Source: Obrimoposthia wandeli (Eukaryota). From it: a DNA stretch of 64,000 nt. This document shows, piece after piece, positions 1 to 64,000 of this stretch; positions within the stretch are counted from its first letter, which is position 1, and every line of letters starts with the position of its first letter. The position numbers and the translations under genes were made by a program. The notes beneath the pieces are model-generated. The model searched no databases. It saw nothing but the letters and a program-made list of their open reading frames with translations, and had not been told where the DNA came from. The DNA lies in assembly GCA_977020255.1 (NCBI GenBank), contig CDROCS010002398.1, positions 1,178,001-1,242,000 on the forward strand. Reading direction: 5' to 3'.

Positions 1-57
1 TAATTTTAAGTATAAACAAATATATCATTTTAGTATTTCATTTTATTTTATTTTCAA

Positions 58-510
58 ATGGCTTTTATTGATTTAGAATGTTTTATTGATAATAATGGAG
101 AATATATTCCAAAGGAATTATGTATAATGTATGTGAATGATATGACTTGTCCATTTCATTACGTGTTTAAAAATCAAATACCATGGAGTAGTTTATCATT
201 TACAGTTAAAAGAAAAAATCTATATTTGATAAATCATCATCATCAGTTATCCTGGTTTGAAGGTGAAAGCTCTGATATTCATATTGATGATGTTGAAACA
301 ATATTCTATGTTATGGATTCTATTGATGGAAAGAAAATTAATTTAGTGAAACGAATGTTTCCAAATTTGAGAATTGTGAATTATAATAAAAGTTTCAAAA
401 ATTTAAAGAAAATGCCAAAAAATATTCGATGTCCGTTTAGAAAACACGGAAAACATTGTGCTTATTTGAAATGTTTTTCTCTATGTATTGATTATGTAAA
501 TTGTATATAA
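58..510 (+). CDS. Intact 150-aa accessory protein with an N-terminal DEDD-exonuclease-like motif (IDLECF), an HHH motif and a Cys/His-rich C-terminus, of a type I associate with invertebrate Polintons
   Basis: Complete ATG-to-TAA ORF with no introns. TATA-like AGTATAA near 9 and TTTTAGT near 27 upstream. Motif pattern IDLECF..PKEL..HYVFK..W..L..N.YL..HHH.L.W..G. Confidence 0.65.
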   Translation: MAFIDLECFIDNNGEYIPKELCIMYVNDMTCPFHYVFKNQIPWSSLSFTVKRKNLYLINHHHQLSWFEGESSDIHIDDVETIFYVMDSIDGKKINLVKRMFPNLRIVNYNKSFKNLKKMPKNIRCPFRKHGKHCAYLKCFSLCIDYVNCI

Positions 511-604
511 ATATATTTATTAAGGATATTTTATTTTAATATATAATTTATGTTATTTAAATAAATTTTACCATAATTCTTTAGATGTGTAAGCCTGGGA
601 AAAA

Positions 605-915
605 ACTTTGATCTAAATTTTCACATAGAATAGTATGTGTGTGATTACGTAATACATTCTTAACTGATAAGAGTGAACTTTAGTTTAAATTTTACATAAA
701 ATAGTGTATGTGTGTGTTAAAAACCACATTCCTTAACTGATAAGAGTGAACTTTAGTTTAAATTTCACATAAAATAGTGTATGTGTGTGTTAAAAACCAC
801 ATTCCTTAACTGATAAGAGTGAACTTTATCATAAATTTTCACATAGAATAGTATGTGTGTGTGTGATTACGTAATACATTCTTAATTGTTAAGTGTGAAC
901 TTTATCATAAATTTT
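605..915. repeat. 73-bp tandem repeat, about 4 copies
   Basis: ACTGATAAGAGTGAACTTTA recurs at 663, 736 and 809 (period 73), with degenerate flanking copies. Confidence 0.9.
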
Positions 916-934
916 CATTATGGACTAGATTACA

Positions 935-1130
935 AAAAAGAAGGGTGGAGACTAAGCCACTTGATCCTTTGAATTAGTGGTTAACCAAAAAGAAGGGTGG
1001 AGACTAGATCACTAAAATAAGGATGGAGACTAGATCACTAAAATAAGGGTGGAGACTAGATCACAAAAAGATGGGTGGAGACTAGATCACAAAAAGATGG
1101 GTGGAGACTAAGCCACTTGACCCTTTAAAC
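935..1130. repeat. Short (about 25 bp) subterminal repeats with core GG(G/A)TGGAGACTA(G/A)
   Basis: About six copies of GGGTGGAGACTAGATCAC or GGGTGGAGACTAAGCCAC. Confidence 0.85.
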
Positions 1131-1156
1131 TATGGACGACCATAGTAGTATATCAA

Positions 1157-1258
1157 GGAAGGATGGAGTCTAGATCACTTGACCCCCCCCTCCCCCTCCC
1201 CCTAAAGGGTGTCACACCATAAGGGTGTCACACCAAGTGATCTAGACTCCATCCTTCC
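1157..1258. repeat. Terminal hairpin: perfect 25-bp inverted repeat with a 52-nt loop
   Basis: GGAAGGATGGAGTCTAGATCACTTG (1157-1181) is the exact reverse complement of 1234-1258. The loop holds a poly-C tract and two copies of AAGGGTGTCACACC. Confidence 0.95.
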
Positions 1259-1702
1259 ACCTACTATCCTTGTTAAAATTGATACTTTTTTTGAAAATAA
1301 TTGTTTGAAGATTAGGTTATTTAAGGCATTTTATTTAACTAACAATTAATTAACAACAAATAAGAAGTTTTGTAATTAAACAATCAATTATTTAATATAT
1401 TTTTTCAATATTAAATATCTCTGATATCAAAATTATTACTTTAATGGAACATATTTTTGTATATTTCCTAGAAATGATCACACCAGACTATTGACTATTT
1501 TCTCACCGATAAATCTAAATTAAAAAACAGAAGATAAATAGATAATTATTACGTCAAAAGTGAAATTAACTATAATGCATGTATTTACAAGGAATTTAGT
1601 CATAACATATGTCGTATGAATAAAATACTTGCATAATCTTATACAAGTGAGATTATTGAATAAATTATAAAGAAACTCATATAAAATTATGTATATATAT
1701 AT

Positions 1703-3471
1703 TAGGGTGGCCCTTAGTATAATGTGAAAAAATTAAACTCAACAACTTCACTCTACCACCCTCCCAATATATGCCAATTATAGAGACTATCCTTTATGCA
1801 AAAAATATTACATTTTGATTATATTTAGGGTGGCTCTCGAGCTTTGAAGGTTTCATGTGAAATACAATTTAGCAGTTGAATCGACAATATATATGAATTT
1901 CTAATAACCCAAGAATGCATATTACCAAAAATCATTCATTGAATCAATATTATATATTACAATGATTATGAGTCATGACTAATTAAAGTAAATGAATACT
2001 AATGTCCAGCTTGTCATTTTACTACTAATAAACAGTTATATTGTTCGTAAGGTGTGAAGTACTGAAAACTTAAATGCTTGATGGATTTTCTTTCTGATAT
2101 GCTACCCAATGTGTTCATTGTTCACAATATCACTGCCTCTTACTGGTAGTTGCATTCGCTACAATGTTTATCTTGGTACAATCAGGAAACTGTCGTCGGT
2201 GTTCAGTGACAACCTGAAGGAGAAACCGAAGTTGACCCTCATCTTTGGTTAACTTCTTTTTTTAAATCCTAGCTCAAGGCAACGCCACGTTCGGCCCTAT
2301 CATTGACGACAGCCAACCCCTTGACTATTTCCGTGGCCAATTTTCCATCCCAGTGAACCGTTAAGGGAACCGATGTTGTAAATTCAAATCGAAGAGGTTT
2401 AGATCTAGTCAATCAATGCCTTGTTCTCGCTCGTTTAATGGAGTTCCAGTTTATATTTACATTGGTAACATCATGGCCAAGACTGGATGCCATTTCACTA
2501 AGGGCAAATGTGGCATTCCTGGAAGACATCTTTGTTATGTCCAAAGCTGCCACAAGTCCAGAAGACATGACGTTGGTCTTGGCTCTTTTTAGCGCAGAAG
2601 CTCCTGCTTCGTCGTCTTCAGTCTCTGTACCGGGAGTTTTCTTTGCTTTATACTGAACATCGTCGTCAGTTTCACCTGCCGCAGAAGAGGAATCCGTTGG
2701 GAGAGTAGTATGTCTTTTGGAGGTTTCCAGCTCATCCTGTGATTGTTTCTGGCGCCTCAATTCGGCTTCCTTCCGTTCCTGGACACGTTGTCTCCGATGT
2801 GTTTCCACTAGATCAAGAGCACCAATTGATCTGGGTCGACCTTTTTGCCTCTGAGCGAGGAGGAATGCTCTGTCTGCTGGGATCGTGATAGTAGTGAAAG
2901 CATCTATATGGGCGATATCAAAATGTTCTTCAAGTTGCTCCATGAAATCTAGAAATCTAAAATAATGGAATATATGTTAATGACTATTAGTATTTATTCA
3001 ATATTCATTTATACAAGAAGATTTATTATCAAATTTGATTATTGAAAAGCTGATTATGCTATATGCAATACATTTGTAATTTAGTATTAAATGTGGCATC
3101 ATTAATGTTATGAGTAAATTCCAAATTAGCAATGGATTGCATAATGTACATATTTAAATTGTTTATCACATAATCTGTGATAATGCAATATACAATGTTG
3201 AATGAATTACTGGTGAAATTATTACTTGCACTGCATGCCATAACACATTAAAATGATGACAAAAGGAAAATATTTCTAAAATTGTGATATTTTCCATATA
3301 TGCCATAAACGGATAATATAGATATGTTACTTGAACTTCAATGCTCGAGGGCCAACCCTAAATATTATACAATTGTAATAATCTTTTGCACAGTATGTTT
3401 TTTCATAGATGGCATAGATTGATAGGGTGCCAGAAGTTGAATTCAAACTTTCATTTGTAAGGGCCATCCTA
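1703..3471 (-). mobile_element. Internally deleted hAT-superfamily (hATm-type, HWDGK) DNA transposon
   Basis: TIR TAGG(G/A)TGGCCCTTA at both ends, with near-perfect 8-bp TSD ATATATAT/ATATATTT. A second inner inverted pair lies at 1826 and 3360. Transposase fragments are on the minus strand. Confidence 0.75.
2110..2955 (-). pseudogene. hATm-type transposase remnant (N-terminal part fused to C-terminus)
   Basis: FDIAHIDA..FLLAQRQKGR and LDITKMSSRNA (ORF 2413-2943). After a frame break come PLTVHWDGK, LAVVNDRAERGVAL and LRFLLQVVTEHRRQFPD. The catalytic core between HWDGK and AERG is missing. Confidence 0.7.
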
Positions 3472-3509
3472 ATATATTTTACCACAATCATAAAATGTAT
3501 CATATGATA

Positions 3510-5690
3510 AAATGCGTGTGTTTTAAAAAAATCTGTAAAAATCTGTTTATAGTCCATGTAAAAGTCACTTACAAACTTAAAATAAGCTTTCTAAAGAAAC
3601 TTATACGAAATTATTTATATTTATCACGGTTATAAAATGAAAACTCATGCAAATCCTCGATATAATCATATATGAGAAAAGTTATACCGAAAATAACAAT
3701 TTTTCATCGATTTGATAAATATTTCAAACATGAAAATTCTTACCTTACAAGTTATTTATTATTTTGAAGAAGCTTATACAAATTAACTTTTCACTTATTT
3801 AATCAATATTACAGTCATTTAATTTCAGAAACTTCTATTAAAGCCTTATCAAGCAGTCACTAAAAAGTCTTCAATTAAATCATTGGAGCTCCTAAGGTAG
3901 TGTTATTTTATTGAAACTGGACATTTAGAGTAAAGCAATGAATATAGAAGAATTTTGGAAGTAAATTTAATGTGATGTTTGTAAGGTTTTAGAATAAGAC
4001 TTGATATGATGTATAGGAGATTTGCATACTTTTTAGGTGTTTTAAAAGTATGTGTATGAAGAAATTCCAAAAGTGTTGATGATAAATATTAATAATTTTC
4101 TCTCCTAAAGAAGCCAAAACTAACTATGGAGGTTTTAAATATTTTATCAACATTTTCCGTGTAGTAAATTGAATTATAATGTGGGTATTTTATCAATAAT
4201 TCCTCTCTAAATATATTGATGTCTTGATGCATACACTTTTTCATTGATTTTATCAAATTTCAGTTATAAAGGGTTAAAAACAGATACATATTGATTATCT
4301 TCAAAGAGAGTTATACCAAAATTAATTATAAAAATATGATAAGATAAATGACAATTGAAGCCCAGATATAACTATTTTACAAATATTTCTTTGGTGTTTG
4401 GATCTGACAAGTATTATATTGAAGGATTAGGATAGCTAAATTATTTAATTGGGTTTATATAATGAACAAAACTGCATACATTTTTGTTAACTCTGAGAAA
4501 ATAATGGTGAATGTTTTTAGGACAGTAAACAGTTTAGTAATATCTTTACTTCAATTTTCATATTTAATTTTTTTACATTATAATTAATTTTGGTATAACT
4601 ATCTCTGAAAATAATCAAAATGTACCTGTTTTTAACACTTTTTAATCGATATCTGATAAAATCAGTAAAAAATGCATTTATTGTAAAATTTTGAAAAAAT
4701 ACACGCATTATAATCCATTTTGCGATAACTCTGTTTGGAAATAATCAACCTTATCTGTTTTTAACACTTTTTCGCGGAAATGTTGATAAAATCCTTGAAA
4801 ACGTCATATTTGGTTTTAGCTTCTTTAGGAGAGCAAATCAATCACAGTTATCAATAACATCTTAGGAATTTCTTCATAGACATTGTTAGTTTCGTTTTGA
4901 GTCAATACATTCATATTACAAATTTATATTTTAAAAAAACGTATTACAGATAGTTCTTGTTTTTTCTTTCGTCCTTGATCTTTGACTGAGGACATCATGT
5001 GATAATTCAGTCATTGAGCATATCATACATTATTTCAATCATTAGAATATAATAATTTATTATAGTATTTAAATATGATTATTTTATTTTAGCCATCTCA
5101 TATACATGTATATACTTCTAAACGCCTAAAATGCAAACAAAGCTCCTGTTCATCATATCAATTTCACTCCTAAAACCAATTAAACAAGTCTTTGTTTTCT
5201 TTTCTAAAACTTTCTATGCATTAATTTCATTCTAAAATTCTTCTACATATCATTGCTTCACTTAAAATTGTCAAATTTCAATAAAATGCTATATTATCTT
5301 TAGAAATAAAATGACTTTAGGAGCTCCAAGGATTTCTCTCCAACATTTCAGCGGCTGCTTGGTGATGTTTCTGAGACTTATTGACCTTAATATTGATCAA
5401 ATCAGTGAAAAATAAATTTGTGTAAGCTTCTTCAAAATAATCAATAACATGAAATGTAAGAATTTTCATGATCGAAATATTGATCAATCGATGAAAAAAT
5501 CGTTATTTTCGATATAACTTTCTTTTACATCCCTTGATATAAAGAATTTGATTAATTTTCATTATAAATATAAATAATTTTGCATAAGTTTATTTAGAAA
5601 GTGTAACTTCAGTTTTGTAATAAGCTTTTACATGGAATTAGGACGAAAGATTGATAAAATTCTTGAAAAATGCATGATAAAACAAACCAC
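3510..5690. repeat. Diverged long inverted repeat (foldback-like), about 2.1 kb with a centre near 4350-4560
   Basis: 3670-3900 matches the reverse complement of 5320-5530. 4050-4165 matches 4770-4880. 4260-4345 matches 4565-4650. Identity is roughly 75-80% by eye. Confidence 0.8.
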
Positions 5691-6559
5691 TTGAATTTCA
5701 AATCATGTGAACTATAATAAATTATAACTTTCATTAATTATGACCTTCAGAAAACATGAGTAATTGACCAATATTTGAATGTTTGCGCAGATTTTGATGC
5801 ATTTAAACAAAATCAGCTCAAAACAGACATACTAAAACATTTTAATGCCTTTTAAAACACCATTTCTGAAAAACATTCTTAAATCTAAATATCATGTGTA
5901 TGGGAGAATTTTGACTTACTTTTTGGAAATATTTTCATTTTTTTGAGTTTTCACTAGGGAATACTCACATTCTTACATTTGTTCCAAAAGACACACATTC
6001 CTTTACTCAAATTTTACAAACACCATTAAAATCCATGTATAGCAATTCGATCATGTATAATACACTTCTTAATTGAAACACGTAACCGGACATGAGCCGT
6101 ATGGAGTCGATTAGTCCCTTTATAGAATACTTATGCTTATTTTGTTTGTTCGAAACTGAAACTGTCGACATCAATGTTCGTGTGTAAAAGCTACAAAATC
6201 TAACACCATATAACATCTGATATAACACCACAAAGAATTCCATTTATAATTAAGGCTAAAGAGTTTATTTAAAAAATAGCAAAAAAAGTTCAAAATATTA
6301 TGTTATATATATATAAAATATATATAAATTTTTGACAAATTTTGACTGACGTTATTCCTATATTTGCCAAGTCTTATATATAAATGTCGAACCAATCACA
6401 TCACGCCTGGAATTGTTAAGTGGCAGGCAGAGTGATGTGAATGATCCGATATAGAACATAAAAATGCTTGATAGAACAAGAAAGGCATAAAAACACATGT
6501 AGGAAAAGGAACACATTGGTTTCTGGAGTTATGTTAAAGCCTGGTGCATGGTAACCGTC

Positions 6560-7100
6560 ATGAGCTGGTTCCAATTGCTCTCGATTCTGGTGGCTGAAGC
6601 CTCGTCTCTAGTGGATCCATCCGCCGGATTATCCGTAGGTCGCACGAATTAGACGTGAATCCTTTTTAGCGCTCCTAGAACTTGGACTCCCAGTATGGTC
6701 CACCATTGATCCATTGGCGTCGGAATTCGTCGGTTCCTTGTGCTCCACACCAGTCCGAGGTTATCGCATAGTATGGTATCACCTTTCTTTGCCATCCACA
6801 TTGCCAACAGCAGAGCTCTGGCTTCCTGTAAATAAATGTTAGCCGACTCTAACCTAACCTAGCCACCTCTACTACGTGTGTTTGCGCGTCCTCTTGTGTT
6901 TGCAGCCTTGTGCGCTTGATATCTGGCGATCTCCTCTGGTGGGATATCTGCGATTCGGGCCAAGTTGTAAGTGCGAGCCTCAGTTGCTGCCCATCCGATG
7001 GAGATGGAGCTGTAGAGCATAGAGACTCGATAACTGCCCCACAAACATTTGCTTTGATATATTTCATAGCCGATTGACATTCTTCTTTCATTTCGATTTA
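6560..7100 (-). pseudogene. Retroelement fragment with an RNase H of DIRS/Ngaro (tyrosine-recombinase) type
   Basis: Minus strand reads NIYLQEARALLLAMW..ILCDNLGLVW..IHV*FVRPTDNPADGSTR (E, DN and NPAD..R RNase H motifs) with one internal stop. Confidence 0.5.
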
Positions 7101-7399
7101 TTTTTCTCTTATTCGCATAATCTACTGTTTTTTAGCTGTCTAACAATTGGCATAAACTGACTGGTTTAGATTTTCTACAGGTTACAAAGTTGACACATTA
7201 TGTGAATTATCTTTTTTCTATTAATTCAATTTACTTGATTGTTAGCCCATCAAAAGCATTTCTGTAATAGTGACCCCTCGCAAAAGCTGACTAGAAAATA
7301 ATTCAATTCTGTAGTTGTAATTTAAGTCGATAAAGTATAATAGACTAATATTAAGAATATTAAGATAACTTACTTTATTGAGTCTTTCTACCTTCTCAA

Positions 7400-7870
7400 T
7401 ATTTCAATATTGCTAACCCCTTTCCCACGCATTGCACACCAAACCATTACCCATTCTTTATATTTATTTTTCTCATAATTCTTTAAAAAATTGGGTTTCT
7501 CATAAATGATGTCTGCCTAAAATCCTAACATACCTGGTATTCTTGATCCACTTAGAAGAAAATACGATTCATCATTCATTGCAATTTGCTTCGTCTGAAT
7601 TTTGTTCTGCACAATTTTGATAGTATTTGTTTCTGGACTGGTTCTTGTTTAGCATAAGTCAAAGCAACATTCTTGTGTTTCAAATATAGCATTTTTAATC
7701 CTGCACATAAACGTCAGTTTTCTTTAATAAATTTCAGTTTCAAGGTTCACAGTATTTTCAATTTTTATTCGCATTTTAACATCAGTTTTAAAACCTCCAC
7801 TTGCTGTATTTTACTCCATCTATTCTCGTCTTAATATTCTATAGACAGAAGTTTTAAACATTCCCATTGC
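7400..7870 (-). pseudogene. Tc1/IS630-like transposase remnant
   Basis: Frameshifted MNDESYFLL (first catalytic D motif) and VMVWCAMRGKG. Confidence 0.55.
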
Positions 7871-8117
7871 TGCAAAATGTCAATAACAAAAAAGTTTGTC
7901 TTTTCAATATTTTCGGATTGTTTCTTTCTAAGTTTAAGTAAATACATTTTAAGATATAATACAATTTAAAGATACACATGTTAGTCTTCAATATTTTTGT
8001 CGACTATAAATAAATTATGAATTAGAGTATGAAGTTTATGTTCAATTGAAATTAGTCTCTATATTTTGGTGTCTAAGATGTTTTAATACACATTCTAAAT
8101 TTCCATTACAATGGCGC

Positions 8118-8300
8118 AGAAGCCAGAGGAAACTCTGATGGTGGACTAAAACAGTTCTTTGCTTAGATTGTTAGACATCTAGTAAGGGGTGAAAGACTAA
8201 TCGAATCATCTGGTAGCTGGTTCCCCCAACGTTTCCCTCAGGATAGCTGGCATTTTTGGTGTAGTTGTATCTGGTAAAGTGATTAGAAGCATTGAGGATG
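8118..8300 (+). rRNA. Degenerate 28S (LSU) rRNA fragment, non-functional
   Basis: AAGCCAGAGGAAACTCTG, GGGGTGAAAGACTAATCGAATCATCTGGTAGCTGGTTCC, TTTCCCTCAGGATAGCTGG and GGTAAAG..GATTAGA occur in the order of eukaryotic LSU domain II. No flanking rDNA. Confidence 0.8.
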
Positions 8301-11300
8301 TAAAGTCATTAAAGATGCGAATTGTGGTTATTTTTCATTTGTTCTTTTGATTGGCTAATTGGTTCCTGTATGGAAATTAATTAGACTATAAATATTCAAC
8401 ATGGCGCTGTCAAGTGAAGTTGCAGTGCGATGAGTTTAAAGCAGTGTATCTTTGAAAGGGGATTACGTAGTAGTGAGTGTGTTGAGATATATGCTTTTGG
8501 AACTGTAAATTAAGTGCTAAACAGTGATTTACGTGGATTTTTTTGATAAATTCCGAAACAAACGCAGTCTCATTGACAAGCTCCTAATTGTCTCTCTCTC
8601 TCCAAATATCAGTAGATGTTTTCATAAATAATTTGAACAAAAAACTGAACAAAATACAATTTTCTCTTCGCTGAAAACTTCAAACGAAGCATTAGATCGA
8701 AAATTCCAAACCGGCATCAATTGGCATAAGCCTATCAGACTGAGATCACAACTTAATTCAAGATCTGACGCTAGACCGTACAATCTATAAAAGGAACATT
8801 GAGGATTAGTTGAGAATTTGTTTCTTTTTTAAATTCAAAATATTGTGACTTTTAAAAGTTTGTTAGAAATGTCAAAGACATTCACAAATCTGAAACCTCT
8901 TATTTTTTTCGATATATAATAAAAAATCTATTTCCTATTTATTTTAAATAATTATAAATGTATTTTTTTATTTTTAGTATAAAAAAAATTCGAATATCAA
9001 ACATTCTTTATCAAGAAATAATCCCACATCTGAATATTGAAATAATCAATTTTATAAAAATGTAAATATTTATGATATATTAATTTTATAACTTCAATAT
9101 TAACTATAAAGACTGAAAAATTTTGAATTACAAAGATCAAATTAATTTAGTTTAATGCTCTAAATAGTCAAAATTTCAAACCAAACGGTTTTTTTAAAGA
9201 ATTATTTTTTATAATCATGAATGTAAGTTGTTGATGAATATTAGTAAAAAAACAGATACTATTTTTTCATGTAAATTAAATTGTAATTAATTTCTGTAAC
9301 ATTATCAACTAATACCAAAACTTTATGCCAAATTTATCTGGTTACGATGGTGAGTATGGGATTAATGAACTTCGAATTTTGCAGGTAAAGAACTGTTCAT
9401 ATATTGTCATGTTTAAATTGGAAACATTACAATTTTGACAATTGTAAATGAATGGAGTCCCTACAAGGAGTTTCCGACACCAATTCAAATTTATCTTTAC
9501 CCTGTAAAGGTTTACGTCTTTCAATTGATTTCTAGGCACAGTTTTTGAAAAATAAGAACACATTATTTATTCCAGAGAGATAAACTAGATGCTTCGAGCC
9601 AATCGAAGGCCAATAAATTATTCTAAATGATCAATTAATTTATAACAGACCGAATTTATAATAACATATTGAAACAATTGTAAATTTAAGAGTGATATAT
9701 TATTTTTAATTTTTCTTTGGAATATTTTTAAAATTAAATTAGGTAACTTTTGACTGCTTCGTATTTCTAGCTGGAGTCTCTTTTTCACGGTCTTAAATTT
9801 AAGTTAAATCGGTCAAATATAAAAAATTATAAAAATTAAATAAGTCATGTTTATAATTATTATTTAGGATTTAGAAAAATTATATTTTATTATCTAGCTT
9901 TAAAATTTTTATTAAATATTAGAATGTTTTTTAATATATATTTTTAATTTTATTTAAAGTTTGAATATCTTAAATATATTTTTTTATTTTATTTTCTTTT
10001 TAAAATATTTATTATAAATATCTGTTGAATGTAACTGAAAAGTTTTGAAAATAACTTTGACGCAAAGATGCATTTATGAAAATAAATGTTATAAAATAAT
10101 GTTTATACATTTTATGTGTTTACATCGTATTAAAGACGCGAATCTTTCAAATATTTTGTGTTCAGTTTTTTGGTTCATAAATATCTAATTAAGGTTTTAT
10201 TTTAGTGTTCGAAAAGCTTACTTGAATCATAAGAATAGTCTTAACTAATAAAAATATTATGTAAGTTACTCCGTAAACTATTTTAAATTGTCATTCTAGA
10301 CTTCATTCTTTTATTGCGCATAAACTTATAATTATTTATTGTTGTTCAATTACTAGATGTGTTTTACTATTATCAAACATAGATTGAAGTCTATTTAAAT
10401 TTATCACAGAAACAAATTTTCTAGATTGCATTTCAGAGTTGTTTCAATATATTTTAAACGTCACCAAATAATTGAATTCAATGTCAAACTTTCATTTTTC
10501 AGTTAATATACCATTTTTCAATTTATGGTGTTGGGGTTTTCTTGAAGCTCTCTTTAGAATCCTCGTATGAAGGACCCAATGTGAGTTCCATATAGTTATA
10601 TCTTAGAGGTTTTCGTGGCCTACTTACTTTTAATGTTCTGAAGAAGTTTTTATGCTGTATGTAAAGTTGTGTACAATTTTTTAGATAATTTTACAAGTGT
10701 AATGTGGTACTGGTTTTTAGCTGGATAGGCAATCGATATAATTCCCTTTAGCTGTCTAAACCAATAAAGCTGGCAATTTATAATCTGGATGACTCTGCTA
10801 CGAATCAACCTTTCTGATATTCAGTATGAGAAGTGTTCGGGTATGTTGAATATCGATCTTCCTAAAACTATTTTACCCTATTCGAATCTGGAGTGTCATG
10901 AAACTTTCTATTATTTATCTAAAAGCTACCTATAAAAAATTTGTCCCCAAATTTATAAGAAATCTGTTCAGGATTTATTTAAAAAAAGGTGGTTATCGGT
11001 ATTTATCGCGTGATTATCTATATTCACTTACTTATGCAAAATCAACTATGAGCTTATCTGAGTTTATCTAAAAACGCGTAGTTATCAGTCTTATGGATTT
11101 CTGGACAGTGGTAACTCCTATCGTGGTCCTTGGCGTCTTGTCGTGCCTCGCGGTTCTTGCTCGAAAGTCCTCGTTCTCCTGTTCTTCCTCTGTTATTATT
11201 TTTTACACTTCTACAGTTGTTTTTGTTTCTCTTCTAGCATAGTCATATGGTTCTGCAGTCAGTAATTATTGTTTCTCTTGTTACATTAATGCCTTCTTGT

Positions 11301-11932
11301 CTTCTTGTCTTCTTATCGTCTTGTAATTATTTCTTTTCACTTGAGCATTTGATATTTAAAATTTCTCTTTTTATAAAGATATTGTGAGATCTATGTGATG
11401 AAAAGTTTGAAAATATATTTCAGTTTTGGTCAAATTTAGGGTACAAACGACTTTGGAATAGAATTTATCCTTATATGTTCTGTTATATCAGATGAAAATA
11501 GTTTTATTGGAATTGGCTAGCAAAGCACTGGTGTTTCAGAGCATTCAATATTTTAAATGTGTTTATTTATAACTATATTATTATCTGTATATTTTATGCA
11601 TTTAACCTTGTGATTTTAATTTAATTCAAAATTATGACACTGAAATCTCGACTCCTGATTTCTAGTGTTAACAAATATAAAAACGATTAAAACACATTTT
11701 TTATGAATGTGAATGAGTAAACTGATATCTCATAAAATTTACAATATTTAAAATTGTTTTATTTTAATATTCAGATGTGCCCAGTTGGGATTATTTCCTT
11801 CTAAACAAAAGTCAAATACTAAAATATATCAAACAGTTTTAAGTCATTTTACAAATAAATCAAAAATTACATTTAAAATTATTAAAATTTGTATTTTTGT
11901 TTAAAAATTTTATAATCTTTTTTTGTATTCAG

Positions 11933-12019
11933 GAATGAATATTTTCATTGCGTTTTTTCTACTGGTTGTTCTTCTCGAGAAGTCCATACCCTCCGCTTCC
12001 AGTTCATTTCCTATGATTG
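11933..12019 (+). CDS. nAChR exon: M2 and M2-M3 loop
   Basis: ttcag|G-MNIFIAFFLLVVLLEKSIPSASSSFPMI-G|gtaagt; 87 nt. Confidence 0.85.
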
Positions 12020-15000
12020 GTAAGTGTTATGGTAATAGATATTTATGAAAAATAAAATCATTACTAAATAAAAATAAATTAATATTTTAATTTTTTTATT
12101 CTTTTAAACATAAAATTAATATTAAAATTAAATTTAGCTTCAAATCTGCCCAAGTCTAGATACATTAAAGTACACAAGAGTAGCTATTCATGTACAGGTA
12201 ATTAACAATAGTATATTTTTGCGAATGAGTCCTAAATTTACGACAATGTTTATCAAACTTATGTTGTGTTAAAAAATTATTTGTTTAGTAATTTTATGCG
12301 CAAATCACATATACGCTTTAAATAATAAGTAACTGGCACAAGGCGTGTATCATTTACACGATCTGTTGGGAATATTATCTAAACCTTACACGAAAGTAAT
12401 TTTTAGAGTAACCCTTACTCATTTGAGAATGATGTACATTATTTTTTAAAAGTTGTTCTTTGTTGAATAAAATTAATTTTTACTTTCACAATCATTTAAA
12501 AATCTGTAAATAATATAAAGATAAATTTCATTTATTTAAATAAGTTTTTATATGTTTCTTTACAATAAAAATCAGGTAAATCTTGTTAACATTTCAATAA
12601 AACACTTTTGGAAACAAAAGGATTGCGTTATTTTAAATGTTTATTAAACATGTACTGAAGCGAAAGAAGCATAATAAAGCCACATTTTGGTCACACGAAT
12701 TAAATTGATCATATTTATAAATTGTTATTTTTTGGAGTTTAAATACATTAATATAATATATTTGTAAAGGAAATCTAAATATTTTCTTTCAAAAGACTTA
12801 AAAAGAAAAACAATATAATTTTGAGAAACTATTGTCATAGGTGTATTAGGTTTTTCCAAAAGTATTGTACCTTTTTTCATTTTTTGAAAACCTTGAAATG
12901 TAAAAGTAAAATAGGAATTTATGCAAATTAACCCTTGATGTGCCAACTGTTTGGTTCCAGAATGACACCATTCAGCCGATTTCAACTTTAAAACGTTTTC
13001 ACATGCCATTTTGACATCGTCGATAAGGATTTTTTTTCCAGCAAGAAACCTGAACAAATGAAATGTCAGAAGGAGCCAAGTCTGAACGATACGATGGATG
13101 AGGAATTTCTCCAAGAGCATCCATATTTTCCATGTGTGTTGACGTCTTTCAAAAAACTATCTTTCAATTAAATAGTGCGTGATACTGATTGATCAAATTT
13201 GTTGAGTGATTTTCAATGGCTTTCAATAAACACCTTCAAAATTCCACCATACACATAGCAACTCTTTGTTCTTGAACGTTTCAATTTTAACGACTGTTTA
13301 TTGCTTCTCATCTTTATATATCCATTTGTTTTTGTCATCGGGATTACAATAATCTTTCCATTTTTTCATCTGATATTACTGTGCTCCTGTAAATTCCGTC
13401 ACTATTAGGATAATCCAGACGTTTTTTGCCAATCTTCAATCTCTAAGCTGCTTGTTCATTTGTCAAATCATAACTTCTCTACGTCTCTTTGATTTTCAAA
13501 GGTACTTTAAATTTCTAAAACCACTTTTAATTGAAATGCCCAACACAGCTGATATCTTTGGGACGCTTGTTGGTGGATTTTCTTCAACATAACCGTTGAT
13601 GGACTCATTATCCACAGGTTTTATTCAATATGAACAACTTCAATTTTTCATGCTCGAATAAAAACACGTGTACTATCACGTGTATAGCAAATAAAATTCA
13701 TAATGCATTAATATACTTCATGTAGTCACCCAATCATTTAAAATTAATATTACAAAATCAGCTGATTCATCACCTTTACTGCTTTTCTGCTGTCAACAGA
13801 CATTACCAGCAGGCCCAGTATATTGTTGCAACGTACATCTAACACACAACATAATCTCCTCAATTTGTTGTAGCGCATATGTTGAGCTAGGGGGGAAATT
13901 TTGACTGGGTTGAAGCGATTAATTTGTATTGATACTATTTTGGTTTCTCATTGACACCACTAATTTGAAATTATTGTAATTCAGCAAACTTTCAATTATA
14001 ATTAACGATAAATAGCATCAATTGTTAAATACAGGTATGATGAAGGAAGTGGCAAATTTATGCGCGATTGATTTGTATGCCATACAGTCAAGATCATATT
14101 TTACTATTTGGAAAATCAGATTGGGAGGGTGCATAAGAAAATCCCAGTGTGGAAAATGGTAAAAGTGTAACAACAAAACAGCACCAGAATAGTGACTCTG
14201 ATGTATATTTAAACCTTGGCAAACTTATCGAAACAAGCTTCGTAGAACGGAAGCAATTGTTGCCATCAAAGAGGCACACAATATTTTCTGATATTCACAT
14301 AGCATCTTATCGACTTATTGAGCCTTGGTTTAATTATTAAAGTTAAATACGTTAAAAATCGAAATTTTCAACTTGTTTCTTCTCGTTTTGCCAATACTGA
14401 TTGAGAAATTGAGATTTTTTCTACTTTCATTATTTTTTGAAAATTCAAATAACTAAAATTAAGACAATGATAGCAAAAGAAAGGAAACTTGTGCGATGAG
14501 AACAACTAAATTAAGATATTTGTAATCTATTTTGCTACACAGATTTCTATTCAATTAACAGACCATGAAAGAAGATAGCAGAGAGTCAAAGAGAGAGTGT
14601 GGCTACTTGAGGGATCTGTTGGAACAATATGTCGTCTACTACGAGGCCGACGTAAATCTCTAGTTCACCTTCATTGTTTGCGACAGAAATTGTTTAGGGC
14701 CTCTTTACACGCGGAAAGAGATATTTAAATTGAAGATTTCAAGCTGAAAGTTGAAGCGACAATTTCTTCTTGAATTAATCATTGTCAGAGGCATTATTGA
14801 ATGTGGCATGGTAATCGTTCTGGTTGTCACTTTAAATTAGATGGCGATTCATTAGAGGTTCTGCTTGTGACATCAAGGGAGATAAGAGATATAACTGGTA
14901 GATGATGATGAGAGTGAGTATGATGAGGGTGAGGATGATGGGGTGGGAGGAGGATGATGATGACGGTGAGGATGATGGGGTGAGGATGATGGGGTGGGAG

Positions 15001-18000
15001 GAGGATGATGATGACGGTGAGGATGATGGGGTGAGGATGATGGGGTGGGAGGAGGAGGATGATGACGGTGAGGATGATGGGGTGGGAGGAGGATAATGAT
15101 GACGGTGAGGATGATGGGGTGATGGGGTGAGGATGATGGGGTGAGGAGGAGGAGGATGATGACGGTGAGATAGCAGCTAAGCAGAATTGTTGCTGGACAG
15201 AGTCTGTCAATGTTAATCAAATGACACTGGTGACATAAAGAGAATAAATCTTCCGGAAGCCTATGTGGCTCCTGTTGCGACCTTGATCGTCGAGAGAGGA
15301 TCTAACACCAAGGTCCACAGTCTGTTTGAGCTCAGCTGCCCTTTGATCTGTCGACTTCGTTTAGCTGAGTATCGGCACCTCGTCCCTTCTGTTTGTGCAT
15401 CCCATAATTAGCAATGTCTAATCATCGCCATATAATGGACACGACTAGCACCTTAATTCGATTAAAATAGCATCCACGTAAAAAGTGCACTTAGCTCGAA
15501 TTAAACTTATTCTTTGGTTATGTCTGTCTCTTTGAATTCTATGGTATGGTCATACATCCAGAAGATTCTATTTAACAACTGCAAAACTTCTCCTTTATAT
15601 GTGTATAACCGAGACATTAAAAGAATCATTAATAAAATTTTTCATTTAAAATAATTCACATTTCTAAAAAATGTAAATATAAATTGCTATATCTAATAAT
15701 AATAAAAATTATAATTAAATAAATCCATCATAATATTACACTATAAGTCAGAAACTCTATAATACTAAATATATGAATGGTTTGAATATATTATAAAATT
15801 GTTAATTTCTAATAATACATTGGAATATAAATATTTTAGGGGATAATTTTGCATCCTATTTACGAAAAAAATAATTTTAATGAACCAACACGTCCAAAAA
15901 ATTAGCAAACATGATTTTATGTCTAAAAATAAATTTCTAATATTTTAACCTTATTTAATTAAGTGATTACTGTAACGAGTAAAATTTATATATCGGAGGT
16001 GGATACTGATGAGAATATTTGTGAATTTGTGATTTGAATATTTGAGATATTTGGCTCACGTTTGCAACAATTGAATCTGTCATTCATTTCAGCGTTTCTA
16101 ATAACTTATCTATTTTTTGTTTTTGTAATAACAACTTCTGTGGCTCTTTTTCCACTTAATACTTCATTGTTAAGAAGTTTAAAAAACTGTCGAATGAGGG
16201 CCAAGAAGAAATAACAATAGTCTTGCTGGTACAGCTTCACTACAAGCGAAGTCATCACAATTTGTTCATTAACTTGGATATGATAACAAAGAGGTGCGCG
16301 TAATATACTTAAGGCGACGGAAGACTCGGTATGATATATTTAAATAAATTATACATAGTGGCTCCTATTACATAGTAAAGTTGTACCTAACATACAAAAG
16401 CTTTATTACTAAAAGTCGACTATTTATTTATAATACATATATAATGTGAAGTGTGTACACATAATCATAAAATATAAATGATAATAACAGCAGCAAGATG
16501 GATATTAAAAATATTTTTATTGAATTTTTTCATTCTCCTAGAAAAACAAAAAACAGTTTTTTATGAACCACAAATCTATTGTATTAACTGTATTATTAAG
16601 TTAGAAACTGCCTGGCTCAAATTACCCCTTGGCTCTGATTACTCCTTCTCTCCTTACTTCTAATAATATTGGTCCGAAATTTAATTGAGGTTTATAACAA
16701 AATTGACTTCAAACATTACACATATAGAGGATCCTTTTTGCATTTTTTAACTTTTTATTTTTTAAATGACAGGAAAATTTAAAATATTGCGAACGATATT
16801 CAATGGCGCTTTCTTTGAAAAATTTTCCTTCGATAAATTATAAGGAAAATATTCTTCAATCTTTACCCTATTCGACGGTAAAAACAAATATTTCTGATTA
16901 AAAATGAATGATAGTCGACTGTTTTAATTTTTTTGAGAAAATTAATATAAAATTGAAAAGATGAAAAGACACACATTTTAATTTTTAATTGTATTTTAGT
17001 TATCCTTAAGTATGAATACGTATTTTAACAAGTATTTCCAAATAGTCTCCATCTAATCTCATCTACTTGAAATTGGTGATACACTCTGACAACAATGTTC
17101 CCACGCTTATGGGACTGAGAAAGCGTCCCCGAGCATCGGAGACGATTTTTTCATCAGATAATGTTGCGAATAAAGTGCCTCACTGTAACTGATACATATG
17201 TGCTCTCTGGTGACCCTCCCCTATTTCCGTGCAGGCACATACTACTGTGTAAATATGACGCTCATCACGCTGTCCACCTTTCTCTGCCTCATCATCGTCA
17301 ACTTTCACTTCAGAGGAGACAACCGGAAGGAAGCGCCATATTGGCTCAAACAGGTACATCCCCAATCTGCTGCTGCTTGTTTGCACTTAAATCTGACGTT
17401 TGAGACTTGCTGTTGTTATCTTTGCTGATGGTGGTCCTCCTATTTTGGAGGGGCTAAATCTTTGCATAGACAGCACTAGACAGGCTAATCACGACCATCT
17501 GCTGTGAAATGTTGTACTTTGGGCAATAATACACTGAAGAAAATATTTTAATTACAGAAATACTCGTTAAAACAAACAGCAATAATAATTACACAGAGTA
17601 ATTTAACATTTTTTAAATTCCCTCTACTATACTCCAGAATGTTACCTAAAGAAGCAGCGGTTGATCTAGAATGATAAAATAATGATACAACCAAAAAAGT
17701 GTTTATTAAAGAAACATTTTCCCGTGAACTAGTAATAGAAAATGAGATTCAAACTACGATAACTTTGAATTATAACAACACAAAAGTAAATTTGATTTTT
17801 TTTTCAAATTTCCCATATACAAAACTTCAAGAGGCGAGTTAAATCAATTTTATTGAACAAGCATCATCAGCAGTTGAAGGAAAACGGGTCCGCAGTTAAG
17901 GTCTGTTTGAGTACCAGTTGTATGCTGCTGTTAGTTTTATGCGTTTAAATTGCATGTTCATCTATAAATTGAGTGAAAGATTTTCGATGAAACTATCACT

Positions 18001-21000
18001 TATTTTTTGTATGTATAATAACTAATTTTTAGGTTAAGACCAAATTTACCTGTTTATAAATGACTAAAATAATTTTTGAAAAAAAAAGTGTAAAGAAAAA
18101 TAATTCTAAATTCTAGAAGTCGATTATTTTAGATTTTAAAAGCTGAAATTTGATGTTAATTTAAGCTTTTTGTAACGGAATAATTACAAGCTGGCTCCTT
18201 CAATCTTAACAATTTTATAGGTTAATAATATTAAATTAACAACGAGTTTATGCTTTATAATTGCTAAAAAACATATTTTAAATTTTATCAATACCTAATG
18301 TATGCCATTTACATAAATCATTTCAACTAGTTTCTAAGCCAATATTTATTATAAATTTTATGTAAATATATATCACAGAATTAACACTCAGACAACTAAA
18401 AACCCTATTATGAAAATTAACATGTCATACTATAAACATGAATTCTGTATTTTATTCTGAAAATTTTATTTTTAAGCCTTCAAAAATTGAGATACAAACT
18501 TTCTGAATTATTTTTTATAATTTAATGCAGTTTCAATACTTATTACTAAAATTTTAATTTTTCACTTCATATCTTTATATACTAACTTTCAAGTGTTGGA
18601 GGCTTGAGTATCTAAGAATGTATTAGGTTTGAGAGAAAATTAGTTGCCGAGACCAAAAATTGAATTAAGGGTCTCACTACTTGCAAGTCGCACGTTCTAC
18701 CACTGAACTGTGGCGGCTCGTAATCTCTCCTGATAATCCAAAAAATAATTTCTAAAAAGGGATTATGCACTTATAATTGTCAGTAACTGATTTGTATCCA
18801 ATATTCATTTTAACAATTTTACGAACAAAAAAAACGTAATAATTCCAATTAAAATTCCGATAAAAATATTGTAAATGTTCCAATTGATATTAGAATTTAA
18901 AAGTAATTAATTTACAAATGTTGTCATCCACCGTAAGCTCATTTAATGGCTGTATCGACGTCAGTTGAGCTGTCAACTAATTCCGGATCGATCTGGAATT
19001 GGTATCGCTCCTAACTGCCGCTGAGGTGGCCCTTGTTTGTCCGGAAATGCCAATCAGAGTTCATCTGTCATTCTTGGTTAGCCTCAATGTTCTATAAATA
19101 TTTCACTTAATGTGCAAAGCTCATTAGCTAAATGTTGCGTTTTTCTGTGTCTTTCCCATACTGCCTTTTGTTTTAATATGATTCTTTCACACAGTCGACT
19201 GAACAGCTGGAGATTAACTAGTACTCCGTGAATTAAGTTATAGATAGTTGAAGATGATATATATGCTTCACAATGACTTATTTGGTAGAGTACAACAGTA
19301 TCTCAGTATGTTTCAGCATCTTGCTATTTATTTTATATCTCAAACCTCAGTTGTAATTATTTAAAATCAAAATTTTATGATATAAAATTCCCAAATAAAT
19401 ATCAGAAATTACTGTCAAATTTATAAAGAAATGAAAACATGCAACAATAAGAAAATACCTTACTACTGAGATAACTAAAATACTATTTCTTGCGATTATT
19501 ACAGCAAGACTTGATTTTCTTTTTGTTATTGTTTAATTCAACAATAACAAAAATATATTAAAAATAGCGTTAATATCGAATAAAACTTTGATTTTTTACT
19601 CAAAAGCACTTGCCAAATTTTTCTTCATAACATTTTCTGAACAGCAGCCTTCAGCTGCTTCTTGGAGTTTTTAGTAACAGTTTTTTTATATTCATTAGTA
19701 AAGAATGTATTCTTAACTCTATCAGTAAATATTCAGAGGATAAATTTCAAATATTCCATCAATCTGCTTATATATATATACTCACTGCACTAGACTCTAG
19801 AAGATTATGTAAATATTTGGGATTTACTTATATTTGAGACAATACTTATTTTTAATTATAGATAGGATCTTGGAACAATGGGAAGTGCACGTGACATTAA
19901 CCCAAATTTAGTAGACGGTGTGAAACCAAAGTCAGATCAAACCGGATGTTATTCACATGAGAACTTTATTTTTGGAAGTGACTGTAGTAGTGAAATTCAA
20001 TCAATTTGAGATTAAAAATATATGGAGATCGTGTGATTCAGAGTCGGTATTTTTAAGAGGAGCTGAGGAATTAGTGAATATACCATGAGAAACGGTGCGT
20101 AGAAATTGATTTAGACAACAGGCTTTGGACTATGAATATTTAAAAAGTCTTGTGGGAAAATTAACCACCGTAGGAGTTTATTATGTCGTTAAGAAATTAG
20201 ATAAAATTGAAATTATGACTGTCGTTGTTATAGATGTAACCCATCAAGCTGATAGGAGGGGGTCAACAACTTGTAATACTGTAATATCTGTGTTAGAAAG
20301 TGGAATGTTAAAGAAAAAGTCGTCGAATACAAGATGGTTAGCTAAAATATTGTTTGTGTTAAATGCTGACAGATCATTCTTTTAAACTTTTATGTTTCAT
20401 GGTTACATGTCAATTTGGATAAGCTCTAAAGATACAAACTTAGCTGGTCATAATCATACTAAAATGAAAGAATCTGGCAAAAGAAAAATAAAAATGTATG
20501 ATTATTTTAAAATCTGGCAGGCGTAGCTTTTAAAAGTTCATAAAACATGATACACACGAAAACAAAATAATCGATAAAGTTAAAAATGTTCCAACAGTCT
20601 ATGGTGTGGCGTTGAATAAGTACAAAAAAAGCAAAAACAATTTCCAATACACACGAGGAGCGTCCAAAATAGTTTCAAAATGAATTTATTTGCTATTTTA
20701 TAGAATTATTTAAATGTTTACTGAACAAATACAAATTAAACTTTCAATTTTATTGAGCATAAGATTTTTTTTGATGCATGAGTAATAGAGGAGTGGCGTT
20801 AACTGGTGAAAGATAAAGTTCCTTCGATCAGCTTTCTTTTACTCCAATTTAATTTTTCAAAATATTTTACTTATTTTTTTTTTGTAAATATAATTTAATT
20901 TTTTTATTAAATGTATTAAATTTAAATAAGAATAATTGTTTTAATTTATCAAAGTGAAAAAAAGTGCTTGTACAAGTGATATTTCTACAGCAGTTCTTTC

Positions 21001-24000
21001 CAAATATGGGATGCCAAATGTTTATTGTGGCCAGAGATTAGTGTAAGTGTTTTAGTGCAATATCTCTGTGTAAATCTGAGAGAGTTGACAATTAAATAAT
21101 GCAAAACCATACAATGGCAATTTAAATGTTATTTAAATCATTCTACTGTGGTTTTTCATTTTTGAGATATTTGAATTTGAAAATAGGAATTTTGAATTGC
21201 TCGGTATTTGAAAATGAAACGAATTTCTTAAACTTTGAAATAGCATCTTGGAGATTTAAGAGTGTTCTTTAGGAAAATATACAAAAATATTTCCAAATAT
21301 AATTTTGTAGAGATGCAAGTGAAAATAAAATCATTCATCAATATAAAAAGTAATCTAATAAAAATCTTTCTTTTTAAATATGTAGGGGTTATCTAAAGAC
21401 TGTTCTAGAATTTTCGTATAGAGGCCCCTAACGTTCTACAGATCTGAAGGTGCATTTAGTTCAGGTTATCAGAAATATTCCCAAAAAACTAATTTGGTGT
21501 AATGTGAACCTGTACAGTTGGCTAGGTCCCATATCGAGCTTTGATTCAAAAATGGACTGGCTGTGTCTAGACTAGAAAAATGGCAAGTTCTGATACGAAG
21601 TGACCTTTCTGATGTACAGTACAGATAGAAGTGGCACATGTCGGATCTCAGCCCTCCTATAAATTTGTATTTTATTTTCTACTAACCCTTCAGCTGCGTT
21701 GATTCTCAAAATGAGTTTAGGTTGAGTGTGCTGATTACCCTTTGTGAAAGTAACATAGGATTCCAATTTATTCCCAACCTAACTTAATAAATAAATGAAT
21801 GAGCAACCGTTGATATTTTAACAGTGATGTATTTAAAACTGACATGACATTTATAAATAGACTATTTTATTACGATTTTCGTGACTCCTGTCGATAATGG
21901 CAACACTAAATGAATTTTTGGGAATATCCTTCTCTATGCTTCACAATTAGACTAGGAATTGGCTATTTGAGTTTCAGGGGGTTTTATTTCAATTAGTCAC
22001 TTTAAACTGATTGATTTAGAAATATATATGAATTTCACAATCCAAGAACTTGTGGTTCGATACATAAGTGCTCAAGTGTCCGAAGTCGGGTATTTTTGCA
22101 GAGATTTCAACATTTTCCTGGCTTTTTAAAAATTTCACTTAAACATATATGAAGCTGCCAATTTGATTCATTTGATTCTTCGATGTTTCTTTCCGAAAGC
22201 GCTCTTGAAGTTCATAAAAATATTTATCAATCACATACCTTTTGCAGAATTTCAACTTGAAACTAGAGCTACAGTAAAACCAATTATAAAAAAATGAGAA
22301 GTTAAAAGTTAAAAATTACAGTGCAAGTCAAGTCAAGTCAAGTCGCCTTTTCACGAACAAAATAATAAGAATTAGGCAATTCAGCCACTTTAACAGAAAG
22401 AACAACTAATTTTTTTAATAAAGTTGTGTATTTGGAATATATTTATTAACTTATTTCTTCTTATTAAGACTAAGAGGATTAAAAAAAATTGATAAAACAT
22501 TATCTAAGAAAGCTTTTTTTAATATTTATATCCTTAATTAATTAAATTATGACTCTAATTTGTAAAATTTCTACATCGGAAGTAGATACTAAATAGATTA
22601 TTGTGAAAAATGATATTACGGACACAGATTATGAAATTTCGAGGTCTTGAGAACCTTTACTAATAAGTCAGGATCATTTAAATGACTTAGCAGGATATTT
22701 GAATCTTTCTGAAAGACAGGTAGAAATAAATGGCTTACGTTTGCAAGAATGGAATTTATTGTAAATCAATACTAACATTTCGTATTTTGGTATTAAATCG
22801 TACCTAAAAATTAATTTTGTAACTAAATTGTACTGTTTCCTACATATGTCAAATCGACGAGATGGGTCTTTTAATTGCATTTTCGTTATAAGCTAGCACA
22901 TTTAGACTAGAAATATGCTATTTGGTTAAAGGGATAAAGGTAATATCTGCATGAAATTTTATTACTCATAAAAGAACATGGAAAACGATATTCAGTTAAT
23001 TTGATGTCAAACTGAAAAGTATTTAAACTTTTTGTCACTTAACGATAATTCTAACATTAACTAGTCGATAAAAATTTAAGATTAAAATAAGGAGATTTCT
23101 TGACTGAAAAAATTACTATGTTGTTTAATTAATTCTACATCGAAACACGTTTGCTTTATTCAATTGAATATTTATTCCGTCAATTGATAATGATTCTGTG
23201 TATGGAAGAGCTTTTAATTTTATGCCTGTAACTAGTCGAAAACTACCGAAATTTCCGCTGTCCCACAAGTGCGAAAATCGATGCGGCACACTGACCTCAG
23301 CTGGTAATGATGATGACGGTGATGATTCTTCACACAGATATCTGTGAAGTTGCCTAGAGACTGGCTGCAGCAAGGTGTATTAATTATTAACTCCTTTTCT
23401 ACAAATGTCAAGCGACTACCTAATTTATCTGGTCTGGGCTCCGCTGGTCTCTGACATGTTGGCTAGTTAGCGACGTCCAGTAACTTGTCTTCAGCTCGTA
23501 CTTCACTCTCTCGATTCGGCATTTATCTATCTCAATTCTCTTTAACATTTGAAGCTGTAGCTACTTCAGTAGCTACTTCCTGGTAGATCAACCTGTTCAC
23601 CGCTCTCTGCTGATAGGAAATTGTTCCGAATGATTTATTTGCTAGAAACAGCCACTACTAAATATCATGCAGTTGAAAACGGACATTTTTTGGTAAAGTC
23701 CGTTAAATTGAATGAGAATTTAGAAGTTACACGAAAAATTGAAGTACAATAGCAACGTAAAATAAATACAGTAAAGCTCTATAATAATTTTTAAATTTAA
23801 GTCACTTTATTTTAACTTTCAAAATGTTTCGTTGATTTGACTTTAAGTGCCCGTTCTAAATTCTGAACATTCTCAGACTTTCACATTTTTATTGCAATAA
23901 CCAATAGTATCTGGTGATTTATTTAACGATAATACATATACATTAAGATAATGTTTTTTGTTTTTTTTAAAGAAATTTTAAAAATTACCATTACTATAAC

Positions 24001-27000
24001 ATGAGAAATTACTTAAAATATCAGAAAAGCATATTTTTTATTTTCAAAATGGAAATTATGTAGCCCTTTAAATCAATATACAATTAAGGTATTATAATGT
24101 TTATTTATTAAAATTAAAATCAAAACAGCAATTACATCATCAGTCAAAGTTTGATTTATTAAAGTTATAAAATGTTTTTGTTTCCAAATATTTGTTCTAC
24201 TTCGTTCTTGTCAATTGATTAGTCATCTCTGAACTGAGGTTCATTCTGTATATTCAAATCTAATGCATGAAGATTTCATTCTATTTTATAATTCTTTCTA
24301 ACACTTTGTACAAACACATATTATACATATAATTTTTTAAAAATTAAATGTTAACAAGTTTTAATCCTAACCTATATTTATTATTGTTTTTAAGGGCGTT
24401 TTAAACGTAATTTCCAATATATTTATTTTAATTCAAGAGATCGTTAACAGCAGTCTTTTTTGGTAAAATAAAATAGGGAGGAAAAAGTATTTTTTAATTA
24501 GTAATTTCGTTTTGTAAATTGACATTAAAATTAGAAACTAATAGTCAAGAAAAATAAAAATATAATAAAACAAAAGAAATTATTCTACTGACATTATAGT
24601 TATTTAAATTTGAAATGTTGCTTTAAAATTGTAACAACTTCGAAGGACAGATGGATTGTTTGAAAAATATTGTTAGCTTCTGAGAGTAAAGGATTTGAAT
24701 TAGAAGGGTGAAGAAAATAAGAATTTTAAAGACTGGTTTACGTTAATTTATTGAAACTCTTAAAATCCATTTCAATGATGATGAGATGCCTTCCTAAAAT
24801 CTATTTCTGGTTTTTTAAAGCCATCCACTCCAAAAACACCAACATAGAAGACAATTGTTTTTTTGTTTTTTTAAGAATGTCAAAAACATCCTTCGGAATA
24901 TGAGTTGTTAAGCCAATATATCGGCAATACGAATATTCACGAAATCTACCTTCGTCTTTTCGAAAGCAGTATGAGTCAACTTTACCCAAACATCTTCAAC
25001 TTATATAAGCGAGTGTTGATTTTCCTTGTTTTGTGAGAGAGTTTTTGCAGCGTTGAAATTTGTGAATAATTCACTTCGCAGTGTTATGCTGCTAGACGTA
25101 ATACGTGATTTAATAATCCTTGCAGTTGAAGGAGAAAAATCCGGAAGAGTGAGAAATATTTTGGAACTTTTGTAACTGGAAATAAGAATAAATTGCATCC
25201 TTCATTTTCGTTTTTAAAGTCTTAATAAGAAAACAGGGTTGTTATTGTTATCATAAGTTTAATGTCTATTTCCCAGTGAAAAATAAGCACGTAACGCATC
25301 TGACTGGTGGAAACCGTAAAGAATATTGACTTTATTTCTTAATGCAAAAATTTCAATAATCTCTTAAAAAAAGGAATAGAAAATATTTAATAAAGAATAT
25401 TAAAAAAAAAAAATCTTACTACTGCAACAACTATAATACTAACTCACAGGCCCTGTAAGATCCACTTAGAGGCCCATGTCAGATAATATATGTGGCCCCC
25501 TTTATACTGGAAAAAAAAAAGTTGTACGATTTTATTGATCCAAAAAGTTAGTTGTTCAACGAAAAAAATATTTGAGGCAAGTGAAAATAGAATTACGCCA
25601 AAAATTAGGGCCTCTCATAGTTGTATTAGATTTTATTAAAAGGATATTTTCTGTTGCTCTACGTAAAAGTATTGAATAATTTTTTTAAAAGGTTTGCATA
25701 GTTTGCTATAAAATTTAAATCTGAATTTTGGAGGCCCCTTGAATTTAGAGGCCCATGTCAAACGACCCATTGCCCCCCTCTCACAGGCCCTGCTAACTCA
25801 CGCCCTTATAACATAACGACTTTTGTCAAAGTTCATTACTGTATGATATTCGGTTCTATCAATTAAAACTATCAATTAAATATTTAATAGAGTACTCAGA
25901 AAATTTTAAATACAACTGAATATTTGAAGAAATTTCATTAGCAGTCAATTAAAGCCTATATTGAATGTGAGGCATTATTAGATAGCAAAAAGTTATTAAG
26001 TCACTAAAGCTTTGATATTTATAAGATGTGCTCGAACCATTTACAACAAAACATTTAATCTTTAAAATAATTTTGTGAACAAAAATGTTTTTTCTGACAA
26101 TGTCGATGTCTCAAAATCTAACCCATTTACACTAAAGATAGGCCATTTCGTCAGAGGGAAACATAAATGTTATTATCTGTTACAGTGTTATCAACTCCAC
26201 TTGCATAGCATCTTTCCTAAGAATCATTTCGGCTACAAACTAATTACATAGGGGCACAAAGAAAGTTGTGTTACAAAAGGGAGTTTTATATATATTTTCT
26301 ACCATGAATTCAAAAATATTACTCATTGTTTATTATTATATCACAATTTTTATAAACATGTCAACAAACAATTATAAATAAACATACATGTAATACACAC
26401 ACCAAATAGAAATAGAAAAACAAAATACCCGCAAAAAAATTTACTTTGTGAATGACCTACACAGCTGACAATCAAACACGGGGCGCGTATTCTGATGGTG
26501 GACCTCGGTCCAATCATGAAGAAGCCACGACCGCTGCCTCCACCTGTTGCCGTAGACCTGGCGCAACAACTTCAGCAGCAGCAATCCTCTACGTCGCTAC
26601 TGGCGCCGGGCCCTGACCGTCATCCACCATCCCGCCATCACAACCCGAGCCACAACCATCGCCACAACCATCGCCACAACCACCACCACCACAGCCACAG
26701 TCACCGTCACCAGCAGCAGACGCACCACAGCAATCAGCAACAAGACGAGCCACTTCACCGACAGCGCAGCATATTCGCACAACTCGTCAACAAGAGCTCT
26801 TCCACAACCGCCAGCACTGCGGCCAGGCAATCGTCAGCTACTGCTGCGATGTCCGGGGTTTCCAATCACAATGGAGTCATGTTCGTGAAGGACGAGGAGC
26901 CCTCGTCATATCTGCGGTTCACGAATCCCCTCCGGCAACAGCAGCAATACCGACCCGACATCAGGGAGCACTCGCCTCCGGACCGAATAAGTGGCTGCCA

Positions 27001-30000
27001 TGATGTGAGATGTCATGACGGTGCGATATTCGAGGAGGCAGGGCGATACTCGGGACGGCCGGTGACACCAGGAACTGAGCACAGTTGCTGCTGCTCATCT
27101 GCCTCGTCGGCAACTCCTCCGTCTTCTGTCGACGGTAGCAGTAGCAGCAGCAGCAGCGAAGGTCACAGCAATTGTGACGAGGAAGAAGATGTTGGTCGGA
27201 GACATGCTAGTCACCATATGATGCAGGTGACTTGCCTGTCGTTGTGTCGTACATTGTCTGGGTCAGGAATTGTGCCTTATCGCTGAAGTGCATAATCGAA
27301 GTCATAAATGATTGAGGTTGTGCATAATATAGGTTGTGTATGATCGAGGTTGTGTATGATCGAAGTTGTGTATGATCGAGGTTGTGCATGATCGAGGTTG
27401 TGCATGATCGAGGTTGTGTATGATCGAGGTTGTGTATGATCGAGGTTGTGCATGATCGAGGTTGTACATGATTGAGGTTGTTCATGATCGAGGTTGTGTA
27501 TGATCGAGGTTGTGCATGATCGAGGTTGTGTCTGATCGAGGTTGTGCATGATCGAGGTTGTGCATGATCGAGGTGGTGCATGATCGAGGTTGTACATGAT
27601 TGAGGTTGTTCATGATCGAGGTTGTGTATGATCGAGGTTGTGCATGATCGAGGTTGTGTCTGATCGAGGTTGTGCATGATCGAGGTTGTGCATGATCGAG
27701 GTGGTGCATGATCGAGGTTGTGTATGATCGAGGTTGTACATTATCGAGGTTGTGCATGATCGAGGTAGTGCATGATTGAGGTTGTTCATGATCGAGGTTG
27801 TGTATGATCGAGGTTGTGTATGATCGAGGTTATGCATGATCGAGGTTGTGCATGATCGAGGTTGTGTATGATCGAGGTTGTTCATGATCGAGGTTGTGTA
27901 TGATCGAGGTTGTGCATGATCGAGGTAGTGCATGATTGAGGTTGTTCATGATCGAGGTTGTGTATGATCGAGGTTGTGCATGATCGAGGTTATGCATGAT
28001 CGAGGTTGTGCATGATCGAGGTTGTGTATGATCGAGGTTGTACATTATCGAGGTTGTGCATGATCGAGGTTGTGCATGATTGAGGTTGTTCATGATCGAG
28101 GTTGTGTATGATCGAGGTTGTGTATGATCGAGGTTGTGTAGGATCGAGGCTGTGCATGATCGAGGTTGTGTATGATCGAGGCTGTACATGATCGAGGTTG
28201 TGCATGATCGAGGTTGTGTATGATCGAGGTTGTGTATGATCGAGGTTGTGTAGGATCGAGGCTGTGCATGATCGAGGTTGTGTATGATCGAGGCTGTACA
28301 TGATCGAGGTTGTGCATGATCGAGGTTGTGCATGATCGAGGTTGTGTATGATCGAGGTTGTACATTATCAAGGTTGTGTATGATCGAGGTTGTGTATGAT
28401 CACATCGATGTAGTTCAGTGAACAAAGTTTAGTTTGATACAAAGTGTGTTATCTTACGTATTTTATTAATGTAATATTGTAAAATTAAATGGTTAATCCA
28501 TCAATAAAATTCTGATTAAATGAGTAATTAGAAGCAGTAAAGGTTGGGTTGTGACTGTATTCTATCCGTAAATAATTTCAGGAAGACGATGATGACGAAG
28601 AAGACGATCGGCGGATCGAACGTGATCTCAACTACCCTCAGTTGTCATCCGGGACGCCAGTCGGTCTTTTCAGTGGCGGTAACCTCAATTCTTCTGGATC
28701 GTGCTGTAACCAGCAATCGCAGCAGCACAATCACGTCAGAACCGGACAATTCAAGGTTACTTTTTTGATCTGTTTGGGGTTTGGGTTTCTTTTTTAGTCT
28801 CTTGTACCGTATATATCAATAGATAAGACTATACAATAATCCATTATTTTCAAGTTAAAATTAGAGAGTCGTCTTATCCATGGTTTTAATTTTTATACCT
28901 TAACAAATCTATGATTATAATATACTATTTTTATTATATTAAATTAAATTATAGTATCCAACCCTTAACTTGAATTAAAATGCATTACGGTATTGTCTTA
29001 TCTACTAGTATATACGGTATTTTACGTTACGTTTTTGAATTATTTCTAATTTATAAAATATGGGTTGTTATATAAGGAGGGTAAAATTGCAAATAATTTT
29101 AAAACTAACAATAGTTTTAAAAAAAGTTATTTATTAAAAAAGTTATTTACTACGTTTTATAAAAAGTCTATATATGGTACTTTAATCCTTATTTTAGCAT
29201 TATTCAACATATTAATACGATCAAGATAGATTGTACACGACAAATTGTAAAGTGTGTAACAATTTTTAGTAAAACGATTTTTCAATTCAAGAATGTATTA
29301 TTTTTAAAGACAAACACGAAAAATCAACATAGTTGTTTTTTGAAGTAACTGTCGTATACATTTTTTATTCCGCTTTTCTTGATTTAATACATTTACAAAA
29401 AGAAATTTTAGACATTAAAATTCTTTCAGATTTTTAGTTTGCTCATCTTCATAAACCAAATATGACAAAATTTAAAAAGGGTTTCCATTATATTGAGGTC
29501 TGAGAAATTAATGATATGTAAATTTTTAAAGATAATTTTGAACTTTAGCTACTATAAGAATTCGACAATTATCTTGAATATATAAATATTTCTGTCTAGA
29601 GTTTAATTTTATGTATTTCACAATGAGTTGTTTCAACAAATCTAAGTGTCCATAATTTTAAATTTTCATGTATTTTTCTAACGTCCAAAAACTTATTAGG
29701 TCTGTAGGAGGCTTCTAGAAGTCGGCAAAAAGTTGAGAAATGCTGTACTTCATTTCATCGTAGCATTACATTTATAGGCTACATATCAGTTTGCTCGTTT
29801 GGTTCTACGACAAGTACGTCCGGACAACTACCACCCATGAAAAAATATCACACTAAAAAGTATAATTATAATGGACATGTGTTTTTTCATTTGTATATTT
29901 ATTTAATTTCATGGCATTAATTTTATGCATAACAATTATATACAAGGTACATTATACAATCTTCATCATATAATCTACATCTGTATATTGTGTGCAATAC

Positions 30001-33000
30001 CTCGTAGAAAATCCAGGATAGGGCGGTTGTCATAGTCGGACACAACAGTAACTAGGCGTTCGGCGATGGCCTTTTATTTTCCACGTTGAGGTGGAGCTGC
30101 TTGTCCGACCAGTATCTGTGTCATGATGACCTCGTCTAAAAAGAAATATATGTTGATAGTAATCGATCGATTTAGTAAACTGGTATCACTATCAGCAATC
30201 TCGAAAGAAGATGAAATAACAATTAATAAAGCCCTCGAGACAAATTGGATGTATAAATTTGGAAAACCTAAGAGTATTTTAACAGATAGAGGACATTATT
30301 TTCAGAAATGGCTAGAAAATTTTGGTATTGAACAAGAGCTTACATCATCTTATCAACACCAAGCTAACGGTCTAGAAGAAAGAGTTATACGCACGATAAG
30401 AGATGTGATTGTAACGATTTATTGCCAAAAATTGAATTTGCTATAAATGAAACAGTAAATAGTTCTTCAAAACATTCACTGTTTGAGGTCATTTATGGAA
30501 GAAAAATAACAATCCAAGCATCAAATACAACAACAAACAATAAATAAAATATAATTCAAGACGTAAGGAAGAACCAACAAATCGCAGCTGAGAAGTTAAA
30601 GAAGTTAGAAAATGAAAAAAAATAGGAAAGGATATTTGAAGTAAATGAAAAGGTGCTTGTTAAAAAGGACCCAATTAAAAGAAGTAAGTATAGTGACCAG
30701 TATAAAGGCCCATATAGAATAATATAATTATTGAGTCCACGACAGGTATCAATTCAGTTTTCAAGAGGAATACTTCCCAGGAGAATCGAATGGCTCAAGA
30801 AGTGTAAATTTGATTTGTGAAGGGGAAAGTTATGTAATCAGAAACCGGAATTATCTTACTTTCTATAAATTTGTTTAAGAACTGATATTTTATAATCAGA
30901 ATATAAATTGTGTTTTGAAATCGAAGTCTTGAATTATGTCTACGATAGAAAACATAACTGGGAGTCTTCCCAATTATAATGAATATACAGTTAGTAGAGA
31001 CAAGCAAAGTTCGTTAAAATATTGTATTTGTATATTTTTTAAAGGAACACAAAAAATTTAAGGACTCGATTTTTCAGAGATCCGTTTTTGACTCTCCCAA
31101 CAATCTGTAAATTCGATTTGAGTTGAAATTTGAACATAACATTCTTTAGTACAATGTGTGTTAAAGTTTTGATAGTAAATCACTAAGTATCTGAATAAAG
31201 GACTAAATTTATAAATTACAAGGAATTTTGACTCTACAACAGGGTTTCTCAACCTTTTTTCACCACGGCCCCCTTTAGTTTGCAGCAAATTGCTGTGGCC
31301 CCCTCTACTATGGACAAAAAGATTACATCGTATACGTATTGTTTTCAATTATACTATTCTGTCATGGAAACATTCAAAAAGATAATCAATGAGAAAACTA
31401 TATTTAAAAAATGTTAGTGTGACCCTTGCGCTTGGCGTTTGCCAACAAGTGTAGTGAAATCTGGAGTAATTATATTTTTGCAAAGGCATATTATGATGTT
31501 TTACCGTCGGCCCTCATTGGGCTGGTACGCCCACGCAATAAGTTGACGCGTCGCGTCCATATGTATCTAGAAGTCTATACTCTGTTTTTATTCTATGTCA
31601 AACATTTATTTGTGGCACACGTGTGCAGTCATCGAAGTGTTTAACCCAGTGAAAACAGGGGTGTTAATTTTTTTTTTTTGTTTGGCTCGTGTGGCCCCCC
31701 TGGCAAATTGTGTGGGGCCCCCGTTGAGAAACCCTGCTCTACAATATAATAGTTTAAGAAATACTTTTCCTTAACGTTTCATCATTCTTATTCAGTTTTC
31801 ATCTAAATCCGAGTGTTCAAGTTCAAATATACTATGTTTCCCAATTTTTATTATTCCATGAAAACTTAACTTAACAAATATTTCAACTCACAATCTCATT
31901 TCATAAAAATATCGCTTTTAAAACTTTAATCATGCTTTAATTTATTTAAGAGACGGACAGTTTCATAATTATAAACACCCCAAAGAAAAACATTTATTTC
32001 TTCTACACATTTCCATTTCTACACAATACAGTTGTTATTTTGTGCATCACACCTTCGTAAAGGTTTATTAATTCATTTCGATGATTTTACTATATTTATT
32101 TTATTTCTCTAGATTTAGTATATTGAGTTTACAAGTATATTGAGGACCATATTCTAAAAATTCTACAATATTAATGTCTGAATTTTTGATAGTCATTTCA
32201 ACTTTATTTTATTAACAGTAAAAATCTTTGCAATTTCTTTACGCTCGAAGCATTGTCTTCCATACGTAAAATAATCTTTCCAATAAATTTTCAACATTAA
32301 AATATCTGGTTATTGGAGTATTTTTATAAACGCATTGAATTTCAAAACTGTCCGAATAATAATACCGTTTGGCATTAGCATATACCAAATCAAAATCCCA
32401 CCCCGTTCACATGATATCTCTATTTGACTTTTTTCTCATTTCTTTGACAATATTTTCAAAATGTACGTAACCATTGTGGTATTTTCTTTATTCTATATTT
32501 CTTCGTGAGATAATTCATTTTTTCGATTTATTAATTTATACCCTCCCCATATAATTTATTTAAAAGCACTTTTTGTAATATTTAACTCACAGCTCCTTTG
32601 TCGTTTTCATCTTTTTATGTATAAATTTACATAAATTTACGGCTGATTGCATCATTAAAAATTTGAAATATTCATATTTAAATGCACATACCTATTTATA
32701 AATAAATTATTTTTAAATACTCATTATTAAAACAACTTAAAATTACATTATGAAAAATTATACCTCATATTTATCACTTAATTTAGTTTATAATTTTTAA
32801 TCCATAAATGATAGTAACTTTTATTATGTCATATCTAAGTGTACTGAGTGTTCAAAATTATCAATCGTAGTATGTTACTCGTCAATGTTCCAATGTTGAA
32901 AATATCTGTGAAAAGTGTTTTTTGTATCATTTTCACAGGACTACGAAGAGGATCTGGAGGAGTTTCTCGTAGAGTGTGTCCAGTCCCCAGGCAGTGCGCT

Positions 33001-36000
33001 GCCCCGATTAGCCAGTGTCAATAGCAACAGTGCCGCCACTGCCCAGCAACAGTTGCTAGGCGCCTCCTGGGCGAGTTATAACAGTGCTGCCGCTGCTGCT
33101 CCAACCGCCAGTCGCAGTCAGTCGAGGTAGGCAACTTTCTCTATGCAGGTCAATATATCTAACTAGGTCAAATTCGACAAAGTACTATATTTTTAACATA
33201 TGTTCACCATCATTGGCTCAATATCAAGGTTTCACTAAAATTTCGCAACCTATATTTTCATTTTCGTTTATAAATTGTGAATATATTTTACAATGTCATT
33301 TATGACATTTTGGTGTATAATTAGGTGCGTAAGAAAACTTTGAAACCATGTGCAAAAAGTATATTTTTATAACTCAAATATATGTTAAAATGTTTTTTGT
33401 ATCTTATTTCGTTACATTTATGCATTGATTGGCGTATGAATAATATAATAACAAAGGTATTAAATCTTTAAATCCAGTTAAATTATTCGGAATTCGTTTT
33501 TATCTGTTTAAGTGAAAGCTTTTTTTATTAACAAAATACCTAAACAAAATGATCTGAATGATGACAAAAACGAAAAATTATTCTTTTAGAAAATTTGAAA
33601 GTGCACCGAAATGAAGCAATAATGTAATCATGATTTTTTTAAAGTTATTAGGGAATTATGAATAAATATTTTAAAAACTACAAAAAGATCAAAGTTAGAT
33701 GAAAGAGAACATATAAGGCTGATTTTTTCTATATAATTTTTATTGTTGAAAAACTTTATACTAAATGGGCTAAACCGCTGCCAATACTATAGGAAATGAG
33801 CTAATCATATTGTCCATTTCAAAATTCAACCTTGCTATTGTCACAAACATATGGCCAAAAATATAGCCGATTTTTGGTTTTGAAGCACTAGAAGGTTAAA
33901 CGAAAGTTATCAAATATATTCAATATGATAGAAACATAACTTCTTCAAACTGTTTTCTACAGGTTTCAAATTGAGAAATGGGAAAATATTCATAATTCGT
34001 GAAGTTGTTCGACTCAAAAAAAGATTTTTTTGAAAATTAACTGTTTGAGAAAACTAATTTGAGAAAATTTGTCAGGGATTTTCAAGATTCTTTGAAAACA
34101 TTTTACATTCCTAAGAGGTAAAAAAAAAAAAAGCTGATTTTTCTGCAAATTTTCAGGACATTCATTTGATCGTGAATCTTTGGGGAGTTTTGGCCCGACT
34201 TATTTATGCGAAAATAGAAATACATTAATATCCCTGAGCTAAAGTGTTATACTACTTAAAATAGACCAATCTGAAGAAAGGAATTTTTGAGAATGTTTGA
34301 TTATCTTTTTCTCAATGAAATTTGAGGTTTTTAATTTGATTTTTTATGTTCAAATAACTGGGGTTTTAAAGATTTGTTATACTTTATTTTATACATTATG
34401 CAATTTATCGTAATATTATCAAATAAAATAACTTTAATATTCTATTATTTTCTTCAATATTTTCAGTTTTATACACGATGATTTTATATAGTAATACAAA
34501 TTTAAATGGTAATAAAAGTAAAAAGAAGTTTTTGTTTTAACGTTTCAATTTGTTTCTAGAACATTCTACAGATAGTTTAAATTTATTATAGTCGCTAATA
34601 TTCTATTAGTATGCAAAGAAAGAAATGTAGCGGACGTTTTATATGAAAGATTAACTATTAAAGAATATAAAAACAAAATATCTTCTCTAACAATAATCGT
34701 TTCCACTTACGAGAGCAACAATACATTTAGTATTTAACAAGTTTTTATCAACTGGAAATGTAGGTGATTTGTCTAGATCGGGTTGCTCAGTCTCAAAACT
34801 TACTCTGCAATTTTCTTCCGAATATGTAAGTGGTGAACTGTTTTGAATTGGCTGGTTAGGACTTCAAGTTCAGGCAGTAAATGTTGCACGATTTGGTGTC
34901 AATCGTGAAAATACAATACGAGGTCGGCTGTTGCTACTAGTGGCATAGTTTTTGGTGATGAAGCTTGCACCTCTTCTAATTGGTCCATATTAAAATTAAA
35001 TAATCTCTCTAATTTGTTGTATATTATAATTAATTAACTTTCACTAATTGGCCATTATATAATAATCTTTCTTTAACTGACCGTATTTTACTAAATCTCT
35101 TCTAATTGCACCTTTTGGACATAAAGAAATGCTTTAAATATATCGAAGACCGCTACTCACCTTAGAAGAGACCATGGAGTACGATCCCATGCCAAAGACT
35201 GTTCACCAAGGATCGCATATTAAACCATGACAATAGAATATTCAACTATTCTTGTCAAACTTTGCCTTATATGCAAGATTGACCTAAATTATTTAAAAAA
35301 ACGACTGGAAATACAACTATTTGCTTCGTACTTTGGCGGGTTCTGAAAGACTCGTAGTAAATTTGACCTATATTTTATCAAAATCACTGAAAATCGACCC
35401 AATATCCCCTAACTCGCCTCTAAATTTGCCATGTACTGAAAGACACACGGCAAAATTGACCTGCATTCCATCAGAATCTACCAAATATTACCCAAAATGA
35501 CCGATTTTCACCGAAAAAAACCCAACTATTCGAAGACATTTGATTTACATTCGACAAATACGAGGTCCGTGGCCAAAGCTCTAGGGCTGCCTTTCCCACG
35601 TACTTTGCCTTGTTCTGAAAGGCACACGTTCTTCTACTTGACAAGATCGATTCTTGTTTTTTATTACCGGTTGTGTTGAAAATGCTGTTTCGCAAATGTG
35701 TTGGTCCAAATGGACTTAATATCAAAATAGCAATTTTGGCGATTGAAACATATTTTTGTTGACGTCTTATCCAAACGTTTGTCATTTCTAGATTGCTAAA
35801 CTCCATTTCAAGTGAAGATTCCACTCTTATTTCAAATGGTTCCTCTTGATTTGACCAACTAATGTGGTCATGTTGCAAAGAAGCAAGAAATGGCGTTCCG
35901 ACCCAGTCATACTCTTTGGGTTTCTTTAAATTTTGGAAATAAATGTTTATGAATATTTATATCTGAAATTTGTTTAAGAAACTTATTTTTATTTGAAAGG

Positions 36001-38698
36001 GGAAGTGAAATATTGTTTGATTTTAAAAAATGTTTAAGCATAGAAACATTTCAACGCGTCCTCGTTCAACTCCTTCCGACCATGAAGAAAGCTTCTGTTG
36101 AAATCCTTGATATTTACTAGTCAACATCAAAATGTTTCATATTTACCCCAAGAATTAAATGCACAAAAGAACAATTCGATGAGCTTTTTGTACATTTTGA
36201 AATTAAAATTTGAAATATTTTGTAACGTAAGAAATTGAAAAAGGTTTCTTTGCATTTTAGTTTTCAGTTTAGTTGTTCATTCATTGACTTTGTGAAATCA
36301 ATACGAGATTTTTTCCCCATTATATAACATAGTTATGAAAACAATCAGGTTGTCTCAATGTGGACTATGGCGAAAGCATCGCGATTCTTTTTGAAAAGCT
36401 CAAGTATAAATGATCATTCTTAACTCTCTTCTGGTTGCTTGAAGTGGTTTCTAAATATTTGTGAAGTTTTCTTTGTGAAAATATTCATAGTTGAACAACT
36501 CATACCTGAAATTTGTATATTTAAGTCAAAGAATATAATATACTCGAGATTAAACAAGGTTAATCTAGTTTAAATCAATTAATACTGATTTGCTTACAAC
36601 TAATGTATAAATTTTCAATTTATTGTGAACGACAATAAACTATCAATTACTTTTTATGTAATGGAATATTACAGTAATAACTTACAACATATTAAACTGA
36701 ATATATGCAAAAATATATTATGTTTACAAGTAATTTTTGAATGTCTAGTAAACAAAATTAAATAACTCGAAAGAACTTTTAATATTTGAAAGAATAAACT
36801 TAATAGTAACTTCTGTTTGAAATTTATAGTATATGCAGTCGGTGCAGCTAAGTTTAAAATTTAAAATTAATTTATAGTTTAAAGATAAAATCGCTTGACA
36901 AAATCCACAACCAAAATGCGCTCAAGAAAACTAACATGTAAAATGAAATTTTTGTTGTTTAAAGACATTGAACATCATATTATATTAATTAGATGTAGAA
37001 TAACAAAGAATTAAAGGTTTATTTTGAGGATTAATATTAAAATATCCATTAACATCCCCAATATGTCATACCTCTAACCCTAGTTCATTTACATATATAT
37101 TCGATAATGTTAACTTGTTTTTACTTACTCTTGCTATCACTTAGCACCATTTTAAACCATACTCTCTAATTCATTTATTTACATTGTGATTTACATTCAC
37201 ATTCATTCGTACCTTTCTAACGACTTACTTGTCTATAGTTTTACTTACACTTAGTATTATTTTATTCCTTCCATCAAAATTACAGTTGCTTGCTTTTAAT
37301 ATTGTTGTAACTAGTCATTCTAAGTCTTAATATAATTTAGTATTACTGCTTCTTCCAATCAATCTTACAGTTGCTTACTTGTTATTAATCTAACCATCAC
37401 TTAATCTAACTTTTATTCATACTAAAACTCTATTTTAATTTACTTCTAGTCTAAATTACACTTTCATTCAATCATAGTCTCGATACTCTTATTTCCCATC
37501 TACTTACACTGTTACTCATTCGAAGTTTTACATTCACTTGCTGAAACTCTTACTCATATTTGCATTCCCTTGCATGCATACTTGTATTCATTTACATTCA
37601 TTCTAACTCTCATTTATTCAAACTATAACTCAAATTCTTTAATATTTTTACTAATATTCATTCATTTATGTACTTGAATACATTTGTTCTTGCATTTGTA
37701 TTCATTCATAATTGTATTCGTATTCTTTCTTACTTGTACTTGTAACTGGCCCATTCATTTAAAATATTTCATAAAGGTTGACACGTTGAGACTTTTATGT
37801 TTAATTAAATTTCTGGATTCCGCCCTTTTACCAGTGAGAAAACATGGATATACACTTGATTGAAAATACTATTTAAAATACGTTATGAAATTTTGAAATA
37901 TATTCTTATCAAAGAATATGTTAGATTCGAAAGAAACCATAGGCGCCATTCATTTAAAATATTTCATAAAGGTTGACACGTTGAGACTTTTATGTTTAAT
38001 TAAATTTCTGGATTCCGCCCTTTTACCAGTGAGAAAACATGGATATACACTTGATTGAAAATACTATTTAAAATACGTTATGAAATTTTGAAATATATTC
38101 TTATCAAAGAATATGTTAGATTCGAAAGAAACCATAGGCGCCACGGGTATTTTGAATGACGATTGTGTCTACAATTTAGCACTAACTGATTTTTGTCATA
38201 TTTTATTTCAAATCATGCAGATCGTCAGACCGCAACAATCACCATAGCAATAATCACCATAACAACAATCACCATCACCACAGCCACCACAGTCACCACA
38301 ACCACCATTCCTGTCCCCCTCCCCACACCCGACCCGGATCAGCCTCCACCCCCCCGGCCGCCAATGTTGCCATGGAGACCGTATTTGGTGCGGCAGGGGG
38401 TGCAGTTCCCAATGTTTTTGTGGCACGTCGCGTCAATCTCATCACAAAGGACATCAACGACATCATCAAGGACCTGGTCTTCATCCAGAAGAACAACGAA
38501 AACCGAGAAAAAGTGAACCGGATTGTGTCGGAGTGGCGAGCCGTTGGCATGGTGCTGGACAGATTCTTCTTCATGATTTATGTGATTGCAATTGTACTGT
38601 CACTCATCCACTTTTTCCCGAAAGCTGGAAATGAGACCTACCTCAACAAAAACAAGGAACTCGACTGTGAGTCTGCTGAACATACAAGTACTCCCTGA
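11933..38698 (+). CDS. Cys-loop nicotinic acetylcholine receptor subunit, 3' part (M2-M3-loop-M4), probably of the anion-selective lophotrochozoan clade; six exons
   Basis: Exons 11933-12019, 17235-17353, 26465-27226, 28582-28755, 32939-33126 and 38221-38698 join in phase (1,1,0,0,0,2) with GT-AG ends and no stops. Motifs PMIG-TYYCVNM, PYWLKQ and SEWRAVGMVLDRFF. Confidence 0.9.
12930..13650 (-). pseudogene. Mariner (DD34D) transposase remnant
   Basis: Decayed ISDEKW, LLCVWWNFEGV and PHPSYRSDLAPSDFHLF(RFL) motifs. Confidence 0.75.
14900..15170. repeat. GA/GT-rich minisatellite (GAGGATGATGACGGT/GAGGATGATGGGGT units)
   Basis: Directly visible tandem units; they produce spurious His/Pro/Asp ORFs. 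Confidence 0.9.
17235..17353 (+). CDS. nAChR exon: M3
   Basis: gcag|TYYCVNMTLITLSTFLCLIIVNFHFRGDNRKEAPYWLKQ|gtacat; 119 nt. Confidence 0.9.
18646..18717 (-). pseudogene. tRNA-like relic (Ala-UGC-like anticodon loop) or tRNA-derived SINE head
   Basis: Minus strand: GCCGCCAC-AGTTCAGTGGTAGAAC (A box/D arm), CTTGCAA loop, degenerate TTCAATT B box, TCTCGGC. 72 nt with broken stems. Confidence 0.5.
22620..23020 (+). pseudogene. Chapaev/CMC-type transposase remnant
   Basis: EPLLISQDHLNDLAGYLNLSERQVEINGLRLQEWNLL resembles the ELNDLVRDL.LSK..AELLGSRLQ.WNLL motif; several stops. Confidence 0.6.
25447..25792. mobile_element. hAT-type MITE, 346 bp
   Basis: TIR CAGG(C/G)CCTGT(A/G)AGA; perfect 8-bp TSD CTAACTCA (25439-25446 and 25793-25800). 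Confidence 0.9.
26465..27226 (+). CDS. nAChR exon: start of the intracellular loop (His/Gln/Ser-rich)
   Basis: acag|LTIKHGARILMVDLG...HHMMQ|gtgact; 762 nt, phase 0-0, GC-rich and open. Confidence 0.85.
27305..28400. repeat. 16-bp minisatellite (GATCGAGGTTGTG(C/T)AT)n, roughly 65-70 copies
   Basis: Uninterrupted head-to-tail array with point variants and no unique spacers. Confidence 0.97.
28582..28755 (+). CDS. nAChR exon: intracellular loop
   Basis: ttcag|EDDDDEEDDRRIERDLNYPQL...GQFK|gttact; 174 nt, phase 0-0. Confidence 0.75.
29972..30120 (-). pseudogene. MULE (Mutator-like) transposase C-terminal remnant
   Basis: RLVTVVSDYDNRPILDFLRGIAHNIQM* matches the typical invertebrate MULE C-terminal LRGIAHN motif. 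Confidence 0.55.
30123..31010 (+). mobile_element. Ty3/gypsy 3' remnant: integrase core, polypurine tract and probable start of the 3' LTR
   Basis: VIDRFSK..FGKPKSILTDRG..YQHQANGLEER (rve D,D,E), decayed YKGPYRI, PPT GAAGGGGAAAG at 30819-30829, then TGTAAT at 30833. Confidence 0.75.
31240..31736. mobile_element. hAT/Charlie-type MITE, 497 bp
   Basis: Perfect TIR CAGGGTTTCTCAAC; perfect 8-bp TSD CTCTACAA. Confidence 0.92.
31950..32560 (-). pseudogene. Tc1-like transposase remnant
   Basis: Decayed GGILIWYMLMPNG and MEDNAS (second D motif), plus a degenerate SPD.N.IE region. Confidence 0.5.
32939..33126 (+). CDS. nAChR exon: intracellular loop
   Basis: tcacag|DYEEDLEEFLVECVQSP...SQS-AG|gtaggc; 188 nt, phase 0-2. 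Confidence 0.75.
35630..35880 (-). pseudogene. hAT (Charlie/Buster) transposase C-terminal dimerisation-domain remnant
   Basis: VWIRRQQKYVSIAKIAILILSPFGPTHL resembles FW..YP.L...A...L.PF.STYLCE. Confidence 0.6.
37050..37745. repeat. Degenerate low-complexity CATT/ACTT-rich tract
   Basis: Strongly G-poor run of TTACATTC/ACTTAC-like words. Confidence 0.6.
37751..38143. repeat. Apparently perfect 195-bp tandem duplication
   Basis: CCATTCATTTAAAATATTTC...CATAGGCG starts at 37751 and again at 37946. Confidence 0.92.
38221..38698 (+). CDS. nAChR last exon: end of loop, MA helix, M4 and C-terminal tail
   Basis: atgcag|..ITKDINDIIKDLVFIQKNNENREKVNRIVSEWRAVGMVLDRFFFMIYVIAIVLSLIHFFPK..STP*. Confidence 0.92.
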
Positions 38699-41449
38699 CA
38701 GTAGAAATATGCTGACAACAAAAAACCACGACGACGACGATCCACTCGCTGCTCAACCACCGCGAGACCTCTGCTCCTCCTTATTCTTACTCTTCTTCAT
38801 CTTCTTCTGATTCTTCTGCTAGTTAGAACACTGCGTCTGTCTGCTTGATGCGATCGATACTTCTCTCTTCTGATTCTTCAGCGTTCCCTAACGCTAGAGA
38901 CGTTGGGTGGTCTGCTATCGCTATATTAGATTCTCTCAATGGACAAATACTTTCACCCTCACATGTGTTATTTCCTTTGACAACTGTTACCACCTCCACG
39001 CAGTATCTTTCTCCATTCAATGATGATGACGATGATGGTATTTATGATGATAATGATGATGTAAACGTGTGGATGCTTATCTTCGTATTGATATTATAAA
39101 ACATGTAGAGTTTCGAACAACCGTCGTTTCTTATTTTATTTTCCCTTTCTCATTATTCATTCACATTTTCATTTAGGGACTAATAGTTCGAGACCAGTCA
39201 GCGTACAATTAAGTATACGCGTATTTTTACCAGAAGCATTTTAAATTTATTTTTTATTAGTAACAAATTTAAATTATTCTACTTTGTTAAATAAGCTAGA
39301 GATTTCGCCAGAAATTGTACATGGCTGATGCATTTGATAAAACGATTCAATCACGCATTATTCAAATAAGGCATTCTAAAATGGAAATTGAGAATTCACC
39401 TTTGTTGCATGCTTTCGTTAGTTATATTTGGGGTTGAAGTAATCCAATATAAATTTTTTGCTACAAAAGCCAAGTGTTGAGTTTTAGCAAAATTGTAACG
39501 GAATTGTAATGAATCTGAACTTTAAATAATACAAGAGTTCTTCTACGTAAATTAGGATAGCTTGATTCTCACTGCTAAGTATTTTATCGAAACCTCTCAC
39601 TCTTAAAAACATTTTGACTTAATAAGCTAAGCATCATATACCCTTTTTCTCCTATCAGTTATTTCTGATACTCAAGATCTTCATTGTACTGTTTTCTTGG
39701 CTTCCGTGTTATTAGATCGCCATTCTGATACTTTTGTAACATAAGATTAGTAAATTCCGCTTCGATGTTCATCATTGATACAGAAAATTAAAATAGAAAA
39801 TTTGGAGAAATTCAATGATTTTAACAGTCTTCCAAGAGTCTGTTAAAATGAGAATGTTTGCTAATAATTTATCAAATAAATGTTTTACATACTTGATAAT
39901 TTTAAATCCGTTTCATCAGGCTTTAAAATCGACTAAAAATAGCTATTTTAAAAATTTATCACTTACTCAGTTTCTTTATTCGACTTAGTAAGTTACACAG
40001 AGTGTACGCGATTAAATTAGAGTAATAATTAGAGCTTATTTGATCAATTTTTAATCAATTTAATGAAAAATATTTAATAATTTTCATTAACATGGTATGC
40101 AAAATGGCTGTAAAGGATCAAACAACGTTTATTATATTTATGAAAAATAGTTTACTACCTATGATTTAAAATTTTTATTTTCAAAAAATTAGTTAAAGAT
40201 TTATACTTAATTCTCTGTTAAAAATTAAGAACTATGCTTAAATCCTGTTTTATATATTAGTATCACAATTAAAAGTTTAATTTTTAATTTTTACAAATTT
40301 ATTTATTTTACAACAGTCAGACTACACAATATACCCATGTATTATTTGGTACTTATGTGGCACTTGATTAAAGCATGAACATTATAGAAAAAACGTGTGA
40401 TCCATATCATCTAACCGAACTCCTTCTTAACACATTGTACATTCAGTGGGAAAAGTTAGAGATGCAGCTTCAATGGTCCTGATGTCTGGTAAATTCAAAA
40501 ATATTATAAGTTTCTATCTAAATTACTGTAAGTTGAAAATGAGACATATAGGACTTTAACAATTTATTTGGGAAAATTTAACATCAAATATAACTATTAG
40601 AGCAATGCATAATATATAATAATAAAACATTTAAAATGAAAGTCCCTAAATAATGTATTTCAGCTGTTTCTAAGAAATTGTTCGCGCCAATTTTAATTTA
40701 TTTAACTTTTTTGCATATAACTTTGTTACAGTAGATTTCATAAACCTATTTTTGATCGAATATTATAGTAAGTAGTCATAAGTTGGTATGTGAATGTATA
40801 GAATACTTTCATTTTGAAATTGAGAAATTCTGAATAAAGACATGAATACTAATAGATGTATTTTATAGTGTCAAACTCCTAAACTATTCGTTGACATGTT
40901 CATTTAAATTATTATACATATTTATAAAATAATATCAGTGAAATGTACTTTAACATAGTCACACTCTAACTATTCATTATGAACTGCAACGGTCAGTATT
41001 ACCTAGTCAAATTGTCGCTGTTCACTCAACTGAAAATTTTCTGTAATTTGCAAGAGATTATTCAATTATTTAGTGAAATCTTTCTTTCTTACAAAGTAGT
41101 ATATTTCAAGCAGTTTGAAAGGGTAATTATTTTTATTATTGTAATAGTTTGTTTAAATATTCTTAATTTTAGTAGTAGTGATTGAAAAGTTGAATAAAAT
41201 TAATTCTCATCGACATCTTTGATTTTTACATTGGAACAATTATACCTCTTTTAATAACTTTTGTAATTATTTACAGAGAATTTTGATAAATCATGAAATA
41301 CAAATATTTAAAATAACGAGAGAAAAAATGCAAGGTAATTTTAACAAATTTAAATGTATTTTAAGGTTAATTTACGGCATTTTAAAAACAAGTTCAATCA
41401 TGTTTAGGATTCTATATGACCCCAAAAATATTATATATAAACTGTGACA

Positions 41450-41950
41450 TTAAGATCTTTACTATATATAATCCAAAAAAACTGGTTGTATAAAATTAAG
41501 AAGACAACTAACATATGGGTATGGATTAAATCTAGGAAGTTACGCATTCATATTGATGATAAAACAAAATACTAATGTTTGAAGCACTCATTTACTTTAT
41601 TAACATTGCTACGCAGACCCATGCAATAACATTTTACTATGTTTATTCACATTTAACACGGATAAATTCACTGCCCGCTATCACCTGCCTTATTGCAAAC
41701 GCCAAAGGATCATTATTTGTTAAATTTGTTCACAAGATTATAAGAGAAAAGGACATCGTTTATTATTACGCTTGTTATCGTTTTCAAAATGTTTTGATTC
41801 TCCCTCAATGAACAATCCACCACAATGAGTGGATGTAAAAAGTAAAACGTTACAGTTGACGAATTATTGATATAATCAAGAAGAAGCTGTTCCAAATTAA
41901 TTTAATCGACAATTGATTCTCTTTATTTTATCGGTTGCTCTGTTTATATT
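41450..41950 (+). pseudogene. MULE transposase core remnant
   Basis: FYYVYSHLTRINSLPAITCLIANAK resembles F.QLY.IH......P...CLL..K; frameshifted. Confidence 0.4.
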
Positions 41951-44900
41951 GGAAAAGTAAATCGAATATTTAAACACATTAATTTTAATAAATTATTTGA
42001 TTGTTTAACAAATAATTTTTAAGGTGCAAAGTGTAAATAGTTTTGAGGTCATATGAGACCTCAAACTTAAACAAGTTATTTTTATGCTTCTAAAAATCAG
42101 AATGTTTAACTTATACTTTCATGTATCAGTCAAAGTAATCATAAAAATCAAAGGAACTGTGGTATGGGGACTTTTTCATTTGGCTACATATTTGTGAAAA
42201 TGGCTAGAGTTTCATATGATCCAAAACATAAATAAACTATTAAATTAATCAATAAAATCCACGTCGAATTTTAATACGAAAATAGGGTATTAAATTCTGT
42301 AGTGTATGTAAATTAAACATTTGCGTCTTGGGTATAGTATCAAAAGATTATTGATTTTAGGCATATTTCAACAAAAAAAACATTTAGTGTTCAGTATGTC
42401 TTTTGAATAAAATATTACATAAAGTGAAAAAATTACACATTTTTTCAAAATATAAACCTTATAAATACATATTTTTCGATAAGACAGCACAGTATTAAAT
42501 CTTTTCTTATAAAATCAAGTATCATTTAAAGATTTTAATTAAGATTTTATGTCTTAAAGGCATTTTTAATGTGGTAAATTATGAGGACTATCTATTGAAT
42601 TATCGAAACTAAATTTGAAAATTGTTCTAATCCATAATGATAACATTTGCTAATTTACAAGAAACGTATATTAATTTGCAAAACTGATAAATGTTATATA
42701 CATGCTAATTTCAAAGTCTTAGTGTGTTTTATATGTATGTTGTGGTTTCTATATAAAACTACTTTGGATTCAGATAGATCCTCTGATGGAGGCCCCCAAC
42801 GTGAGTTCTATAGAAGTAGGGCTTGCAGTGGTTTGTGGCTTACTTAGCTTGTGCTTGCCTGTCTCAATGTCTTATCTGAAGGTTTGTTTTGTCTGGGTGT
42901 TGTGTAAATGTAACAACGCTGTTTAGTTGTAGGAAATCTTTATTATTGAAAACACACTATTTTACGTTCTAAAAATGACAACAGCTAGTCCTAAGTACTT
43001 TTCACAAAATCTTCGCACAAGTGGGGACGTTTCACGTATCAATTTTAATCGTTTATATTAGTTCAACAGAGTATTCACTCCAAAATATGGGCAGTTTAGT
43101 TTGATTTAGTTTCAAAATAAGTTTACACTTCAAAATCGATAATTCTACAATTCAATTGAATGACTTTCCAATTTCAAAATGAATGATTTTATAATTCAAA
43201 AATAGATAATTTTACAATTTAAATAAATACTTTGCTCTATTCCTTGGGCATTTTCAGTCAATGGTTCTGCATCTCTTCGGAATTCGGCCAAGGCTTCTGG
43301 AATTTAGCACTACTGAAAATATCAATGAAATGGCTCCGAAAATTCAATCACTTACTAATCCTCGGATTTTCCTTTTTATAGTGATTCCTGATTCCACGTC
43401 TGAAGATCAGCTGGATTTTCATAGCGTCTTCTTACTGTTCTGGCTAATTTAGATTGCGTGATCCTTCTTAGACGCCAATGCGTCGAAATTGATGTCTCGC
43501 CTGGCGCACTTTTGCTAAGTGATATTGAATCCTCCGTTTTCTTGAGATTAATTAATTTCCGTGATTATTGATAATTGAAATTTGACTTCTATATATTCCC
43601 CTTTTTTGCGTCTTTGGGCTCTAAACTCTCCCTATATATAATACACCAAACACTTGACCTCTTCAAGGTTCTAAAATACTTTTGGTAAAATTATTTTTAT
43701 TTAATGTCTTTATTTTTATTCCTATTTATTTGTAACCTTGCTTTCAAGGATTTATTTTACTATTTAATAAATAATTATTCTCTAAATTTTATTAATTTCC
43801 TAATCCTAACATGTATGCAAAATTATATGCCAAATTATTTAAACATGACAGTAAAACCCAAATAGAACATTCTTTTGCATATAAATTGTGCTTTCACAAT
43901 CCTTAGATGAACGTTTTTCTTAATAACATTTTCATAAGCTAAAACATTTAGATTATATATTTACTATTTCATTAAACCGTAATGTAATTTTTGAAAACTT
44001 AATTTGAATAATTTTTATTTTGTATTCTAAAATTCTGAAGTATTACGTATACAAATTTTTGAATGCAATATATTTAAATAGCCACCATTAACATTTATTG
44101 GTACACTTTATATTCAATTAATTTTAAGACATATAAATAAAGAACCTAACTTCTAGTTTTCATATGAATTATTTGATTCTAAGTGGAAATTTTTTTTTTT
44201 TTCATGAACTAGTAGCATATGCATTTTAATTTCGGATAAAGCCTTATTTTGTGTTTATAGGTATTTGGAGAAAACTTATACTAAGAATAGTTATAAAATA
44301 AACATAAATGAATAAAACAGATTCTTTCTAAAAGCAAAATATAAAATGATAAAAAGTTCTAAATTTTAATGTTATTCTAATTACTTTTTCTTTAAATTTT
44401 AAGTAAATTGCAAAATAAATTTTTATATTTATTGTTTTAATATTTTATCTAAATAAATTTTGTTACAGAAATAAAAAATAATTTAGACAAATCTTTTTTA
44501 TAAAATCTATATTAATTTATATTTTCATTCTTTTATCCGCTATATTAATTGCATAGAAAACTGAATATATTATAAAACATTTACGAAAATGTTTTTTTAA
44601 TATTTGAAAATTATTAAAGAATTTTTAAAATAAATGTAAATTGATATTATTAATTATTAAAGGAGAAAATATTTTCAAAATATAGTTTTTTAAATGTTTA
44701 ATTAATATACATATTTAAAAATAATTAAAATGATACAATTATGAAGATGAAAACAAAATATTTGTTTGCACTTACAAAATTCAATTGTTAATATTTAGAA
44801 GGTATAAAATTCAAATATTTTATGATATTCTGATATCAAAGTTGTAATATTTTATATTGTTATGGCCATTGTTATTTTCTATATTTATACTTTGAATGAA

Positions 44901-45176
44901 AAATTTTTAAAATATTTTATTTCACAATTATTCATATGAACAAATTGTTTTAGTATAAAATTTTAAGAGTTTATTATTTAAAAATCATGGATTTTACAAT
45001 TTTCTTACCATCCCTTTCCTTTGTTTATTTCATAAGTATAATCGGTGTTATAAAACATTTTTAGAATATATACATATTTTATTTTATTTGACATATTAGT
45101 TTATAATGATATAATTTAAATACAAAGTATTATATTTCTTTTTAATGTATTGTTAATCATTTTTTAAAAATAATTT

Positions 45177-45217
45177 ATGCCTGTTATTAGCAATGGGATA
45201 AATTTTGGCCATGGATC
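45177..45217 (+). CDS. smo: Candidate smo first exon
   Basis: ATG-MPVISNGINFGHG-TC|gtaagt, phase 2, compatible with the next exon. No hydrophobic signal peptide in this frame. Confidence 0.4.
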
Positions 45218-48200
45218 GTAAGTGGATAAATACTGATAAACAAAAATATTTCCAAATTAACTGACTGGGAAAACAAACGTCATTCATATTTAACGTTATT
45301 TAAAATATAGTGTAATGTTGGTAAACTGTTAACTTTATTATGCTGAAAATAATCTTATTGATATAAATGATTAATGTACTATATGACATAGTAATATATT
45401 TGAACAAGTATTGTTTTCATATTTCATTTTCAATGTAAATTTTTTATTAAATATTTTATTTTTATGTTAAATTTTTTCTATTTAATTTTTTTTCTAACAA
45501 TTTTAATAAAATGTAATTTATATTTTTGTGAACAATTTTTAAGAAATTATGGACGATCAGAGGAAAAGTTAAGATTTAATTTTACATCAAACATTATTCT
45601 TTCGCCATAGAAATGAATGTCGCCAGGAAGTAGATAGCTGTTATAAAGTCGAAAACTTGCTTCGTAATAGCTCATGTTATGGACTGACAATTCCTTATGC
45701 GAATTCTGTGGAGGCATATCAGGATCAATTGTCGTTAGATCGTTGGCAGCAACTGCAAGCCGTTCCCGGGTGTTGGAGTTACCTCAAGGTTGATTATAGA
45801 TTTTATTAGTAACATATAATGAATAATTTAATTTGACGTGATAAATTGTCTTTCAAAATGATAGCTAAAATGTAAAAAGTCACTCCAGTTAACTAATTTT
45901 GTCTGGGTAAAAAAATACAATGGTTATCCGTTTTATTTGTTTATCAATGGTTACATTAGTAATTTTAATTAAAAATTTTACATTCAGTGGGTATGAATGG
46001 GGACTTGTTTCGGCAGTATCTGTGTTCTTTAAGATCTTTAAGAAACATTTATGAATGTTCTATTTGAGTGTTTGTTTTGTCTATCGTTTCTTTATCACTC
46101 TTGATATACAACAAAATGTATCTAATAGATGATAAGCTCAAGAATATTTTATTCAACCGACCAATGGCAATGTGGAGACAAAATCATTTTAGTAATTTTT
46201 TATGTTTATTAAATTTAAATTAATTAAATTGATTATTATTCCAAAAATCTCTAGAAACAGAATGTCTTAGCCGTTACAATCTAAATGATCCTTTCGGGGA
46301 CATCTAAGTCTAAAGTTTTCGCTCCCGTTTCTGGAGATTTTTGGTATAATAATCAATTTAAATTTAATAAACAGAAAAAATTACTAAAAATGATTTCGTC
46401 TCCACATTACCATTGATCGGTTGAATAAAGTATTCTTGAACTTCTCATCTATTGGGCTGATAAAAAAGTTATTTCGCTTATAGCAAAAGATCATTAGAAC
46501 CTCTCAGTACTTTTATGGAAATAAAACTTTAATTAACCAATAATTTCTGTTGACTTCAATTATGTTCGTCTAATGATGAACTAATTTTACTCCTTGAATA
46601 AATTTATATCCCGTGTGGAGCAGACTCGACACAGTTTTCAGCTTCATAACTCGTGTTTAACTTTAACTGTCCAGTCTTTTGTATAGTCCTAAATAAGTGA
46701 TACTCTTTCTGTGCCATATCAGGATAATATGGCGGATATTTCATTAATTCCCATTCGAATGCTTGAAGATTTTGAACACTTAGCAGCATTATTTTGGTGC
46801 AATAAAATCTTTTTTTCTCTTGGGCTTCTCAGATTTGATCCATTTTTCATCTGATGTTAGTATTCTGTATAACATTCTTCCTCTCTTTCAATCAGCCAAC
46901 AAAATTAACGCACGCGAATACATGATCAATACGGTGTAGTACCCAAGTGCTTAATTTATTTGTCATGCCAATAGATCGATTCAAATTATGCGATAAAAAC
47001 ATTTATACTAACTCAATATTTAACATTGAAAAGTATTTCTGGTTAATTGGGATCGTTACTACTTATGTCCTGGAAATATTGCCCTAATTATTTATCCACA
47101 AGTTATATTTTTCCTGAATAAATGTAACAAGTCTGTCAAAACTATATTCAAATTAAATAGTGTTAGTACAAGTGAACACTTAATCAAGCTCCATTGGCTG
47201 CTGATCCATGTCAGAATTGAATTCAAGATCCTACATATTATCCAAAAATGTATTCTCACTAAGCCGAGATATTTATATGATCTTCTCAAGCCTGGTGTAT
47301 AATATAAATATTTTGGCTTTTGTGAAAGAATACATTTTTGGATAATATGTAGGATCTTGAATTCAATTCTTGCAATAATCCGTAGCCGATGAAGCTTCAT
47401 TAAATGTTCACATGTACTAGCACTTTTCTTTAATTTGAATATAGTTCTGACGGCTTTGTTTAAATGTCCTGCAAGCGATTTAATTGATCAATTGGAATAT
47501 TACACAGTACATTTTATGATTATTCTTAGAGCATATTTTTATATTGGCATATACTATGATCCATAAACATAAAATTGTCTTTGTATAGATATTGCTGTGT
47601 AGTGTGAAGTATCCAGCCTGCTACAAGTCTGGTGGGAACAATGACAAAAAATGGCATATAGTTAGAGTTGCCCAGGATGTGTGTCTCGCAGCTAGGAGGC
47701 ATTGTCCTCATCTGCTACATGGGAATAACAGTGACCCCGATGATAGGCCTGACCTATCTGTTGTTGAGCAGACCCCATTTTTTCTCCAGTGAGTTAAATG
47801 TTTTTATTGGATGATTGATTCTGTTTATGTTGGCTTGCTTCATATGTGTTTTCTGATCATTTAAATAAGTAGATCTCAAAGTGGGCAATATCGCCTCCTT
47901 CAAATAGAAGAGGGTGAAACAACGCATGGAGCCAATCTGAAATATTATTTCAGTTCATTAAGATGTACATTATACTACAAACTAGTAATTGTTCTCCGGT
48001 ATAAAATATACACAGTCACAGCACTTAGAATTATCGAACAATTTATTTACAAATATGATTGGTATCGTCCTGTAAGAATGGGAAATTGTTGAATTGTTCA
48101 CAACACTGCTAATATACTTCTCTCTCAATTAAATTTCCATCCTTTCAATCGCTTGGTAATAGTATTTCGCTTTTATGTTGGCAGTGGCTCACAATGTATG

Positions 48201-51200
48201 ACTCACTTGCAAAATTGCGAACTGTTAATGAAAGTTTTGACGATATGTATCTGGTAAACATTGTTTCCATGAAGATATATTATACTATTTTTCTATTGTC
48301 ACATTTCAGTTATAATCTTCACAAATAAATCGTCCTCCAGATGCGGCCAGTTTGAACCTCATTGTTCAGTCAGTCCCTACAAGAAGCTGATAGAGGCTCA
48401 GACTTCTGTTGCAGCTACTGGAGCCTCGTTATGTCGTTTCCCCATGGTCCTAACTGGTAAATCGTCTCTTTGGTGAGTTTCTTCAATTGCATTCATTGGC
48501 TTCTAACTCATAAATAGCCTTTATCAATTCTTTTTCATTTATGCATATCTTATTTCAATCTTTTGGGTTTTTCTATGACGGAAATTTTGATCTCGTGCAG
48601 GATTAACGGATTTTCTGGATGTGCCTTCTACTGCCTGACACCGTATTTCACTAATGTAGACTACGAATTCTGCCGACTGCTGTTTGGCATCGTTGGACTT
48701 ATCTTCAGCATCGCTAATCTTCTCGCAATTGTAAGTAAGATAATGAGTGACTGATAGTGAGCGATTGAGTGAGTGAGTGAGAAGGAGGGAGAGTGAGTAA
48801 ATAAGTAAGTATTTGAGTGAGTAAGTGAGTTAGTGAGTGAATGACTGTCTGACTAAGAGTGAGTATTGAGATTGTTAGAGTGTGTGAATACATAAATGAG
48901 TGAGTAACTGTCTGACTGAGAATGAGTAAGAGAGTGTGAGTGAGTAAATGAGTTAGTGAGTGAATGACTGACTGACTAAGAGTGAGTGAGTGAGTGAGAA
49001 TGAGGGAATTTGGGAATGAGTAATTATTTGAGTGAGTAATTATTTGAGTGAGTAAGTATTTGAGTGAGTTAGTGAGTGAATGACAGTCTGACTAAGAATG
49101 AGCGAGTAAGTGTGATTGAGGGAGTGAGTTAGTGACTGATAGTGAGTGAGTGAGGTTGAGAGTATGTGAGTGAGTAAATGAGTTAGTGAGTGAATGGCTG
49201 ACTGACTAAGAATGAGCGAGTGAGTGAGAATGAGGGAGTTTGTGAGTGAGTAAGTATTTGAGTGAGTTAGTGAGTGAATGACTGTCTGACTAAGTGAGTT
49301 AGTGAGATTGATGGAGTGTGTGAATACATAAATGAGTGAGTGAGTGACTGAGAGTGAGTAAGAGTGTGTAAGTATGTAAGTGAGCAAGTGAGTGAGTGAG
49401 TGAGTATACGAGTGAATGATTGATTGATTGTCACTTACGTATAGGTTACATTCGTGGGGCATCAGCGTCTGAAAATGGGTGGCTGCAGCAACAGCAGTAC
49501 CAGTAGCAGACTGATAGAGTCGGGACGCTGTCGATGGCACCCCTTGTTGCTGACGCTTTGTGCTAGTCTGGGCTACAGTTTGCTGGGGTCGGTGGGTTGG
49601 GCGGGTCAGCTGTTGCCATCTGTGAGGAGATCCGTGTTGTGTCGAGGGGATGGCGCTCTCAGGGTACGGGAGCCACAGTCCAGGTGGGTAACCTAGAAGG
49701 AGCGGGTGGCACGGACCAGTGGTTGCACACTGACTGCCCACGCATAATACATAGATTGTAAATTAAAATGGCTTTGTATTTAATTATGTAATTATGAAAT
49801 TTAACTTTATAGACCTTTAAATTTTAAATATGACCTTGTTTGTTTAATCTCAATAAATTGCAAATGATCTATTATTGAAATCAGGAAGAAGGAAGCAATG
49901 TAGTAGATCTCAGATTTGTATAAAAAATGTCATGGGTCTAAAAGACATTGTTCATGATTCCTTAAATCGAACCTACACTGTTGAAGCAGTAATTTAATCA
50001 ATAAACTTTTTCCATGAACGAGCCTGAATCCTCGCGTATTTGTTGCACTGCTTAAAGAAGTTGATAGTGAGTACGAAAAATATTTGAGGAGCTGTTTTGA
50101 AACGTTCTTATAAACTTAAGATATCTGAGTTTGAAACAATAGTTGTGTTTTGCAGCATGGACGGATCGATGGCTTGTGTCGTGGTGTTCTGTCTAGTGTA
50201 CCTATCGATTATCTCGGCATCCTCGTCCACGTTGTCCTTCTTCTACATCGTTTGGTCCTCGCTGGCCCGCTACACAGCCGGAGTTTCTGTCGAAAGAAGC
50301 AGCAGTGGTAGCAATCAAGATGACCGGCTTCTCCCGACAGGTATGGAGAGCAGAAATCGCCATCAAGTTCTTTTTAGATAACATTTACCGTGTATTTCGG
50401 TGTATAACTCGGTGTAAATTCAACTGTCCAAGAATTAGATTCAACCATTAAGACAGGGAATTTAAACAGCGCCGATATATATGTATTTGACTGTACTTAC
50501 GTTAATTAGATCCAAAACCTACCCTTGATAACAATTCCGGACATATGGAATTTTGGTTGACAGTTGGAAATAGCTCCGCGAAATAGGAAGGGGTACAAAC
50601 ATAAGGATTCAATAGTGAGTTCTGGTGCAGCTGACGATGGGAGCACCCCAAAAGACGGGCAGCATCGGCTGTGGCGTGGTGTGTTGGCTGACTACTCGCG
50701 AGTTAAGAACCAAACGCTGACGTGTCAGATATTCGTGCTGCTCTTCTCAGTTGCGCTGCTTGTCATCAGCCTCACTGTTGCCGAGGTTATTTGGTTCATT
50801 ATTTCTTCTAGAATAATAATCAAGTAAAAACTGTCTCTGTTATTTAACTGGACAAATTCGTAACATGAACATACCATATGGGCTCCAGCTGAGCTAGTAC
50901 TAGGGTATTTGCTGTGCTTAACAGATCGGTACATTACATTTATGTCTGTTAAAATATTTATTGTTGATTTTACGCTTCATTATTGCAATACTTCTTTCCC
51001 GATAGCCCAGAAGAATGACTCAATCTTGAGCTTCCATCTAATTTTTCATATTGTTTTCATAATAATCGGCTGAGGTTCTTGATGGTATTAATGTTTCCAA
51101 GGCTGGTCCTAAATGTTGATTTCCCCCCTTTTGCGAGGTATGATCTGGAATTTCTTTCCACTTTGTTTCTTACAACATATGAGGCTTTGGTTGATTATGT

Positions 51201-54200
51201 TGTCGCTTAATTTGCTGTAATTTCCCCCCTTTTATCTGTTTATATTATACTCATTCTGCTTTCAAGGGAGCTTTTTCATTTATCTAGTATTTTGTAATTC
51301 CCGAAAGTTTAGCCAACTCCTCGTGAATCTTTTGCTTGGGTACTCAATGGCGTGTTCAATTGCTTCTAGTTCAGTACGCTATAAACATCGTAATCATTTA
51401 TATGGGACTGTAAAATAAGTACTAATTATCCAGGCATATGTAATAAAGAAGCACTCTGGGCCATCCTGGATGTTTTCTATCTAAAAGAGATCAATCTCTG
51501 TACGTGCTCAGTCGAACTTCTTTCAAATTCGTTTTTAGCAGATCTAACTGCAGAAATAGACTTATTACATACTCAATGCCGGACAGCGGTTACTATGCGG
51601 TACTCCACAGTGTAATTACTTTGATCAGCCCTCACAACAAAAATGAAAATACGACGAATTTCATTGCTATACATATATTTATCTTACTGAAATTACAATT
51701 GTTCCAGGTTGTAATAAAGATAAGATCATGCAGAATGTATGTGTTATTAATAAATATTTGTGACAGTCGTGAATTATTAACCGGGCTGCGATTATTAGTG
51801 CTGGCGAACACTGCTTCTGAATGCATGTACATACCCCTACAGATCAAGGCTGATCCGGTCCTGGGGGTATGTTTCATTGCCTCCAGCTCCTTCAAGGCGA
51901 GGGTGTCGCTGTCATTGCTGCCGCTTGGTCTACTTCTGATGCTCATCACCGTTGCTGTCGTCTTCAGTGAGTGAAATGCTGATCAAAGGTTATTGTAGTA
52001 TGGCACAAGTTTTGTTTAATAATGATATTGCGGTGATTTTAAATTTAAGCTTTTCTCTAAAAATCAATTGGCGTTGGTAACTTTACGTCAATATATAACG
52101 ATTAATTCTGTTCACAAAATTAATGAAAGATGTTGAAGACGTCTTTAGTCTCCAAGGTTAACTGAGTCCAGGAACGCTTTAAACAACCTCTTGGAGACCA
52201 TTAGGTTCCTCTTCAAGAAACAACAAATGTAACACAAATACAACAACAATCTATGTCATATTTATTCCCACTGAAACGTTTCCTCGCGTTTTTGGGCTTG
52301 GATTTGAATATGCGTGGTCACGGCTTTAATATCATGTGATTTCTGGTTAGGGGGACATCTAAAGAGAAAAGTTAAAGAAATATGAACAATTTAATTGAAC
52401 TCGCAGAAGCTATAAAATGTGAAGTTTCCTTCATCTTTATGGGAATGGTGTTCTGTGCTGTGAAAACAATTTTCAAGCAAGAATGAGACAGGTTGTATAA
52501 GGTGATCACAAATGAAGCCTCCAGTGACCTCACCAAATAATTTGTAAACTCTAAATTCTAAAAAAGTAAAATATCATTAATATATTTAAATTTATTCATA
52601 TTAATTATTAAATCATTGGGATTCTAACAATTCTGAGGCTGAAGTTCGAAATCATTTGTGAATACAATATTCAAGTATAATTCAATGTTACTCTATTTCA
52701 ATTAATAATGAATAAAAAAGCGACTAAAATATTTCTAAAAAAGAGTTAAAGTACGTAAATGGTGATCATGAAGAACTGCTCTCAGCGCGACAAATCACCT
52801 AGCCTGATGCAGTAACCCTGTTTTTCCAGACAGGTGGACACTGACCATTACTAATCCATATTGCAAGACGTTGTCAAGGCAGCAAACAAGGACGATCAAA
52901 GATAATATGGGAGGAATGCAATTTGTTTAAGCCTGTTATCAACAATTTAAATCGTACACTCTTTTCTGAGAGTTTTGTTAACACAAATATTTTTTACTTG
53001 TCTTTTGTATTCCAGGGAACTTATTTCATATAGATTCAATAACCAGCAGTTAAACCCGGTTAATACAGTCAGGCGACAGTTCCGATTGGTGCGACAACAG
53101 CTGGGGTCGTCGATATCGCTGCCGACTGCGGGAGACTCAAGGCCGGGATGTGCTCGTAACCCACACATTTCTCTCCGGCGGATGAACCGCTGCTGTCGCT
53201 ACTACGGTGAGCTGAACCGACTGACAGTCTTCAGGCAAATACATCAAATACTTATTTAAGAATTTTAGATCAAAAGTTCAACTTATTATATTACCACATA
53301 CATTTACATAAATATGTTACTGACATTTGGTTTTGTTTTTAACTTCGTTTTAAAAATGTGGTTTATTTATAAAATAATTAAATTGTGTTTTAATCAATTG
53401 TAAAATAAATTTGGCACTTTACCTTTCCGAATTACTAAAATTCCATTTAGCTAAAGAAGCTGCAATACTAAACTTTTAAATTTAACATAATTTCTAATGT
53501 TAATCATTTTAATTCGTAAATTAAACCAATCAGATAATTTATACCAATTATTTCATTTTTGGGTGTTTTGACGAAGTTGGTCCGGATATGATCGAGTTGA
53601 TTCAAATAGAGTTCGAACGTAGTTCAATTTTTCAATCAACTGCCAGCGGATTATTCCTCCAGTTTTCGTTTGATTTATGTCCAGTTTCGGAGTTGACATC
53701 GGAAGTCAGTTCCTTTTTGACCCTTTATTCGAGCGATTGCGATTGTCTAACGGCATCCACTTTTTATCGCAATTAATGATATGTTCAAGAAGGATTGATT
53801 TTGTGTCGTTCGAGTAATTCCCTATCGATGTCCGAATTCTTGGCTTTGAGCATGTCTTACTCAAAATTCAGCTTCATCTAAGATCTTTTTGGTGGCAGTA
53901 TGGAGGCACTGGTAATCACGGCGAACATGTCACTTCTTAAGGCTACCGTTGCGATTGTCTTCGATGTTGGTGAGATATTCACGATTTTTTCAACCCTGTT
54001 CGCACCTGTGGAGTGAGTGTCGAAAAATCTACGATTTATTAGTTTGCATTTTACATAGAACTTAAACGATTTACTTATTGATTAACTAAAATGATAAATT
54101 AATAAATTTAAAGGAACACAAAATAAGGTTGCGAATTTTGTTTCATATATTTTTTCGACATACGTTTCCAAATCCTCCCACAAATTTGGTTTCTGAATTG

Positions 54201-54320
54201 ATTATTTACAGGATTCAGCGTGCTGTGTCTATGGATATTCTATGGCTTTTCTGTGTATACGCACGTCTATCTTTATCTCTATGAATCTTCCTGGACCCGT
54301 GGGCTGCGGGATCAAATTAT
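45177..54320 (+). CDS. smo: Smoothened (class F GPCR), divergent; CRD to TM6 reconstructed, TM7 and C-tail unresolved
   Basis: In-phase exons 45177-45217(?), 45611-45788, 47589-47788, 48341-48472, 48601-48730, 49445-49683, 50156-50340, 50616-50785, 51843-51966, 53069-53206, 54212-54320. Matches to human SMO: GSVGWAGQLLPSVRRSVLCRGDGALRVREP vs [39 protein letters not shown] vs [18 protein letters not shown] vs WERSFRDYV. Confidence 0.9.
45611..45788 (+). CDS. smo: smo exon: CRD N-half
   Basis: NECRQEVDSC..SCYGLTIPY..RWQQLQAVPGCWSYLK vs human HCGRAAPC..VCLGSVLPY..LWSGLRNAPRCWAVIQ. Confidence 0.85.
46126..46451. mobile_element. Long-TIR MITE (arms about 130 bp) in a smo intron
   Basis: TAGATGATAAGCTCAAGAATATTTTATTCAACCGACCAATGG... 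is the near reverse complement of 46320-46451. Confidence 0.85.
46450..47016 (-). mobile_element. Deleted mariner element
   Basis: TA-flanked imperfect TIRs (TATTGGGCTGATAAAAAAG / TATTGAGTTAGTATAAATG); WELMKYPPYYPDMAQKEYHLFRTIQ motif. Confidence 0.75.
47092..47520 (-). pseudogene. LINE (L2/CR1-like) ORF2 3' remnant
   Basis: KLHRLRIIARIEFKILHIIQKCILSQKPKYL resembles LHWL...RI.FKIL....K......P.YL. Confidence 0.55.
47589..47788 (+). CDS. smo: smo exon: CRD C-half
   Basis: ILLCSVKYPAC..QDVCLAARRHC..PFFL vs PLLCAVYMPKC..RTLCQATRGPC..PDFL. Confidence 0.85.
48341..48472 (+). CDS. smo: smo exon: CRD end and linker
   Basis: cctccag|CGQFEPHC...LCRFPMVLTGKSSL|gtgagt; phase 2-2. Confidence 0.8.
48601..48730 (+). 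CDS. smo: smo exon: linker and TM1
   Basis: WINGFSGCAFYCLTPYFT vs WYEDVEGCGIQCQNPLFT. Confidence 0.85.
48740..49430. repeat. Degenerate (GAGT)n microsatellite filling a smo intron
   Basis: GTGAGT/GAGT words throughout, with higher-order repeats. Confidence 0.9.
49445..49683 (+). CDS. smo: smo exon: ICL1, TM2, ECL1
   Basis: gtatag|VTFV...GSVGWAGQ..VLCRGDGALRVREPQS|gtgggt. Confidence 0.88.
50156..50340 (+). CDS. smo: smo exon: TM3 and ICL2
   Basis: MACVVVFCLVY vs LSCVIIFVIVY. Confidence 0.85.
50616..50785 (+). CDS. smo: smo exon: ICL2 and TM4
   Basis: Phase 1-0; an alternative in-frame acceptor exists at 50630. Confidence 0.75.
51843..51966 (+). CDS. smo: smo exon: ECL2 and TM5
   Basis: [30 protein letters not shown] vs [30 protein letters not shown]. 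Confidence 0.88.
52270..52520 (+). pseudogene. Tc1/mariner transposase C-terminal remnant
   Basis: ALISCDFWLGGHLKRKV..LIELAEAIKCE resembles DLTPCDFWLWG.LK.KV..L.EL..AI..E. Confidence 0.55.
53069..53206 (+). CDS. smo: smo exon: ICL3
   Basis: Phase 1-1; ends RRMNRCCRYY-G vs KINETMLRL-G. Confidence 0.75.
53560..54030 (-). pseudogene. Mariner transposase remnant
   Basis: LEHIINCDKKWMPLDN resembles LKRIVTGDEKW..YDN; heavily decayed. Confidence 0.55.
54212..54320 (+). CDS. smo: smo exon: TM6 and ECL3 start
   Basis: [35 protein letters not shown] vs [35 protein letters not shown]. Confidence 0.85.
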
Positions 54321-55214
54321 GTGAGTTTTCTCCTACTGGGAAATGAGAGACTGACGATTTTTAGGATGGGATGAATGAATACATAAAATCGTTGTGTAAA
54401 GAATGAAAATAACGAAAAAAGTATAAATTTTTTAGAGGGTAACTTAATTTTATACCAAGGTATTTTGTAGAAAAAACATTTGTCAGCATATATTTCTATT
54501 TGTTGAACCCATAACATTCTCATTAATTTGACACAATCAGTTGTGGAACAAACAGTGCAATACTAAGTACCTGTTTCAATATTTTTGATTTACATTTCAA
54601 TCTTCTTTGGTTCATATATGTTATTTAACATATATTGATAGACCTTATTATTTCGAATACCCCAAAACCAAAAAGTCGCAAGGAATAAGTCTGGTAGTGA
54701 GCAAGCCAGAACCAATCAAATCATTACTCAATTATCTGATTTTTGAATTCCTTTTCTAAAATTCTTCTGGTGTACCTCTATGTATAAGCTTTTATGAGAA
54801 TATAGGCCTAGCAACATTAATGGGAGGTTTTTATGAAGTCCAAATGTAATCTTTAATCGAAGAAAGTTCACAAGTCCATAGAATATCATCCAGCATGTAC
54901 AGTTTCAAACAAGTCACAAAATTCAATTCTAATAATCATCTTCGAATGGCTTATGAATAAAATATGGTTTATATGGTTTAAAATTTCAGAATTGGCTTGC
55001 TATGTTTTTTATTGTATAACTAAATCTGTAGTGACAAGAAGCTTCACGTAGTGACGATCTACCCTTTAAGTTATTTGAGGATTGATGATCCATAGTTTCT
55101 GTAACGTGATTAACAATATCTTCAGATATTACTGAGGCTCTTCCAGGTATTGGTTTAGTGTGGGAGAGAAAAAGCTTTTCAAAACGTTGTATTAATTTAT
55201 TAATTGTAGACTTA

Positions 55215-58037
55215 CTAAAGAATCATTTCTAATACCAACACAACATCATCTATTTTTAGCGGTTCTTTTGCCTCCCACCACTTCTGTCTAACAGCCCACG
55301 TCGGCACTATCTCTTCCATCCATCTCTTCCATAATTGATTTACCAGATTTTGCAACAACTTCCATCTGTGTTTTATATTATTAGTGGTCAGTTCACAATT
55401 CACTGTTCCTTCAGGTATCAGAAAACTATTTGGTGTTAATGAAGTAATTTCCTTACTATCTTGACTCACATAACTCAATGGTCTAGAATTCACAAGATTG
55501 TCAACTTCAATCAGCATAGTATCAAATTCTTCATCCGATAATTCCGCACTTTCCATCACTCTTTTCATCGCCCTCTTTACTGATTTTACCATTATCTCAA
55601 ACACACCACCGAAATGAGGACTACCTGGCGGATTGAAAATCCATCTAATGTCATTTTTTGCTAATTCTGTTTTAAGTGCGTAAGTGTCGAACTTGATTTC
55701 TTCTATTAAATTTGCAGTTCCCACAAAATTCAAACCATTATCTGACAACATCAATGTTGGCCTTCCCCTTCTTCCCATGAACCTTTTAAACGCTCGGATG
55801 AATGCATCAATATCCAAACTATATGCCATCTCCAAATGAACTGCTCGCGTTTGTAGATAAGTAAACAGACAAACATATCTTTTGGCTTTTACTTGCCTCC
55901 GACCTTGTTTTGTCAAAAAAGGTCCTGCAAAGTCAACACCTACTCTTACAAACGCCCTGAGTGGTTCTTCTAATCTGAACTTCGGTAACGGTGCCATCAT
56001 ATTTTGCATATGAGCTGCTTTTGCTTTTTTACAGATTACACATTCCGTTTCAACCTTTTTTATCAATCTTCGAGCTTTCAATATCCAAAATCTTCTTTGT
56101 AGTAAATTTAATATGTGCTGAACTCCAGCGTAGTGAAAATTCCTATCGTGTAAATCTTTCACCACTAATCTTGCGAACCATCCTTCACCTGACAATATCA
56201 CTGAGAATTTGCTATCATAGTTTAAAAACTCAGCGTGAATTAATCTAGAGTTTGTCCTTAATATCCCTTCTTCATCTATAAATGGTCTTAATTTTAAAAT
56301 TTTACTATTTCTCAAAACTTCTCCAGTCTTCATCAAACATTTTATGTCTGTCTGAAAATATTTCAGTTGATCCTCTTTGATCAGTTTTATCATACTAAGT
56401 TCTATTTCTTCAACAATCAATTCTTCTTTAATTCGCACTTCTATTTTATTTTTACAATTATTTATAAATCTATTTACCCAAGCCATTATCCTCTTTATTC
56501 TATTTAGACTAGAATATTTTTCGATTTCTAGTATTTTTTCATGTACTGTTTTTACTTCATATGTAAGTAAAGTACATAATTTCTTTTCTGCATCTTCGAA
56601 TTTCTCAAATTTCTTGTTTACCGGCCACATCTCTCTGGTTTCCTTTAAATATTTTGGCCCTTCCCACCACACTGGTGGAGATGCATTCCTGTACACTTAC
56701 ACCTCTTGACAGAATGTCTGCTGGATTTTTTTTTGTCGGTAAATGTTTCCATTGATTTATATCTGTTGTTTCTTGGATCTTTCCAACTCTATTTGCAACA
56801 AACGGTTTATAATTTCTACCTTGTTGTTTTATCCACCACAACACATTTTCACTGTCTGACCAGAATATTACTTACAACAATCCTTATTCCACGATCTCGC
56901 TATAACTTTTGCTAATTTAATCCCTTCACATACAGCCATCAATTCCAATCTTGGAATACTCACTGTTTTTAACGGTGCAACTTTTGACTTCGCTGATATT
57001 AACACAACTTTTATTTTTCCTTTTTTCCTTGTCCTCAGATATGCCACTGAACCATAAGCTTCTGATGAAGCGTCTACAAAAACGTGAATCTCTTCTTCTT
57101 TATCCGGTTCTATTCCGACCTATCTTGGAATTCGAACTTGATCCAAATCTTTACACTGTGAAATCCACGTCATTATCTCTTTCCTTAAATCTCCTTCTAT
57201 CTTTTCATCCCAACCTAAGCCACTTAACCATACTTTTTGCATCAATATTTTCGCTTTTACAATAAACGGACTCACAAATCCTAAAGGGTCAAATACTGTA
57301 GACAATATACTCAAAAATTCTCGCTTACTAATATTAATCCCATAATCTACTTTAGTTTTAAAGGTAAAATAATCTTCTTGAGGATCCCATTGAATACCTA
57401 ACGTTTTTACTTGACGTGCTTCGTCCTCGATTTGTAATACTTTTGCTTGATCTGATAATGGAATCTGTTTATTTATCTCCTCACTACTCGTTATCCATTT
57501 TTTGGCTTCCATCTTTGCTCCTTTCCATATTTCTTTTACTTTTAACATTGTACTATTCGCTAGATCTTCTGTATCTACTGAGCACAATGTATCATCCATG
57601 TATGTGTTTTCCAAGATCAATCTCGCACTCTCTGGATATTTCTCTTGATATTTTTTAGCATTTTCCCTCGATACCATCTGTGCCAAAAACGGAAATACAT
57701 TTAATCCGAACACTATTCGTTCGTATTCATAGGTTACTATATTTCCTTCTTTATCGTCCCATAAGAAACGCAACCATTTTCGATCTGAATTATTCACTTT
57801 TACTTGTAAATACATTTCTGTAATATCACAAGCTAATGCGATTCTTTTTTCACGAAATTTTAGAAGTATTTCCATCAAATCTCCCTGTAAATTTGGCCCG
57901 CTATCGATAAAATCGTTTAAATATTTTCCACAATCTTTTGCGGCTGCGTCGAAAACTATTCTCACCTTAGTAGTATTTCGATCCCGTTTTACTACTGGGA
58001 AACTATAAGGTGCAATTCTAATTGCAACAACTGTCAT
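55215..58037 (-). mobile_element. BEL/Pao LTR retrotransposon pol (RT, RNase H, integrase), frameshifted and truncated at both ends
   Basis: KVRIVFDAAAK..GPNLQ, YMDD; FVDASSEAYG..AKSKVAPLK..SIPRLEL; NPADILSRG; H-H-C-C zinc finger, GVDFAGP, SDNG, GGVFEIMVKSVK. Confidence 0.95.
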
Positions 58038-58403
58038 TGAATTAAAAGTAATTTAGTCCTCGTAGGGTGACGGTTTAACTTTTTATAATTACGTAGGAAA
58101 TGTCAGATTCATTTAACTTTAGCGAATGAATACACATGGCTAAATAATTACGCCATCTTGATAATCATAATTGGACAGAATTGAAATAGAGTACATCGGT
58201 GAAATATATATCTTGAAAGACGCAGCCCATTTATTTTGTATATGGATGAAGAATTTAGAATAAGATATAGATTTTCCAAAGATGACGAGACGTTAATTCT
58301 TAGCGGGATATAAAATTGACTAAGGTATTGACTAATCCGTTTTGTGGTTGTCTCGCGGCTAGCCTATAGTTTAGTGATCTCGACGATCTCGTGAAGTTGG
58401 TAA

Positions 58404-58771
58404 TGTAAAACACGATTTGTTAGTATGTTAATTACTAACATTATTTATTAATACACAACAATTAAGAGTTTTTAAGAACGGTGAAACAATTTCACAACTC
58501 CACGGAGAGTAGGGTGACACTCTAATTCTTCTTCTACTTATTTACTTCGTTACTTTAATCAATTTTCGATTCTAGTACAGTCATTCTATTATAACTTGTT
58601 GTACAACTCTTACTGTTAGCTACAAACTTGTCTTACAATTTATCGATAATAACGATAATCAGCACGTATAATCACTACAACTTGTCTTCTTTGAAATTTA
58701 TCAACAATAATGATAATCGAATACGTATAATTACTAAAAACGTGTCTTGAAAACTATCAACCATAATGACA
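58404..58771 (-). repeat. Putative LTR
   Basis: TG...CA-bounded 368-bp segment with AATAAA near the minus-strand 3' end and internal direct repeats. No clear PBS, PPT or TSD. Confidence 0.4.
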
Positions 58772-58799
58772 AACAAAACGTTGTTTCTCACCAATTTGC

Positions 58800-59750
58800 T
58801 CTGATCCGTTCCTCGTATCTCGTGATCGTTTCTTCTCGTTTCCAGCCACTGAGTAATCCGAATCTTTGATCCGGTGTCAGCTTCTTCTCTACTTCTTGCG
58901 ATTGGCGTCGGTCTCGAGGCGCCCTTTCCACTTTGAATTATATATGATCTCACTCGATCTATCTGCTTGTTCGTGTTACGATTTCTCAATCTATTTCTGT
59001 ACTGCCGTTAATGTTTTAGCTATCGCCTATAAATAATATTTACCTGTGATTGATTCCGTTTATGAGTTCGGATTTCAGTATCCAGTTTCTGATTTTTCTG
59101 CAGTTTGGTATTTCGGTATATCTTCAAATTCTGATTTTTCTGTGATCTAATCTCCCAACTTCTCTTTTTATATGGTTTCGTCTTGATCCACTTAGTGGTC
59201 TCCTGTCTATGAGAATTTCACCAGCTGACTCTAAATTTGCTGGACTCAACTGCTTGAATTTTCCTAAGTACAGTTTATCAATTTTCCCCGCAACAATCTA
59301 CCCTCTGTTAGTTCACAATTCGGCCGGAGTGGGGATTTTCTCGACTTGTTTCGGTTTTAATTATTTCAGAATATGTTGTTCAGTAATTGATTATGCAATT
59401 AATTTTCTAATTAAATTTCTCTACGACCCTTTTTCAAAAAAATTCTGCATCTATATACATATTTCTTCTGACCTCTTCAAGGTCTTAATTTACTCAATTT
59501 TAACTCATATTTTAATATTCTTTCAACCTTGAATGTTCTAAGGTTAAATTCCTAGTATAAATAATTGTTATTTCAATTTTCCTTAATCTAACACCGTTGA
59601 TAATTAAGAAACCTCCATTGTCTCTCCAGTTTTTCGAATTACCCATTTTGCTAATGCACCTTTTATGTTTCTTGCTTCGACCTTTTTAAAGTTTTTTTAA
59701 TGATAGTGTATCTTTTTTAGTTGTTGACTGCAGTGAAATTGTTAGTTTAT
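58800..59750 (-). pseudogene. Decayed LTR-retroelement post-integrase region (gypsy-like)
   Basis: GKIDKLYLGKFK resembles the K+...Y.GPF motif; many stops. Confidence 0.3.
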
Positions 59751-60810
59751 TGGTTTCAAATTTCATTTTTAAGAGCTCTGCTATCTAAGACATTTTTATT
59801 TTATAGTAATTAGAGAAGGTTTACATCTGTGGCAGAAATGTTACTTGTTTTTTAAACACCAGCCATTATTATAAATGAACTTTAATTTTGAGAAAATATT
59901 TCTTATCCACAATCCCCATATATATTAACTATTATATGCAAATAAAATCAGTAGTGTCAAAACTGCGAAGTAAACAAAGGAAATAAACATTATTAGTCAT
60001 ATTATTAAATCATTTTATATCCAATTAAAAGTTTAGTTTTGGTTAATTTTCTAATTAGTTGATTTTGTGTTGCATCTAAAAAATAAAATTGTAACCACAA
60101 TTTTAATTTATTAATATTTATAATAAATGAAACGAATAATAAAACAAATTTAATACCATTTAAAGGTGAGTAGGTATATGTGTGACTTCTGGCACAAAGC
60201 CCCCCTCGATGTCAAGTTAAGGTCATGACCTCATGAGTTCACAATCAAGGTCACCATCAGAACAAAAACAATGATGAGTCATACTCATCGATGAGTAATA
60301 TTCTATTTTCAGTAACATGCTTTAAAACTATATCTATTTTTAATCTAAAGGTTGTATTAACATGCGATCTTCACCAAAGGATGTCTCGTGTGTGTATGTT
60401 CTCCTTCAAGCCTAACTCATATATATATATATATATCAGTGTGTGTATACTCCCTCAAACTTAACTCGTATATGTGTGGGTGTGTATATTATCTCTAGCT
60501 TATTTCTATGTATGAAACAATGAAACTATTCATCATAAAGAAATAATAAAGATATTTTATTTCAATACATCAATTTCATATTAGATTATTTAAACTAAAG
60601 ACATTTAATTAAAATAATGTATAATATAAATTTAATTAGTTGAATGTATCTAGGTTATTATATATAATGTATATTTCATTTAATTCGAAATTTTATAATA
60701 TTTACCATTGTTAATTAAAAGAAAATTTGTTTTACTGTATTAATAAAATTAATTAATCCGAGAAGAGTATATAAGAAAAATATTTTAGTTTCAATTCATT
60801 ATTTGTAAAA

Positions 60811-61020
60811 ATGGAAGCACTGCGTCAAACTTTATTGAAGCAACTAATGGAGAGTGAAATAACACTAGACGAGAAGTGCTATTTCGCTGAGGCCTTGATG
60901 CTTCGGGAGGCTCTGGAAGTAGAAAGATCCCGGGCTTCATTGACTGGTCACAAAATGGCCAGCCTCTCATCATGCTTAATGATAACTGGCTATGAAGTAG
61001 TCGAATGCATACACATATGA
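60811..61020 (+). CDS. Small (69 aa) intronless ORF of unknown function
   Basis: ATG start, with TATATAAG and TTTTAGT upstream as for ORF 58-510. Confidence 0.4.
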   Translation: MEALRQTLLKQLMESEITLDEKCYFAEALMLREALEVERSRASLTGHKMASLSSCLMITGYEVVECIHI

Positions 61021-62689
61021 GAACGAACCCAAAGTCTTTATTAGGGCTACATAAAACAGGGATGTGAGGGAAAATAAAAAAACTCTAACTTTTAGTTAGA
61101 GTTTTTACAAAAAGATGTTTTTAAACGTCATATAGAAAATTAGTTTAAAATAATTTAGCTACTTACTATTAAAGGTAGCTAAACATACTATGTAATTATA
61201 AAATTAAATTTTTAAAATTAATTAAACTATCTACTGATAAAAAATATTATAAAATTCCTAAATATATTTAAAGATTTTTTCTCTTTTTTAAAACGTGAGT
61301 GTGTCTAACAAAGGCGGTCAGGTACTGCATCTATATTGCAAAAACCTGCAACTTTATATAATTACTAATCAAGTATTATATAATTTCTACATACATTTTT
61401 TTAACAAATTATAAGTTAAAATAATTTTATTATGATCAATGTATATACCTAACAAACGTATCTAGTAACATATATGATTACATACTATATATATATTGTA
61501 AAAACTTCCAACTTTATGTAATTACTGAGTCTTTTTAGCGAAAAATTTTGTACCAAGATATACATAAGGATTCTTTTTAATTGCATTGAATGTTTTAAGT
61601 AATCTTACAAAATGACAAGTATACCATTCCCTTTTTGTATACCTGCAATATAATCCATATTATTTTTCAATCTTAGAGAATTCGTATTAACTCCACCTAA
61701 CCAACTACATCAATGATTCTCTACTATAAAATGAACACTTTTACCCTTATCATTTTCTTTTTACCCTTTTTAGTCTTTTTAGACTTTGTTGATTTAATAG
61801 TTTTTTTTACTCATTTTCATATTAAATATTATTAAATTATTATTATTGTTCATATAAAAAAGATACCAAAATTTATTAATCAACTCTTACTGCTTCAATT
61901 ATTTTCCATATCGGTGTTTCCAATCCACTGGGTCCGATCTTGCATCCTTGAATTCTGATTGAGAGAATCCATTCTAATTTAGGAGGAGGTTCGTCGAATA
62001 TTGATCCACGACCTGCTCGAAAGTGGCATTAGATCCTTTGATTATGAATTTGTTTTCTTGAAGCTCATATTTGATCTCGGATTGATTGAAGATAATATTA
62101 ATTATCTCTTTATCCTCTGAAGTCAAATTTGATACTTGAAAATCATATTGATAGTAAAAAAAATATTATAGTTTTGAGCTTTCTTCAAAAAGAGCATCTC
62201 ATATACATAATATTTATGCATAGTTGATGTAGCTTTTCAAAATTCATATTTACAATTATAAGTTTAAATATTCAATTGTTTATCTTCTTAAGCTCAATTC
62301 TAATTGGTTAGGAATATTGTTTATGAAAATCTTTTAGTATTAGTCAAATCCTGAGAGAGTTCAACGGTAACTCGTGTATGACTTGTTATTGTTTGACTCG
62401 ATGTATTAATAATTTATCTATGATTATTTTTATTATAATTCATATTAGCATATAAATTACGACCAGAACCTATATATATACTTGATCTATTTTGATCTAT
62501 TTTGATTATTCATTTTCAATAAAATCATTTTTAAAATATTGTTTATACTGCTTTGTTCTCAGACAAAGACATCACATGACATTACTTACAAAAAGTTGCA
62601 ATGTTACTAAAAATAGATTTTCAAATAGTATATAAGCTGAAAATTTCCTCATTCTGTTTAGTAAACTAAATTTATTGCACATTATGTTT

Positions 62690-63953
62690 CGTGAAATGGA
62701 CAACTTAACATTAGACGTCTTCGTTTTGATCAAATTTCAAGAAGAAATGAAGATCTGAAATCAGAATGGGTTAGATTAGAATCATTACAAAGAAAGTTTA
62801 CTGGTTTAGAGGATAAGAGCTCATTGGCAAAAGCAGGATTTTATAAACACGATGATTCAAGTGATAATGTAAAATATCTAGGTGCATTATCTAAATTGTA
62901 GTTCTATCTTAAACCAATGAAGCAACATATGTTATTTTTCCAACATGTCCATTCGTTTTGAAAATTGATGTGTATAAAATGTACCATATATTGAACCCAG
63001 CATCAAACAAATATAATTTGATACTGCTCCAATGGATAAAGTAGTTATTGTACACAATAATTATTTTAATGATTTTGAAATATCTACATTATCAATTTTT
63101 CTGCATGTCTATATTTGAAGATATTCTTATCGATGTCGTTTCTTTCAGAAAGCAGTACCCCAACTTGTGTTTATTGAGACTATGCCAGAAAATATTTCAC
63201 ACAAGAGTGTTAGTTTGTTCTAGATAAAATAAATTTGGATAAAATTCTTAAAATTGTTAGATTGTTCCGGAAAAAATAAATTTGGATAGCTTCGATATTT
63301 TTAAATAGGAAATTGTTTTTCAAGTTTTATCATAAAATTCTTCAATAATATAGAATGATAATAAATTTGGATAGCTTCGATATTTATAAATAGGAAATTG
63401 TTTTTCAAGTTTTATCATAAAATTCTAATTGTTAAGAATGTTTCTGGGAAAATAAATTTGGATAAAATTCTTCAATAATATATTTTCAGGAAATTGCTGT
63501 ATATTTTTGTGCCCTTCAATTGTATTGTACAATAATTTTTTGTGTCTGTTTTATAGTCGGATGGGGCAGAACAGACAAAAGGGAGAGAGAATTGTCAGAG
63601 TGGCGATAGTGGACAGTGAGATGGCAGCGTGTGCAGATCAGCAGGTAGGTCGGCTATTATTTATAGCTATGATAGAATCAAATCCATTTTACTAATTAGG
63701 TTTAAAACATTTTGTAAAAAAATATGATTCTATATATGAGTTTATACCGGATTTAATGAATTTAAGTTCTTTAAAAATAAAACCTGAACCAAGTCATGCT
63801 ATAAATTATCTTGAATACCTCTTACAAAATACCGAATGTGTTGTTTGCATGACGGATATGATTTCCGTAGCATTTTTACCATGCGGACACTTAAACACAT
63901 GTATTAAATGTTCAGATCATTTTATTTCACGCCCGCAAGACATTTATCATTAG
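62690..63953 (+). pseudogene. Intronless inhibitor-of-apoptosis (BIR + C-terminal RING) gene, disrupted
   Basis: LKSEWVRLES..LAKAGFYK..DNVK..(frameshift)..FPTCPF (BIR, about 62750-62970). CVVCMTDMISVAFLPCGHLNTCIKCS (IAP-type RING, 63834-63910) lacks the last CxxC. Confidence 0.75.
63235..63490. repeat. Local tandem duplications inside the IAP remnant
   Basis: ATAAATTTGGATAGCTTCGATATTT..TTTATCATAAAATTCT occurs twice; AAATAAATTTGGATA occurs four times. Confidence 0.8.
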
Positions 63954-64000
63954 ACGAATAAGAAATATCAGATTTCATAGCATAAGCAATTGAACAAAAA

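What the first reader, a model, noticed from the sequence alone, without database searches (positions are those of the whole stretch)
45611..47788. Smoothened CRD keeps its cysteines but appears to have lost the sterol-binding groove
Against human SMO, the segment from LPY to W109 is 8 residues shorter (15 vs 23), removing the stretch that carries D95. G111 is Gln and Y130 is Lys (gapless alignment around C118, C127 and C134). D95 and Y130 bind the sterol hydroxyl, and a bulky residue at 111 blocks oxysterol binding (established for vertebrate SMO; Drosophila has Phe there). I infer a receptor not regulated by CRD-bound cholesterol, implying rewired or Patched-independent signalling in this lineage.
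Basis: partly seen in the sequence, partly recalled or inferred. Interest (0 to 1): 0.7.

Follow-up and report, generated by a model that had tools for sequence, protein, structure and literature searches.

The report
Flatworm Smoothened with remodelled sterol pocket
These exons encode the outer domain of a flatworm's Smoothened receptor, which is expressed and intact but lacks the cholesterol-gripping residues of vertebrate Smoothened; the planarian Schmidtea shares this state, so it is an old flatworm trait and not evidence that this animal signals without Patched.

Summary
Window 45611-47788 carries two exons of a Smoothened (Smo) gene. The Tyr85-to-Trp109 segment has 15 residues, against 23 in 16 of 18 other animal Smo proteins. 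Gly111 is Gln and Tyr130 is Lys. All 13 extracellular cysteines are kept.

Spliced cDNA-like contigs from the same sample confirm seven splice junctions directly and an eighth through a loose end. My 11-exon model has 564 codons and no stop, so the gene is expressed and not decaying.

- The same derived state (14-residue segment, Lys130, Ala111, Trp163 to Thr, an insertion before the WPxF loop) is in Schmidtea mediterranea Smo, the nearest relative found. It is a flatworm trait, not specific to this genome.
- Sterol-site residues are lost at the same rate (4 of 9 kept) as other conserved cysteine-rich domain (CRD) residues (11 of 25 kept). This is general fast divergence, not a targeted loss.
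- Arthropod Smo also lacks Asp95 and has Phe at 130. The Drosophila CRD does not bind oxysterol, yet as I recall (not read here) Drosophila Smo is Patched-regulated.
- "D95 removed" depends on where the gap is placed. An Asn sits 14 residues before the Trp.

No model of the window's own CRD could be made. The scan had one related note on this window (s1-247242).

The parts
45464..45567 (+). Exon E0: start codon and signal peptide (MLNFFYLIFFLTILIKCNLYFC...), ending in phase 2
   Evidence: ORF beginning with ATG. A spliced contig of run X3 begins at 45529 and joins 45567 to 45611 with GT..AG ends.
45568..45610 (+). Mini-intron of 43 nt
   Evidence: Joint 'skips 43, GT..AG' in run X3.
45611..45788 (+). 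Exon E1: first part of the CRD. Holds C64, C70, C78 and C118 equivalents, the shortened IPY-to-W segment, Trp109 (45744-45746) and Gln at the G111 position (45750-45752).
   Evidence: Sequence; tblastn to Schmidtea Smo residues 40-99; HMMER alignment to the Xenopus Smo CRD; both junctions read-confirmed.
45789..47588 (+). Intron 1800 nt long, holding a very high-copy repeat at about 47000-47600
   Evidence: Joint 45788|47589 in X3. Contig depth of 22,000-37,000 against about 47 elsewhere in DNA run X1.
47589..47788 (+). Exon E2: C127, Lys at the Y130 position (47607-47609), C134, C147, C154, a flatworm-specific insertion (GNNSDPDDRPDLSVVEQ) and TPFFL in place of WPDFL
   Evidence: Pfam Fz domain, E = 0.0012; tblastn to Schmidtea residues 99-169; joints 45788|47589 and 47788|48341.
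48341..48472 (+). Exon E3: end of the CRD and the linker (C169, C178, C193 equivalents)
   Evidence: Joints in X3; alignment.
48601..48730 (+). Exon E4: linker cysteines C213 and C217, and TM1
   Evidence: tblastn at 44% identity to Schmidtea residues 206-250; joints.
49445..49683 (+). Exon E5: intracellular loop 1 with an insertion, TM2, and the extracellular loop 1 motif CRGDGALRVREP
   Evidence: PDB search hits only Smoothened chains (E = 1e-5) and no Frizzled; joints.
50156..50340 (+). Exon E6: TM3 and the start of a long intracellular loop 2
   Evidence: tblastn; joints 49683|50156 and 50340|50631.
50631..50785 (+). Exon E7: rest of intracellular loop 2 and TM4
   Evidence: tblastn; joint 50340|50631. 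The loose end behind 50785 reads the first bases of E8.
51843..51966 (+). Exon E8: extracellular loop 2 and TM5. Ser at the Y394 position; R400 kept.
   Evidence: Pfam Frizzled, E = 1.2e-4; the loose end at 50785 matches 51843 onward; alignment.
53069..53206 (+). Exon E9: intracellular loop 3. The acceptor was chosen by reading frame and homology and is not read-confirmed.
   Evidence: This is the only AG in 53010-53080 that restores the frame from the strong donor at 51967. It gives ...VVF-I-RRQFRLVRQQL, which matches Schmidtea GHLKLIQKHL.
54212..54320 (+). Exon E10: TM6 (GFSVLCLWIFYGFSVYTHVYLYLYESSWTRGLRDQI). The R451 (6.32) position is Tyr.
   Evidence: tblastn at 44% identity to Schmidtea residues 531-566; alignment.

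Best explanation
The finding covers the first two CRD exons of the single Smoothened ortholog of a flatworm. The nearest relative found is Schmidtea mediterranea Smo.

Shown:
- The gene is transcribed and spliced as modelled, and is open through at least 11 exons.
- Its outer domain keeps the Frizzled/Smo CRD fold scaffold: all 13 cysteines, and part of the hydrophobic groove (W109, L112, V157 as Leu, P164, F166).
- The vertebrate clamp on the sterol hydroxyl is gone. The loop that carries D95 is cut by 8 residues and Y130 is Lys. The pocket walls are also changed: L108 to Arg, G111 to Gln, I156 to His, W163 to Thr, and an insertion before the WPxF loop.
- The same state is found in Schmidtea.

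Inferred:
- The change arose in a common flatworm ancestor, as part of a very fast overall divergence of Smo in a sterol-auxotrophic lineage.
- The CRD probably does not hold cholesterol in the vertebrate way.
- Patched still controls Smo, as in Drosophila, whose CRD also fails to bind oxysterol. Control would act through another site or another lipid.
For: Identity as Smo:
- E5 hits only SMO chains in the PDB.
- The big protein search gives Schmidtea Smoothened-like D2ILS1 as the only full-length relative.
- That protein scores 1e-38 against SMO and 3e-9 against Frizzled-6.
- Window and Schmidtea are sisters with 100/100 support.

Expression and integrity:
- Run X3 has spliced contigs across seven GT..AG junctions, plus an eighth seen through a loose end, and a 3978-nt contig.
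- The model has 564 codons without a stop, and all modelled splice sites are GT..AG.

Residues:
- Site table, cysteines, spacing of 15 and 14 against 23.

General rather than targeted loss:
- 11 of 25 conserved non-Cys CRD columns are kept, against 4 of 9 sterol-site columns.

Fold:
- The AlphaFold model of the Schmidtea CRD has pLDDT 80. Its helix alpha-1 is 9 residues long, against 16 in a primate control.
- Its best structural matches are SMO CRDs, ahead of Frizzled CRDs.

Precedent and context:
- The Drosophila Smo CRD does not bind 20(S)-OHC, and 5 of 8 key residues differ (PMC3809587).
- The transmembrane site may dominate in insects (PMC9166294).
- Arthropods in my alignment have L, E or K at 95 and F at 130.
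- Flatworms are sterol auxotrophs (PMC12362056, PMC11391042).
- Planarian ptc knock-down raises Hh signalling, and Smed-smo is expressed (PMC5153250).
Against: - No binding data exist and no structural model of the window's own CRD was made.
- Asn (14 residues before the Trp) or Glu (11 before it), together with Lys130, could still hydrogen-bond a sterol hydroxyl.
- In Schmidtea the hydrophobic groove residues are all still hydrophobic (Y, W, V, I, L, P, F), so some lipid may still bind.
- The transmembrane-site tyrosine (Y394) is also changed (Ser here, Thr in Schmidtea), so the 'other site' is not obviously intact either.
- The planarian ptc-smo epistasis rests on my recall of Rink 2009. I could not read that paper here.
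- Only two flatworm lineages were sampled.
- TM7 and the C-terminal tail were not found in the window.
Confidence: 0.62

Rival explanations
1. One reading: because the CRD cannot hold cholesterol, Smo in this lineage is no longer controlled by Patched, and Hedgehog signalling is rewired or Patched-independent.
For: - D95 and Y130 equivalents are absent.
- In mouse, D99A/Y134F strongly reduces the Shh response (PMC9166294).
- The transmembrane Y394 and the class-F switch residue R451 are also changed in both flatworms, so several known control points differ.
Against: - The same CRD is in Schmidtea, where ptc acts as a negative regulator of Hh signalling and smo is treated as part of the pathway (PMC5153250; Rink 2009 from recall).
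- Drosophila shows that a CRD without oxysterol binding coexists with Patched control (binding data; Patched control from my own knowledge, not read here).
- No hh, ptc or gli search of this genome was possible.
Confidence: 0.1
2. The CRD still binds a sterol, but in a changed pose. Asn or Glu of ANSVE replaces D95 and the Lys130 amine replaces the Tyr hydroxyl, so CRD-sterol regulation is kept.
For: - A gapless count back from the Trp puts Asn at the D95 position.
- W109, L112, P164 and F166 are kept and V157 is Leu.
- The CRD fold is kept in the Schmidtea model.
Against: - Even the conservative Y134F change abolishes 20(S)-OHC binding in mouse.
- The D95 loop is 8 to 9 residues shorter.
- Arg at 108 and His at 156 put charge into the groove of the window protein.
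- Schmidtea has no Asn, Asp or Glu at the matching place (M/Y), so no replacement residue is conserved between the two flatworms.
Confidence: 0.15
3. The copy is a decaying or non-functional Smo gene, and the CRD changes are neutral decay.
For: - The branch is very long: 1.9 changes per site on the tip and 5.0 on the flatworm stem.
- No TM7 exon was found in the window.
- Transposable elements sit in the introns.
Against: - The 564 codons have no stop and all modelled splice sites are canonical.
- Spliced transcripts exist, and one contig runs about 2.7 kb past E10.
- All 13 cysteines are kept.
- The block ILLCS(V/L)KYP and other motifs are shared with Schmidtea despite only 34% CRD identity.
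Confidence: 0.03

Closest known systems
Schmidtea mediterranea Smoothened-like protein (Smed-smo, UniProt D2ILS1; P0003)
   Same: - Same exon-colinear architecture.
- Short Y85-to-W109 segment (14 against 15 residues).
- Lys at 130, a non-Gly residue at 111, Thr at 163, an insertion before TP(S/F)FL, Thr at 219, Ser/Thr at 394, and no Arg at 451.
- All cysteines kept.
   Different: - Only 34% identity in the CRD and 35% over C64-490.
- The short segment itself cannot be aligned between the two (MYTFPNTNFLDINY against ANSVEAYQDQLSLDR).
- The window has Arg108, Gln111 and His156 where Schmidtea has Tyr, Ala and Ile.
Drosophila Smoothened CRD (PDB 2MAH)
   Same: It is a Smo CRD with an intact disulfide scaffold that does not bind 20(S)-hydroxycholesterol. 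The Y130 hydroxyl is lost and other pocket residues differ (PMC3809587). In the arthropods I aligned, D95 is not conserved.
   Different: - Arthropods keep the 22- to 23-residue loop, W163 and the overall CRD sequence (72-88% of conserved columns, against 44% here).
- Position 130 is Phe, not Lys.
- No Drosophila sequence was in my alignment. The Drosophila residues are taken from the paper.
Vertebrate SMO CRD with bound cholesterol (PDB 5L7D, 6D35, 5KZV)
   Same: The fold and cysteine pattern are the same. These are the best structural matches of the Schmidtea model. W109, L112, P164 and F166 are kept.
   Different: D95, Y130, G111, L108, I156, G162 and W163 are all changed, the loop is 8 residues shorter, and there is an insertion of 9 residues in the window (23 in Schmidtea) against the primate row.
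Frizzled CRD lipid groove (for example PDB 5URV, 5UWG)
   Same: The CRD fold is related and has a hydrophobic groove that binds an acyl chain rather than a sterol. This is a possible analogy if the flatworm CRD binds another lipid.
   Different: Frizzled CRDs are weaker structural matches (E about 5e-3 or worse, against 2e-8 for SMO). The gene is Smo by sequence.

Membership tests
Smoothened (class F receptor) | N-terminal signal peptide followed by a Fz-type CRD with 10 conserved cysteines | tested here: met
   E0 encodes a hydrophobic leader. All 10 CRD cysteine columns are Cys. Pfam Fz matches E2 with E = 0.0012, below the curated cut-off because only one exon could be scanned.
Smoothened (class F receptor) | Linker domain with three cysteines (human C193, C213, C217) between the CRD and TM1 | tested here: met
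   All three columns are Cys in the window and in Schmidtea.
Smoothened (class F receptor) | Closer to SMO than to Frizzled in sequence | tested here: met
   E5 hits 13 SMO sequences and no Frizzled. The sister protein P0003 scores 1e-38 against SMO and 3e-9 against FZD6. The tree alone cannot place the long flatworm stem relative to the Frizzled-like outgroup.
Smoothened (class F receptor) | Complete seven-helix bundle | tested here: inconclusive
   TM1 to TM6 were found in E4-E10. No TM7 exon lies in 54321-64000 on the + strand. The cDNA contig continues about 2.7 kb past E10, so TM7 probably lies beyond the window.
Smoothened (class F receptor) | Conserved switch residue R6.32 (human R451) | tested here: not met
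   Tyr in the window and Phe in Schmidtea, against Arg in all 18 other Smo proteins. The window has an Arg one position earlier.
Vertebrate-type sterol-binding Smo CRD | Asp95 on the loop before helix alpha-1, hydrogen-bonding the sterol 3-hydroxyl | tested here: not met
   The loop is 8 residues shorter. MAFFT leaves a gap at 95. A gapless count gives Asn, and no Asp is at that place.
Vertebrate-type sterol-binding Smo CRD | Tyr130 hydroxyl in the same hydrogen-bond network | tested here: not met
   Lys (codon 47607-47609), in a gapless register C127-S-V-K-Y-P-A-C134.
Vertebrate-type sterol-binding Smo CRD | Small residue at 111 and Gly162, leaving room for the iso-octyl chain | tested here: not met
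   Gln at 111 and Gln at 162. Position 111 also varies in Lineus (Ala) and Sinanodonta (Leu), so this feature is a weak criterion.
Vertebrate-type sterol-binding Smo CRD | Hydrophobic groove made of L108, W109, L112, I156, V157, P164, F166 | tested here: inconclusive
   W109, L112, P164 and F166 are kept and V157 is Leu. L108 is Arg and I156 is His. In Schmidtea all seven positions stay hydrophobic.
Vertebrate-type sterol-binding Smo CRD | Measured binding of cholesterol or 20(S)-OHC | not testable with these tools
   This needs purified protein.

The most novel reading that the evidence does not exclude
Flatworm Smoothened may have lost both known sterol-hydroxyl contacts (D95 and Y130 in the CRD, Y394 in the helix bundle) and the class-F R6.32 switch, yet still work downstream of Patched. 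In that case its CRD would have been re-tooled for a different, possibly anionic, lipid. The hints are a Lys at 130 conserved between two lineages that share only 34% CRD identity, plus Arg108 and His156 here and Lys162 in Schmidtea. If true, Patched would control Smo in flatworms through a second messenger other than CRD-bound or Y394-bound cholesterol.
Probability: 0.2. Interest if true: 0.7.

Novelty: new variant of a known kind. Interest (0 to 1): 0.42.

Why it matters
How Patched controls Smoothened is still debated, and the sterol site in the CRD is the leading candidate in vertebrates. Molluscs, brachiopods, a nemertean, a sea urchin and vertebrates all keep D95, W109, Y130, I156, V157, W163, P164 and F166. 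The site is therefore ancestral to bilaterians. Arthropods and flatworms have each lost its polar clamp, and both are sterol auxotrophs.

Flatworms would be a second, independent and more radical natural experiment than Drosophila. Planarians can be studied by RNAi, so the question of which Smo site Patched acts on when the CRD clamp is absent becomes testable. In the papers I could search, I found none that describes this state of flatworm Smo.

Tried and rejected
- **Exon-by-exon searches.** Single CRD exons are too divergent for PDB or Pfam. E1 gave only E = 1.5 to the Xenopus Smo CRD. E2 gave no PDB hit and Pfam Fz at E = 0.0012.
- **Big protein search with E5.** It gave 7 hits, of which only Schmidtea Smo is a real full-length relative. 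The window's own protein is not in the libraries.
- **Word searches.**
  - P0003 found only a mollusc Smo.
  - P0003:36-330 found nothing, so no third flatworm sequence was obtained.
  - P0008 gave the 88 Smo proteins used for comparison.
- **Aligning single exons to full-length P0003 (A1).** The fragments scattered across the alignment, so I dropped it.
- **Tree with a Frizzled-like outgroup.** The flatworm stem is as long as the outgroup branch, so the tree does not decide orthology. Orthology rests.
- **First E9 acceptor (53016).** It broke the reading frame. I replaced it with 53069.
- **TM7 exon search in 54321-64000.** Only low-complexity hits inside a retroelement.
- **Pseudogene reading.** Rejected on the evidence.
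- **Papers not held.** Rink 2009, Yazawa 2009 and De Robertis 2010 could not be read.
- **Earlier-notes search.** No notes on hh, ptc, gli or sufu.
- **Joined model.** The spliced CRD of the window has no single reference. I built it only inside scripts for local alignment and sent it to no search or folding tool. An AlphaFold model and pocket analysis of the window's own CRD were therefore left out. The Schmidtea CRD was folded as a stand-in.
Full report
**What is at the coordinates.** The window is AT-rich (about 25-35% G+C) with GC-richer exons.

On the + strand, 45611-45788 and 47589-47788 are two exons. The first reads ...CYGLTIPYANSVEAYQDQLSLDRWQQLQAVPGCWSYLK and the second ILLCSVKYPACYK.... 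Taken alone they are barely recognisable:
- E1 gives E = 1.5 to the Xenopus Smoothened CRD.
- E2 gives Pfam Fz at E = 0.0012.

Downstream exons settle the identity. E5 (49445-49683) hits 13 Smoothened sequences in the PDB and no Frizzled.

**Gene model and expression.** I built the model by hand from splice signals and by tblastn with the nearest relative.

One run from the same sample as the DNA runs (X3, kind not on record) holds contigs in which introns are cleanly removed at GT..AG:
- 45567|45611, a 43-nt intron. This places the start codon and signal peptide in an exon at 45464-45567.
- 45788|47589, 47788|48341, 48472|48601, 48730|49445, 49683|50156 and 50340|50631.
- A loose end behind 50785 reads the start of E8 at 51843.

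One of these contigs is 3978 nt long and runs 3146 nt past E7.

The E8/E9 junction is not read-confirmed. The acceptor at 53068/53069 is the only AG in 53010-53080 that keeps the frame, and it gives a sequence that matches Schmidtea. The 11 exons give 564 codons with no stop, and all modelled splice sites are GT..AG. The gene is therefore expressed and open. The whole LPY-to-C118 stretch lies within one exon, so the short segment is not a modelling artefact.

**Checking the observation.** Human numbering comes from P0084, the 5L7D construct. That its index plus 31 gives the human number is my recall of the construct start, and it puts D of LLAGD at 95. Results:
- Between Tyr85 and Trp109 there are 23 residues in 16 of 18 non-flatworm Smo proteins (vertebrates, sea urchin, brachiopods, nemertean, molluscs, hymenopterans). 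There are 22 in two crustaceans, 29 in Octopus, 15 in the window and 14 in Schmidtea.
- Position 111 is Gln and position 130 is Lys, in a gapless register around C118, C127 and C134 (HMMER).
- All 13 extracellular cysteines are kept.

1. "The deletion removes D95" depends on the alignment. MAFFT puts a gap there. Counting back from the Trp puts Asn (of ANS) at position 95, with Glu three residues on.
2. Drosophila does not have Phe at 111. It has Ala132 there, and its Phe residues are at the Y130 and G162 positions (PMC3809587).

**Relatives.** The big search with E5 returned one real full-length relative: Schmidtea mediterranea Smoothened-like protein D2ILS1 (P0003), at 44% identity over the exon.
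- It scores 1e-38 against SMO structures and 3e-9 against Frizzled-6.
- Window and Schmidtea are sisters (100/100), on a stem of about 5 changes per site.
- CRD identity between them is only 34%.

Even so, they share every unusual feature: the short segment, Lys130, a non-Gly residue at 111, Thr for Trp163, an insertion before TP(S/F)FL, Thr219, Ser/Thr at 394, and loss of Arg451. The state is therefore older than the split of these two lineages. I take the window organism to be a flatworm on this basis; its name is coded in the tools. No third flatworm sequence could be found. A 2026 preprint reports Smo as a single ortholog in most flatworms, missing in Stenostomum and M. cliftonense.

**Is the sterol site specially hit?** I took columns at least 90% conserved among 14 deuterostome and non-flatworm spiralian Smo CRDs.
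- The window keeps 11 of 25 non-Cys residues (44%) and Schmidtea keeps 12 of 25 (48%).
- Arthropods keep 72-88%.
- Of the nine such columns that belong to the sterol site, the window keeps four: W109, L112, P164 and F166. That is the same rate.

The loss therefore looks like part of a general, very fast divergence of everything except the disulfide scaffold, not a targeted removal. Some changes are radical (Tyr to Lys, Leu108 to Arg, Ile156 to His). The ILLCS(V/L)KYP block is conserved between the two flatworms, which suggests Lys130 is itself under constraint.

**Structure.** The joined CRD of the window has no single reference, so it was not folded. That step is left out. As a stand-in I folded Schmidtea residues 36-225 with an alignment of 22 rows.
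- Mean pLDDT was 80 and pTM 0.67.
- The best matches are human SMO (5L7D, E = 2e-8) and isolated Smo CRDs (TM-score 0.72-0.74), ahead of Frizzled CRDs.
- Helix alpha-1 is 9 residues long and starts 3 residues before the Trp.
- In a primate control folded the same way it is 16 residues long and starts 10 residues before the Trp, with D95 four residues upstream of the helix.

The fold is kept, but the part that carries D95 is rebuilt. The tools give no coordinates, so no pocket analysis was possible.

**What it means for signalling.**
- D95 and Y130 hydrogen-bond the cholesterol hydroxyl, and G111 abuts its tail (PMC5123864).
- Mouse Y134F abolishes 20(S)-OHC binding. G115F does too but leaves the Shh response intact (PMC3809587).
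- D99A, and more so D99A/Y134F, reduce the Shh response. D99A/Y398F abolishes it (PMC9166294).

A vertebrate-style sterol clamp in this CRD is therefore unlikely. The step to Patched independence does not follow, for three reasons:
1. The Drosophila Smo CRD does not bind oxysterol and differs at 5 of 8 key residues. My arthropod sequences have L, E or K at 95 and F at 130. That Drosophila Smo is nonetheless Patched-regulated is my own knowledge and was not read here. Kinnebrew 2022 suggests the transmembrane site may be the regulated one in insects.
2. Schmidtea has the same CRD. There ptc knock-down raises Hh signalling, and Smed-smo is expressed with ptc and gli-1 (PMC5153250). My recollection of Rink 2009 and Yazawa 2009 is that smo knock-down resembles hh knock-down. 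I could not read those papers here.
3. Flatworms, like insects, are sterol auxotrophs. This offers a simple reason for relaxed constraint on a cholesterol sensor.

One caution cuts the other way. The transmembrane tyrosine Y394 is Ser/Thr and R451 is Tyr/Phe in the flatworms. The alternative site is therefore not obviously intact, which leaves room for a truly different mode of control.

**Verdict.** The molecular reading (no vertebrate-type sterol clamp) is likely. The pathway-level inference is not supported. The feature is a flatworm-wide derived state of a known gene, with a precedent in Drosophila. It is of moderate interest as a second, independent natural loss of the CRD sterol clamp.

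Noticed in passing
window 45568-45610: A 43-nt intron with GT..AG ends separates the signal-peptide exon from the first CRD exon. It is confirmed by a spliced contig. It contains a stop codon in the exon's reading frame and, at 43 nt, would also shift the frame if retained.
   Followed up: yes
window about 47000-47600 (inside the E1/E2 intron): A very high-copy repeat. Summed contig depth is 22,000-37,000 in DNA run X1, against about 47 for flanking sequence, with many contigs breaking at 47208-47212 and 47445-47465. It is probably an abundant short mobile element.
   Followed up: partly
window about 48740-49440 (E4/E5 intron): A long GAGT/GTGA-type simple repeat that reads as SLTH repeats on the minus strand. 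The DNA contigs disagree with the window here (a 24-nt deletion and several substitutions near 49007-49039), so the assembly is uncertain in this stretch.
   Followed up: partly
window 55215-58037, minus strand: A Pao/BEL-type retrotransposon in the intron after E10, seen as two minus-strand ORFs (55215-56696 and 57120-58037). Pfam finds reverse transcriptase, Pao peptidase, integrase zinc-binding domain and DUF5641.
   Followed up: yes
window 53069-54320 (E9-E10) and beyond: The class-F switch residue R6.32 (human R451) is Tyr here and Phe in Schmidtea, but Arg in all 18 other Smo proteins. No TM7 exon was found up to 64000, although the cDNA contig continues about 2.7 kb past E10. This bears on the scan's other note on this window (s1-247242): the loss of R6.32 is shared with Schmidtea, and TM7 probably lies beyond the window.
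   Followed up: partly
window 38186-38695, + strand: The last exon of a Cys-loop neurotransmitter-gated channel (Pfam Neur_chan_memb, E = 3e-8), preceded by a His/Asn-rich low-complexity stretch. It is the upstream neighbour of the Smo gene.
   Followed up: partly
alignment of Smo orthologs: Outside arthropods and flatworms, the CRD sterol-site residues D95, W109, Y130, I156, V157, W163, P164 and F166 are invariant in the 14 deuterostome, brachiopod, nemertean and mollusc Smo proteins sampled. Many of these have N-D-S at 94-96, which is a possible glycosylation sequon overlapping D95.
   Followed up: no
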